DNA from: Macrostomum lignano
Lineage: Eukaryota
Assembly (NCBI GenBank): GCA_002269645.1
Contig: NIVC01003922.1
Location: 5,629-69,628 of the forward strand
Length of the DNA: 64,000 bases
Direction of reading: 5' to 3'
Shown: in pieces, positions 1-64,000 of the stretch
Layout: the number at the start of each line of letters is the position of its first letter
Numbering within the stretch: position 1 is the first letter of the stretch
Program-made: the position numbers and the translations under genes
Notes under the pieces: model-generated
The model's input: the letters and a program-made list of their open reading frames with translations, nothing else
Database searches by the model: none
Told to the model about the DNA's origin: nothing

Positions 1-790
1 TCCCTCCGAACCCACCAATTCTAAACTAAATCAGTGAGTTGGAATTCAGATTCATAAAATTGCGTCACCAGAATATGTCACAGCTACTCATAGTGCTGCA
101 AGACCTGGGGCTTAAAGCTTAAATGATTTGCCTGCGCTAATGTGCAAGGTGCGTGTAGGGGTGCGAAAGTGTGCTCACCGAACGTTTATGGATAAGTGGG
201 GGAGGGTGCAAGTAAGGGAGAGACTAGAAAGTCCGACTAATGTCGTGACTTGCCGTCTCCCCTAGGGAGCGAATTCAAGTCACTCGACGATCGTTTTGTA
301 CTCTCCGGGGGAGAGCGCATGAGGTGGGAGAGTACAAAGTCTGACACCGGGGCTGGCTTCTCATTGGTTGAGCACACTGGGAGGCACACCTGCTGCGGCC
401 GGGGTCGCCGTTGGCTTGGGACCGCTCGCTTTAGTCTCCGTGCGCTCTGATTGGCTGGTTCCGCCACTTCCTGTTTCCTCACCTGTGAGCAGGGGCAGGC
501 ACCCGAGACCACCTCCGTTCGCGCCCGCGGCAGATCCGTACTCCAGCCGACAGAGATCGCACTCCCACCTCACATGCACACATTCAGATCAGGCACACAA
601 ATTAATTTGGTTAATATGAATAGAAGAGGGATTTGGGAGATTAGACTCCGGAGGATTAATGATGAAGCGGCCCAACTCCCTTCGATTTCTTCCTTCAACG
701 CCACGCACACGCAGTTCTCATCCATGCCTCCGAGACCCTCATAAACTTAACAGCCGAAAGAATTTGAAAGAGGAATTAATCATTAATTTG

Positions 791-1090
791 ACTGCCACCA
801 GTTTGATGTACTATTATAAAAGAGAAAGGGGAACCTACCACCATCTTGGCGCATTACTAAAGAAAAGAAAAGGAGGATCAGCCACCATTTTGAGAGAGGT
901 TGCTAGGGAAAACTGCCACCAATTGTACATTAACAGGGAAGAGAAAGAGGGAACTCGTCACCAATTAGAGTGGATTGCACGGGGAAACTGCCACCATTTG
1001 CCCTTCTACCAGAGGAGAGGAAGACGAAAAACTGCCATCACTTAGAGGTGTATTATTAAAAGAAGGCGGGGAATAAGGCTACCACTACTT
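791..1090. repeat. Array of 8 PBS-like CTGCCACCA motifs separated by purine-rich unique spacers
   Basis: Motifs at 792, 835, 879, 913, 955, 988, 1032 and 1079 (three perfect); spacing 33-47 nt. Confidence 0.75.
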
Positions 1091-1250
1091 GATCACCTAG
1101 AGCTCAAGAGAAGGAAAGGGAATGAAGAAATGAAGAAACCCCCAAGAAGGCCACTATCACACGCCATAAAGTTAAGATCCCCATCTATCTACATCCTAAT
1201 AATTTGCTAGTTTCCTAACTCCTATCTTATCCTTTAAATTCTTGCGTCCA

Positions 1251-1658
1251 GGGCTCCGACAGGTCACCGCCGAGCCCATTGTTGAAGAGGAGTCCGACTA
1301 CGAAGCGCCCGAGGGCAGCCTTTCCGGGCCGGACACCCACTCCGATTCTGGGTCGGCCGCACCACCAGGCGGAGTCGGCGCCGAGGCGCCCGAGCCGCGC
1401 GGTAATCGGGCCGCCAGCGCGCCAGCGCCCGGGGCCAGTTGGTCGCCGGCGCCGCCACCGCTGTCAGGACGAGCCCGACCTCAGCCGCCGGTGGCGACCG
1501 TGGCACCGGTAGCCGCTGCCCCACAGTTCTCGCCAGCCTCTATGGTGGAGACCGATGGCTCCTGGCACTTGGTCGTGCTGGCGACGGCCCTGGTAGCCGG
1601 TCTCACCATGCATTGGCTGCTGCTCTTGGAGCTGTTTCTGCGGCTTCCCAACTGCTGA
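1251..1658 (+). CDS. Antisense ORF (probable terminal exon) inside the LTR element; acidic then Pro/Ala-rich with a hydrophobic C-terminus
   Basis: Acceptor-like cttatcctttaaattcttgcgtccag|G at 1250. Open frame EPIVEEESDYEAPEG...WHLVVLATALVAGLTMHWLLLLELFLRLPNC*. AATAAA at about 1771-1776. Confidence 0.45.
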   Translation, partial: GLRQVTAEPIVEEESDYEAPEGSLSGPDTHSDSGSAAPPGGVGAEAPEPRGNRAASAPAPGASWSPAPPPLSGRARPQPPVATVAPVAAAPQFSPASMVETDGSWHLVVLATALVAGLTMHWLLLLELFLRLPNC

Positions 1659-2248
1659 TACTAATCCTTCTCACGCTGACTTAATCTACCTACTCGAAAC
1701 TTAATTGCCCCACTAACTGACTTTAATTACTTACCTGACCTACAGTGAGTCTATACCTAGCCTACTCTAAAATAAACATTGCTCCCCATCTGTCTACTAA
1801 ACTTAATTACAATACACACCCCACTATTGCATCATCGAAACCAATTAAAATTTTCCCCAAATCTGACTTTCACAAAGTGTGAACAAACACACGAAATCAG
1901 ACCTAAAGGTGCTAATTTCCTACGGTCCCAGACTTCCATTGTTCCCAGAAAATCTTAAACAGCGGGACAGGACCTCCTGTGGAGCAGACCCATAGAAATT
2001 TTACTAGTTTCCAAGTTAATATTTACTGTTAGGGAATTAACGCATACCGTACGGGCCTAATTTTCGAGCTAAAATCTTAGATATTTAAACAACACCAACG
2101 AGCACGAGGTCACAACATAAATTCGAGTAATAGAGGGCATACGTAAATACGCGAAAAGCGGTCTCCAACGGGGCAACACGAGCAAAATTTCGACACGCGA
2201 ATCGGGGGGGGGAATTAAGCAATCACTGGCTAGCTACCGATCTGTTAC

Positions 2249-2772
2249 TCAGCGGGGGTCGAATGGGAGACTCACACCTAGCAAGTAAACATTTTCTGTT
2301 CGATAGTCTATGATAGCATGCGCACTGGCTAGAAAAGCACTACCCAGGAGGGAAACTGCTGCTGAATTGCCAACGACCAGAAAGAGGATTCTCACCTCTT
2401 CTAGCCCAATAACTGCTGTGAGGGTGGCCTGGCCTAGCATCTCTAATTCATTGCCCGTGTAGGACACGGCCTTCACACATGGGGGCTCCAGGGCCTCCAC
2501 ACTCTGTCCGGTAATTTTAGTAAAGTCTTTGACTGTTAGCAAAGACAGCGCACTGCCCCATCTACCAGGAGGCGGGTGGGAACATTCTCAATTGGCAACT
2601 CTACAACAATATCTCTCCCGCGTTGTCCTCTAGCTGGTCTTGGCTGATAGAAATCGGGTACCTTCTCAAATCTAAACTTCTTGCTGGGCGGGCGTGGCAG
2701 GTTAATCTGGGCCCTAGAGAGGGAACGGGGCTGAGTTCGGGCCGGGCCATTCAGCCCTCCCACGGGTTTCCC
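2249..2772 (-). pseudogene. Retropepsin-type aspartic protease with a 1-nt frameshift at the active site
   Basis: IVVELPIENVPTRLLVD-(x)-GSALSLLTVKDF...LLGSAFL once 1 nt is restored in the C-run at 2556-2559. This gives LVD[S/T]GS and the downstream LLGxxFL motif. Ends at TGA 2251-2249. Confidence 0.85.
2728..2772 (-). promoter_or_regulatory. -1 programmed ribosomal frameshift signal (gag to pro)
   Basis: Slippery heptamer G_GGA_AAC (2772-2766) in the gag frame, 8-nt spacer, then stem GGGCTGA (2757-2751) / TCAGCCC (2734-2728). The -1 frame is the open pro frame. Confidence 0.8.
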
Positions 2773-4199
2773 GAACCCGGGGGCTCTTCAGGCGTGGGAG
2801 GAGGAGGCATCAGAGCTTGCGCGCGCAGCTAGCTGGGCGAGCCTCTCCTGCCTCTCCCTGGTAGCCTCGTCTAACATATCTCTGCCCCAATCCGCTAAAT
2901 CTTGCCTATGGCGATCGGGTGGCGCACGAAGCTGCAATTGTTGCTGCTGCACACCCGGCGCCGGCGGCGTGGGCGCCTCCTGAATTGCAAGCGGCGGGGG
3001 CTGGGATTGGCGCCAGTTCCTACTGCTATTAGAGCCGCCCTGCCCCTGCCTCCAGTTCCTGTTGGGAGTGGCGGGGCGAGGGGGTCTCATCTGCTGGGGC
3101 AGCTGGGCAACAGACTCTGCTGTCGCCTTCATAGTTTCATTGAGCTGCACCAGCTGGTTGCGCAGATCCTTTTGCGTTTGCTCTAGCGCGCCCAGCCTCT
3201 CTTGCATCTCTGATAGGCCGTCACCGTCCTCCTCCGTCTCGTCAGCTTCCTGGTTCACCATCCTGACCCACTTGCGAGGGGGCCTGGGTGGCTGCTGAGG
3301 TTGCAGACGGACTTCGGTGCGGGACTCAGACTTGGGCGGGCCACTACTGTCCCATTTCCCGGCTAAGTCTGCGGCTTCTAACAGGGCTTGCTGCTGTTCT
3401 AACACCTGCTCAATTGTCTGCCAGCGACGGCTCAACAGATCTTGTCTGACCTGGCGGGGGAGCTTAGCGTGTTCCAAGTAGGTGTACACGATTTCTTGTT
3501 CTCTCTGCTCACCCTGAATCTGAGGAAACATGGCCGTTATCTGAGATCTTATCATAGCAGCAAAAGCACTATGTGATTGGCCGGGTTTCTGGCTCAGATT
3601 CTTCAGCTTATTTCTCTTAGCCAGATCAGTGTTGGCCTCGCCCAACTGCTCGCCTAATCTAGATACGAACTGCTCAAATGGCAATTGCCCGTCCAATCCT
3701 AAGGCTAAGTTCTGAAATTCGCCTGGGAGGTGCGAGATGAGCACCTGTTTCCTAGCCTGATCTCCTACAGTTCTCTCCGCGTCCAGCTTGTAGATCATTC
3801 TCTCTACCCATTGCACAAAACAGTGTTCGCCGGGAGAGAACTTCTCTACGTAGATTTTCGGCCTCTGGGCGTCTTGGCCCATGTTTAGCTGGTTTAACGC
3901 ATTGGCTATAGCAGCAACTAAGTCTCCTAGCTGCGGGACTGCCTGAGGAGGATTCTGGGCTGCGTCCGGGGAGCAGCGGCGGCTGCTGCGTCACCCTGAT
4001 TGGGAGCGGGAGCTGCTACTCCTTCATCTGGTTCCTCAACTACTACTGCTTCTGGAGGCTGAGGGACCTGGTTACCAGCGGCTGCGGCCATTGCGGCTGC
4101 GGGGGCGGCAACTGCTGGGGTGTCAGCGGCCGAGGGTGGTTGACCAGGGGCGTCTGCGCACACAGCTTCTACGACCCTATCTCCACGCGCCCGTGACAT
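2751..4199 (-). pseudogene. gag: Gag with two small frameshifts
   Basis: Joins ORFs 3927-4199 and 2788-3882 across a 1-nt loss in the G-run at 3968-3971 (APPDAAQNPPQAVPQLGDLVAAIANALNQLNMGQ). Gag-like core FSPGEHCFVQWVERMIYKL...KQVLISHLPGEF. A 2-nt loss in the (GC)n run near 2821-2826 restores the C-terminus QALMPPPPTPEEPPGSGNPWEG*. Confidence 0.8.
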
Positions 4200-6533
4200 G
4201 TGAATGCCGGATAGCTGGGGGAGTACCCACTACCGGGAAGGAAAAGAAAAGAAAGCCGGGGCAACTACAGGTAAAGACCGAAAAGTTGACCCGAAACACA
4301 CAAACACAGACAAAACTCACACACTTGCGGCGTCGAAGAAAACAAATTGAAAAACGGGTGGCTCCACATAATTCCAGTTAGGCAGTCCTAACGGCTTCAC
4401 TCGGCAAAGCACACAAACTCAACTGCGGCTACCACTACCAGTTGTCTATGGCACATCCTGACAGGGAAAAATTGGCTATTCAGAGAGACTTGACCTTCAT
4501 TTTGCGGCCATGCTAGGGAACCCAAATGCCGACCGTAAACGGACTTACGGCACCTGTACAAATTCTCCCCTAGGGTTGCGCGCCGGACCCCATTTCCTTA
4601 AGAAAGCTACTACGAAGAAGCGTTGGCGCCTGGACCCAAAAACCCAAGTGGCGGGAGCAATCGCCATGGAGGTCCTCCCACTTTACTGCCCTTGCACAGC
4701 CGGAAAACCGTCGGAGTCCAGTGGGGCTTCCACCTCAGGACTACCAATCTTGTACACGCAGCTTCACAAAAGGCGGGAATCCAGCTCCCCTACGTCTAGC
4801 AGAATCCACAAAAACCAAGACCTCCCCTTTCTGTTCAGAGCGAAGGCGCGCAGCGGGAGTCCAGACTAAACTGTCCCCGAAGTTTTCAGGTTAGGCGGAT
4901 TACAAGCCTGAAACTCTCGCCCGCTTTCCTAGGATAAACAGACCTAAGTGAGTATCTTCCTGAAATGCTTGCCCCTCCGATACTCCACCTTTGCTGCAGC
5001 TCGAAATAGCATACTTGGGACCTTTATCTGATGGCGGAGAAAGTCCTACAGTTGTCAGCCTCTCCACTTTACTGTACTTGAACGCCCGGTTCTACCAGGA
5101 GACAGCGGTACCTCCATCTAGGTTATTCCAAGTTGCCAGAGACGTCAACCCGTCTTATTGACCTTGCGGGGCACTGGGGTGGCACTCTATGTACCGGGGC
5201 TTTTACATTAGGGGACTGCATGCAACCCTGCGTCTAAGCGCTTAGTGGGCTGCAGTGGCCAGAGGGGAAAAGAGTTGCACAATAGCGCCTTCCTGGGCCA
5301 GGCTGACAAGTCGGGCAGGAGCGCCGTTCTACCGGGTCGGGCTGATTGGCACACCCACCTCCCCTATCAGACTGACAGCAGGGGGGGGGAGGAATTACTA
5401 AAGGAGGAGAATGCAGCAGGAAAAATTACGAGATCACTGGGGGCCACCAGACTTCCAGTACACCATTCCAATACTCACTGAACTCCACTATCAATAGGAT
5501 ACTATGGGATCTACTATTTCCAGCCACTGCACCAGCCCAAATGCAACCAAAGCAGTTACTACCGGGTCTGCAATGCAGTGGGGAGAGTCAGCAGACACGT
5601 TGGGATCGAATCCCAGCCATGAAGGCACCAGGGGTTGCCGCCGAATTCAGGTCCGGGCTGATCGCAGGTATTCCATAGGAGGTGACACTTTTTTTAGCCC
5701 GAGATTTTTGAGTCACACTGATACCCTACAGAGATACAATCACACCGCTATTCCCATTCCTGCGAGACTTTGGTATCCCCCAATGTTTCCAAGGCCATGA
5801 CTACTGCTTCCCTTACTATGCATATATAGCGAGTTCCCCCTAGCCCTTGATAGCTGTTCATTCTAATGGACAAACAAAACACGCTCCGGTCTCTACGCAT
5901 TTCTAGGATTAACTGAGCGATCAGGGAGAGCGACTGTTACACTCCCCCGAGTAAAAGAAAGAGGTAGGACAAAGGAAAGAAATGCTTCGCTTCTAGCTTC
6001 CCTGTGCTTGCGTGATGAGGCTTCCGTACCTGGCTGGCTGTCCACCTCAACACTCACACAGTTCTGCTGTAGGCTAGGCGAGAGAAAGAAAGGGAGGGGA
6101 AATAAAGCATATTGCCATGAAATAGAAAGTGAGTCCGGAAAATTCACTTTCGCAGTTCTTCACACACTCCGTTACCAGGTAGCTATTCTGATTGTAATCA
6201 AATCCGCTCGTCTACCACTTCACACTTTCTAGCGCTGAAGCTGATCGGCTAAATTAATTTTAAGTTGAATCAGGGGCTTTCGGCGAATGAATGAATTTGG
6301 AAATTTCGAATGAATTGAACGAATTCGCAGCCCGAAAAATTTGAAAAATTACATTAATATTTTTGGATTTTGTTGCCTCACGCCATGGGAGAAGAGAATG
6401 ACGATTGGCGATTTTTACGATTGATAGATTTAGACATGGCACTCTTTGCGCTTCGGCCACCATTCTGAGGGATGCCACAGGTGCACTTGTCACATCTAAA
6501 CCACCAGTCCGAAACTCAGCACTGTTTGCACCA

Positions 6534-6552
6534 AATCCCACCGCTGCCACCA
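6534..6552 (-). promoter_or_regulatory. Primer-binding site complementary to tRNA-Leu 3' end
   Basis: Plus strand AATCCCACCGCTGCCACCA equals the 3' 19 nt (including CCA) of eukaryotic tRNA-Leu(AAG/UAG) as I recall it; 3 nt from the LTR end. Confidence 0.92.
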
Positions 6553-6555
6553 TTT

Positions 6556-8594
6556 TGATGTAACCGCCCTTGTCGCCTGCCCGCTCCGTAGAGAGACGAA
6601 CGCATGACTAGAGGGGGCAATGACCGTAGGCTGCCTATGACCGGGCAATGACCTGACGGACCTCCAGCACCAGACTGTCCCGCCCACATGATTAGTAGCT
6701 TTGGTAGCGCTTCGTGACCAGAGGGCCAAGGACCCACATGGACCCCACCTGTAGCCAAGGTGCAATAGTTGGTCACTCGGTCATGGTATGACCGAGTGGC
6801 TGCCACCACTCTATGTGACCTGGCGCACCTGGATCTTTCTACCAGACCTCTAGAGGCTAGAGCCCCGCCTGGGATGGTTACCAGGAGATTTAGGCTAACA
6901 GGGGAGACACATGCAGCCGAGTACAGGGACTCTGCTTGGGGCATGATCGGGAACTCTGGGCTCAATCTGGAGGATTTCTCAGCAGGGGATCCTTTGTGAC
7001 TGTGAGCGAGGCTGACTTACGACCTTGATTACTAAGAGTAGTATGAGGCGAACATGTACTGTCTACAGTTTAGATTGCTCAGGGCGAAGGGACGCGTCAG
7101 TATGGGGTTGCAACCTTCCTACTGCCATTCTGTGCCAAGTGTGCCAACTGCACGCACACGCGGCCCCGCAGCACGCACTCACAGGCGGGCTTTGCACGGG
7201 GAGAGGCCATTAGCTTACCCAAACTTTCCTATGCTTTGCCACCCCGGGAGAAAGGCTTAGCAAGCCATGAGTGAAATGATGGTGGAAGAGTGAATAATGA
7301 TGAAGTTATTTAATAGTTAATAATTCGGCCCTTAGGCAAATAATCAGGCAATTAGGCGGCTTCACTATTAAGTAAAAATATAGCAAAAGATACGGTATTA
7401 CAACTGGCTCAGCTCTCTAATCAGACAATGGAGAAAATAGGCAAACTCCGGATAAGCAAAGGCAATTGGAGCACAAATCAGTAATAGGAACTTACCGGCA
7501 GCTGCACAGAGAGAGAGAGAGAGAGAGAGAGGCGGAGTGACCGAGGGCGGCTGTAGGCTGCAGTCAGGCAGATGGTGAAGCGGCGATGCGCTGAGGCGAC
7601 GAGGCGCTGGTGTAGGAGCCCGAAGGTGGGCAAAAGTTGAGTCTTCTCATGCCGAAAACCGCCTCCTTTTATAGCCTTCCCAGCCGCCGCTCCAAGGTCG
7701 TTCCCATGGCTCCCTCTCTCTGATTGGCTGCCGGCCGAATGACGTCAGAATGAGTCATGATGAGAAACATGAGACCGGCATAGCAACATGAGAAATAGGG
7801 AAATTGTGCAATCCGGAGGTGGGGTGGGGGATAATTGGCGCAGCGGGTGGTCGCGAAAGTGTTGCGCAAGCAAACATTGAGAACAATGGGGCCGGGGTCG
7901 AGAACAAAGGAATTGGAAATCGGGGATAATTGAGGAGAATCAAGAACAATGGAAAAGTAAACATTGGAGAAAAGGTGATAATTAGGTGCGAAAACGAGAA
8001 CAAAAGAAAGAGAAAATCGGAGAAAATGCGATAATTGGTGGGGGTAGAGAGAACAAAAGAATCAAAAACGAGAACAATAGAAGCGGAGGTGGGGTGGGTG
8101 TCGCATGAGAAATTTGGGGAGGAGAACAATGGCGTGAGAAAAGGTTGCGCAAGAGAGGGGGATGAGTCATCGATGAGTCATCCGGGGGAAGAAGGGGTCA
8201 CACGACTTGCGTCACCGTTTGGGAGTTTGGGAAAGGATGGGAGGACGGTGAGCACACAACATACTGTAAGTAGACGTAGAGAAAGAGGGGACAGCGCAAG
8301 AATAGAGTGCAGAGAGAGACAAAAAAGAGGGGGGATAGGGAAAGTACAAGAAGAATAGGGTGGAGTGCAGGGGAGATAAGGTAGAGGGGAGGGTACAGAG
8401 AGGGACAGGGAGCTCCGGAAAGGCAGGTGTGGCGGCAGGGGAGACGGAACCAAGGCAGCAGGGGGGTGCAGCAGAGCGGGAGTCTCCAGGCCTGGTCGGA
8501 AACCTGGCCGAGTCTCGACGGCTCTGTGCAGGGGGTACACGGGATAGGAGGCACTTTCGAAAAAGTTCCTATGCCCTATCCCATGGTTACATCA
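6556..8594 (-). repeat. 5' LTR (2039 bp)
   Basis: Perfect 10-bp terminal inverted repeat TGATGTAACC (6556-6565) / GGTTACATCA (8585-8594) with TG...CA ends. On the minus strand it is followed by AAA and then the PBS. Confidence 0.85.
7636..7757 (-). promoter_or_regulatory. LTR Pol II promoter
   Basis: Minus-strand TATAAAAG (7673-7666), CCAAT (7727-7723), palindromic CRE TGACGTCA (7740-7747), AP-1 TGAGTCA (7751-7757). Inr-like ACTCAAC about 30 nt downstream of TATA (7642-7636). Confidence 0.65.
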
Positions 8595-9081
8595 AATGAT
8601 TAAAATGTAGATCCAATAGAAGTTTAAGCAGAAAAAAGTTTACTGTATATTTATTGTCAGCCATTCTGGTATTTTGGTTAGTTAAATTACTTTAAATGTA
8701 CAGGTTTGTGTGCGTCATCAATATGGCAGTTCCAGGTTGCAGTGTTTTACTGTAAGTACATGTAGTAAAATTAAATTTGTTCTATATTAGTTTCCGCCAA
8801 TGACTGCGCCTCTACACTAATTCAAAAGAGAAAGTTCAGAAAGCACACTGTTTAGCAAATTTTAAAAAAGGCAGCAATTTAAGCTATTTTGAAATGCTTA
8901 TTTGAGGATTGACAAAAAATCAGATCAAACCCCAATGTTATTAGAGCAAGACAATATTAAATCACAAACAAACAGTTATTTAGAATATTAAAAGATAATT
9001 TTCCACTGAAAGCTCAGCACTTGCTCTTTGGATTTTATAACTTGACTCGCAGATTGCAACTGTGGTGGGTGCTATTCAGTA

Positions 9082-9615
9082 CTATTGCTTGTGCTGCTGC
9101 TGTCGCTGCTGCTGCTGTTGCTGCTTCTCCTGCTGCTGCTGTGCCTGCTGCTCCTGCCGCTGTTGGGCGTAGTATTGCTTCACTGCCTCGCAGCGAGACA
9201 CTCAGTGATTTTCCCCGCAGAAGTAGCATTCTATTTCTGTGAAAGAAGACAGGCATGGTGAAATAGTCAGTTTTTTAATTTAACACAATCGTGTTTGATT
9301 TATACTTAAGCCCAGAATTAAATTCAATAATTTGACTAAGACTGATTCGTACGATTGGTTCGTTTGCTTCAAAGAGTGAAGAAAGAGAGAAAGCAAATGT
9401 GTGTACGCGATCTGTATTTAGAACTCTACGGGTTGTTTGCTTCTAAGAGTTAACAAGAAAGAAGAAAGTTTTTGTAAGTGTTAAGTATTTATAAAACTCT
9501 ACACTTCTAAGAGAGGTGAAATGAAAAAGCAGTAACAATACGTACGATACTTACTTCGGCAAGGTTGGTTCTGGCGGCGTCGAGGCCGGCCGCCTTCGAT
9601 GATGGTAATTTTCAT
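9082..9615 (-). pseudogene. Two-exon micro-gene: CCHC-type zinc knuckle plus polyQ tail, one in-frame TGA
   Basis: Exon 1 9615-9555 (MKITIIEGGRPRRRQNQPCR, donor GTAAGT) splices in frame to exon 2 9236-9082 (acceptor cttctttcacag): KIECYFCGENH*VSRCEAVKQYYAQQRQEQQAQQQQEKQQQQQQRQQQHKQ*. Confidence 0.65.
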
Positions 9616-10712
9616 AAGATTGAGTTTAGTAGCAAGTAGCAAGTAGATTCAGTAGCAAGAAGAATAGTAGTAGTAATAGTAAGAAATTCAGTAGCGAACA
9701 GAAAATGGGCAAAAAGTGAGAATATATTTATAGCAAAACGTTTTGGGGGTGGTTGGTGGGTTGGCCACGCAGGGCTGGGGCAGTCAAATGGAGCTAAGCT
9801 CAAGAGAGTGACAGCAGTGGCTGGATTGGTTGGGCTAAGCCATGCGGGGGATTGCGGGTTGAGGGGTAAAGCTCACGCTGGCAGAGAGAAGGAGCGAGAG
9901 CACTATGTTGGGTGGGTGGATTAAGCCAAGCTGGGCCAGGGGAGGTTGAGTTAAAACCAGTTTAAGCTAGTAAGTAGCAATACTCGGCAGTTTTTAATTG
10001 TCGCGACTTTCTTAGTCATGTCAAAGACTTAGTTGTAAAATCCGGGTTGGGGTTGATTGCAAGTAAGAATTAGGAGGGGTGGTAGAGTGTAGAGTGTGCG
10101 ACTGAGAAGATAGGCGAGATTATAGAGCCAATCAGAAGGCGGGTACAGAGAGAGAAAAGAATAACAAGACTGAACTGGATAGAGAGGGACGGAAAATAAA
10201 GTAAACCCAAACAAGTCCTCATGAACTGGATAAATCTATCTAAATATACGAAATCCATTTACCAAATGACTGACTAATAATTCTGACTAAATTGACTAAC
10301 TAAATGACTCATTGTTTAAGTGTGAAAAACGATAATCGCAGATAACCTTGAGAGGGGTTGGCCCTGGCAGTTCAATTAGCCTCGCGAGATCACGCTATTG
10401 TAAGGTCTAGACCCCACCCACCCCAGCGGATTTAGTCTGGAAACAAAGAAATCGCAGACAGGGGAGGGGTATCTGCATTCTGATTGGCTGTTTAGTGGTG
10501 TGGGTTAACTGGTGGTGATTGGGGTGTGGGCTTGACTATTGCAACTTAAAATGTAAAATGTAAATGTAAATGTAAAAGTCAAAATGTATTGCAAATTGTG
10601 TTTTTTAATCTGCTATTTCTACTGAAGTATTTTGCACTGCAACATTTCTAGAAACTCTTTCTATTTTCTATGTTTTGTTTCGACTTTGTTAAAACTGAAC
10701 AACTTAGCAACA

Positions 10713-11800
10713 ACGGCGTCTACAATCAGCAAGAAGATAAGGGCTAAAATCTCCGGCCTGAAACTGGGCTACATGAATGCAGCGGTTACTGACCTCGTGA
10801 CTGAGTTGAAGGAGATCAAGTCGTACACGAAAAACGAAGTTCGAAACGAAGTTATTTCATTCGTCTTGATAGACGACTCGGCTGAGATGAGAGTCAGCGT
10901 TTTCGGCAAGGACCTGCGGTCTATTTGGGAAGTTTGCAATACTTTCGATGCTATTCGCATAGCCGGCGGAATGGTAAAGACTTCGGATCCGAGATACAAC
11001 AGCACGAATAATCCTATGGAGGTGTCTCTTTCAGTTGACTCCAAGGGATCAATATATCGAAGCAATGAAGTTCCGACTGTTAGTGAACGGGCGTGTAACT
11101 ATACGCGAATAAGCGACCTTCAAAACGTACGCCTGCAAGGTTGAGTTGCATTGGATCTATCTACTTGTTTGTATTGTATAGACAGACAGTATAATACAAT
11201 ATATATGTACAATAGACATAATAGTATAGAAAATATGAATTGTATCGGCAACTGTGTAGCACTGTAGTTGTTCGGCTTTTATAAATTATTTTGACTAGAT
11301 TAGCAATCCATTCTATGCCTTCATCCTTTGATGTTGGCTAGACTAGCAGTCCATTATATTCATTCGTCCATTGATGTAGGTAGGATTAAATTAACTTCAA
11401 AAAGCGTTTTGAGGTTTTAAAAGACCTCAAAAAACCCTTTTGTCCCCTCTTTATTTGCCTTTTATTGGAAATGTCGATGTCCTTGGAGCAATCGACACAC
11501 TGCAGCAGCCCGAGGAAGTTGTGACGAAGGCTGGGAAGCGGATAAACGTAGCCAGTGACTCTTGTTGACCAGTCCTGTCGTTCTGTCTCCTGCACGTTTT
11601 GGGGGTCGTCCTCCGATCAAACTGTCAATTGGAGTGTCGGCGACATTTTGTCGATAAGACGAGCAAAAGTACAGGAGTACGCCGGTGCTGTTGTACTTGG
11701 ATGTACTTGCTCTGAAGTTCGGCTCAACTTGGACGACACCGAGGTTACGACTTTGACTGACTGGTACACGAATACCAGTACATGATACCAGTACTGGTAC
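10713..11800 (+). pseudogene. RPA70-like ssDNA-binding protein (tandem OB folds, DBD-A/DBD-B), spliced and decayed
   Basis: Exon 10713-11139 (start appears as ACG): EIKSYTKNEVRNEVISFVLIDDSAEMRVSVFG...GGMVKTSDPRYNSTNNPMEV. Exon from 11468 (acceptor AG appears as TG): GNVDVLGAID...VTLVDQSCRSVSCTFWG...VRLNLDDTEVTTLTDWY, with one frameshift. Confidence 0.8.
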
Positions 11801-12288
11801 ATGAAACTCAGTTTCAATCTCTGGGTGCTCCGTGTCCATCAGGCGCGGTTGGTGGCTCTTCTGACCAAAGGGAAAACAACAGGCGAGTTGTTATGCAACT
11901 ACCGGTTTCGCACGAATCTTTCCGGGATGTAGACGAAATTGCCTTGAACTTTGGAGAAGAAATAAAATTGCGCGTGTTCATTGTACATGTAATTTAGGTA
12001 ATTTTTACATTTTTTATTTTACATTATTTTAAATTTACATAATTTTATTTTACATAATTTTACATTATTTAATTTGTTTCTACACACTAACGTACTACAA
12101 CATTGTATATTACAATACAGATTGACACCAATGAAAAATTCGTAACAGAATTAGTGCAATGGTACTATCTTGTTGGCAAAGCCTTCTGTAAAAAAATTCT
12201 AATTATTGTCCATTTAAGACTTTTTTGCAATTGTAAATATACAGAGTATATAAAAAAGCTCTGTCTTAAGTATAACTTCAATCTTTCA

Positions 12289-12680
12289 GGTTTGACAGTG
12301 GTGAGTTAGCCTCACCAGCTGTGGTTTTATTTAATACGCTAGGTGTTGTTCGGATCCCGGGTGATGGGAATTGCTTTTTTCATGCAGTATGTGATCAGTT
12401 GCAGGGCACTACGCTTGAGACCAATGCAGCGTTTTAAGGCATGAACTGACATGCCGTGTAGTGCAGGTAATGCCAGTATTTACGTTAAAATGATACGTCC
12501 TGGAGACTAGCGTATTGCGTAAAAATGCTGCTCGGGCAATATATGACTGCATATCATGCAATGCTTGCTATAGATGCAAGACCCGAAAATGGGTAATTTT
12601 TAATGAGCTCTCATTGCAGCAAAAGAATTAATACTAAAATTCGATCGCTTGTAAGACATGGTCGCTTGCATCAATAGAGT
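12289..12680 (+). pseudogene. OTU-family cysteine protease remnant
   Basis: After acceptor tctttcag: LFNTLGVVRIPGDGNCFFHAVCDQLQG (catalytic GDGNC motif). A later fragment ALIAAKEL resembles the OTU helix. Several stops and frameshifts. Confidence 0.75.
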
Positions 12681-14681
12681 TAATTTTGCGCTCCGAGGCA
12701 AATCCGATTTATTAAATTGGAGAACAGTCTACATCCACAGCCAGTTCGTCCTGCCAGTTTCAGTCTATTGCGTGGAAGGCCTTGATCAAGAGTAAAAAAT
12801 GGTATCCAATAATTCTCCAATCCTATGGAGCTTTTTCGCGGAATCGCAGAAAGGCCGGAATTCGACAACTCGCCTTTTAAGCACGACTCTCGCGACTGGC
12901 GATTAATTTGAGGGACTATAAATAATAATTAATGTAATGTTTTGCAGCCGGTCGAAAACAGTTAAGTTGAACGAGATCCAAGATGTCGAACGTTGGCACG
13001 AATAACAAAAGCACATCATCAGCATGCTAACGACGTCCTCGAGTTCTCGAGCCTCAACAATGGCCTACCCTTATGCCACAATCAGGATCGACAATGAACA
13101 TTTACATGGAAAAGAGGTGCTCATTTCTGATTTTCTGAGTCAGCGGTACCTACCAAATGACAGTGCAAGCAACGAGCTTGTATTGTCCGAAAATGAGCCT
13201 CGTCTGGCGTATTACATTCACTGTGCGCTCTCTAACGCTTATCGAATCTTCTGACATGTTGCAGCACCTTGACCAAGGACCACTAAATTAACGTATAGTA
13301 GTCCTTGAACTTGACGTGTGCCAGTTAGGAGTCCGTCCCCGTCTACCTGCCAGCAAAAGCAGAGAAACAAAGCCTGCAGACTTCAAGCGAGGTGACGCCT
13401 ACCAAGTCAGCTACAATTAAGCACCAGCGTCTGACTGCTGAATCAAATAAACCTCCATCGAATGCGATGTCTACTGAACCGTTAAAAAACAAGTGCGAAA
13501 ACGCAGTGCTCAGCACAGCAAAGCAATTCTGGTGGAGCCGATGGTACAGACTGGGTGGAGGCTCCACCAGCAAAGATCTTGGTGAGTACACCAGCCAGAC
13601 AGCATTTTTAAAGCATGCTGCTGCTGCCGCCGCGGTGCTGCGGACGCTACTACAGCTAGCTTGTCTTCATCGGACGATTCGTACAGCTCTGATGATGATG
13701 AGTAAAAATTTTGACAAAGTTTTTACCTATAAAGTTTTAACTAAAATTTGTTAAATTTGGCTAGGGAAACATTATTTAGGAAAAAAAGCTTAAAACATTT
13801 TTGCTGCCGTTAACTCCTTGTATGCCTACCAGGTTTTGTAATTTATCCGAATTTACGATAGTATAGTCATGTTTAACTTGTATTATTATTTTTCCGTTTT
13901 AGCCACTTGTCCTATTAATACTTACTGCAAGTCTGAATCTGCGTCTGCTTAAAAAGATCAAACAGATCAAACAGAAGCTACAGGCCAGAAACCGGTTTTG
14001 CAAACTATTCTTAAGCCGATCAACAATGCTTAAGCTGTAGTTTAATTTATTAAAACGCTAAAATCCAACTTTGTCCGGCAGGAAACCTAACTGTATATAA
14101 TTGTAAATTAAGTTTTCAGGTAGTTTTAGCTTTACGATTTATCAACGATACTATTAATTGTGTACATTACGATTCAGTAAAAATTCAGAGCAGTCCCTGT
14201 TGGCTTTATTGGTCATGTTTGGCCAAAATTCGGGTTCTATAGTCTAAAAAGATATGCAGGGTACTATTCGGATTATCTAGTTGGGTACGACGCAGAAACT
14301 TTTCCACAAGCAGTTTTTTTTTAATCAACATCAAAACCAAGGCTTTTTGTAACATTTTTTCGAAAAAGTTTGTTCTTATGGGTGTTCAAAACAGTCATGA
14401 ATTGAATATCTTAACCATGTCAATGATTTTTTAATCTCAAATGTTAACTAAACTAAACTAAACAAGTAAACAACTAATCAAATCGCAGTTGCGATGCAAT
14501 TTTTCACAAACATTTTGCCTTGTTTTCATTTATTTGCCTTGTTTCCTCATGTCTAGTAAACGTGTCAGCTATACCCAACCAAACCAAATCATCATTTTTT
14601 TCTTACAGCCGCAAATGACATACCGTAGTTAACTCTGAACCTAATAATATTGTGCTCGATACGGCCGAGTGCACTAGCTAG

Positions 14682-15400
14682 GTGCACACAATGCCGCGTG
14701 CACAATGCCGAAAAAAGTTCAGCAATCAAGCTGAGCTGCATCCCCCCTCGCATTGTGATTGTTTTTCGCCGGAACGATTACTGACCGGATCGCTGCAAAA
14801 CCTGCTCGAAAACCCACTATATGGGTGGTCCATTGCTTTGCGCGAGTCAGCTTATCGTGGTTGGGTAAATTTTATTGAATTTACTCCAACTTTTGAACAG
14901 AGTGAACAAGAGAGCTCGGGTTTTACTTCCTGCCGAGTTGATTGCACCTTTAAGAGGACCAATATTTAAAATATTGGAAAAATTAATTCGCCTAGTTTAT
15001 TAATGAGTCTGCTTTCACTTAAAAGTGAAACTATCTCGACCGAAACAGACAACAGCAGACGACGGCGACGGCAATGAATCAAGCAAGGAGATAATCTCGG
15101 CCTATTTCAATAACAACAATGCGACAATATCATTCGATGAGACTATTGCAAATAGTGACATGCTGTTATCTCCCGAGGCCTACAATGACTGGTTCGCACG
15201 TGTTATTAATCAGCTATTGACAAAAATTGATGATTTTCCATCTCGAGGTAGTAATTGGCAATATGGAGCAATCGAACAGCTAGACTTGATGCTTGAGTTA
15301 ATCGCAAAAGCCATGCAAGCACACTATTAAATACGTCCCACGAAGGTGTGGATCGGACTGCACCAGTACGGTCCGAACCGATCCGTAAGAAAAGAGTTGC
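14682..15400 (+). pseudogene. Maverick protein-primed PolB, N-terminal region
   Basis: Zn-finger-like CRKKFSNQAELH; ALRESAYRGW; VKLSRPK...ISAYFNNNN...IDDFPSRGSNWQYGAIEQLDL, matching the polinton PolB N-terminal F..xGSxW motif. Confidence 0.7.
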
Positions 15401-16989
15401 ACTCAAAGTTTCGATATCCATCGGTCGCAAGCAAGATACAGTCTTGTATCTGAAACCGCATCGAGCTAATTAACTTGATTGTTTTCAATTTTTGTCATCG
15501 CCAGCAAGTTTGATCTCTTGACAACAGATCAGTAGTATACGCTTTTCCTCAGTCAGTAGGAAAGCCGATTTCCTTTTGGCGAAATATTTAGTCAGTAAAG
15601 GCTCAAAAAGTGACAGTCCAAAATTTTATGTGCACGCAGTTTGAAATTCCATGTACAAACAGTCTAAAATTTCAAGTGCACGTTGAATAACATTTACGCA
15701 ACGAATAATTGCTTATCCAGACGAATGACATGTGCATAGACACCTGTCCAAAATACAATGTTAACGAATCTAGGAATGGTGACACAAACACACTATTCAT
15801 AAGATTCTATTCAAGTTAAATTTACTTTAAAGCTATTCACACATTTTAAGTGTTATCGAAATGTGGAATTGAAAACTTGCGATTATTATCACCCTTTTGA
15901 AGAAAGATAAAAAATTCTCTATTATTAAGTACCCATAGTTTTTCCCACCAACTTTTACAAGTTTGTAAAAGTTTGTAAAAAACAAGGTTTACAGATACTA
16001 TACCAACCACGTCAGCATGCTTTTGTGTGTATATATATGTATAATATAATTAATATATAATATTAATATTAATATATAATATTATATTAATATATAATAT
16101 TATATTATAATTTGTCATCGCCAGCGTGTCTATATATACAGCACACACGGAAAATATTCAATAAAACTCAAACTAAATTTACATTACACCAGTTGTTCGA
16201 CTATACTTGCATCGTTAGTCAAATGATCACGTCAGGAGGAATTGGCCGAGCGCTGTGTTAAAGAAGGTAAGATAATTACCTACTTTAGTTCAGTTTCTAG
16301 ATTGATTGTCTGCTAGTTCGGTTTCTGTTTAGATTAATCGTCTGCTAGTTCAGATTCTGTATACATATTGCATATACGCTTACCAAATTTACCCTCATCT
16401 AATTATTTCTACAGCAATCGAGAATGGTGCCTTTACGCGATGAGCAGACAACCGCATTTATTCTGCAACGTCATCTTCTAAAACTCTTGCAAGAGTGACT
16501 TCGATTCTATTAGTCAATCCTAAGATCTATTAGTCAATCAATTAGTCCACAAACGAACCCACGACCACCAGTAACAGCTGTCCTAGACCAACTGCGTACA
16601 CCATCACCACTAGTCGGCTACAACGACCTAACAAACCAAGCTCGCAATAGGCCTACAAATACCGAGTCAAGAACGGAAACCATGTCATCAATTGCTATTT
16701 CTAGCCAAATTCAACACCTATATATCAACTCGCCAATTCTTACACAGAAGGACGTGAAGTGTGTAAAAGTGTCTCAAACGAGCACAGAATTCTACCAAGT
16801 GGAATTAACAAAAACTAGCAATGCAACTTAAGCATTTGAATATTGGGACCTATCTCAGACATTTTTTAACTCTTCATCAAATTTTGCTAGTAATCTGTTC
16901 ATGTGATTGCTCTATTTCAGTATTTACCAAGCATACTATGTCTAATCAATAATATTATAATCTCTATAAATTCTTTATTTTAGAATGTA

Positions 16990-18219
16990 CATGTATGGTA
17001 GGACTCCTGGGATTACTCGGTAATCACGCAATTAATTATTATATTATTTATGAATAATGACGTAATACTAACATGCAAATTTAATTCACTGAAGCTCGTG
17101 CACAAGCGCCAACGAATAGCATACTGTATCTGCGCGACAAAGTGACTGTTAGTTGTTTTAATGCACTAGCTTTGCGGGTATATAAATACCGCGTGCACCA
17201 GCACCACTCTTGCCTTGGCTCTCGTTTTTCTAGCCCGGACTGTGTGCTCCCAGTCTAGTACTGTCTTGTCTTGTATTGTATTGTCTTGTGTAGGCCCGGC
17301 CTGTAGTGCCTGATAATTGACTTAGTTAATGACTAGTGATTAGAACTCGTTATGAGTCTTAGTGTGAGTGAAGCTCGTAACTACTGAGCTTAGTCAGGTA
17401 GACTAAAATCTTAGCTCTAACAGACTATGTTTAGTAAGGACCCAGGAGAGGCCGAGCTTATCTTAGCTAATTAATTATTGTTAAGTCGTTATTATTTTAC
17501 TGCTGGTGCGCTACTTTATTTATTTATTAAGTTATCGTTCAATAACTACGTCAATTTATTATTATTTCGAAACTCAATTTAAGCTATTAAGTTCAATTTA
17601 ATCAAAATCTTCTTTGATAGCGATTTGTCTCAGTCATTTAATCATAGCTTCGATATGCGGCAGCGAACTACCTTTCGTGACTATCTAGCTTTGGGATTGA
17701 CTTATCGGGGAACGTAATATATCAGGAAACCATTGGCATTACTCTATCAGACCATCTCACGATAACGCTCTTCGGCTGGTGCAATATAAGCAGTAAAGCC
17801 TTAGGCCATATTCTCGTAGCTACCGAAATTCTAAGTTTTTTGGAACCTTTGTTGTTACCGGAAATAGAGGACCAAGTCACTCCGCTCATTAAGAGTTCGC
17901 GGACAAAGGGCCTGTCTGAGTTGTGCCAGACGCTGAGTCACCGCCGTGCTAAAGTACAAGTGATTCATAGTTTGCAACTAGACAAAGAGCCTAGGAGACA
18001 AGGAGCCCAGCGGAAATCTAGAGTCCCGCGAGACATAGGGCCCATAGGAAACTATAGGTCACTCGAGACAAGGGGCCTGTCTCTTTTCGGTGCTATATAT
18101 AATATCCGCGACAGACTACTTGTCGTTGGTAGCCAAATTAGCATTAGTTCAATATTTCATTCCGGCAAGTCGCATTAATTTTAAACCTATCACATTTGGT
18201 GGCATCGTATAGGATTCAA
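16990..18219 (+). mobile_element. Probable LTR plus degenerate tRNA-Leu-type PBS of a second retroelement, nested in PolB
   Basis: TATATAAATA near 17178; LTR-like end CCTATCACA at 18194, then TT, then TGGTGGCATCGTATAGGATTCAA (18197-18219, complement of a tRNA 3' end/T-loop). Left boundary uncertain. Confidence 0.5.
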
Positions 18220-18598
18220 GCCGTTAAGGTTACGCATTCTTTTCACCCCATTGCAAATGGAGATTAGTCTTTTGCATTTTCTTTAACCAAAACTACAACC
18301 TTTATTGGTTTGGCCGTGCATTTTTCTTCTAAAACTAAATTACGCTCATATTAATATTCAAAACTTAAACTACACGAAAGAAATTCTTGAAATAATAAAA
18401 GTCACGTCTTAATAGGTATAATAATCCAAATCTATTAAATTCAACGTAAAGAAAATCTTGGGTGTCCATAAAAGCCGGCACTGGACACATTGGACACTTT
18501 TTTATAACAAAATCAGGAAATGTCGCAAAATAATTTAGCGCAGTTCGTTTTAATTCGTTGTTGTAAAGAATTAAGTGATTAAAATAACAACTTTTTGC

Positions 18599-19005
18599 AC
18601 AGATTTGGCAGAAGGTTTGCTAGACACGAATAACTATTCTCCAATGCATGCTCTGTACTCGACAAAGCACAAGGGTCGACTTTTGGCGTGGAAAGACGAG
18701 TTTAAAGGTTTTGTACCACTGCAACTGGTATAGCTCGTATTTGCCACCAAAAAATACTCCTTCGTGTATGCCAATGGAACTATAGATCAAGTCTCACGCT
18801 GCAAAGGTGTCTGTAGGTCCGTGGCACAAAGTTTAAAGCATAAATACTATTTTAGAGTTTTTCGCCTATGATGCCTACGCCTTTTTTAGGCTTATGAGTT
18901 TTTCGCGCATGCAGTCCATTCGCTGTCGAAAACAAAAAGTGTTTTTGGTGCAACAAAGAAAGCTTTTAATGAGCTTTTTCGATACGAAACGATCCTGGAC
19001 AAGTT
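18599..19005 (+). pseudogene. Maverick PolB, C-terminal palm/thumb region
   Basis: LLDTNNYSPMHALYSTKHKGRLLAWKDEFKG...TKKYS...RCKGV...QSIRCRKQKV...LMSFFDTKR, with one internal stop. Confidence 0.85.
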
Positions 19006-19139
19006 AATTTTTATAGTTTAATATATTTTTATAGTTAGATTCGTATTACTGAACAACTTGTTTAAGCTTGTGTTTTTCGACGTAAATGTAGTTTCTAGCG
19101 TTCATATTCCAAGAAAAACTTTTGGTCGAACGTTTGTAT

Positions 19140-19552
19140 GAGTCAACCACGATTCCAACCCGAAAAACTGTCAGTTCATTTGGATATGATTATACCCAGG
19201 CGTAGATGACTTCATTCCGGCCTACGAATCCTGAAGTGTCCGGACAGGAATCAAAGTTCGGCTACCGCCAGGCACCTATGGGAGAATAGAAGGACGGTCT
19301 AGCATGGCGCTACGCAGTATATTTGTCGGCGGGGGCGTCAACGATCCTGACTATACGGGCGAAATCATCATTGTTTTGTTTAACTTCAGCATAGAAGATT
19401 TTAACTATTATGCTGGCCTTACCATCGCACAGCTGATTCTGGAGCAAGCCGTGCTTGCTTTAGTCTATGTGACGGAGGCAGACAATTTAATTGGAATGAT
19501 TGAACCGCCGACCAAGCAAAAGACGCGGCTTTGGCGGCTTTGGCAGCACTGA
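19140..19552 (+). pseudogene. dUTPase
   Basis: PTRKTVSSFGYD...VRTGIKVRLPPGTYGRIEGRSSMAL...GGVNDPDYTGEIIIVLFN...IAQLIL (motifs 1-4), with a stop and frameshifts. Confidence 0.9.
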
Positions 19553-19741
19553 TCAATAACTATATAATAAACTGATTTTTTGGTGATTGGTGCACTATGC
19601 GGGTGCTTTGTAACACTAAGCAATTTAAAAAAATTATGTTTAAATATACGTAAAAATAGCTTTAAAGATTGCAACAATTGAAATTAGAAAGGTTAAGAAG
19701 CAACAAGCTTTTGGTGTCGTAAATTAGTCAATTAACAATTT

Positions 19742-20028
19742 ACCACTTGAAGCACATTTGCCCGGCGGATATCAGTTTTGTGGTCCAGGTACTCAACTAC
19801 AAGCTAGGCTTGCAAAGGGACAACGAGGAATTAATCGGCTTGACATTTTGCATGCTTCACGACGTGGCCTATGATAAAAATTCTGACGTGCAAGAGAGGT
19901 TTAAAGCGGATAAGCTGTTAGTATCTGGTGCACGAGAGATTGCCCACAATCCATCTACTTGTTGGAGAGAAAAGCTGCTGCGAAGTTATAGGTTATGCAT
20001 GCAAGTTAAGCAACGCTTTGGTGCTTGA
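19742..20028 (+). pseudogene. Parvovirus-type phospholipase A2 (Maverick PLA2X)
   Basis: EAHLPGGYQFCGPGTQLQARLAKGQRGINRLD, then a frameshift to CMLHDVAYDKNSDVQERFKADKLL (Ca-loop GPG and catalytic HDxxY). Confidence 0.9.
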
Positions 20029-20059
20029 AAATGCACTCATACAATACGAGTATGCAGCT

Positions 20060-20660
20060 AGCTCATGATTCTACATTTACGAGCTATTATTGCTGGACCT
20101 TAAAACTCTGGTAAAACTGAACGGACTTTGCGTTTGCTGACTCAACAAAAAAGAATTATTTGATAAAAACACGCCTTGTTTGGTGCAATGGATCAAGTTT
20201 GAAATCAGACGAGCAACAACAAATTAGAACATGCTGGGAAAAGACTGGCCTTGGCCCTATCGTTTTTGTGCCCGAATTTACGCCGCAGATGATTAATTGT
20301 TTTTTACCACACGATTTGGTTGTTGTTGATGACTTGCGAAGTGAGATTGCTAAGTTGCCAGAATTTACGAGCGTACTATTATGTTTACAAAGCATGCGCA
20401 TTATATCCCTTTGACTGGTCTGTATCTTTGACAAGGTCTTTTTAACCCATCTGATCCAGAAGCGCGCATGCGAAGTTTATCAGCTAGTTATATTTGTCTA
20501 ACTCGTAGTGTGCACGATCGAACCACAGTTAAAAATCTCGGTCGACAAATAATACTCAATAATACGATCAAAGAAAAACTATTGGGGTCGTGTTTGGGCA
20601 GAGGCAGACTTGGATGCTTACGTTTCCTGGCAACCGTACGCGTCTGGTACAGATGAAAAA
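20060..20660 (+). pseudogene. A32/FtsK-like packaging ATPase
   Basis: Walker A IIAGP*NSGKT, Walker B LVVVDDL, then QGLF...RSLSASYICL...LGRQI. Confidence 0.85.
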
Positions 20661-20699
20661 TTTGCCTAAAAACTATTGGGTTAGAACTACCAGTTACAT

Positions 20700-21206
20700 T
20701 TATGGAAGCTTTCAAATTTGACTCTTAGAAGAAAATTTCTGGATTAGTCTCGGAAAAAAATTATCAAAGCCTACCGCTGGCAGTGTACTATTGTGTTCTA
20801 TCGCCTGGTGATTCTACAAGACTTGTTTCGCTATCTATATATTTATCTATTTTTGGAGACTATCTTCAAAAAACGGAAGGAGAGATTGTACATCAAACTA
20901 CACCAATATTGGTTGAGAAATGGTATTTGGCGCAATAACAAAATTTACTTGGATGATGTGTAATCGAGTATTAAGCAGTGGGAAGTACATCAGTACCGTT
21001 GCTTCGAGTTGTGGAACTCCGACAAAAGAAAAACGGAGAACTTGTACGCAATAGCAGTGCATTGCAAATGCCCTGCTACTTGAAAACAAATCGGAAACAA
21101 ATTTAAGAGATTTCTATTCGACTGTCGGACCAGCGCGGAAAGCCGTTTAATTTTCGTCCTAAAGCACGTTTTTTTCGTACTGCATTTTAGACGTAGGTCG
21201 GACTAA
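20700..21206 (+). pseudogene. Maverick minor capsid (penton-like) protein remnant
   Basis: C-terminal CVIEY*AVGSTSVPLLRVV...VFFVLHFRRRSD*, matching the VG..VPLLRVV...LHFR signature as I recall it. Confidence 0.65.
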
Positions 21207-21329
21207 CTTATAAGCAAAGATTAATTGTTTTAAAGAAAATTTAGTGAATTTCTTTTGTAAGAATAAGCAAACTAACAGAAAAAGGAAAACGAAATGCTTG
21301 CTTGTTGTGTCAATGTGCTTTTTTACTTC

Positions 21330-21674
21330 AAATTGTGTGTTGGCTAAAGCATCTAAAGCAGAGAAAAAGTTTTTTTAAATACTTTCAGAGTCTGAGATAC
21401 GGTGTCTAGTAGACTTTCTGTTTAATATTATTAGTTCTAACAGTAACAAAAGACGACTTGAGAAGCATCGCAGATATATACGTTAGCTTTTGGAACAGAA
21501 GACTCCAATTACTGCAAAAAAGAAAATTCTTGTCCAGCACGGAGGATTTTTACTTTTTTGGCTCCAATAATTGCTGCTCTACCTGTTATAAGCACTGCGC
21601 TTAGGATAACGTCTGGAGTAGTTGGTACCGCCGCGGGAGGAGCAAATGTAATACGATCAATTAAACGAAAGTAG
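21330..21674 (+). pseudogene. Small Maverick basic/amphipathic core protein (QxGGFL type)
   Basis: LAKASKAEKK...SEIRCLVDFLFNII...KRRLEKHRRYIR*LLEQKTPITAKKKILVQHGGFL(P)FLAPIIAAL. Confidence 0.7.
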
Positions 21675-22445
21675 GAATGCGAGCTAAGGAGAATAGTAGT
21701 TTTCAACGAATGTACCTAGTACCTGAATCTGTATCAATCTACATGTCAGGGTGTAGAGCAAGGACAACCAGCTGAGGTACCTCGAAAAACTGAGACATGC
21801 CTTAAGATGCTCTTTCAAAAAATATGATGGAAATGAGAGATCAAATGGATAACTTGGACAAGGAAATCGACAAGGAGCGGATTGGAAGACAAAATTTTAA
21901 AATTGCGCAGAGTCTATCGTGCAACAACGAGGACAAGGACAGCGAACCGCTTGTTCGCAAAGGAACTAATGTAAGAAGTAATACAAGTGGCAAATTCCTA
22001 AAGTTTTTTTACCATGCTTCGAAGCTCTCACGCAAAGTCTATTTTCGGACACGAATGCAGAACCAATGCCGGCTAATCTGACTGATGTCGAGATACAAGA
22101 TCTCATGGAATGTGTTGTTCAAGACAGACCGCTTAAGTGACACAACCGACTAAAACAATTTTTATGATTTTAATGATTTTAAAATGCATTTAAAATGCAC
22201 AGGACTTTCATAGCTATTTGTAATGTAAATCAAGATAGAAAATCATAAACAGCGCGACACGAAGACGCAGCTCTAATCCAAATCCTCTATACTAAAAATA
22301 TAAAGCTATTTAGCTTATATAGTAGCTGTTACTATTACTGAAAAGTACATATCAATGTGTATAAATTTTCTAAATACTAAGAATAGTAATGCTAAGAATA
22401 TGCTATATCCCGTAAACCAGACATGCTCATTTAAAGACAACACTA

Positions 22446-24005
22446 CTTTTAGTAATCCGAAGGCTCCTCTCAGATACACAGCGAATGATCATCCTATGAC
22501 CCATTGTCCTATTGTTGCAAAAAAACGGTTCTCAGTACTTATTTTTCAGTTCTAAAATATGGTGTTAACCAAAAATTGTCAACCTTGCCCCTGCAATTGC
22601 AATTGCCGCATTTGCAGTTGAAAACGTGAAGGCCAGACGGAGTTTACAATGAGAAGAGAGGGTGTGGAGAACAATGGAGCGCTGCATGGCATTGACAGTG
22701 CAAGTGTTGACTTCATCTGACAATGCGCTTGCCAACTTGGTGAACAGCGGCGGACAAGCAGAGACCCTGAGGAGTAAACAGTTTTGTAATTCATAGATGA
22801 TTGCGATCTGGGGGATGCTTGCTATCTTGGGGATGCTTTTTTAGGGGGAATGCCTGCTATCTTTGCAAAGGCTTTATTTGTATAATTGCCACATCGCTGC
22901 TCACGGATGATGGAAAATGCCCCACCACTGCCTACGGATGCTGGAGAATACCATCACTGCCTACGGATGCTGGAGAATGACCATCACTCCCTACAGGTGC
23001 TGGAGAATGCTCCACCACTGACTACGGATGCTGGAGAGTGCCCATCACAGCCCACGGATGCTGGAGAATACCATCACTGCCTACGGGTGCTGGAGAATGT
23101 CGATTACTGCCTACGGATGATGGAGAGTGCCCATCACTGCCTATGGATGATGGAGAATGATCCATCACTGCCTACGGATGCTGGAGAATGTCGATCACTG
23201 CCTACGGATGATGGAGAATGATCCATCACTGCCTACGGATGCTGGAGAATGTCGATCACTGCCTAGGGATGCTGAAGAATGACCATCACTCCCTACAGGT
23301 GCTGGAGAATGCTCCACCACTGACTACGGATGCTGGAGAGTGCCCATCACAGCCTACGGATGCTGGAGAATACCATCACTGCCTACGGATGCTGGAGAAT
23401 GACCATCACTCCCTACAGGTGCTGGAGAATGCTCCACCACTGACTACGGATGCTGGAGAGTGCCCATCACAGCCTACGGATGCTGGAGAATACCATCACT
23501 GCCTACGGATGCTGGAGAATGACCATCACTCCCTACAGGTGCTGGAGAATGCTCCACCACTGACTACGGATGCTGGAGAGTGCCCATCACAGCCTACGGA
23601 TGCTGGAGAATACCATCACTGCCTACGGATGCTGGAGAATGACCATCACTCCCTACAGGTGCTGGAGAATGCTCCACCACTGCCTACGGATGCTGGAGAG
23701 TGCCCATCACAGCCTACGGATGCTGGAGAATACCATCACTGCCTACGGATGCTGGAGAGTGCCCATCACTGCCTACGGATGCTGGAGAATGTCGATCACT
23801 GCCTACAGATGCTGGAGAATACTCCATCACTGCCTACGGATGCTGGAGAATGTCGATCACTGCTTTTAGTAATCCGAAGGCTTGTCTCAGATACACAGCG
23901 AATGATCATCCTATGACCCATTGTCCTATTGTTGCAAAAAAACGGTTTTCAGTAACTTATTTTTCAGTTCTAAAATATGGTGTTAACCCAAATTTGTCAA
24001 CCTTG
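22446..24005. repeat. About 142-bp direct repeats (22446-22587 and 23863-24005) bracketing the first minisatellite block
   Basis: Near-identical cttttagtaatccgaagg...ttgtcaaccttg at both positions. Confidence 0.9.
22905..23862. repeat. About 30-nt minisatellite (ccatcactgcctacggatgctggagaat) with a 120-nt higher-order repeat
   Basis: Blocks starting at 23281, 23401, 23521 and 23641 are near-identical 4-mers (30+31+30+29 nt). Confidence 0.95.
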
Positions 24006-25029
24006 TCCCGAGACTCATTGTATGGAAGAGGGAGTTCGTGAGTTTAGGCACCGACTTATTTTCCTCTGCTCCTTTCATTCCCTAGCTAGTCACTAGAGTG
24101 CCAAAGGCGAACTATTCAGATGCATTAGATGGTCAAGAGACGATCTTGTACAACAGACGTAGATATAAACATAATTCCTGCTTGAAAGCATATAATGGCA
24201 GTGTATAATTAGAGTTGGTAATTAATAAACTCACCAAATTGAGCTGCTTGCCAAGACACTGATGAATTCAAACAAAGTAGCCTACGAACGTAGCAAGTGG
24301 TTCAGGCTGCAGTTCTAAACACATCTTTATAAGGGCTAGCAGGCACCCCAACCCCACCCTTCGATCGATCGATAAAATTTAGAATAGACACTGCGCGCGG
24401 GTTTGGCCAGGGTAAGGAAATTGCCATGTCAGTCACCCCCGACCTCCCCCAGGTGTGGTGGGCGCACGATCTCGCACGATATATTGTGCGAGATGAAATG
24501 TAGATCTTAGCCTAATTAGCGCAGAAACGAACCCCACCCTGTCTAATGTGTTAATTAACCGTGCACACAATGAGCTGGCTCTTTGAATTTCATGATTTTC
24601 AGTGAGATCTAGTTTACTTCGCTTTGGTTGCTTTTGATTTGCATTTTGCACGTCAATTTTCATTTCATGTTGCATGAGTCGGTGACTCATTTGAGTTGAT
24701 TGTACCCTGTGGGCCTGAACGAGAGTTTGAAAAACCTGCGTCATTTGCCTTTCCATTTGCGATTGATTAAGCGTGCACAGAAATGACAAACTTGGTTAAT
24801 TATGATAACTTATTTCGAGAATTAGTCTGTGTAAGTGAGCTCATTTCAGTAGCTCTGTCAATGCTCTAGGGTGGCTGTTTTCAATTTTGCTGAGTAATTG
24901 TGTGCAAAAAAAACAATATATTATACTCGAATGTCGAGAACACACCTAGGTCGTATTGCACATCTTCACCAGAGTTCCCCTTCAAATTCGGCTTGTGCAC
25001 CAAAAACGTATGCATCTCCCTCTGTCCTA

Positions 25030-25400
25030 TATCTCCGCCCTCACCCGCCCTCTTCTTCCGCCTCTGCCCACCGCTCTCACCTACCCTCTCTTTTCCCTAG
25101 CCTGCCCTTTTCCTCCGCCCTCTACCGCCGTCTTCCTCCGCCCTCTTCTTCCGCCTTCGCCCACCGCCCTCTCCCTCCCCCCTAGCCTGCCATCTTCCTC
25201 CACCCTCTCTCGCCCTCTTCTTCCGCCCTCTACCGCCGTCTTCCTCCGCCCTCTTCTTCCGCCTTCGCCCACCGCCCTCTCCCTCCCCCCTAGCCTGCCA
25301 TCTTCCTCCACCCTCTCTCGCCCTCTTCTCCCGACCTCTCACGCCGTCTTCCTCCGCCGTCTTCCTCCGCCCTCTTCCTCTGCCCTCTCCCTCCGCCATC
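25030..25400. repeat. Pyrimidine-rich degenerate tandem repeat (about 108-nt period)
   Basis: tctaccgccgtcttcctccg recurs at 25121 and 25229. Confidence 0.8.
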
Positions 25401-26292
25401 TGTTCTTGTTTTCTAAATTTTATTTTTAGTTTTGCAGCATTGTAAAATAATTTTCAGAAAGTTAAGTTTAAATTTTACAGCGGAAATTAGTTGTGATTTC
25501 TGATTGAACAGTGCAAGTCTCATAAAAATCGGTTAAGCCCTTTTTTATCTAATCGATTACATAGAGCCAAACAAAAAATTTTCACCTGGGAACCAATGAC
25601 TGCCGTAAGTACATGTATTTGATTTTTTAAAGACGATGCACTGGAAGGCGAATTTGACAGGGCAAACTCTCAGTTGATACGAGTATGTTTGCTGATGCGG
25701 TCGGAAAAGTAAAACAAAAATATTATTATTATATAAATGAATGTCTTTCATAATATGCTGTGGAAGAAGACTGTTAAATAAAATGATTTTTTTGAGTAAA
25801 AAAAATTTTAAACAGATTTTGTTATAGTTTGAGCTGAACTTCAACTATAAATGGACAGTTGGTTAATGTATCTGTACAATGTAGCAATGTCCTGCCACCC
25901 CTCTGTCATGCAATAGGCTTGCACATAGAGGTCAGTGGGAACTACAAGTTCAGCGGGAAACACGCGAGCTCAGTCCGAACGACTGCAATTGCCGCATTTG
26001 CAGTTGAAAACGTGAAGGCCCGACGGAGTTTACAATGAGAAGAGAGGGTGTGGAGAACAATGGGGCGCTGCATGGCATTGACAGTACAAGTGTTGACTTC
26101 ATCTGACAATGCGCTTGCCAACTTGGTGAACAGCGGCGGACAAGCAGAGACCCTGAGGAGTAAACAGTTTTGTAATTCATAGATGATTGCGATCTGGGGA
26201 TTGCTTGCTATCTTGGGGATGCTTTTTTAGGGGGAATGCCTGCTATCTTTGCAAAGGCTTTATTTGTATAATTGCCACATCGCTGCTCACGG

Positions 26293-26735
26293 ATGATGGA
26301 GAATGCCCCACCACTGCCTACGGATGCTGGAGAATACCATCACTGCCTACGGATGCTGGATAATGCTCCATCACTGCCTAGGGATGCTGAAGAATGATCC
26401 ATCACTGCCTACGGATGCTGGAGAATGCTCCATCACTGCCTACGGATGCTGGAGAATGACCATCACTCCCTACAGGTGCTGGAAAATCCTTCATCATTGC
26501 CTACGGATGCTGGAGAGTGCCCATCACTGCCTACGGATGCTGGAGAGTGCCCATCACTGCCTACGGATGCTGGAGAATGACCATCACTCCCTACAGGTGC
26601 TGGAGAATGACCATCACTCCCTACAGGTGCTGGAGAATGACCATCACTCCCTACAGGAGCTGGAGAATGCTGCAGCACTGGCACAGGATGATGGAGAATG
26701 CTCCATCACTGCCTACGGATGCTGGAGAATGTCTG
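26293..26735. repeat. Second array of the same 30-nt minisatellite
   Basis: Same unit; the preceding about 300 bp (25985-26292) duplicates 22599-22905. Confidence 0.95.
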
Positions 26736-27544
26736 AGTGCTGCTCATGAATTGTGTTTTATCCTTGCTCATTGCCATTAGGGCCAAGTACATATGTTTAT
26801 GCGAGTAAATAATTCTTCCAACAAGCAATGCATCAAAATGTTTTTGACATTATCAACTAAGAAAATTATTCTAAATATATTTTTGAAATCTTGGAATTCT
26901 TTTAAATTCGTTTTTGAGTCAACAGTTCCCTAAACTTGTCCTAAATTGACTGGAAGAACAAAATGACAAAATAGTACAAAATGCCTTTAGAAAAAAGCAA
27001 AACAACAAGCATCAAGTAAAACGCGGATGTCAAAAACTATTATTGGAGAGCGCTTTCGCCGGTGGATGTTTCTTGGAAAATATAAAGGAGCTGAGGAAGA
27101 ACCGGCACCGAACAGCGAGCTTTGAAATAAACAGTTTTAATTGGGAAGACAGCAAGAAAATACCCAACCTAGAAGCAACGAAAAAGTAAATTAAAGCATT
27201 CGAAGGCACAAAACTGACATTTACAACAAACAAACAAAGCGATCTGGCTGTAGCAAGCATTTTACAGGAGTAATTATTGGCAGTGACAAATGTAAACTAG
27301 CATAATAAAAGTGCATTGCACCTCATCTGCTTTGGAAGATTAAATAAATTATTAACAACTTCATAACAGGCACTTAATCTGCCACCATTTTCAAGAGACT
27401 ATGAATATTTATTAGAACAGATATCCAATTCAGGTAACAACATGAAAATTATGGTTGGTAGGTTGACGAATATTCATAGCTGATATGCCTCGGAGGTTAA
27501 CAAAGCTACCATAAGCATTGAGTCTTAGGATCAAAAGGGAAGAG

Positions 27545-27782
27545 AGTCAGGGGGACACAGCAGGATGAGGGGGGCACAGCAGGGTCAGGGGGACACAGCA
27601 GGGTCAGGGGGACACAGCAGGGTCAGGGGGATCGACACAGCAGGGTCAGGGGGACACAGCAGGGTCAGGGGGACACAGCAGGATCAGGGGGACACAGCAG
27701 GGTCAGGGGGACACAGCAGGGTCAGGGGGACACAGCAGGGTCAGGGGGACACAGCAGGGTCAGGGGACACAGCAGGGTCAGA
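27545..27782. repeat. 19-nt G-rich minisatellite (agggtcagggggacacagc) in the probable PICK1 3' UTR
   Basis: About 12 copies between the PICK1 stop (27833) and a minus-strand AATAAA at 27413-27408. Confidence 0.9.
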
Positions 27783-27832
27783 TCCGACACAAGCCGATCG
27801 CAGAAGCGGCACTGAGAGTCAGGATACGCAGC

Positions 27833-30800
27833 TCAGTCCAGCTGCAGCAGCGGCTCATCAAAGGTCGCCCCGCTGGCAGGCCGGTGCAGCCCCGTTCGAC
27901 TCTGTGAGCGACCTCCGTCGACTTCTTCCCCGGCGCCGCCGCCGTCGGTGCAGTCCAGCATTTCGTCGTCGCGCTGAGAGGCGCCGAACTCGTCCCCGTC
28001 ATCATCATCGCCGAACTCCTCGTGTAGCGGCGTGGTGCTCTGGTACTGGAACGTGTTCTTAGTCAGGTCCATCTCGATTGGGAAAATTCTGCACGCCTTC
28101 ATCATCTCATGACAGTCGGTGTGGTACGTGCTCATGGCCTGCACGAGGCGCTGCAGCTGCGAGACCGTGTCCTGAACTGCGGGGGCGAGTGGGATCACGG
28201 AGACTCGTGCTCAAACTGAGGATCTGGGAGATGCTCTGCTCAAACTGAGGATCTGGGAGATGCTTTGCTCAAACTGAGGATCTGGGAGATGCTCTGCTCA
28301 AACTGAGGATCTGGGAGATGCTTTGCTCAAACTGAGGATCTGGGAGATGCTTTGCTCAAACTGAGGATCCGGGAGATGCTCTGCTCAAACTGAGGATCTG
28401 GGAGATGCTTTGCTCAAACTGAGGATCTGGGAGATGCTCTGCTCAAACTGAGGATCTGGGAGATGCTTTGCTCAAACTGAGGATCCGGGAGATGCTCTGC
28501 TCAAACTGAGGATCTGGGAGATGCTTTGCTCAAACTGAGGATCTGGGAGATGCTCTGCTCAAACTGAGGATCTGGGAGATGCTTTGCTCAAACTGAGGAT
28601 CTGGGAGATGCTTTGCTCAAACTGAGGATCCGGGAGATGCTCTGCTCAAACTGAGGATCTGGGAGATGCTTTGCTCAAACTGAGGATCTGGGAGATGCTC
28701 TGCTCAAACTGAGGATCTGGGAGATGCTTTGCTCAAACTGAGGATCCGGGAGATGCTCTGCTCAAACTGAGGATCTGGGAGATGCTTTGCTCAAACTGAG
28801 GATCTGGGAGATGCTCTGCTCAAACTGAGGATCTGGGAGATGCTTTGCTCAAACTGAGGATCTGGGAGATGCTCTGCTCAAACTGAGGATCTGGGAGATG
28901 CTTTGCTCAAACTGAGGATCTGGGAAATGCTTTGCTCAAACTGAGGATCTGGGAGATGCTTTGCTCAAACTGAGGATCTGGGAGATGCTTTGAACTCAAA
29001 CTGAGGATCTAGGAGATGCTTTGCTCAAACTGAGGATCTGGGAGATGCTTTGCTCAAACTGAGGATCTGGGAGATGCTTTGCTCAAAATGAGGATCTGGG
29101 AGATGCTTTGCTCAAACTGAGGATCTGGGAGATGCTTTGCTCAAACTGAGGATCTGGGAGATGCTCTGCTCAAACTGAGGATCTGGGAGATGCTTTGCTC
29201 AAACTGAGGATCTGGGAGATGCTTTGCTCAAACTGAGGATCGGGAGATGCTTTGCTCAAACTGAGGATCTGGGAGATGCTCTGCTCAAACTGAGGATCTG
29301 GGAGATGCTTTGCTCAAACTGAGGATCGGGAGATGCTTTGCTCAAACTGAGGATCTGGGAGATGCTCTGCTCAAACTGAGGATCTGGGAGATGCTTTGCT
29401 CAAACTGAGGATCTGGGAGATGCTTTGCTCAAACTGAGGATCTGGGAGATGCTTTGCTCAAACTGAGGATCTGGGAGATGCTCTGCTCAAACTGAGGATC
29501 TGGGAGATGCTCTGCTCAAACTGAGGATCTGGGAGATGCTTTGCTCAAACTGAGGATCTGGGAGATGCTCTGCTCAAACTGAGGATCTGGGAGATGCTTT
29601 GCTCAAACTGAGGATCTGGGAGATGCTTTGCTCAAACTGAGGATCCGGGAGATGCTCTGCTCAAACTGAGGATCTGGGAGATGCTTTGCTCAAACTGAGG
29701 ATCTGGGAGATGCTCTGCTCAAACTGAGGATCTGGGAGATGCTTTGCTCAAACTGAGGATCCGGGAGATGCTCTGCTCAAACTGAGGATCTGGGAGATGC
29801 TTTGCTCAAACTGAGGATCTGGGAGATGCTCTGCTCAAACTGAGGATCTGGGAGATGCTTTGCTCAAACTGAGGATCTGGGAGATGCTCTGCTCAAACTG
29901 AGGATCTGGGAGATGCTTTGCTCAAACTGAGGATCTGGGAAATGCTTTGCTCAAACTGAGGATCTGGGAGATGCTTTGCTCAAACTGAGGATCTGGGAGA
30001 TGCTTTGCTCAAACTGAGGATCTGGGAGATGCTTTGCTCAAACTGAGGATCTGGGAGATGCTTTGCTCAAACTGAGGATCTGGGAGATGCTTTGCTCAAA
30101 CTGAGGATCTGGGAGATGCTTTGCTCAAACTGAGGATCTGGGAGATGCTTTGCTCAAAATGAGGATCTGGGAGATGCTTTGCTCAAACTGAGGATCTGGG
30201 AGATGCTTTGCTCAAACTGAGGATCTGGGAGATGCTCTGCTCAAACTGAGGATCTGGGAGATGCTTTGCTCAAACTGAGGATCTGGGAGATGCTTTGCTC
30301 AAACTGAGCATCTGGGAGATGCTTTGCTCAAACTGAGGATCTGGGAGATGCTTTGCTCAAACTGAGGATCTGGGAGATGCTTTGCTCAAACTGAGGATCT
30401 GGGAGATGCTTTGCTCAAACTGAGGATTTGGGAGATGCTTTGCTCAAACTGAGGATCTGGGAGATGCTTTGCTCAAACTGAGGATCTGGGAGATGCTTTG
30501 CTCAAACTGAGGATTTGGGAGATGCTTTGCTCAAACTGAGGATCTAGGAGATGCTTTGCTCAAACTGAGGATCTGGGAGATGCTTTGCTCAAACTGAGGA
30601 TCTGGGAGATGCTTTGCTCAAACTGAGGATCTGGGAGATGCTGTGCTCAAACTGAGGATTTGGGAGATGCTTTGCTCAAACTGAGCATCTGGGAGATGCT
30701 TTACTCTCAAACTGAGGATCTGGGAGATGCTTTACTCTCAAACTGAGGATCTGGGAGATGCTTTGCTCAAACTGAGGATCTGGGAGATGCTTTGCTCAAA

Positions 30801-33800
30801 CTGAGGATCTGGGAGATGCTTTGCTCAAACTGAGGATCTGGGAGATGCTTTGCTCAAACTGAGGATCTGGGAGATGCTTTGCTCAAACTGAGGATCTGGG
30901 AGATGCTTTGCTCAAACTGAGGATCTGGGAGATGCTCTGCTCAAACTGAGGATCTGGGAGATGCTTTGCTCAAACTGAGGATCCGGGAGATGCTCTGCTC
31001 AAACTGAGGATCTGGGAGATGCTTTGCTCAAACTGAGGATCTGGGAGATGCTCTGCTCAAACTGAGGATCTAAGACAGCGGCTCACCATGCTTATTATCC
31101 AGCAGCTCGATCTTCACCAGCACATCGTTCCGCATTTTGGCGAACCGGGCTCGGGCCTCTTGGCGGCAGCGCAGAATCAGCCTGTGGTTTGAGGGGCGGA
31201 TAAAAAGTAGTTATTGGGGGCGGATAATGAATGATTCTCGGGGGGCGGATAATGGGTGATTCTGGGGGGCAGATAATGGGTGATTTTAGGGCGGATAATG
31301 GGTGATTCTGGGCGGATAATGGGTGATTCTGGGGCGGATAATGGGTGATTCTGGGGCGGATAATGGGTGATTCTGGGGCGGATAATGGGCGATTCTGGGG
31401 CGGATAATGGGTGATTCTGGGGCGGATAATGGGTGATTCTGGGGCGGATAATGGGCGATTCTGGGGCGGATAATGGGCGATTCTGGGGCGGATAATGGGT
31501 GATTCTAGGGCGGATAATGGGTGATTCTGGGGCGGATAATGGGTGATTCTGGGGCGGATAATGGGTGATTCTGGGGCGGATAATGGGTGATTCTGGGGCG
31601 GATAATGGGCGATTCTGGGGCGGATAATGGGCGATTCTGGGGCGGATAATGGGCGATTAGGCGGAAACAGGGAAAAGGACATAAATTTAGTGATTACTGT
31701 AACCTCACCTGTACTCATAGTTCCCCGTCTCCACTCTGTACAGAGGCTCCTGCAGTGCAATGTAGCTGTACTCTTCATCGTCCATCTCCTTCACCTTGAG
31801 GCAGTAGGACTGAAACATCAAATTATTTGATGTAATTACGATCTGTCATAACAAAAACAAGATTAACAATAACTATAAATAACAGTGAGTGTAAGCTTAC
31901 CAAGTATTCAAACTTGCTATCCAGGTACTTCTTAATTGTCAGTTTGGTATCTGGCACAGCCTTAGTAACAAAGGTGTTCATATCGCTGATCATCTGAAAA
32001 ATTTATATTAAATAAAAGTATTAAAATCCCGATATGTACCGCATACGACGTAACTATGCAGGAAACGCATAGCAACAAAAGATGACCAAAGTCAAGTCAG
32101 CTGACCCCCATGACGTGCCTTGACCCCATGACAGGGCTTGACCCCCTGACAGGGCTTGACCTCCATGACAGGGCTTGACCCTATGACAGACATTGACCCT
32201 ATGACAAACCTTGACCCTCAGGACAGGGCTTGACCTCCCTTGACAGGGCTTGACCCCCCCTTGACAGGGCTTGACCCCCCCCCTGACAGGGCTTGACCTC
32301 CATGACAGGGCTTGACCCCCATGACAGAGCTTGACCCCCATGACAGGGTTTGACCCCCCATGACAGGGCTTGACCGACCCCCATTACAGAGCTTGACCGA
32401 CCCCCATGACAGAGCTTGACCCCCATGACAGAGCTTGACCTCCATGACAGAGGTGGTCCGCACCGGCTTAATAGTTCTCAAGCAGTCGATGGCCGCCTGC
32501 TCCATCCGCCTGTGGATGCTGCCAAAGTGCGAGAAGGCCTCTGAGGCTCGCGGCTGCGGCTCCTTCACCCCGATCTCGGAGAACACCTCGCCGAAGGCCC
32601 GCTGCACCTGGCTGAGCCGGTAGAAGGACTTGATGAGCGCCTTGGCATGGTTCATCAGGCCGAAGAACATCCCGGCTGTGCTGTTCATCTCCTCCAGCTT
32701 CTTGATGAGGCCGTCTACGGAGGATTGAGGATGCTTGCTGCGTATTCATGTTCATAACTAAAGCTGTTATTTGGATGGGTTTCCTACATACATGTAAAGG
32801 ATCTGAACTCCCAGATTCAGGAGGTGGACTCTCAGTTTTGGATGTGGACTCTCAGATTCGGAATGTGGACTCCCAGATTCAGGAGTTGGACTCTCAGATT
32901 CGGAATGTGGACTCTCAGATTCGGAATGTGGACTCTCAGATTCAGGAGGTGGACTCTCAGATTCGGAATGTGGACTCTCAGATTCAGGAGGTGGACTCTC
33001 AGATTCGGAATGTGGACTCTCAGATTCAGGAGGTGGACTCTCAGTTTTGGATGTGGACTCTCAGATTCAGGAGGTGGACTCTCAGATTCAGGAGGTGGAC
33101 TCTCAGTTTTGAATGTGGACTCTCAGATTCAGGAGGTGGACTCTCAGTTTTGGATGTGGACTCTCAGATTCGAAATGTGGACTCCCAGATTCAGGAGGTG
33201 GACTCTCAGATTCGAAATGTGGACTCCCAGATTCGGAATGTGGACTCCCAGATTCAGGAGGTGGACTCTCAGATTCGGAATGTGGACTCCCAGATTCAGG
33301 AGGTGGACTCTCAGATTCGGAATGTGGACTCTCAGATTCGGAATGTGGACTCTCAGATTCGGAATGTGGACTCCCAGTTTCAGGAGGTGGACTCTCAGAT
33401 TCAGGAGGTGGATTCTCAGATTCAGAATGCGGACTCAGAATTTGAGGCAGAACAGCCAGCACACCCACCGTTGACCAGGATAGCGCGGGACAGCCCCAGT
33501 GCATCAGCCGTAGTGCTGGACATGGACTCAACCACTCGGTGCTTTGCCTTCTTCAGCACTGAAAAAATAAGTAAATAAATAGCACTGAAATAATTTTAAT
33601 AAAAGTAAATTGTTTTTTATTAAAAAATCGTTTCATACTACTTACCTATATCCAAAGACTTGCCCTGCTTAGGGTCGGCGTGAAGACAGTTGTACCCAAT
33701 GGTTACTTGGCTCTGCAAGTGTTGGCAATATTATAGGTGTTTAGTAGGGGGCTAAAAAGCACTCTGGCTCTGGAAAAGCACTCTGGAACTAAATCTCTCT

Positions 33801-36607
33801 GGCTCTGGGAATGCACTCTGGAACTAAATCTCTGGCTCTGGGAAAGCACTCTGGAACTAAATCTCTCTGGCTCTGGGAATGCACTCTGGAACTAAATCTC
33901 TCTGGCTCTGGGAAAGCACTCTGGAACTAAATCTCTCTGGCTCTGGGAATGCACTCTGGAACTAAATCTCTCTGGCTCTGGGAAAGCACTCTGGAACTAA
34001 ATCTCTCTGGCTCTGGGAATGCACTCTGGAACTAAATCTCTCTGGCTCTGGGAAAGCACTCTGGAACTAAATCTCTCTGGCTCTGGGAAGGCACTCTGGA
34101 ACTAAATCTCTCTGGCTCTGGAAAGCACTCTGGAACTAAATCTCTCTGGCTCTGGGAAGGCACTCTGGAACTAAATCTCTCTGGCTCTGGGAAAGCACTC
34201 TGGAACTAAATCTCTCTGGCTCTGGGAAGGCACTCTGGAACTAAATCTCTCTGGCTCTGGGAAAGCACTCTGGAACTAAATCTCTCTGGCTCTGGGAAAG
34301 CACTCTGGAACTAAATCTCTCTGGCTCTGGGAAGGCACACTGGAAATAAATCTCTCTGGCTCTGGGAAAGCACTCTGGAACTAAATCTCTCTGGCTCTGG
34401 GAAGGCACACTGGAAATAAATCTCTCTGGCTCTGGCCTCTGGGAAAGCACTCTGGAACTAAATTTCTCTGGCTCTGGGAAGGCACACTGGAACTAAATCT
34501 CTCTGGCTCTGGGAAGGCACTCTGGAACTAAATCTCTCTGGCTCTGGGAAGGCACTCTGGAACTAAATCTCTCTGGCTCTGGGAAGGCACACTGGAAATA
34601 AATCTCTCTGGCTCTGGGAAAGCACTCTGGAACTAAATCTCTCTGGCTCTGGGAAAGCACTCTGGAACTAAATCTCTCTGGCTCTGGGAAGGCACTCTGG
34701 AACTAAATCTCTCTGGCTCTGGGAAAGCACTCTGGAACTAAATCTCTCTGGCTCTGGAAGGCACACTGGAACTAAATCTCTCTGGCTCTGGGAAAGCACT
34801 CTGGAACTAAATCTCTCTGGCTCTGGGAAGGCACTCTGGAACTAAATCTCTCTGGCTCTGGGAAAGCACTCTGGAACTAAATCTCTCTGGCTCTGGGAAG
34901 GCACTCTGGAACTAAATCTCTCTGGCTCTGGGAAAGCACTCTGGAACTAAATCTCTCTGGCTCTGAGAAGGCACACTGGAACTAAATCCCTCTGGCTCTG
35001 GGAAGGCACACTGGAACTAAATCTCTCTGGCTCTGGGCACTCTGGTACTAAACAGTTGCACAATTCTCAGCATTTTAGAAAGCTTTGATATTACTCCAAA
35101 AGCTTAAAGTCAATCGTTACTCAGCTCACCTTGAAGCTCTGAATGAACCTGGCCACCTCCACTTTACTTTTGGACTTGACGCTCTGCCCGTTGACGCTGA
35201 CGATTTCGTCGCCACTTTTCAGCGTGCCATCCCTAGCGGCGGGGGTGTTGTCAAAGATCTGCACAACGTACAGGCAGGGACAGTAGGGCGCCCCGCCACC
35301 GATGCTGATCCCGATCAGATTCTGCCCGTCCTTTTCCAGGGTCACCACGCCGGAGGTGACCCGCATGCCCCTTGAGCGCGAGTGTGAAAAGTTTCAATCA
35401 GTTGGATCGCTAGCAAATTTACACTTTTAAAGCTGTTATTAAAAGTACTTGCACCGCTTAAGTGCATGCAGGAGATAGTTTATTTAAATAATGAAACTTC
35501 ACGATTTTGGATATCTCAGTTTTGTATTCCGGATGTGAACTCCGGGAATCAGAATATGAGCTTAGATTATTAGATTATTAGATGAGCTTAGATCTTAGAT
35601 TCAGAATGTGGGTTCGGGTTCTTAGATTCAAGGTGTGGGTTCTTAGATTCAGGGTGTGGGTTCTTAGATTCAAGGTGTGGGTTCTTAGATTCAGAATGTG
35701 GGTTCTTAGATTCAGGTTTGGGTTCTTAGATTCAAGGTGTGGGTTCTTATATTCAGGGTGTGGATTCTTAGATTCAGAATGTGGGTTCTTAGATTCAAGG
35801 TTTGGGTTCTTAGACTCAGGATGTGGATTCTTAGATTCAAGGTGTGGGTTCTTAGATTCAGGGTGTGGGTTCTTAGATTCAGGGTGTGGATTCTTAGATT
35901 CAGAATGTGGGTTTTTTAGATTCAAGGTGTGGGTTCTTAGATTCAGGGTGTGGATTCTTAGATTCAGGATGTGGATTCTTAAGTTCAGGCTGTGGATTCT
36001 TAGATTCAGGGTGTGGGCTCCTAAATTCAGGGTGTGGGCTCCTAAATTCAGGGTGTGGGTTCCTAAATTCAGGGTGTGGTTTCTTAGATTCAGGGTGTGG
36101 GTTCCTCAATTCAGGGTGTGGGTTCTTAGATTCAGAATGCGGGTTCTTAGATTTAAAGTGTGGGTTCTTGAATCTAGGGTGTGGGTTTTTAGATTTAAGA
36201 CATGGTTTTAATGGGCTCAGAGTTCTATGTTCTAGATAGCTTTCATAAAACTACATTTTTACATTAAAAAGACTGATTTTACAACCACATGATGAAAGCA
36301 TTTTAATGAAAAAAACGATGGCACAAAATATCAAATAAGGACAAACCAAAATTGAACTAGACATAACTGGCCAATGGTTTGGTAAAAGCAGAGACCCTAG
36401 CTAATTCAAAAGAAAAATAGAGTTTCTCTATTCAGAAGCACACTACAAAGTAAAAGAAGTAATCAAGGATTAAAAAGTTTTAGCTAAAAAGTCAAAGTTT
36501 AATTGTTACCTGCGATCTTGAGCAACTTTGCTAAGATCATCCCTATCAGTGGGATCATCACAGTAAGTGCTCAAGGGCAGATAGCCAGGTGGTATGTCAG
36601 GCTCCAT
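27833..36607 (-). CDS. PICK1: PICK1 (PDZ + BAR/arfaptin-homology domain), 9 coding exons, 459 aa
   Basis: Exons 36607-36510, 35370-35130, 33712-33646, 33558-33469, 32714-32464, 31993-31901, 31809-31709, 31181-31087, 28176-27833. All GT-AG, 1380 nt, in frame. Motifs EKDGQNLIGISIGGGAPYCPCLYVVQIFDNTPAA, ADALGLSRAIL, SYCLKVKEMDDEEY, GNYEYRLILRCRQEAR, FPIEMDL. Confidence 0.97.
28208..31071. repeat. 29-nt minisatellite (ctcaaactgaggatctgggagatgctttg), about 98 copies, PICK1 intron 8
   Basis: Period 29 (28210, 28239...); very homogeneous. Confidence 0.98.
31195..31660. repeat. 22-nt minisatellite (ggggcggataatgggtgattct), PICK1 intron 7
   Basis: Period 22 (31331, 31353...), about 21 copies. Confidence 0.95.
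32102..32450. repeat. 18-22-nt minisatellite (cccatgacagggcttgacc), PICK1 intron 5
   Basis: Core gacagggcttgac recurs with variable C-run length. Confidence 0.92.
32804..33440. repeat. 21-nt minisatellite (gtggactctcagattcaggag / ...cggaat), PICK1 intron 4
   Basis: Period 21, about 30 copies. Confidence 0.95.
33759..35050. repeat. 35-nt minisatellite (gcactctggaactaaatctctctggctctgggaaa), PICK1 intron 2
   Basis: Period 35 (33916, 33951...), about 37 copies. Confidence 0.97.
35590..36200. repeat. 21-nt minisatellite (gggtgtgggttcttagattca), PICK1 intron 1
   Basis: Period 21, about 29 copies. Confidence 0.95.
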
Positions 36608-38229
36608 TATTTATTCTGCTTGTAGCTAACTAAAATCTGGTAGGTGGAATTGGTGAAGTGCATATCATATTAGAAAATGTGAAAATGAAATGCATTAGTT
36701 TTGTAACATAAGCTCTGCATATCTCTTCTTGATGGTAAAATTATTTTAATAAATGTTTAATACAAGGACAAAGTAGACTATATTTTTTAAAGAGACTAAT
36801 AGTGCAACTTAATAAAGCATTTGTTTTTATTAATAGATATCACTATATTATATTATATCAAATGTGTGATTAGTTATCAAGCCTATGGGCTAGTGTTAGC
36901 TAGTTTTAGCTTAAGTATAATTATTTAGGCCTAATCCATTGGAATATTTGACTAGTTAACTATAGGATAGTATGGCATACTAGTATGATATGATATATAA
37001 AATTAGAGTATGTTAATATAGATATAAAATAATATTTGCAAGCCAAGATGATGACTCTAACCAAGTTAAAAAGGAAAATTCTAGGCTAAAAGACTGATCT
37101 AGCCTATATGCACCTTTATAATATACAGCCTAATATAGTTTTAATATACTTCTTAATGATGAAACTAATAATATTGCTTAAATTCTTACCACTATATACC
37201 AAAACCTATATTATAAAAAATTTCAGATTGTGTATTTAGTATACATTGGGTTTAATGCCAGAAAAAAATTATGAGACCTCATTTGTATGCCAGGTTTGTA
37301 TGCTGATACAAAAAAATTTCTTTTTTGTTCAAATTTGTCAAAAATATTGCTAAGATATACTTTGATTCATGCTAAAAATTGTTAAGTACCTTTTTATTTT
37401 TATATGCTAGGAAATCCTGGCATACATGTTGCCTTCCAAACTATAGTAGACATATAGTTTTCATTTTTAGTATATCTAAATAATAAGCATTAAATAGTTC
37501 CCTTGATTCAGATATACTAGTTTAATTTATTTCTTATACTAATACCCTATATAGTTTAGAAGGAAACCTATATGCTAGGATTTCCTAGTATACAACAAGG
37601 GTCTTAACATTTTTTAGAGTTTATTAAGATATATCCTAGCATACATGACAAAGTAGATACATTGAGTCAAATGACAAATTTTTTATATTGGCATACAAAC
37701 AAGGTCTCATTATTTTTTTCTAGCATTAAACCTGGCATACACTAATACATAATCTGAACTATGGCTAGTACCTTTTATCCCCGCTACAAAATGTGGCTGT
37801 TTCTTTGGCTGATTCCAAGCGGAAACACCTATGTTTTCATACAAGGATCCCACTCACACACAAAATCATCCCAATTAGACAGTTCTGGGCGCAAGAAACT
37901 GCCAAAAAAACCCACCCAGTAAGAAATCACCCAAAAAAACAACAAGAGAAGAGTTTCCAACTGAAAAAAACCACTGAACACTTGGCGGTTTCTTTCAAAG
38001 ATTCCAGCCATGTTGAAAATTGGAATCATACATGCCCAACACCTGTCTGACCTGTCCGAACCAGATAGGTAAAATGGTCACCCGCCAAGGTAAGTCACAA
38101 AATCAAAAATGGGAAAATGAAAAAAAATTAAGGGAAGAAAAAAAGTAAAGGAAGAGAAAAGGAAAAGAAAGGAAGAAGAAGAGAGAGGAGAAAGAGGAGA
38201 GAAAAAGAGAAAGAGAAGAAAAGAGAACA

Positions 38230-38483
38230 GAGGAACTAAGTCACAATTAGGAGGAACTAAGTCACAATTGGGAAGAAGTAAGTCGCAATCAGGAGGAACT
38301 AAGTTGCAATCCGGAAGAAGTAAGTTGCAATCAGGAGGAACTAAGTCGCAATCAGGAGGAACTAAGTTGCAATCAGGAGGAACTAAGTTGCAATTGGGAG
38401 GAAATAAGTCACAATTGGGAAGAAGTTAGTCACAATCAGGAGGAACTAAGTTGCAATCAAGAGGAACTAAGTCGCAATCAGGA
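38230..38483. repeat. 21-nt minisatellite (gaggaactaagtcgcaatcag)
   Basis: About 12 copies, overlapping the 3' end of the LTD-like gene. Confidence 0.9.
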
Positions 38484-39920
38484 TCCGCGCTTCAGTATTA
38501 GCATCAGTTGATAGGCAAGATTCTATAGCAATAGATTCAGCATGAGCAGTGCGCCGTTGTACAAATTCTGTCTCAAGACATCTAGTTTCTTCATTCATTT
38601 CAAAAACAGCTTCTCTTTCAGCTAACATTATTTGAGAAGAGCAATATGCGTGGGCTATTGCATCTGCACCATGAATCTCAATTTCTGCATTTTGCATAGC
38701 TAGATCTCTATTAGAATCAACAACCTCTGGATTTTGCATTGCCATTAATAGTCCCTCTCTGTGTGAGCTTGCTGAACATTGGGATGGTGGTGCTTCTAGT
38801 TCCCTTGAATGTGCTGTAGCTGCACCATCACCTGATCCTTGGGCTGCACTTAAGATTGCTGTTAATTTTCTTCTAATATCCAATGTGCACAAGAACAATC
38901 ATTCACTTCTCTAGGAGTTACATGACCAAGTTTCCATTGTGTAAAGAGCAATGGCTTTTGCTCTTCAGTTGCAAAAACGGGGCACCAGTTGATGGAATAG
39001 TCTTCATGGCCTTTTTCATCCCATTCACGTGCAGGACTCAGTATATAGTCAGGTGCTGGTCTATCTTTAAGTGAAATATATAATGACTCAAAGAATGTAC
39101 ACCAGTTGTTCTGTGTACCTCTTGCATAAATGATCATGTCGTGAATTCTATGTTGAATTATAGCAGTCAAATCCTCATTGATTGGAATTCTATCGACAAA
39201 CGTAGGTCGCCTGTTAGATAGGTGCATCTTTGCTAGACGTAACTTTGCAATGCTATTTAGGTAGTCTGCGGCATCTTCATTTCTTGAATAGTCTTTCTGA
39301 TACAGAAGCATAAGGGCCATAGGACTTTTGCCATTACCATTCTTCAGTACATTTGGGTCACTTGGAAGTTGTTTACTTGCTGATTTGAAAAATTCGAAAA
39401 TTGAAGATTGCGATGCCCTAGCTGGTGCTTCCTTAGACAGTAGTCCTTGACCAGTTTTACCTGTATACCCAATTGCAGAGTCAGTGAAGTACATGTCTGC
39501 TGTACTTATTCTATCCTTTGATGCAATTACAAAAAAATCAGTTTTTTCCTTCATTGCAGTGCAATAGAAGTCTGCAGAAAAAGTAATGACTAGTTTTCTG
39601 AACTGGCCATGATATTCCTGGACACCAATCAGCAAGTAGTCACGTAGCCTTTGTCATAGTCAGGCTTTGTCATAATGCAGAAGTTGAACGCTTCCACTAC
39701 ATTATCTGGATCTGTTGCTGTTGATGTAGATTTTCTCAAACATACAAGCTTTAATTCAACAAATTCCGAAAACTCTTGAGAGCCAAGATAGGGTCCATCA
39801 GTATTCAGCTCATTTATAACAAAAGTACACAATCTGTCTGGATCAGTCTGACAGTTTATTGAAGCACAGCAGAAACATAGGGCAAGTAGTGCAATTTTGC
39901 AAGAAAAGCTGTACCTTATT
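38467..39920 (-). pseudogene. Secreted lamin-tail-domain (LTD)-like protein, two frameshifts
   Basis: Signal-like KIALLALCFCCASINC, then CTFVINELNTDGPYLGSQEFSEFVELK (VINE..EFxEL, LTD-like). Frameshift near 39650 to LRDYLLIGVQEY...QWKLGHVTPREVNDCSCAHWILEE; frameshift near 38865 to an Ala/Glu-rich tail. AT-rich codons, unlike the host genes. Confidence 0.6.
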
Positions 39921-41097
39921 CTTACTTAGCTGGACCTAAAATGCAAGTGACAAGTCTTTCTTTAGCTACAAAGGTTTACCAACTTGATTGTTGAAATGCT
40001 TTATCCAATGAAATGAATAAAGGTTACAATTTGCAAGTAGCTTAGCAAAAGCAACACTTACCACTTCCACAAGTCAGAGTTACCAGTGCCTATACTTTTT
40101 ACTGAAGATAGTTTTGTTGCAGTTTGCCTTCAGCCTTATCTGGTTGCCTTAAACTGAAGCTTTCTGTTTGTTAACAAAAAATCTAGCCCACACAAGGCCT
40201 ATATATACACAAGTTAGTTTGCCAAACATAGAGTACAATATGTAAAGTGTAGCCAATAGGGTACATTGGTACAAGCTATAGTGCAATTTACTGCAGTCTG
40301 AAATGCTGCATAAGTGAATGATAAATCAATCAGGAAAGATAGTCAGGGCAGGAGAAAGGAAAGAGAAATGAGGTACTTTTATTTTTCAATAAGCATAGCC
40401 ATAAGCAAGGCGTGCCACCCCCCCCCCTCGGTCTTTCAGCGTGGTGGCGAATAGGTAAGTTGCAAATCTGGACAAAACTAAGTTGCACCAGACAGGTGAA
40501 ATTTTGAGGTTGGTCATATATGATCAGAATTAATGAAGGAACCCATCAAAAACTTTGGCAGGTTCTCACAAAGCTTTGGATGATTCCTGCAGAATCCACC
40601 ATTTACTATATTTCAGGAAACTGCTAAGAGAATCAAATTGAATTTCATTTTTAGAGGCCATTCATTTGCTTGAAATGTTCTTAATGTTTTAAAAATTTAA
40701 CAAGTATATAAATATAAAGCAACTATGATTATATACTGTTCATATTATACAGTAATTTTATCCTGCATTTGTATGGTGACATTGTTTGTAACATGTAAAT
40801 ATCACTTTCAAAAAGTAGGAATTTAACAAAATATATATCTGCTACGATTTAACAGTTGACTTCATTTTTCAGCTACTGTTCTGGTCAGTTCTTTGCTTTC
40901 TTATACTTAGCCCTTACCCTAGTCAGGCCCATCATAGCAATATCTCGCCTTTTAAAATATGAGACAATGCGAGTGCATGATGCACCTTAACCATAATGCT
41001 TCATAGTGTAAACCCTATGACTGAGCTGCTAGTATAGTATGTTGTAATTGGACAGTATGATCAGATACCTTGATTGTTGATGCAAATATTATTTTGG

Positions 41098-42695
41098 ATG
41101 GCACCAAAATCAGGCTCCAAATCACAAGTGAAAACGCAGGAAAAGTGCGAGAAAAAATGCACAGTCAAAAGAGTCAGTACTAAAGAGAAGGAAAGAAGTA
41201 CAAAAAAGGTAAGAAGTTGAAGGACCAACAGCAGTCTGCTAAAGATTATAATAATAATAGTAATTCTTCCAATGACAATGAAATCTTGCCGCTTGCACTC
41301 TGTTGTACATCTAATGCGGCAGCTATAATGCAGGAAATTGCTTCCACTACTGCCAACTGTGCCATTAGCACTGCTGCTACTGCAGTGACATCTAAACGAT
41401 TGGCTGCTTCCACTACTGCCGACTGCGCCATGAGCGGTTTGAACGTGGGCACTTCCAACATGGTTTTGGTTGAAGATCCTGTAGGTGAAACGCAAAGGGC
41501 CTTTAGGGTCATTGAAAATGTGTAAACCTCGTTGGTGGGGTCTGCAATTTAAGACCTCACAGACTGGCATGATATCTGAGGTGGATATCCGGTTCGTCTA
41601 TGGTGGTGAATGGCTATTAAAAGGAAGAATAGTCAAAGTTGTGACCTCTAAAAGTTCTCATGCTGCTTTGCATATCAGAGTACTGTTAAAGGTCCCATTC
41701 AATTCAACGCTCGGCATGCGAATCTGTGCGGCTCTGGGTAGCCATCCGTTACAATGAACATGAAGTAACTTCATGTAACTCTTGGTGAGACCTACGAAAG
41801 AGTCTTCACAAAACACAAGCAGTGATGCGCAGGTTTTGTAAGTAGCAACAAGTTTCTTATTACAATTTGTGCCTTTACTGCAGTACTACTGAAATATTAC
41901 TAAAAATGATTTTTCACTTCTTTATCTAGGAAGCGAGCTGCTAACAGACTCCAAACAAAACTGAAGCTCTGCAGTCAGCCAATCTTGCACTCAAAAACTG
42001 GCTTGTTGCAACCAACAAGCAAATTAAAGATCTTGAGAAAGAGCGTGAGCAGCTTCTTCTCCAAATTGTCCAAGCTGAAGGAGCAGCTAAAGTTCTTGCT
42101 GATGTCTCAGCAATGATCAGCACTGCAGTGGATGGCTCTGCGGCTGTTGATTCTAATGCAATTGCCAATGTTGGCAACCAAGGTGGCAATGCAAATTCTG
42201 AAGACAATACTGAGAGTGATCAGCAAAAGCAGCTTGTGTGCCTTTCAGACAAAAATCAGGCTTTACGATTGCAAAAAATAACAAAAATGGATTCCAAGCA
42301 AATCTGAAAGTTGCTAACAGCTTTTAAATCTGTAAAAGCTCTTGTAGTCTCCAACATCGACATCAATGGCAAAAAGGACAAAGACAAGCTCGTACAAAAA
42401 GTGGAATCTCGTCTTATCCACTGCCTTCTGCGGTCTCTTTATGGAGGCCGACTTTCTAGCAACAAATTTTTCAGGCCAAAAAGTTGGGCAACAAGTTCTG
42501 GACGCACCCTGCCCAATTAAAATCGAGGCTGTAAAGGAATTTTTGCCTCATTCTAACATTGCTGTAGAGCATCAGACTCTGTGTCTAGCATTTAAGCAGT
42601 GCCGTGCCACAGCCAGAGAGCAAATGCAGCCGCAAAAACAGGCAATTCAACAGGTCAAAACATCTGAATGGAAGGACAAACAACGCACTGTTTAG
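41098..42695 (+). pseudogene. Coiled-coil plus BEN-like domain gene, decayed
   Basis: Exon from 41930 (acceptor ttttatctag): coiled coil NKQIKDLEKEREQLLLQI, then SRLIHCLLRSLYGGRLSSNKF/SGQKVGQQVLDAPCPIKIEAVKEFL...LCLAFKQCRATAR (BEN-like LL..L, G, LD, I.AVK.F, C..R pattern). One stop, one frameshift. Confidence 0.5.
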
Positions 42696-42885
42696 AAGTC
42701 TGCGCTGAGTTACGCATCACAGGCATCACAATTTGTACCTAGTTGGGCTGCCTGCAGTCATAGCAATAGTAATGGTGATGTCAGTCATGTTGGTGTCATG
42801 CTGGCTTCTGACAGCAATGCCATACTGCATTTGGAGGGTGACGATGTGCAACTGCTGCTAGTTTGTAGTCTATGACTTGTGAACT

Positions 42886-43106
42886 CAGGGTCTCCCTAAA
42901 ACAAGTACCGCACCACCCTATTATTACTACATGTATTATCATTATTATTCTTAGAATTTTACATTTTGAAGTAATAGAAAACTATAAATTTATGAAACAC
43001 TTTAAGCTCAACAGAAAACTTTTTTGCAATGTCTTAAGTTATAAACCAAATTGTGTTAATGTGCAGCACTGCTGGGTGGTGTGGTATGTGTTTTAGGGAG
43101 ACCCGT
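42886..43106. mobile_element. MITE with about 33-bp TIRs
   Basis: CAGGGTCTCCCTAAAACAAGTACCGCACCACC versus GGTGGTGTGGTATGTGTTTTAGGGAGACCC; 15-bp perfect core. Confidence 0.75.
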
Positions 43107-43109
43107 GAA

Positions 43110-43626
43110 CCCATTACGAGAGCCATCCCAAAAGTTTGTGCAATCATGCCACAGTTTAGACTGACATCACAACAAACAGTTGATTTTTTTCAGGATGTCA
43201 AAATAAAATCCAATGAATGCAATGGCTCATTCTAAGCGCCCAGGAAACTTGTGAACACTGTTTACAAATACCCAAATCACCCGGGTTTTCTAGAAGTCAG
43301 ATGATCTCATTGAAGAGCTTATTCAGGCATTGCTACTGGCGCCCCTAGGTCCTCTGTGAGAATTTGGTGGATGCTGGATACAAAGAATTTCACTAAGTTC
43401 TGCCATTTTTTTAGACATCTATTGTGGATTGATTTCTAGTAGACCACAGATGAGCTGCATGTTGCTCTCTTAGTCTGCACATCTCGGGGTCTCCCAGATT
43501 TTGGCTCGTCCAAGGTTGAAGTGCAGCTGCTTTTAAACTAGTCCTACCACTTGTACACTACTTGAAATGAATCAATTGCACAAACTTTTGGGACCCAGTC
43601 GAACAAGCTGCTTTTTGTTGTCCATA
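43110..43626 (-). mobile_element. Decayed mariner/Tc1 transposase fragment
   Basis: VVYKW*D*FKSSCTSTLDEPKSGRP (mariner HTH linker) and SIHQILTEDLG; many stops and frameshifts. Confidence 0.7.
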
Positions 43627-46459
43627 ACAGTTTGAACCCTTTATTGACTATCAGGGGTACGTCCAAGGGTTTCAGGATGGGGAGGCCCAGTTGGGGCCTA
43701 GTAAAAACTGAAGGGACAAAATCTCAAATTTTTACTCTTTGTTGATTTTTGTTTTGTAATTGAAAGGTTTTTGAATAAAAAGCATACAAAGTAAACTTTA
43801 AACACAAATTCTAAACACAAACTACATATTGACTTTTCCTGGCAGACCCTTGTCAAAAAACTCCATTGGTTATTCTATCAGAAGATTTTATACATAAATC
43901 ACTATGAGAGGAAAGAAGTGAGAGGAGAGGGAAGAGAGGAAAGAGAGAATAAATAAGGGTGAGAGAAGCGGAAGGAGAGAGTAGAGATGAGAGGAGGATG
44001 AGATGAAATAAGAGGAAAGAGTAGATAGGAGAAAGTAGAGAAGTGATAGAGGAGAGTAGAAGTGGAAGAGTAGAGAGATGAGACAGGAGAGATTAGGCCC
44101 CCTATAGAGTGGAGATAAGCGAGCAGAAAGAAGAGATAAAAGAGAAATAAAGATAGAGCTGTTAGAGAGGAAAAAGGAAAGAAAAGAGAGCAGAGACAAG
44201 ATATATGAGAGTAGACAAAACAGAGATAGAAAAGAATATGTGAGAGCAGAGAGGAGAGGTAATGGGAGAAAGAAGTGGAGTGAGGAGAGAGGATACAAGA
44301 AGAAGTAGAATAGAATCGAGAGGATGTATTGCATTATGGATGTAGTGTTGACTATATAGTGCATTTACGCACGAGTTTTTTATACCATCTGCTACGAGCT
44401 ATAATCACATGTTACGTTCCATTTTTTACAACTTTGGTTTGGTCCACTAAAAATATAATATACTATTTTAATAATACAAAGTGCACTATATTTTTGGCTT
44501 TAGCCTTGGAAAAGGTAAACTCATGTTTTTTACTGTTTGCACTTATTTGGATCATATTAAAATGCTTCAGGCTATCATTGAATGTTGTACTCTTTGTAGT
44601 CAATGATTATTGAATGTAATAGGCCTTCTTCTTTTAGTAGTTTACATTTCTTAGAAAAGGGGTATAAATTCAAAAAAAGCTATTATTTTGTTTTACTACA
44701 CGAATATCTTGTATACTTTGTATATTTTTCATATTCTTTATATTACTTTTTGTTTGAAATGACAGGAAAAATTATACTATAAATAGAGGCCATTTGAGAG
44801 CCTAGCAAACCAACTGGCTAACTTCCTGTTCCTCGTTGAACAACTTTAATACTCTCATTTGAGAAGAAATCAGCCTTGGGCTCGTATTTGCTCGTGTTAC
44901 TTATTTCAAGTAGTGGATAGTAGTTTAGGAGTTGCCCCAAGATTGGGAGTTCAGTCCGTTCTCAGAGAACGAGAAATCCTAGACTTAGGAGTTTAGTAAC
45001 CCGCCTTTAGGAGGCAGAGATCCTACCATAGGGTAGAGAAATCCAGGCTTAGAGTCTGAGAAACCCGCCTCAGGGCAGAATACCCAGCGAAGTGCGCTGT
45101 GACCCTCTGATCCTGGGAACGCCCAGGACTGAGAATAATACCTTTAGAGGAGTATAGGAATAGGATAGACAGTGCCTAGAAGACCGCTCAGGCCAGAAAG
45201 TACAATAAAAGTACAGACACTAACAGTAAAAGTACATACACTACCAATAGAAGTACATATGCTACTAGTAAAAGGCAAGTAATAACCAGCAATATTAACA
45301 AGAAGGAACAGCCCCTGTAACAACTTTAGTGGCAGCTTTAGAACAGTCAATAATAGGAATTATAAAAGTAGCCCTACAATAGCTGGTGGCATAATGGTAG
45401 GATTTACATAGAGAGCCAAAAGCCCTATAACAGCTTGGTGGCAGCAAGTAAGGCTAAACAAAAGAATAAATAAGAGCCCTGGGACATGAAGTAGTCAGTG
45501 TTTATTACAGATATAGTACACTTCTATGTTACTCGTATTTGAACAATAAATTTCAACATTAACATGCATATTAAAATAGTGGTAATGCAATAATTGTGCT
45601 CTACATAGGATCAGCAGAATAATTCGATTTCAATCAGTAGCTTCTTTTGCAGTTTCTGAAACGAATTCCACCCAGGAAACAGCCTGGTTTTTAAGTACAC
45701 TGTGTCTTAGTCACTGTCTTTAAGTATGGCCATAACATATATATAAAATATTATAAATAGGAACAATATAATGGCAACAAATAGAGGTCCCTATTTGTGT
45801 ATACATAATCTGTAGCCAGATATTATATGTAGCCGGATAATCTACTGTTTCTAGTATTTTATAGTATTTTGAATGAAAATTATAGCAATAATAAAAAACC
45901 ATCATTAGGATTAAATTGATTTGCTTACATTTTGTCCTCTTCTACTGGGCAACCATATTCATCATACATTTTAAAGAGCGACAATTGTTGCTATTAGCTG
46001 TTAACTTATAAGTAAATTTAAAAGCAAACAATAAACTAATGACTTTGGGAAAGATATTTATAAGCAGGTAACAGGCTACTTATCTTAGACACGTTCATAA
46101 AACTCCACCGAAAAGTAGTCAGACGCCGCTCCTGTGGTTCGTGGAAAGCTGGATTTCTGCGGTGGTACAAATAAATTGTAACCTTAAATGTAATTTATTA
46201 GCAAAGAAGTTTTTATAGCGTTTTTTAATTTTTGCTATTTTATTTTTATTTTTCTAATACTTTAGGTTTTTTATTTTGTTAACTTTTATAAATTTTTAAA
46301 GTTTCAAGCAACAAGTTTAAACGTTTATTTCGATCGATCCGTTCGATCGATTTCTTATACTGTAAAGGTTAAGTTGCAATTTGCTGTTTTATACCTGTAT
46401 ACTTTATATTATAAATATAGTACACATATTTTTACTTTGCTTTCTGGTTAATATTATTG

Positions 46460-49400
46460 ATGAATCTTAGTCTTGAAGACATTATAGGATCAAAGCAACG
46501 TGATATGTAAGTTTCCTTGGTTACGCATAGGCCTGCCTTTGCTTTGCTATGTTGTTATGTATGAGCTCAGGCCTAGCGTGCATTCTAAGTTGTATTTTAG
46601 ATGATTTTTTCAGTGGCGCAACAAGAAAGTTAAAGACCCAACTAAAGGAACTAACTAAAGGCAGCTAAAGACCCAAACAAAAATGGAGGTGCTAGTTCTG
46701 TTTTTAGTTAAAATATCAGAGAGAGAGAGTAGGCCCAGTCCTAAAAACATTCTAAAATTTGTGTTAGGATTCTTATGGATATTATGCATATGAGACATGC
46801 CTTTATAGATCTTGTTGAATATAATATATTCCGAATAGGCAAAAATTCCATAATCTTTTCACACCCAGGAAGGTATACATTGTGGCAAAAAATTCTAGTG
46901 CACTTCAACAAAAAATCTGTGCAAAGTTGAAAAAAGCTTACAAAAGGTATGAAAATTCATTAGTTTTTTACTTTTGTTTCAATTGGACTTTTATCAATTT
47001 TTTTAATAGTACATATATTACTTATATGGTAAAATCCAAAAACGTGGGATAAAATAGTAAAACAAATCTGCGGACATTGATGGAAAGTAATGTATCTAAA
47101 AAAGGTTTTTGAAAGATGGTAGGTCTTTAAAAAATAGTTCTGGATAAAAACTATTGTTTTCATGCTTTATATCGTTGAATAAATAAGAAAAAAACACAAA
47201 AAAGCATTTTAAAAGTCCAAGTTGACCAATTCACAATTTTTTGTTTCACTTTTTTTCATTATTGAACAATTAATTTTAAGACTTGTAGGCCTTAGAGAAG
47301 GCTAATTTTTTTACTACTTATAAAACAGAAAATAATCTGTGTTTTACTTTTTATTCTATTCAAAAAGATGGGGTATTTCTAAAGATTTCAAAGTTTTTCT
47401 AAAACCACATGAACTCGCGAAAATTCATACTCATTTAAAGTGCAAAATTTGCCAGCAAACATCTTTTTCTAAAAGTAAATATATCGCTAATTCCTTATTT
47501 CAAAATAATCTAAGTCGTTTTCTTTCATTTAAATATCAACTTGCATAGTATTAGTGTTTGTAATATGCCTATATTTAGACTTAAAAATTTTGAGTAAAAA
47601 ATGGTACCATAAAATGTGACCCTGGCATCCAAATCAAATGCTTCCTATATGCTTATTAAGCAACAAAGAACAATGAAATTACACTAAAACCTGTATCACC
47701 GCGGCGTGTATGCAAGAAAAAAAAGAATTTTCCAAATCGCTTTAGTAGAAGCTGCGTAAAATGCAATTTTCCAATCCTTATAAGAATTCCAATGTGTTAC
47801 CTGGCTTCCAAATTAGATGCTTACTGTATGCTTATTAAGCAACGAAGAAAAAAGAAATTACACTAAAACATGTACCATTGCGGCGTGTATGCAAGAAAAA
47901 AAGAATTTTCCAAATAGCTTTGGTAAAAGCTGAGTAAAATGCAATTTTCCGATCCTTATGGGAATTTGTATTTTTACTTAATAAACTTATGTTGAATACA
48001 ATTTATTGCAAACAAACTCTACAAAATACATATTGTCAAGAGTACAGAAAGTGATAAGCAAATAAACCCTTTAAAAAATGTTAAATATGTTATAGAATTA
48101 TAGAGTGCAATATTATAAAATAGTTAAAGTTAATAAAATACATTATAGCTTTTCTATCATTTTCATTAGAGTCATTTTAGGTCATAATTAAACTTACAAT
48201 TTTAACAAATCATTTTATTAAAAATAAAGCTATACATAGATAATTTGTGCTTTTATATACTTTTTTACCTTTTTAAAACTTAAATAAATTTATTTTATAG
48301 CTTTATTGCTTTCAAATTGCCAAAAAACAAATTTTCATAAAACTTGCCCCCAATTTTTGGATTTCGCCATATGGTATTACCCCTATGAATTTATTTATTT
48401 GGTTGATAGAGTGATCAAGGCTGCATTTATTGGCCGAGGCATGCTAAAGCCCCTGATTTGGTGGCCAGCCAAGGAAGTTGCAAAAATGCCCACCCGAAAA
48501 AAACACAGGAAATACAAAAAGGTAGCGTGGCACGATATTTCTATACTAACCCCCTCCTCCTAGCTTAGCAAGCTGGCAAAAGGCTCAGTGGTCCCAGTAA
48601 GGCGCAAATTTGCACTTGGTGCAAATGAGGTACAAATGCACAAATTTTACAAAAATGGCACAATTTTTTTGCCATTGTATGGTGCAAATTTTTCACAACT
48701 GATTGGTGCAAAATTGGAGCTAAGCGGCTCCGAATTGGGCAAAAAGTGTCTTTAATCCATTTTTCTTAAATATTCAAAAAAGTTAGTATATTATTAGAGA
48801 CCATGGAGCCAATAAGTACCATAGGAAAAATGCAAGAAAAAATTGTTCAAAATAGGAGGTAAAATAGTGTACTCGTTGCTAATGCTAAGTAGCCTCTGCC
48901 AAGGAATTCTATAATTAGCAATCTGGAGTGGAAGCAAGTTTTACCTCATGAGGCCACGCCAATTGTAAAGATAAAGAGCCAGCACTGAATGTCTATGGCT
49001 CTGTCTGACTGTCTATGCTAGTCTGGCCTCAAGAGGTAAAACAGAAAAACTCATTTCCACTCCAGGTTGCTAATTATAGAACTCCTTGCCTCTGCCCTAT
49101 GGTTTAAATTACAAAATTTTATTTAGCACTCACTTAACTTGGAAAGGAATTAATGTATTAATGTACTTAACGCTTGTCAATCTTCAAATTTTAAATTATT
49201 TAGTCTTGTGCTGTGTAGGCTGTTAAAATCAAATTTCATTATTAAAATAGATTAATTATGTTTTATTGTTAAGTTAGCAGTAGGTCTTGTCTGACTTCTT
49301 GCTATTTTTTGCAGTTCCTTACATTTTGTTCTAATTTTTAAACTTTAATCAAATAATTCAACCTAAAATGCTACTAATATTTTATTTGTAATCCTTGGTT

Positions 49401-52400
49401 GCTAGAATCATTAATTTCTGAAAACAGTGTAGGAGGTACATGTATGCTAAATTTTGCTGTCAGGTAGTTATAGTTGCATCAAACATCAATGCAGTTTGCA
49501 TTTTTGCTGACATTTTCGTCACAGCATATTTCATACCTAAAAATTACAGTACACCCTTTTCAAGGTTGTGCGCGCCACATGACTTTAAGCTAGGCGCAAA
49601 AAAAAGTGTATGCCAAGTATTTTAAGAGATTAAAAATTTTATATTGCAACAATCAAGGACCTTGTCACCTTTTAACCACTAGCTTATTCTTCAAAATGTT
49701 AGACCTTTCATTATAAACTGGAAGACACTAGTACCTATTTTCAAATTTGTGCCTTCTACAAAATTCAAACCTTTGTATACCAGTTTTTGTGTTATAGATC
49801 ATGGAACTTGGAGAATTTTGTATTCCACTTATAACACAAAACAAGTCAAAGTTTTTGCATGCAGAAGGCATCCTAAAAAGTTGCAAAGTTGTCAAAATTG
49901 CTAAAAAGGTTCTTTATTGTCATTACATGGAAAAAACTTTTGTATTTCAGAGTAAGCAACTTACCTGAAAAAAATTCTATTCCAAAATTGCCATGCAAGG
50001 ATTCCATCTTGGCCTATCTATAGATTATAGTTATCTTAGTACCAATATATTTTGATAACAGTATAACACAAAGTAGCACAACCAGAAATTTTTCATCCTT
50101 GATCTAAAGTATTTATTGCTGAACTTGGCCAAATCTTCTAATTCTTAATCGCCTATAGGCTCACATAGTTAAAACTTTTGGTGGTCAGCACCGTTGGCTT
50201 CAGGTAGACAAGTGCAAGCTGCAATTTTTATTCTATGAAATAAACAGACAAGTAATTAAATGTGCAGCTTCAATTTCCCACACTCAGGTCTCGATTCGGG
50301 CATCAAAACTCCAACCAGCCCAGGCAGTCGCAGCTCCGGGCCAAAATTCAGCAGGATGCCAGGCAGTTCATTGCTAATCGAAAACGTCAAGGAATCAGCG
50401 ATGCCAGACAGTTGCTGCTTCAACGGAAGCCTGACCCTGGTGAGCTCAGCTGTTTGCTGCCTTGCTCAGTTGCTTACTGCTCTCAACTTCAGCTGTCCCA
50501 GTCCCTTCCTCTGGTCCATCTCAAAACCCATCCTCCATCCCATCTCAAACCCCATCCTCCATCCCATCTCAAACCCCATCCTCCATCCCATCTCAAAACC
50601 CATCCTCCATCCCATCTCAAAACCCATCCTCCATCCCATCTCAAACCCCATCTCAAACCCCATCCTTCATCCCATCTCAAACCCCATCCTTCATCCCATC
50701 TCAAACCCCATCCTCCATCCCATCTCAAAACCCATCCTCCATCCGATCTCAAAACCCATCCTCCATCCTATCTTAAACCCCATCTCAAACCCCATCCTCC
50801 ATCCCATCTCAAACCCCATTCTCCATCCCATCTCAAACCCCATCCTCCATCCCATCTCAAACCCCATCCTCCATCCCATCTCAAGCCCCATTCTCCATCC
50901 CATCTCAAACCCCATTCTCCATCCCATCTCAAACCCCATCTCAAACCCCATCCTCCATCCCATCTCAAACCCCATTCTCCATCCCATCTCAAGCCCCATC
51001 CTCCATCCCATCTCAAACCCCATCCTCCATCCCATCTCAAGCCCCATTCTCCATCCCATCTCAAACCCCATCCTCCATCCCATCTCAAGCCCCATTCTCC
51101 ATCCCATCTCAAACCCCATCTCCATACCATCTCAAACCCCATCTCCATCCCATCTCAAGCCCCATCCTCCATCCCATCTCAAACCCCATCTCAAACCCCA
51201 TCCTCCATCCATCTCAAGCCCCATCCTCCATCCCATCTCAAACCCCATCTCAAACCCCATCCTCCATCCCATCTCAAGCCCCATCCTCCATCCCATCTCA
51301 AACCCCATCCTCCATCCCATCTCAAGCCCCATCCTCCATCCCATCTCAAACCCCATTCTCCATCCCATCTCAAACCCCATCCTTCATCCCATCTCAAACC
51401 CCATCCTCCATCCCATTTCAAACCCCATTCTCCATCCCATCTCAAACCCCATTCTCCATCCCATCTCAAACCCCATCCTTCATCCCATCTCAAACCCCAT
51501 TCTCCATCCCATCTCAAACCCCATTCTCCATCCCATCTCAAGCCCCATCCTCCATCCCATCTCAAACCCCATCCTTCATCCCATCTCAAACCCCATCCTC
51601 CATCCCATCTCAAACCCCATTCTCCATCCCATCTCAAACCCCATTCTCCATCCCATCTCAAACCCCATCCTTCATCCCATCTCAAACCCCATCCTCCATC
51701 CCATCTCAAACCCCATTCTCCATCCCATCTCAAGCCCCATCCTCCATCCCATCTCAAACCCCATCCTCCATCCCATCTCAAACCCCATCCTCCATCCCAT
51801 CTCAAACCCCATTCTCCATCCCATCTCAAAACCCATCCTCCATCCCATCTCAAGCCCCATCCTCCATCCCATCTCAAACCCTATCTTAAACCCCATCCTC
51901 CATCCCATTTCAAACCCCATTCTCTATCCCATTTTAAACCCATCCCGAAACCTCAAGCCCACAAAAACCCAAAACGCTGATCACCCAGCCTGCCCCGCAT
52001 TCCCCAGTGCCCAACGAGGTCCCGGAGGCCTTGCCAGTCGCCGAGCCGCTGGTGCCGCTGCTGCTGCCGCAGAAGGTGATCGCTAACGACCGGTACCAGC
52101 CGCCGCCTCCGCCGCGCATTGACTTGGAATACGACCTGCCCCCGGCCCCGCGCTTTGTCGGCTCGCGCGCCGCCGCTCCCCCTGGCCAGCCTGGGAGATT
52201 TTTATCCCAGCACCAGCCGCCGCTGCCACGTCGTCGGCTGGCGACAGCCGCTCCCGTCGCTCAGCCGGCGCCTCGGCAGAATCTGCGCCCTGCGCCCCAG
52301 CTGCCGCCGCAGCCTCATCGCTACGACCAGCCTCCTGGTCGTTACTATCCGGATGAAGATTATTCAGTGGAGCCCGAGGACTTTGCCGAAGAGTATTATT

Positions 52401-53967
52401 ACGAAAGTCCGGCTGGGCATGAATACACCGAAATCATTGACGATCTGGACGAGTATCAGCATCAGCCGCCTGTTGAAGATGAAATCTATGACGATTATGA
52501 GCCGTCCGAGTATGACTATGCTCATGCTGCTGAGATGGAGCCGCGCTATGTTCAGCGCCAGTCGGTTCGCTATGAGCAGCGGCGGCCTCAGCTTGAGCCT
52601 GGCTACCAGTACACCGAGCCGGAGCCAAGCGTTCGCAACGGCGCGTCGACAATGCGGCTGCACCTTCAGGAGCGGCGCCCTGTAGTTGCCGCTACTGCCA
52701 CCGCCGCTGTGCCGCGGGCTCCTCGACCGTCTCGCCCCAGGGCCGCGGCCTCAGCGGCTCTCTACGGTGGCGGCAGCAGCGGCGGTGGTGGCGGGGAGTT
52801 CTTCGACCGCCGCCAGCCCCAGCTGCGTCAAATTGATGCCGACGGCGATGTCGAAATGGTCGCCGCCATGTCGGAGCGTCGGCGACATCGGAGCCGATCG
52901 CCACAGCTGGCGAGGCCGTCGACGGCTTTTTCCGCCGCTGCTGCTGCTGCCGGTGCCCCGTCGCGGTCCAGCGCCGCTCATCGACAGTCGCACCAGGGTT
53001 TGTCGGGGCGCGCCGTCGCTGCTCAGCCTGCCGCTGCTGCTGCCGGTACTTCGTCGGGGCGTTCGACCGAGGACGTCGTCAAGGTTTGCGATTGTGTTTT
53101 ATATTTTGGCGTAACAAGTCTCCTGCTGGTAAGCCACTGTATAGAATGATTTAGAGTAGGATAATTTCGAATTTTAGTAAGTTTTTTTAATTCATAAGCT
53201 TCATCGAAATTTCCCTTCCCAAACCCTTTGTTTTAAATACCTTACCCAGATCACAGATCTCAAATCCCAAACTGCAGATCTCAAATCCCAAACTGCAGAT
53301 CTCAAATCCCAAACTGCAGATCTCAAATCCCAAACTGCAGATCTCAAATCCCAAACTGCAGATCTCAAATCTCAAACTGCAGATCTCAAATCCCAAACTG
53401 CAGATCTCAAATCCCAAACTGCAGATCTCAAATCCCAAACTGCAGATCTCAAATCCCAAACTGTAGATCTCAAATCTCAAACTGCAGATCTCAAATCCCA
53501 AACTGCAGATCTCAAATCCCAAACTGCAGATCTCAAATCCCAAACTGCAGATCTCAAATCCCAAACTGCAGATCTCAAATCCCAAACCTAAGATTAACCA
53601 ATCTGTCTTCCCTTGCCACTGGCACATCAGAGCGCCGCGCCAGACCACTGGGCTACGGCCTTCCATCTGGCTTACCCACCTTACCTGCTGTTTGATATTC
53701 CCACCTTCACAGGCCTATAAGGTGTCAATCAGCGGTCTGCACCACAGCGTCACCCGCGACGACATCTACGAGCTGTTCTCGTCCGTTGGCTCGGTGCGCA
53801 AGTGCTCGATGCTGGGCAGCGGCAAGGCGGAGGTCGTGTTCCCCGACAGGGCTGAGGCCGAGACGGCAGTGAAGCGGTACAACAACCGCGAGCTGGACGG
53901 GGTGCCGATGCGGCTGCAGATTTCTATGGTTGGCATCCGACTGCAGTCGGGCAAGAGTTCCAGGTGA
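46460..53967 (+). CDS. POLDIP3: POLDIP3/SKAR-like (DAR repeats plus C-terminal RRM), 4 coding exons, about 509 aa
   Basis: Exons 46460-46506 (MNLSLEDII, donor GTAAGT), 50288-50439 (SRFG...DARQFI...DARQLL), 52008-53083, 53713-53967 (YKVSISGLHHSVTRDDIYELFSSVG...AEVVF...YNNRELDGVPM). Phases compatible, 1530 nt. Exon 1 linkage and the exact 3' end are less certain. Confidence 0.85.
47614..47968. repeat. About 178-bp tandem dimer in POLDIP3 intron 1
   Basis: Two diverged copies sharing tatgcttattaagcaac...gcggcgtgtatgcaag...atgcaattttcc. Confidence 0.85.
48900..49088. mobile_element. Foldback MITE with target-site duplication
   Basis: 33-bp outer arms (2 mismatches) and 19-bp inner arms (1 mismatch); flanked by GCCTCTGCC at 48892-48900 and 49088-49096. 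Confidence 0.85.
50515..51940. repeat. 24-nt C-rich minisatellite (ccatctcaaaccccatcctccatc), POLDIP3 intron 2
   Basis: Period 24 with interspersed 12-nt half units; consensus unit has no G. Confidence 0.97.
53228..53590. repeat. 21-nt minisatellite (agatctcaaatcccaaactgc), POLDIP3 intron 3
   Basis: Period 21, about 17 copies. Confidence 0.96.
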
Positions 53968-54779
53968 ATTGACTGCCGAAACGTTTGGATTTGTTTGTTA
54001 CTGCGTTGGCGTGTTCATTGGTTATATTTTCATTATTTTGCTTTAAAAATACCTTTAAAAGCGCATGCTGTCTACTGTAAGTAAGTGAATTTGATAACAA
54101 CAGTCTGTTAAATTGTATTGATTGTGCTAGGACTTACTAAATTGTATGATTTTTAGGTAAGTTTGCAACATTCTCCCAATGAATATATTGTGGTCTTTAT
54201 GACACTGCGCACTTTTCATCAACACACACTTGCTGTTCGTTGGCATTTAACCCTAATAAACCAATAATTAATTAGGGCCTGCAGTGCTGCAGAATTCTGC
54301 CCGCGGAAATGAAATTCTGAAAAATTACACGCGCCTCAGTTATTTGGGCAAGTCTTGGACACAACTGCATTGCTGTGTGCAGTCATCACAACTCTATTAA
54401 TAAATATCAGTGTTAAATAGTTCGATATCACAGAAGTCCTTGGGAGTACTATGGGAAGTACTATGGGACATACATAGTACATACATAGGTGCATAGTCAT
54501 TTATATATCAACCAGTTGATCGCAGGTCAAAATGGTTTATTCTGCAGTCTGCACTCGCTCGCGTGTTATACCAATATCATGCATCCCGACTGTAGAAGAA
54601 TCCTGTGCCCCTCAGTTTTTTGTTTTCAACTCGCCGTGTTTGCGAATTGCGATAATTAAGTACTCGTTGTTTATTGTTAGTTTTTATAAATGTCAACCAG
54701 AGGACAAAATTGTTCCGCCATTGATCAACTACAAAAATCTCCCTGACAACTGCATTAGTAGCGCTATGAAGAATCTGAG

Positions 54780-55006
54780 TCTGGGTTTTTTGTGCGTATG
54801 CACCTTGAATTTTGAAATCGCACCCTGAAATTGAAAAAGTAGGTGCGGTCTCATGATCCATGCATTCTTCCCTTTAGTCTTTCCCTTTATACACTGCGTT
54901 AAAATAAGAAAAAAAAAACAAATTGCATTCTGAGCCTCAAAATCTCACTTTGAAATTGGGCATTAGGGTGCGATTTTGCACCCTTGTCGCTGGCAAAAAA
55001 CCCAGA
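54780..55006. mobile_element. Degenerate inverted-repeat element (MITE-like)
   Basis: TCTGGGTTTTTTG / CAAAAAACCCAGA outer pair and AAATCGCACCCT / AGGGTGCGATTT inner pair. Confidence 0.5.
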
Positions 55007-55179
55007 TCTGAGTGCGAAGGCCTGAATTTTTTTAAGCACGGACATTGCTATAGTTGAGCTTTAACTCATGTTGCTGTATATTTATATTATTATTACACAT
55101 GTCCGTGTCCGTGCTTAAAAAATTTTGAGAGCTTCAGAAATGTTAAGAGCATGATGAAAAATCACGCTCAGGTGTCCTT

Positions 55180-55520
55180 ACTCACCTGGTGCCACCTGTT
55201 GAAGGTGCCGACGGCGTCGGGGTGATGACTGAAGGCTCGAGAGACTAGCTGAGAATGTTCGGCAGTTGAGGTTTGCCCATTATTGAAGCTTGATAAGAAA
55301 AACCTGACATATTTTCAACAGAATGTCCATAGTCACCTGGTGCACCTGTTGAAGGTGCCGACGGCGTCGGGGTGATGACTGAATGCTTGACTGACTAGCT
55401 GAGGATGTCCAGCAGTTGATTTTTGCCCACTGTCGAGGCTTGATCAGCAAAACTAGAGAAATCCGCATCAGGGTGTCCATAGTCACCTGGTGCCACAGCT
55501 GTTGAGGGTCCAGAAGCTCC
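55180..55520 (-). repeat. About 150-bp tandem repeat (about 2.2 copies), exon-like
   Basis: cacctggtg recurs at 55183, 55334 and 55484; minus-strand donor GTGAGT at 55185-55180. Confidence 0.8.
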
Positions 55521-56919
55521 ACCTGGGGAAGGCCAGTGACCATCGAAGTCAGAACTGATGCAGACACGTGGTCGACGTGCTGATGAAATTTGGAGACTTG
55601 GCAAGGCTGCACTGAGGCGCAGTGCTATTTGGCGCACAGGGGTGTACTGAATACACTAGCACTTATGGGAAAAATCCGACCTTCTGGCAGAATCGTCGAA
55701 TATCTCGACGCTCCGGAGGGCTGGCGACTTGATTCTTGTTTGAGAAGGTGCGCAACAAAAAGTTAGCCCGTGTTCTTGAATTTCGTGTGCCTGCGTTGCT
55801 CCGTTCCGGCGCAGCAGAAAATTGTCGGGGGGGGGGGGGATTTTTCGCCCCTCTTGGTAGTTCGACGGGCGGAAAAATGACTTGGTATTCCTACTGTTAA
55901 CAACCACGCTGGAAAAGAGATAGGAGAATCATGGATAGAGTTGGATTAAATCTACCACTTGTTGACCAACTGGTTTCTGAATGAAAACTTCATCATTTTA
56001 CCATTTTACCTCTTAGTTCGCACAGTCTTGTTCAAAAGAAACGAGCAGGACTTCAATTCAAGCAATAAGAAATCTCAGCGCTTGCGGAAATTCAATTCAA
56101 ACGAAGTCCCTTTTCTATTGAAACAGATGAAATTCGATCTAGAGAAATTAGCCCTAGAGAGCCTTGATGATAGTCTGTCACTGTTGCTTATAATAGTATA
56201 TTTCCGAGGCTGCTGCCCCACGATCTCTTCCTCGAATTCTGCTTCAACTTCATTGAGTTCATCCTCAGTCTTCTAGCAATTCGTCTTCAATCTGATCTTC
56301 AGCACTCATGTTGATTCTAGCTTCTCTATACCCTCTCCTCTCTACATTCCATTGCCCTCAGGTCATGCGCTGGGTTGTCTGGCCCTTATGGTAGCAATGT
56401 TTTCCGGCCCCTGGTCTAGCGCAATGAAACTGTTTATAGAATTGAGCATGGCAAATGCAATCTAAACTTGAGTTGCAGTCGGACAGGCAGGATTGTTTTC
56501 TTTGGCACGAAGCTTAGAAAAATAAAATGCAACGAAGACAATAGAAAGAGAGACCTGCGTGCGACCTAAAAAATAAAAAATATTGCAGTAATTTTCTTGA
56601 CAAGTTCCAGATTCAATGCCATGCATTTTGTGACCCTGGCCCTCGGCCCGAGCCACTTCAGTCTCACCATCAGGAGCCTCAAGGCTAGGTAGCATTGAGC
56701 AGGCTTGTATGAAAAAGAAAAAGCTCAGATGCTTACGTCTAGATGTCGCAAAATTTGCGCAGTCTCTGTATGCATTCAATTGCCTAATTGCTATGCCATT
56801 CAAGTTGAGAGGCCGGTTATGCATTGACCCACTCCCCGAAATTTAGGTTAAGAGCACGTTTTTTAGGGCTTTGTTTTGCAAGTAAGCAAAAACGTGCTCC
56901 CCGCCCCAGATTGCTTGTC

Positions 56920-56950
56920 TATAAATTCGACCGCCTCGAGCTCACAAGAG
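56920..56950 (+). promoter_or_regulatory. TATA box and probable TSS of the Arg-rich precursor gene
   Basis: TATAAA at 56920-56925, about 90 nt upstream of the ATG at 57012. Confidence 0.6.
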
Positions 56951-57011
56951 CCCCAAGACCCAAGACGGGATCGGCTCTGCAAAGCGAATCTCTCTGAATT
57001 CAGCAGCAGCC

Positions 57012-57464
57012 ATGAAGTGGCAGTTCGCCCTCGGTCTCCTCCTGTGCATGGCGCTGGCGGTCTACGCCAGCCCGGCTGAGCACAAAGAAGAAGACGAAAA
57101 CCTCGAAAAGGTGTCCTCCTCCGCACTGGCCGATCTGGCCGAGCCCGACCAGGCCGAGCCCGACCTTGCCGAGTCCGACCTGGCCGAGCCCGACCTGGCC
57201 GAGTCCGAGTTGGCCGAGTCCGATGAGAGCACAAATCCGGAAGAAAAGCTCCGAATTAGGTTCGGCAGGCGGCGCTACTACCGCAGGCGCATCTTCCGCA
57301 GGCGCATCTTCCGTAGGCGCTTCTACCGCAGGCGCATCTTCCGCAGACGCATCTTCCGTAGGCGCTTCTACCGCAGGCGCATCTTCCGCAGGCGCATCTT
57401 CCGCAGGCGCATCTTCCGCAGGCGCATCTTCCGCAGGAGGCGCTGCTTCCGCTACCGCGGCTAA
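57012..57464 (+). CDS. Secreted prepropeptide: signal peptide, acidic repeat propiece, Arg-rich cationic repeat peptide (antimicrobial-peptide-like)
   Basis: MKWQFALGLLLCMALAVYA signal; 61-aa segment with 22 D/E; 70-aa tail with 41 Arg ending YRG. Intact, GC-rich host-like codons; TATA upstream, AATAAA at 57562-57567. Confidence 0.9.
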   Translation: MKWQFALGLLLCMALAVYASPAEHKEEDENLEKVSSSALADLAEPDQAEPDLAESDLAEPDLAESELAESDESTNPEEKLRIRFGRRRYYRRRIFRRRIFRRRFYRRRIFRRRIFRRRFYRRRIFRRRIFRRRIFRRRIFRRRRCFRYRG

Positions 57465-57870
57465 ATGAACCGGATCGTTTTCTGACTGATCGCCTTGGAC
57501 ATTCTGACTAATCTTCTTTGACAAATAATCTTGACTAAAATCAATGACAAAATATCTCAGTAATAAATATCAGCTATAGTGACTGTTTAATATCCTGGAT
57601 TTTGAAGTTTCGCCAAGCAAAATACACCCGGCAGTTTGAAAGCACAAGCGAATATTTTTCAATATTATAAAAATATTCTCAGCATCTCTCTCCGCTCTTC
57701 CCTTTCTGGCCATGCTCAACTATTTGTGTTAGTGCGTTGTTTGAATTCATTAAATGCTAATAGAAACCACGCACTCGTACTATAATAAAACATATATAGC
57801 TACGCGCATCAGAATGCTAAAAATCATCTTTTGGTTTAGTCTGAAGCTTTGATGTGTGTCTCAATAGCAA

Positions 57871-58157
57871 GGGGATTGTAGCCCAGTGGTCAGAGCGTCG
57901 GTCTCGCCACTTTAAGGTGGGGCTCTATTCCCGATCTAACTGAAACAGTTTGTGTCCTTAAGCAAGACACTTAACTCTGCATTGCTTCAGTTCACCCAGC
58001 TGTAAAATGGGTGCTAGCATTAGCTGGGGTAATTGAGGGTGTGTGTGGCGGCCCCAGTCCTTGGACTGAACAGCCGAACGCAGCCTTGAGATGCGCCGCG
58101 CAATAGCTGCGGTTGAGCTGTCGGTTGCACATCTGGCCCGAATGGGGCAGATGCAAA
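57871..58157 (+). mobile_element. tRNA-derived SINE with Nin/CORE-like central domain
   Basis: A box TAGCCCAGTGG (57879), degenerate B box GGCTCTATTCC (about 57921), then TGTGTCCTTAAGCAAGACACTTAAC...CACCCAGCTGTAAAATGGGT. Confidence 0.75.
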
Positions 58158-58825
58158 TCTCTACATATAAAAATCAAAACTCTGTCTGTCTGTGTGTGGA
58201 CAATTTTGTTCGCTATGGACTCACAAACCGCTCAACCAAATTACACCAAACTTTACACCACCCTAAACTTACTACGGAGAATGTCTTAGGCTACCTTTTA
58301 ATTTCCTAAATTTGAGTCTTCCTACCTAAAAGTGCAAAAAACTGCTCAAAATGCGCAATTTTTTCACTAAATCCTCCATAGCGCCGCTCCACTTCTACCG
58401 ATTCTCTTCAAATTTGACACAGATAATCTTAAACTATTTTGGCACAATCATGTAAAATTTCGAGTCTGAAAGTTAATCCTGAACGGCGCTGTGCACTTTT
58501 AAAGTTTGGCTGTTTTTTTCAGCGAGGCAGCCACCCCAACCTCCGCCCGCCTGCCTCTCTTTCCCGATCTGGGCAAAGGGTGTGAGTAGGTTTTAAAATG
58601 CCTAACTTTCGGCTGCCATAGTTTTGCTCCACGTAAAGCGATTGACTTCAAATTTGACACAATTCTTTATTGACTCATTCTCTGCCTACATGTAAAGTCT
58701 CAACTCTGTATCTCAATCAGGACAGAAACTGTAAGCATGTGAATTTTGTCTGCTTTTTCTGTTGTTTGTGCCTCTCACTCGCTCATTCCCCCAGCCCAGA
58801 CGAAGGGTCAGGCGATAGGACTGAA
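58158..58825 (+). mobile_element. Non-autonomous Helitron-like element
   Basis: Begins A|TC, with (CTGT)n near the 5' end and accgctcaaccaaatt...accaaactt; imperfect 3' hairpin ccagac/gtcagg at 58796-58812; terminal CTRR degenerate. Confidence 0.4.
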
Positions 58826-59339
58826 TGTACATAGCAAATGTACAGTGTTTTGGAATAACTTTTTAATAGCCTTCTCTGCACCCCGAGAATGGAGAGGCTA
58901 CGTTTAGCCATGACAGTTTAGTGAGAAATTCTAACCACTGCCCTCCCCTCTGTATTGGCAAACTCTGCAGCAGTTTAACAGAGGATGGCAATTGGCAAAT
59001 CGAGGGAATCCAGCATAGTTTGTAAAAGCGAAAGATTTATGAAAAGGCGATGCGATGCAATGCAATACAACCCTACTAAATTAGGCACACCATGGAAATT
59101 TTAGGTTTCTTTTAAAGGTACTGTGTAAATATTAAATGGCCTTCTAAGAAATGCGTATTTCCTTGGTTGTTAGACTGATGCAGACTGCAGTGGAGCTGAA
59201 GATACACAAATTCCTTTCAGGGCTGCAAATTGGCAAGAAAGATGACGTGATCAAAGCATGAGAACAACCATGAGAGTACTACGTCCCACAAACTGGCTTT
59301 CCAAGCAGGGATGGACAGACTTTTACCTCAAAGGCCAGA

Positions 59340-60480
<1,141 letters not shown>

Positions 60481-61099
60481 GTGAGAGACCAGAGTTTAGC
60501 AATATGTTTTAGAGTCAGACAGACATTGCCTGACATTCTGCGCAGTACCCCAGCCAACAATGTCTCAAACCCTAATTTTACACGAATGTGCTCCATTTTA
60601 TGTCTACCTCTATCCTACTAACTATTAACAAGTTTTTGTTTATATATGGCCTTACATTTCAGAATACATGCAAAAGTAGTTCCAGGTATTGGAATTCCCC
60701 GGGTTCAAAATCCGCGGGTTTCAACAGCTTGTATCATATATACGCAAGATGGGCCACTCATTATTGTGGCCATAGAAGTCTATTTAAAAAATTTTGCAAC
60801 TCGCGACAGCGAGAAAATCGACTACTGTACTCAATTTCGTCAGTAGTCTCTGTAGTGCATGCACCATTCTTACTTTGATTGAGTAGCTTTTTATTGAATT
60901 CATGAGAGGTTTTATTCAATTCTCAAAAATAGCGTCTATGTCTTTAAGCTACTGAACTCAAACTTATAAGCAACCAATGTCGGCTTTTTCGCAAAACAGC
61001 GATCACTGCACTTCCCTATTGCCGCAATGCAAAGTGGCCTATCCAGGGAATATAAGATCTATGGGCAGATGTATTATTATTGTTACTATATTACTTAAT

Positions 61100-63541
61100 A
61101 GCAAGTAAATAATTAGCAAATAGAGACAGCAGTGCGGTTAATAGGGCCGTCTTGGGGACCTCCTTTGACTCTTAAAACGGCGCGTACTGTTGGCAGAACA
61201 GGTTGCAGCCTTCTCTGGGATGGCTACTGTCCTGCGTTCCGGTCTTCAGTCTCTGGTGGGCATTTAGCGCAGCGTGCGGAAAAGATCGTTGTTGATGGTG
61301 AGCGAGCTCGACTGCCTCCTTTGCCAGGTTTTCCTCGTTCGACTTGAGCTCTGGGGATCCTGTGTTGGCGGCAGTCAGAATGCCACTGCAGATAGTGTCG
61401 TGAAGGTGGGCGAGCTGGACTCCGTTAGTTGGGTAGCTAGCTCGGCGGCTCTCTTTCTCGGTAGGCTCTTCATTCAAACCGCCCCAGTCGGCTTTCCGGA
61501 AGCACATCCTGGGTTGTCCAGCCTCCGACGATGCCTTGTAGCAGGTTGCTGCTGGTCCAGGTTTGGTCAGGTTTTGATTTGCCTCCTGTCGCTGGGTTCG
61601 TCCGCGTGTGGCTGTTGCCGTTGACAAGTCTCAGGTTGCGGGTGGCGGCCCATGCCTCCACCATTCTGCCGCGCTCTTCTTCGTCTTGGTGCCGGTCCCA
61701 GCTTCTGTGGGTGTTGAGTCGCCAGCGACGATGATGGGGCCTGCGGCGCTCAGGACCAAGTGGAGCGAGGGTTGCCAGATTTCACCGCGTTGGCTGCTAA
61801 TCGGTGGTGCGTGAGAGACCAGGGTGACCGGTGCCTGTCCGTTGAGGTGGATAGTGACGGTGGCGCAGTCTAGGAGTTGGCGTTCGTCGTCCAGCTACGT
61901 CGTGTCAAACGCAATGTCAGAGCGCACCAGGGTCAAGGCATTTCCTCTGGCGTGGGCTGCTTTTTGTTGGTCTTGGGTTTTCGGTGTTGGCGTTTGGTGG
62001 TTGTTCCGGGTCAAATGGCAATTCCGGGTCTGCGGTCAGCCTCAGTTCCTGTTCCGGGAGGACTTGTTCCGGCGGGTGTGTGTCGCTGGCTATCCTCTGG
62101 CGTTGGGATGCGTGACGCGCTCCAATCTGGTGGGTCTGTGTCAACGGCTGCGCTAACTGCGGCCACGGCTCGTCTCTGCGGGCGCAGGCGGTCCTACCTG
62201 AGCGGCAGCCGCGGCACCACTCTAATTTTTCGGTTTTGTCCGCCGCCAGCGAAGGCGACAGCGGGGATGCTTGATCTTGCGGCCGCAATTGGACCACATG
62301 CGGCGGGACCAGCAGCGGGGCCAGCAAATTGATTGCAGAGCCCCCGGCGTTCTCGGTGTCAAGCCCGGGTGCTGGCGGTCTCTTTTGATAGGCCATTGTC
62401 ACGGAGTTTTGTCGTGGTGAAGAAATACTAGTTGAGACAACACGGCGGTTTGTAGCGGTAGCACTGGCAATATAGCAGCAACAAGTTGCCGGAGGCTTGT
62501 TTATTTGAGTAGTAGTCAGATTGACACAAGGTTAACAGTTTCAATATAGTGGACTACTGTACTGGGCACTGGCGGCAGCGCAACAATAAGTTGAGATAAG
62601 TTGAAGGCGGTTGAGCACGTTGAAGGTGATCCAAGTGGCGAATGATGGCAGTGAGCAAACAGTGCGGTGGCACTAGGAGAATAGACAGGCAATGGAAAGG
62701 CGTAAACAGGTCTGGCTGGCGAGTCGGGCCCAGACAGGGTGGGCCGTGGCGAGCGATAAGGAGAGAGAAGGAAAACGAGAGTCCACGAGAGAGGAGAGGC
62801 CACAAGGGGAGAGAGCAGGAGGAACGCAAAAGTGAAGTCCCCCCAGCCCGCCGCCAGGCGGGGTTAATAAAGAGCGCAGAAGGGTTAGCATAATACACGC
62901 GGAGAGTTTTCATTGGCTGGCGGGGAAAAAAACAAGAACTTGAAATTATCGATCGTGCTAGATTTTACAGGCGAACGCAAGGTCTATCAAATACACAGTG
63001 AATTAGCGATTGATACATATTAGTTGCACGCTACTACAAGTAAACGTGAGAATAAACTATGGATAATTTTAACCGAGAAATTGTAGTGAAATTGCAGTCC
63101 AACGGCCCTTTTGCGGGACCACTTTAAACCAGCAACGTCACAGCCATCGCACCGCGCGCGAAACAGTAGCAGCACGGCAGCCGGGCGACTGGCATGGAGC
63201 CATTTGGTCAGCTCAGTACGACGGGCCCGAAAGCCGGTACAGTTGAGCTGTAGGATGAGCTCTGGGCCTGGCTCCGCGACGGTTTTTAGGCGGCCGGGAA
63301 GCCGCAACCGCTCGCACGCGAAGGACTTGTTGGTGGGCAAGAGCTCAGCATCTAGTTGGTCGTTGAGAATAGATGCAGTTGCTGAGGCTCGGTCTCTTTT
63401 ACGTGTCCACACAGTTTTGGCTCTCTCGCTCCAGTCGGAGCATCGCTGGGTGGGAAAGCCACAGCTGGCTAATTGTAGCTCATTACGGCTTAGAAAATAA
63501 AGCATTGACAGAGAGCTAGCTTGGAACGGAAGTTCACTCAT
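61100..63541 (-). mobile_element. Decayed non-LTR retrotransposon, APE-endonuclease part of ORF2
   Basis: LILQLNCTGFRARRTEL (about 63270-63220); RGNALTLVRSDI; PIIVAGD(F)NTH; RGRMVEAW...LRLVN...SKPDQT; CFRKADW. No RT in the window. Confidence 0.7.
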
Positions 63542-64000
63542 TTAAAGATGGGTCGACTTTTTTAGACGCTCTCTTGACCAATCGGAGTGGAGCAACCACC
63601 TGTACTCTATACTCTCTTAATTTTTGGATTTTAATGCAACATGACCTTGAAATATCAGTTGCTGATGACCTACAAGATTTTCTTCAAAAAAAGATGGCTC
63701 CCAGACAAATGCTTTGTTATTTGGTAGCTTCTCCGAGGGCCGGGGCACAGCGATTACACCGATGAACGAACAGACATTGATTCTGATGTTGAATGTTCGA
63801 ACCAATCAAACACTGACTGCACGAGTGCTGCAACGGACGCATTTCAGAAGCATGTCGTGGTTTGGTAAAAAAGTTTTTTTTCAAAAGAACCGCTGAAAGT
63901 ATAGAAGGCAATTGCTGCGCAATAGCATTTTTTATTGCAATGCAACTGATATTCTGAAGAATAGATTTTTTATATTGTACATTGTATACTAATACTTACG

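Follow-up and report, generated by a model that had tools for sequence, protein, structure and literature searches.

A Macrostomum-restricted family of small secreted prepropeptides with an acidic block and a hypervariable Arg/aromatic tail

Results

An intact prepropeptide gene in a repeat-rich window

The gene at 57012..57464 of the window, by which we mean the whole 64-kb stretch of Macrostomum lignano DNA under analysis, is an intact, single-exon member of a Macrostomum-restricted multigene family that encodes small secreted prepropeptides. By analogy with known precursors, we read its product as the taxon-restricted and probably amidated precursor of a cationic, host-defence-type peptide, and we give this functional reading a probability of about 0.4. 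The features of the locus are collected in Table 1.

Table 1. Features of the prepropeptide gene and its flanks (window coordinates).
Feature	Position	Strand	Basis or remark
Perfect 12-nt inverted repeat GAGCACGTTTTT / AAAAACGTGCTC, 24 nt between arms	56852..56899	+	Upstream element
TATA box TCTATAAAT	56918..56926	+	86 nt upstream of ATG
Inferred 5' UTR, blocks CTCTGCAAAGCGAATCTCTCTGA and CAGCAGCAGCC before ATG	56950..57011	+	Paralogue alignment
150-aa ORF, ATG to TAA	57012..57464	+	Called in window sequence
Predicted signal peptide MKWQFALGLLLCMALAVYA, codons 1-19	57012..57068	+	Predicted cut after Ala19, before SPAE
Acidic block, codons 20-79, net charge -19	57069..57248	+	Composition count, paralogue homology
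Six 15-nt units encoding (A/P/S)(D/E)(L/Q)AE	57129-57218	+	Inside acidic block
Junction EEKLRIRFG	57240..57266	+	P-E-(E/L)-K plus hydrophobic residue, family-conserved in alignments
Eleven 15-nt tail units: RRRYY (1), RRRIF (8), RRRFY (2)	57267..57431	+	TRF and unit reading
C-terminal end RRRRC-FRYRG and TAA stop	57432..57464	+	Unit reading
Terminal Gly codon	57459-57461	+	Last codon ahead of TAA
Conserved 3' UTR block ttctgactgatcgccttgga	57480..57499	+	Matches P0113 gene (L002)
Putative poly(A) signal AATAAA	57562-57567	+	98 nt after stop

The predicted signal peptide combines a basic n-region with a hydrophobic core of 16 residues (mean Kyte-Doolittle 1.86), carries V/A at -3/-1 and is devoid of an RR motif. 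Residues 20-79 include 22 acidic residues (7 D and 15 E). Residues 80-150 contain 41 Arg, 12 Phe, 5 Tyr, 9 Ile, 1 Cys and no acidic residue, and the net charge of the protein after signal removal is +22. An earlier note on this DNA had described a signal peptide, a block of 22 acidic residues, a tail with 41 Arg and a final Gly, all of which were confirmed to the residue, with a tail of 71 residues. It had also ascribed 15-nt repeat units to both halves of the gene. TRF recovered them as arrays of 6.3 copies in the acidic block (57130-57223) and 10.5 copies in the tail (57281-57437), the latter also reading as a 45-nt higher-order repeat from 57271. The tail consists of 1 RRRYY, 8 RRRIF and 2 RRRFY units, followed by the C-terminal end.

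Minisatellites crowd the window, where large tandem arrays number more than 15, and the ORFs that they generate reach 608 aa. At the locus itself the antisense frame is open over 57000..57524 (174 aa), longer than the sense ORF, and the +2 frame is open over 100 aa. The length of the ORF is therefore no proof of a gene. It is because paralogues exist that 57012..57464 is more than a chance ORF, and we conclude that it is a real gene rather than a by-product of a minisatellite. Searches of the 64-kb window with Rfam and ARAGORN turned up no RNA genes.

A paralogue family confined to Macrostomum

The paralogues are the M. lignano hypothetical proteins PAA75715, PAA58863 and PAA48540 (genes BOX15_Mlig025063g1, Mlig008283g1 and Mlig022283g1) and PAA67680 (BOX15_Mlig027113g1 / Mlig019489g1), joined by a 148-aa RRRYY ORF with 28 Tyr and 42 Arg in NIVC01000866.1 (L001:719-1165). 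An architecture like that of the window protein recurs in P0001/P0160/P0161, P0113 and L001:719-1165. BLASTP aligned the window protein to a paralogue with E=2e-25 over residues 1-90, a profile built from the N-terminal part only retrieved P0113 at 9e-28 and P0001 at 4e-26, and 18/19 signal peptide residues are identical both to P0160/P0001 and to P0113. The acidic block and the ALADMAEPELAESD region of the paralogues are homologous. The Mlig proteins and the L001:719-1165 ORF are true homologues of the window protein. Common to the family are ALADxAEP...ELAESD acidic motifs, the PEEK+hydrophobic junction, an Arg/aromatic tail, a Gly-stop and a single-exon CDS. The family is unnamed; we refer to it as the MKWQFALGLLLC-type prepropeptide family and delimit it by the signal peptide, the acidic region and junction, the Arg/aromatic Gly-stop tail, and the promoter and UTR, all four of which are present in the window gene.

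Beyond this shared frame the members differ widely. Family proteins range from 85 to 150 aa, and the cationic tail is radically different in length and sequence from one paralogue to the next. The window tail has 11 RRR-xx units with Ile/Phe, whereas paralogue tails span 12-80 residues and are Tyr/His-rich, the basic run of P0113 being just 12 residues. The window copy likewise has 6 acidic units versus about 1-2 in the paralogues. The terminal Gly is kept in 4/4 intact flatworm members while the remaining tail diverges, with family endings RYRG*, AYHG*, RYYG* and FRLG*; L001 copies 1 and 2 end in aromatic-x-Gly-stop (YYG, YHG), and P0113 keeps the Gly (RLG). DNA identity between the window gene and its paralogues is only 74-84%, and when the window was compared with M. 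lignano loci totalling 80 kb, no shared DNA exceeded 85% identity. Some copies are clustered with decayed copies adjoining: L001 carries two intact and two decayed copies, and P0161 is a truncated member.

Among 5.8 billion sequences the family was represented by M. lignano proteins alone. Outside Macrostomum, the animal matches in searches of 5.8 billion and 1.84 billion sequences were low-complexity only (jellyfish P0130 and the unplaced eukaryote-like P0156). When full-length profiles were used, low-complexity Arg-rich proteins overwhelmed the results, and we counted these as analogues, not homologues. Searches of Pfam, NCBIfam and PDB with the window protein returned noise only and no Pfam family, and a string search of main texts and supplements for the Mlig gene IDs and repeat motifs gave nothing relevant, so that no match to a described family emerged from Pfam, PDB or the literature. 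The label "undescribed" in the earlier note thus holds in that no paper describes the window protein, but not entirely, since hypothetical-protein paralogues are on record for M. lignano. Exact-sequence look-ups in public protein sets found neither the window protein itself nor two other ORFs of the window. As M. lignano gene models derive from an RNA-seq-based, genome-guided transcriptome (PMC5730564), members of the family are transcribed.

Promoter and untranslated regions

Conservation across the family extends over about 160 nt of promoter and 5' UTR, including TCTATAAAT and ACGTG motifs. Window positions 56852-57097 are about 79% identical to L002-L004 and conserve these motifs, and the 5' UTR aligns at about 79% with L002-L004 and L001 copy 2; its start at 56950 is approximate, as it was placed about 25-30 nt past the TATA box. 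The TATA box is identical in L001 copy 2 and L002 and reads TCTATAAGT in L001 copy 1. Both arms of the upstream inverted repeat contain an ACGT core, and ACGT-core motifs occur at matching positions in the paralogue promoters; from this we infer a regulatory role for the inverted repeat. The combination AAACGTG-N21-TCTATAAAT occurs once in the window, compared with 0.01 expected occurrences. Downstream, the P0113 gene carries cttctgactgatcgcattgga after its stop codon as the counterpart of the window 3' UTR block, and L001 copy 2 has an AATAAA about 35 nt past its stop. The TATA and AATAAA reported for the window gene in the earlier note are thus both in place. A scan for bacterial-type promoters and terminators has no bearing on this eukaryotic locus.

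Selection and coding frame

The sense frame gave a dN/dS of 0.35 between the window gene and L001 copy 2 (Fisher p=0.006) and of 0.42 between L001 copy 2 and P0113, and the antisense values were 1.19 and 1.31. In the comparison of the window gene with P0113 the frame test did not discriminate (0.62 vs 0.66), and the sense-below-antisense pattern holds in 2/3 comparisons. The acidic block alone had a dN/dS of 0.28 versus L001 copy 2. These values indicate purifying selection on the alignable part of the window gene. They also bear on the reading that the locus codes on a different strand or in a different frame, through the 174-aa antisense ORF or the +2 frame. Both frames are open and the antisense ORF is the longer one; however, it has no ATG at its start (TTG is listed) and no signal peptide, its dN/dS is about 1.2-1.3 in 2/3 comparisons, the M. 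lignano models run in the sense direction in the annotation, and both TATA and AATAAA point along the plus strand. We regard such a reading as extremely unlikely.

The DNA that encodes the signal peptide has a dS of 0.08 compared with 1.09 in the acidic block (p=0.002). The conserved signal and the hypervariable tail identify the gene as a fast-evolving effector and not as a housekeeping gene.

Age of the tandem repeats

Both blocks of the window copy grew by recent in-frame tandem duplication of 15 nt. Seven of the 11 tail units have the same DNA sequence, which indicates a very recent expansion, and with repeats so young selection on the expansion of the window copy is not demonstrable. The repeat periods at the locus are all multiples of 3. 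Three Arg-codon changes are found among the tail units (CGC>CGT twice and AGG>AGA once), all of them synonymous; the sole amino-acid change noted among the variant units is IF>FY, in two CGT units, and RRR plus two hydrophobic residues are retained in every variant unit.

The young repeats could also belong to a functionless orphan ORF, transcribed or silent, that is, a family copy with both low-complexity blocks inflated by replication slippage and not yet disabled. The many tandem arrays in the window, the DNA-identical tail units, the other open frames, the frequent death of family genes (the two decayed L001 copies and the truncated P0161) and the protein missing from all public gene sets are in keeping with it. 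Nevertheless, no damage is seen in the start, signal, frame, Gly-stop, TATA, upstream motifs, UTR blocks or poly(A) signal, the variant units keep their residue pattern with synonymous Arg-codon changes and periods in multiples of 3, and the alignable part is under purifying selection. We consider a functionless copy improbable.

Possible processing of the precursor

The earlier note had assumed a separable propiece. No dibasic KR, and no canonical KR/RR site, is present at the acidic-cationic boundary of the window protein, so cleavage there would have to be assumed. The boundary carries a conserved single Lys (PEEK|L), and RRR motifs run all along the tail. The PEEK+hydrophobic junction is a possible processing point, and the RRR triplets could serve as convertase sites, in which case the tail would be shredded.

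Such cutting is what would be expected of a neuropeptide or hormone prohormone, whose Arg clusters would act as convertase sites to yield very short peptides and one amidated C-terminal peptide. A signal, an acidic spacer, basic clusters and a terminal Gly follow prohormone grammar, and the P0113 tail, KWFSRWFRITY-RRR-GGERRYLRSYFRLG, would give one plausible amidated peptide. In flatworms, FMRFamide-like peptides terminate in aromatic-Arg-Phe-amide. M. lignano possesses a homologue of prohormone convertase 2, and this homologue is essential there (PMC4490696). In the window protein, however, RRR cutting and carboxypeptidase trimming would leave the dipeptides IF, FY and YY with no Gly as amide donor; the eleven units contain no Gly and a single Gly follows the array, which is not the arrangement of a multi-copy prohormone. 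Neuropeptides are normally conserved between paralogues as well, whereas these tails are hypervariable. We consider a prohormone highly unlikely.

A proposed host-defence-type precursor

The preferred reading, a host-defence-type precursor, draws on the overall layout. An intact secretion-type precursor with an anionic and then a cationic block, as the earlier note had it, has the same overall plan as several precursors of host-defence peptides, namely pro and mature regions of opposite charge, a hypervariable tail beside a conserved prepro part, and clustered taxon-restricted paralogues. Near-invariant signal DNA beside a diverged acidic block and a hypervariable cationic tail is likewise a defence-like pattern. 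The proposal that the final Gly is an amidation signal fits its conservation in the intact paralogues, and short amidated Arg/aromatic peptides are known antimicrobials. We also count the prohormone convertase 2 homologue of M. lignano (PMC4490696) in favour of this reading.

We propose that the protein would enter the secretory pathway, where the signal would be removed after Ala19. The acidic block may partly offset the polycationic tail in transport and granule storage, and it may come off near the conserved PEEK+hydrophobic junction. Peptidylglycine alpha-amidating monooxygenase would turn the terminal Gly into a C-terminal amide, and the freed, non-amphipathic Arg/aromatic polycation would hit extracellular polyanionic targets, most likely microbial envelopes. 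The design of such an effector would be comparable to Hydra arminins and mussel myticalins.

The charges of the two blocks count against this defence reading, as the acidic charge fails to balance the tail. The idea that a propiece of the same period keeps the tail inactive is not supported by the paralogues, which lack matching periodicity and in which 15-22 acidic residues do not track 5-43 basic ones. Charge matching was rejected as a hypothesis also on the grounds that acidic and basic counts are uncorrelated across 22 analogues, as they are within the family. Another rejected hypothesis was that of an amphipathic helix in the tail, no signature of which was seen (muH at 100 degrees = 0.06). 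An AlphaFold2 model made with no alignment, at low confidence (pLDDT 64, pTM 0.24), showed one long tail helix and an acidic coil.

Alternatively, the protein may be a secretory material: the uncleaved anionic-cationic diblock would condense through charge and cation-pi contacts, with Arg and Tyr/Phe as "stickers", into granule content and, after release, become part of an extracellular material or ejaculate from adhesive/cement gland, prostate/seminal, eggshell or rhabdite sources. No clear cleavage site separates the blocks, the composition is that of a diblock polyampholyte, and the L001:719-1165 paralogue with its 28 Tyr and 42 Arg fits as well; Arg/Tyr-rich marine adhesive proteins resemble such a composition. 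Macrostomum adhesion is charge-based, its protein Mlig-ap1 has huge Lys/Arg-rich regions, and polyanions and cations disturb attachment and release (PMC6410801). In M. lignano, many of the transcripts limited to the prostate code for secreted proteins that lack homologues (PMC5977470), and reproductive genes evolve fast in Macrostomum (PMC8662610, PMC7336406); we count these observations in favour. On the other hand, proteins of 85-150 aa, and P0113 with a 12-residue basic run in particular, fit bulk material poorly; a conserved Gly and an ultra-conserved signal beside a hypervariable tail typify bioactive peptides, not structural proteins; and no link to gland-specific transcript lists could be drawn. 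We therefore hold a secretory material to be possible but on the unlikely side.

Comparison with known systems

Arminins, myticalins and frog-skin precursors are the closest known designs and are analogues, not homologues: profile and sequence searches detected no homology to arminin, myticalin or dermaseptin-type signal/pro regions. Hydra arminins and periculins have bipartite anionic/cationic precursors and are genus-restricted, with clustered, fast-evolving paralogues, some of them silent (PMC10945409), and the active arminin 1a-C fragment has an amidated C-terminus (PMC6217004). The arminins thus resemble the window family in the signal, the anionic/cationic precursor and the restricted, fast-evolving paralogues, but their cationic part is Lys/Arg-rich and free of tandem pentapeptide arrays, and periculins have a Cys pattern. 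Mytilus myticalins are taxon-restricted, with a conserved signal, an anionic region and a hypervariable linear Arg/Tyr peptide with PRY repeats; Gly is the amide donor and pseudogenes lie among functional copies (PMC5577615). They share with the window family its restriction, conserved signal, hypervariable tail and Gly, but place the cationic peptide first and the anionic extension last, have a conserved Lys-Arg site between the blocks, are Pro-rich and have three exons.

Frog-skin (dermaseptin-superfamily) and alpha-defensin precursors consist of a signal, an anionic propiece and a cationic mature peptide. Their preproregion is highly conserved compared with the variable mature peptides, and many frog peptides are amidated via a terminal Gly. 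The window protein is not homologous to them and has no KR site and no amphipathic helix. Alpha- and beta-defensins have a six-Cys mature domain, whereas the window tail has one Cys. Protamines are nuclear and have no signal peptide; the N-terminal signal peptide and 60-residue acidic block of the window protein uphold the earlier statement that it is not a protamine.

Look-alike proteins with a signal, an acidic spacer and (RRR + aromatic) repeats were found in bacteria, cyanobacteria, a cnidarian and the unplaced ENA P0156, for example Mesorhizobium "protamine-2 (modular protein)", Chlorogloeopsis WP_085951650 and Sanderia malayensis EP00794_P003107. These analogues are strikingly similar in block design and repeat chemistry (RRRYW, RRRLF, RRRWx), but the matches are compositional. 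The Tat/Sec signals of the bacterial ones are unrelated to the flatworm signal, and a terminal Gly is found in 0/17 of them, whereas the eukaryote-like P0156 has one. The bacterial analogues could not be assigned to a family, and the gene neighbourhoods of the two examined were uninformative. Unlike a gene for a protein with bacterial Tat/Sec export, the window gene is flanked by eukaryotic promoter and poly(A) signals and has flatworm paralogues.

A broader and rather doubtful idea is that an export signal, an acidic spacer and (RRR + two aromatic/hydrophobic)n form a convergent secreted polycation cassette with the acidic block as chaperone. If so, it would have arisen independently in flatworms, a jellyfish, alpha-proteobacteria and cyanobacteria. 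Export of an otherwise toxic, condensate-forming Arg/aromatic polymer would be made possible by the acidic block, repeat number would tune potency, and the flatworm family would be the first genetically tractable animal example. The recurrence of the block design in bacteria, cyanobacteria and jellyfish raises the question of how cells export extreme polycations.

Implications

To our knowledge, almost no gene-encoded host-defence peptides have been characterised in flatworms. As a model, Macrostomum lignano offers RNAi, transgenesis and in situ tools, and these make the family directly testable. If the tail is active and amidated, it would be a natural counterpart of synthetic Arg/Trp and Arg/Phe peptides, and its activity would provide a clean case of potency evolving through in-frame minisatellite expansion. 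If the product is instead a gland material or seminal protein, it would bear on charge-based temporary adhesion or sexual conflict in Macrostomum. The conserved promoter of roughly 200 bp is usable as a ready-made reporter.

The gene and its product

The gene encodes MKWQFALGLLLCMALAVYA, the predicted signal peptide, followed after the predicted cut by SPAEHKEEDENLEKVSSSALADLAEPDQAEPDLAESDLAEPDLAESELAESDESTNPEEKLRIRFG(RRRYY)(RRRIF)2(RRRFY)(RRRIF)2(RRRFY)(RRRIF)4RRRRCFRYRG. The N-terminus satisfies the rules for a signal peptide: Lys in the n-region is followed by a hydrophobic core of 16 residues, and V-x-A stands ahead of the predicted cut. The residue counts of the earlier note were reproduced: 22 acidic residues lie within residues 20-79 (net -19), and residues 80-150 hold 41 Arg, 12 Phe, 5 Tyr, 9 Ile and no acidic residue. 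Minus its signal, this secretion-type mini-protein, an anionic block followed by a polycationic Arg/aromatic block, has a net charge of +22. It is unusual in that in-frame 15-nt tandem repeats build both blocks. The expansion of the tail is recent, since 7 of its 11 units are identical at the DNA level. Three Arg-codon changes among the units are all synonymous (CGC>CGT twice, AGG>AGA once), and the sole amino-acid change, IF>FY, is confined to the two CGT units. An amphipathic helix was ruled out as the structure of the tail by its hydrophobic moment at 100 degrees, 0.06 compared with 0.35-0.56 for magainin, melittin and LL-37. An AlphaFold2 single-sequence model of the protein was of low confidence (pLDDT 64, pTM 0.24) and uninformative.

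Features of the window and decayed gene copies at the M. lignano locus L001
Feature	Position	Strand	Remark
ORF, ATG to TAA, 150 codons	57012..57464	+	sequence
15-nt array, 6.3 copies	57130-57223		acidic block; Tandem Repeats Finder
15-nt array, 10.5 copies	57281-57437		tail; also 45-nt higher-order repeat from 57271; Tandem Repeats Finder
Inverted repeat, perfect, 12 nt	56852-56863 and 56888-56899		GAGCACGTTTTT / AAAAACGTGCTC
TATA box, TCTATAAAT	56918-56926		sequence
AATAAA	57562-57567		sequence
Array, 29 nt x 98.6 copies	28208-31071		
Array, 35 nt x 36 copies	33762-35037		
Array of 24/48/72-nt units	50516-51945		
Spurious ORF, 608 aa	50260..52086		from repeat arrays
Non-repetitive ORF, 364 aa	2788-3882	-	
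Non-repetitive ORF, 170 aa	10632-11144	+	
Non-repetitive ORF, 257 aa	38862-39635	-	
Non-repetitive ORF, 380 aa	52007-53149	+	
Decayed copy	L001 11990-12127		promoter and first nine codons, then unrelated sequence
Decayed copy	L001 13700-13922		promoter and signal peptide deleted, premature end (…RIRFRFRKHRYFRRRSQF, stop)

A paralogue family in M. lignano

The length of the ORF is no evidence for a gene here, since antisense (174 aa) and +2 (100 aa) frames are also open over it and the minisatellites that saturate the window result in spurious ORFs of up to 608 aa. At the sequence level, the decisive evidence against a chance ORF is comparative and comes from M. lignano paralogues. Among 5.8 billion proteins, the sole clear relative was the M. 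lignano hypothetical protein P0001 (E=1.6e-17; BLASTP 2e-25), whose cluster look-up gave PAA75715, PAA58863 and PAA48540. An exhaustive HMMER scan found a second M. lignano cluster, P0113 (PAA67680, PAA77466 and PAA79674), and an N-terminal-only profile retrieved the same two. Two intact members lie at locus L001 (NIVC01000866.1): one is a 105-aa ORF with the same sequence as the hypothetical protein P0160, the other a 148-aa protein of (RRRYY)-type repeats that ends in YYG. P0113 is encoded at three more loci, L002-L004. The window gene is thus a member of an unnamed Macrostomum family.

Every intact member has the signal peptide, of which close paralogues share 18 of 19 residues, as well as an acidic region bearing the motifs ALADxAEP...ELAESD, the junction P-E-(E/L)-K plus a hydrophobic residue, an Arg/aromatic tail and a Gly directly before the stop codon; judged by this comparison, the terminal Gly is under conservation. 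The earlier note had proposed a search for paralogues, and those found in M. lignano have tails of 12 to 80 residues. Its observation of a 150-codon signal/acidic/Arg-tail gene at 57012-57464 is confirmed by the ORF, the residue counts and these paralogues. The region of the intact window gene is colinear with the second decayed copy at L001, its counterpart there (74-84% identity), and no DNA more than 85% identical to the window was found in the 80 kb of M. lignano loci compared. By its paralogues the window belongs to a Macrostomum flatworm; the divergence would fit a paralogous region that has drifted apart or, more probably, a different species of the genus. The family is taxon-restricted and partly clustered, with birth and death of copies and a hypervariable cationic part. 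M. lignano gene IDs derive from RNA-seq by way of a genome-guided transcriptome (PMC5730564), and family members are therefore transcribed, as judged from paralogue models rather than from the window copy.

The model PAA75715 (96 aa; L001 10001-10318, P0001 versus P0160) lacks 27 nt (RRRFYRRYY) of the continuous 105-aa ORF, which another annotation, PAA58863, gives complete. The gap is probably a transcript/genome repeat-number polymorphism or an annotation artefact.

Flanking conservation and coding constraint

Ahead of the ATG, some 160 nt can be aligned with the paralogues at about 79% identity; TCTATAAAT, a pair of ACGT-core motifs and 5' UTR blocks fall within this stretch, and a 3' UTR block is common to the window gene and L002. 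The ACGT-core motifs are the arms of the inverted repeat, which lies shortly before the TATA box; the pair is kept at equivalent positions in the paralogue promoters and may be a shared pair of transcription-factor binding sites. For the string AAACGTG-N21-TCTATAAAT there is one occurrence in the window versus 0.01 expected.

dN/dS was computed over the alignable signal and acidic part, and the sense frame was compared with the antisense frame. The values were 0.35 (sense) and 1.19 (antisense) for the window gene versus the 105-aa ORF of L001 (61 codons; Fisher p=0.006), and 0.42 and 1.31 for that ORF versus P0113. The frame test is only supportive and its sample small, because the window gene versus P0113 did not discriminate the frames (0.62 versus 0.66). 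That the coding strand or frame is other than 57012..57464 (+) is scarcely credible. Between paralogues, dS was 0.08 in the signal-peptide codons (57012-57068) versus 1.09 in the adjoining acidic block (57069-57248; p=0.002), which suggests that the signal segment is subject to gene conversion or to constraint at the nucleotide level. The pattern of a near-frozen signal beside a pro-region that diverges and a mature part that is hypervariable has been described in secreted defence peptides and toxins. For the myticalin family, its own paper states the pattern of conserved signal and hypervariable mature part (PMC5577615).

We conclude, with a probability of roughly 0.85, that the gene is real and belongs to a transcribed flatworm family as a functional-looking member. 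An orphan copy without function, inflated by slippage, is an unlikely explanation.

Likeness to other proteins and possible function

Profile searches recovered the design of export signal, acidic spacer and (RRR + aromatic/hydrophobic pair)n in unrelated organisms as well (P0002-P0042, P0023, P0030/P0158, P0115, P0130, P0156; loci L005-L007). These include alpha-proteobacteria such as Mesorhizobium, with a Tat signal and RRRYW repeats; the cyanobacteria Desmonostoc and Chlorogloeopsis; the jellyfish Sanderia malayensis, with RRRWx/RRRVV repeats; and a eukaryote-like protein of an unplaced ENA contig ending in RRRLFRRRTFRRRFG (…RRRFG). No Pfam or NCBIfam family was found for these analogues and their gene neighbourhoods were uninformative; we regard their likeness to the flatworm family as convergent. 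The terminal Gly is restricted to the animal-type sequences among analogues and family members.

Hydra arminins/periculins combine a signal peptide with bipartite charge, are confined to one genus and occur as clustered paralogues, with some copies silent (PMC10945409), and arminin 1a-C is amidated (PMC6217004). In Mytilus myticalins the signal and the anionic region are conserved, the Arg/Tyr repeat peptide is hypervariable, a Gly donates the amide, and pseudogenes occur (PMC5577615). The window family shares only its layout with arminins, myticalins and dermaseptin-type precursors; membership in these families, as in defensins or FLPs, was excluded, homology and defining features being absent. 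The same holds for protamines, as the earlier note had said. The family is new and unrelated, and it follows a known design in which a signal is succeeded by an anionic block, a cationic block and an amide, a layout that is itself unsurprising to specialists.

We tentatively favour a host-defence-type role for the family, because the full trait set matches arminins/periculins and also myticalins. The signal peptide would be cut after Ala19, the tail partly shielded by the acidic block in export and storage, and the acidic block possibly cleaved off near the PEEK junction; PAM would turn the terminal Gly into an amide, and the Arg/aromatic polycation would target polyanionic surfaces outside the cell. 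Any antimicrobial action of the tail would resemble that of non-amphipathic Arg/aromatic peptides. The secretion-type anionic/cationic precursor layout with a terminal Gly stands from the earlier interpretation, but a silencing propiece with the 5-aa period of the tail does not. That period is peculiar to the window copy, the paralogues having 1-2 acidic units and other tail periodicities, and the implied charge matching fails since acidic counts (15-22) do not follow basic counts (5-43) in the family. Across 22 analogous proteins, acidic and basic counts correlate at 0.21. No dibasic site lies between the acidic block and the tail of the window protein; the RRR triplets of the tail are potential convertase sites, and a PC2 homologue is present in M. 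lignano (PMC4490696).

A less probable but possible alternative is a gland-material or seminal protein, an uncleaved, self-condensing diblock. In its favour, charge underlies adhesion in Macrostomum (PMC6410801), and among secreted proteins limited to the prostate many are without homologues (PMC5977470); the tiny proteins, the conserved Gly and the short P0113 tail speak against a bulk material. A neuropeptide-type prohormone is very improbable, as RRR cleavage would yield dipeptides without an amide donor. The family lends itself to direct tests in a tractable model and would help to close a gap in what is known of flatworm effectors.

Other sequences in the window

Dense minisatellite/microsatellite arrays occupy 22892-36211, 50516-51945, 53254-53587 and 59896-60428. 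The non-repetitive ORFs are possibly mobile-element remnants or unannotated exons; a Pfam scan of the 364-, 257- and 380-aa ORFs gave no match, nor did an exact-match protein look-up of the 364-aa ORF. Downstream of the gene, a conserved non-coding block (57806-58139 versus L001 16383-16734, 74-83% identity) has a tRNA-like 5' end (ggggattgtagcccagtggtcagagcg...) suggestive of a SINE-like element, although neither ARAGORN nor Rfam gave a match in it. A 470-nt stretch at 8104-8569 is 69% identical to intergenic DNA near the P0113 gene (L003 4472-4917, L004 2090-2535) and is probably an old repeat common to the window and the P0113 loci.
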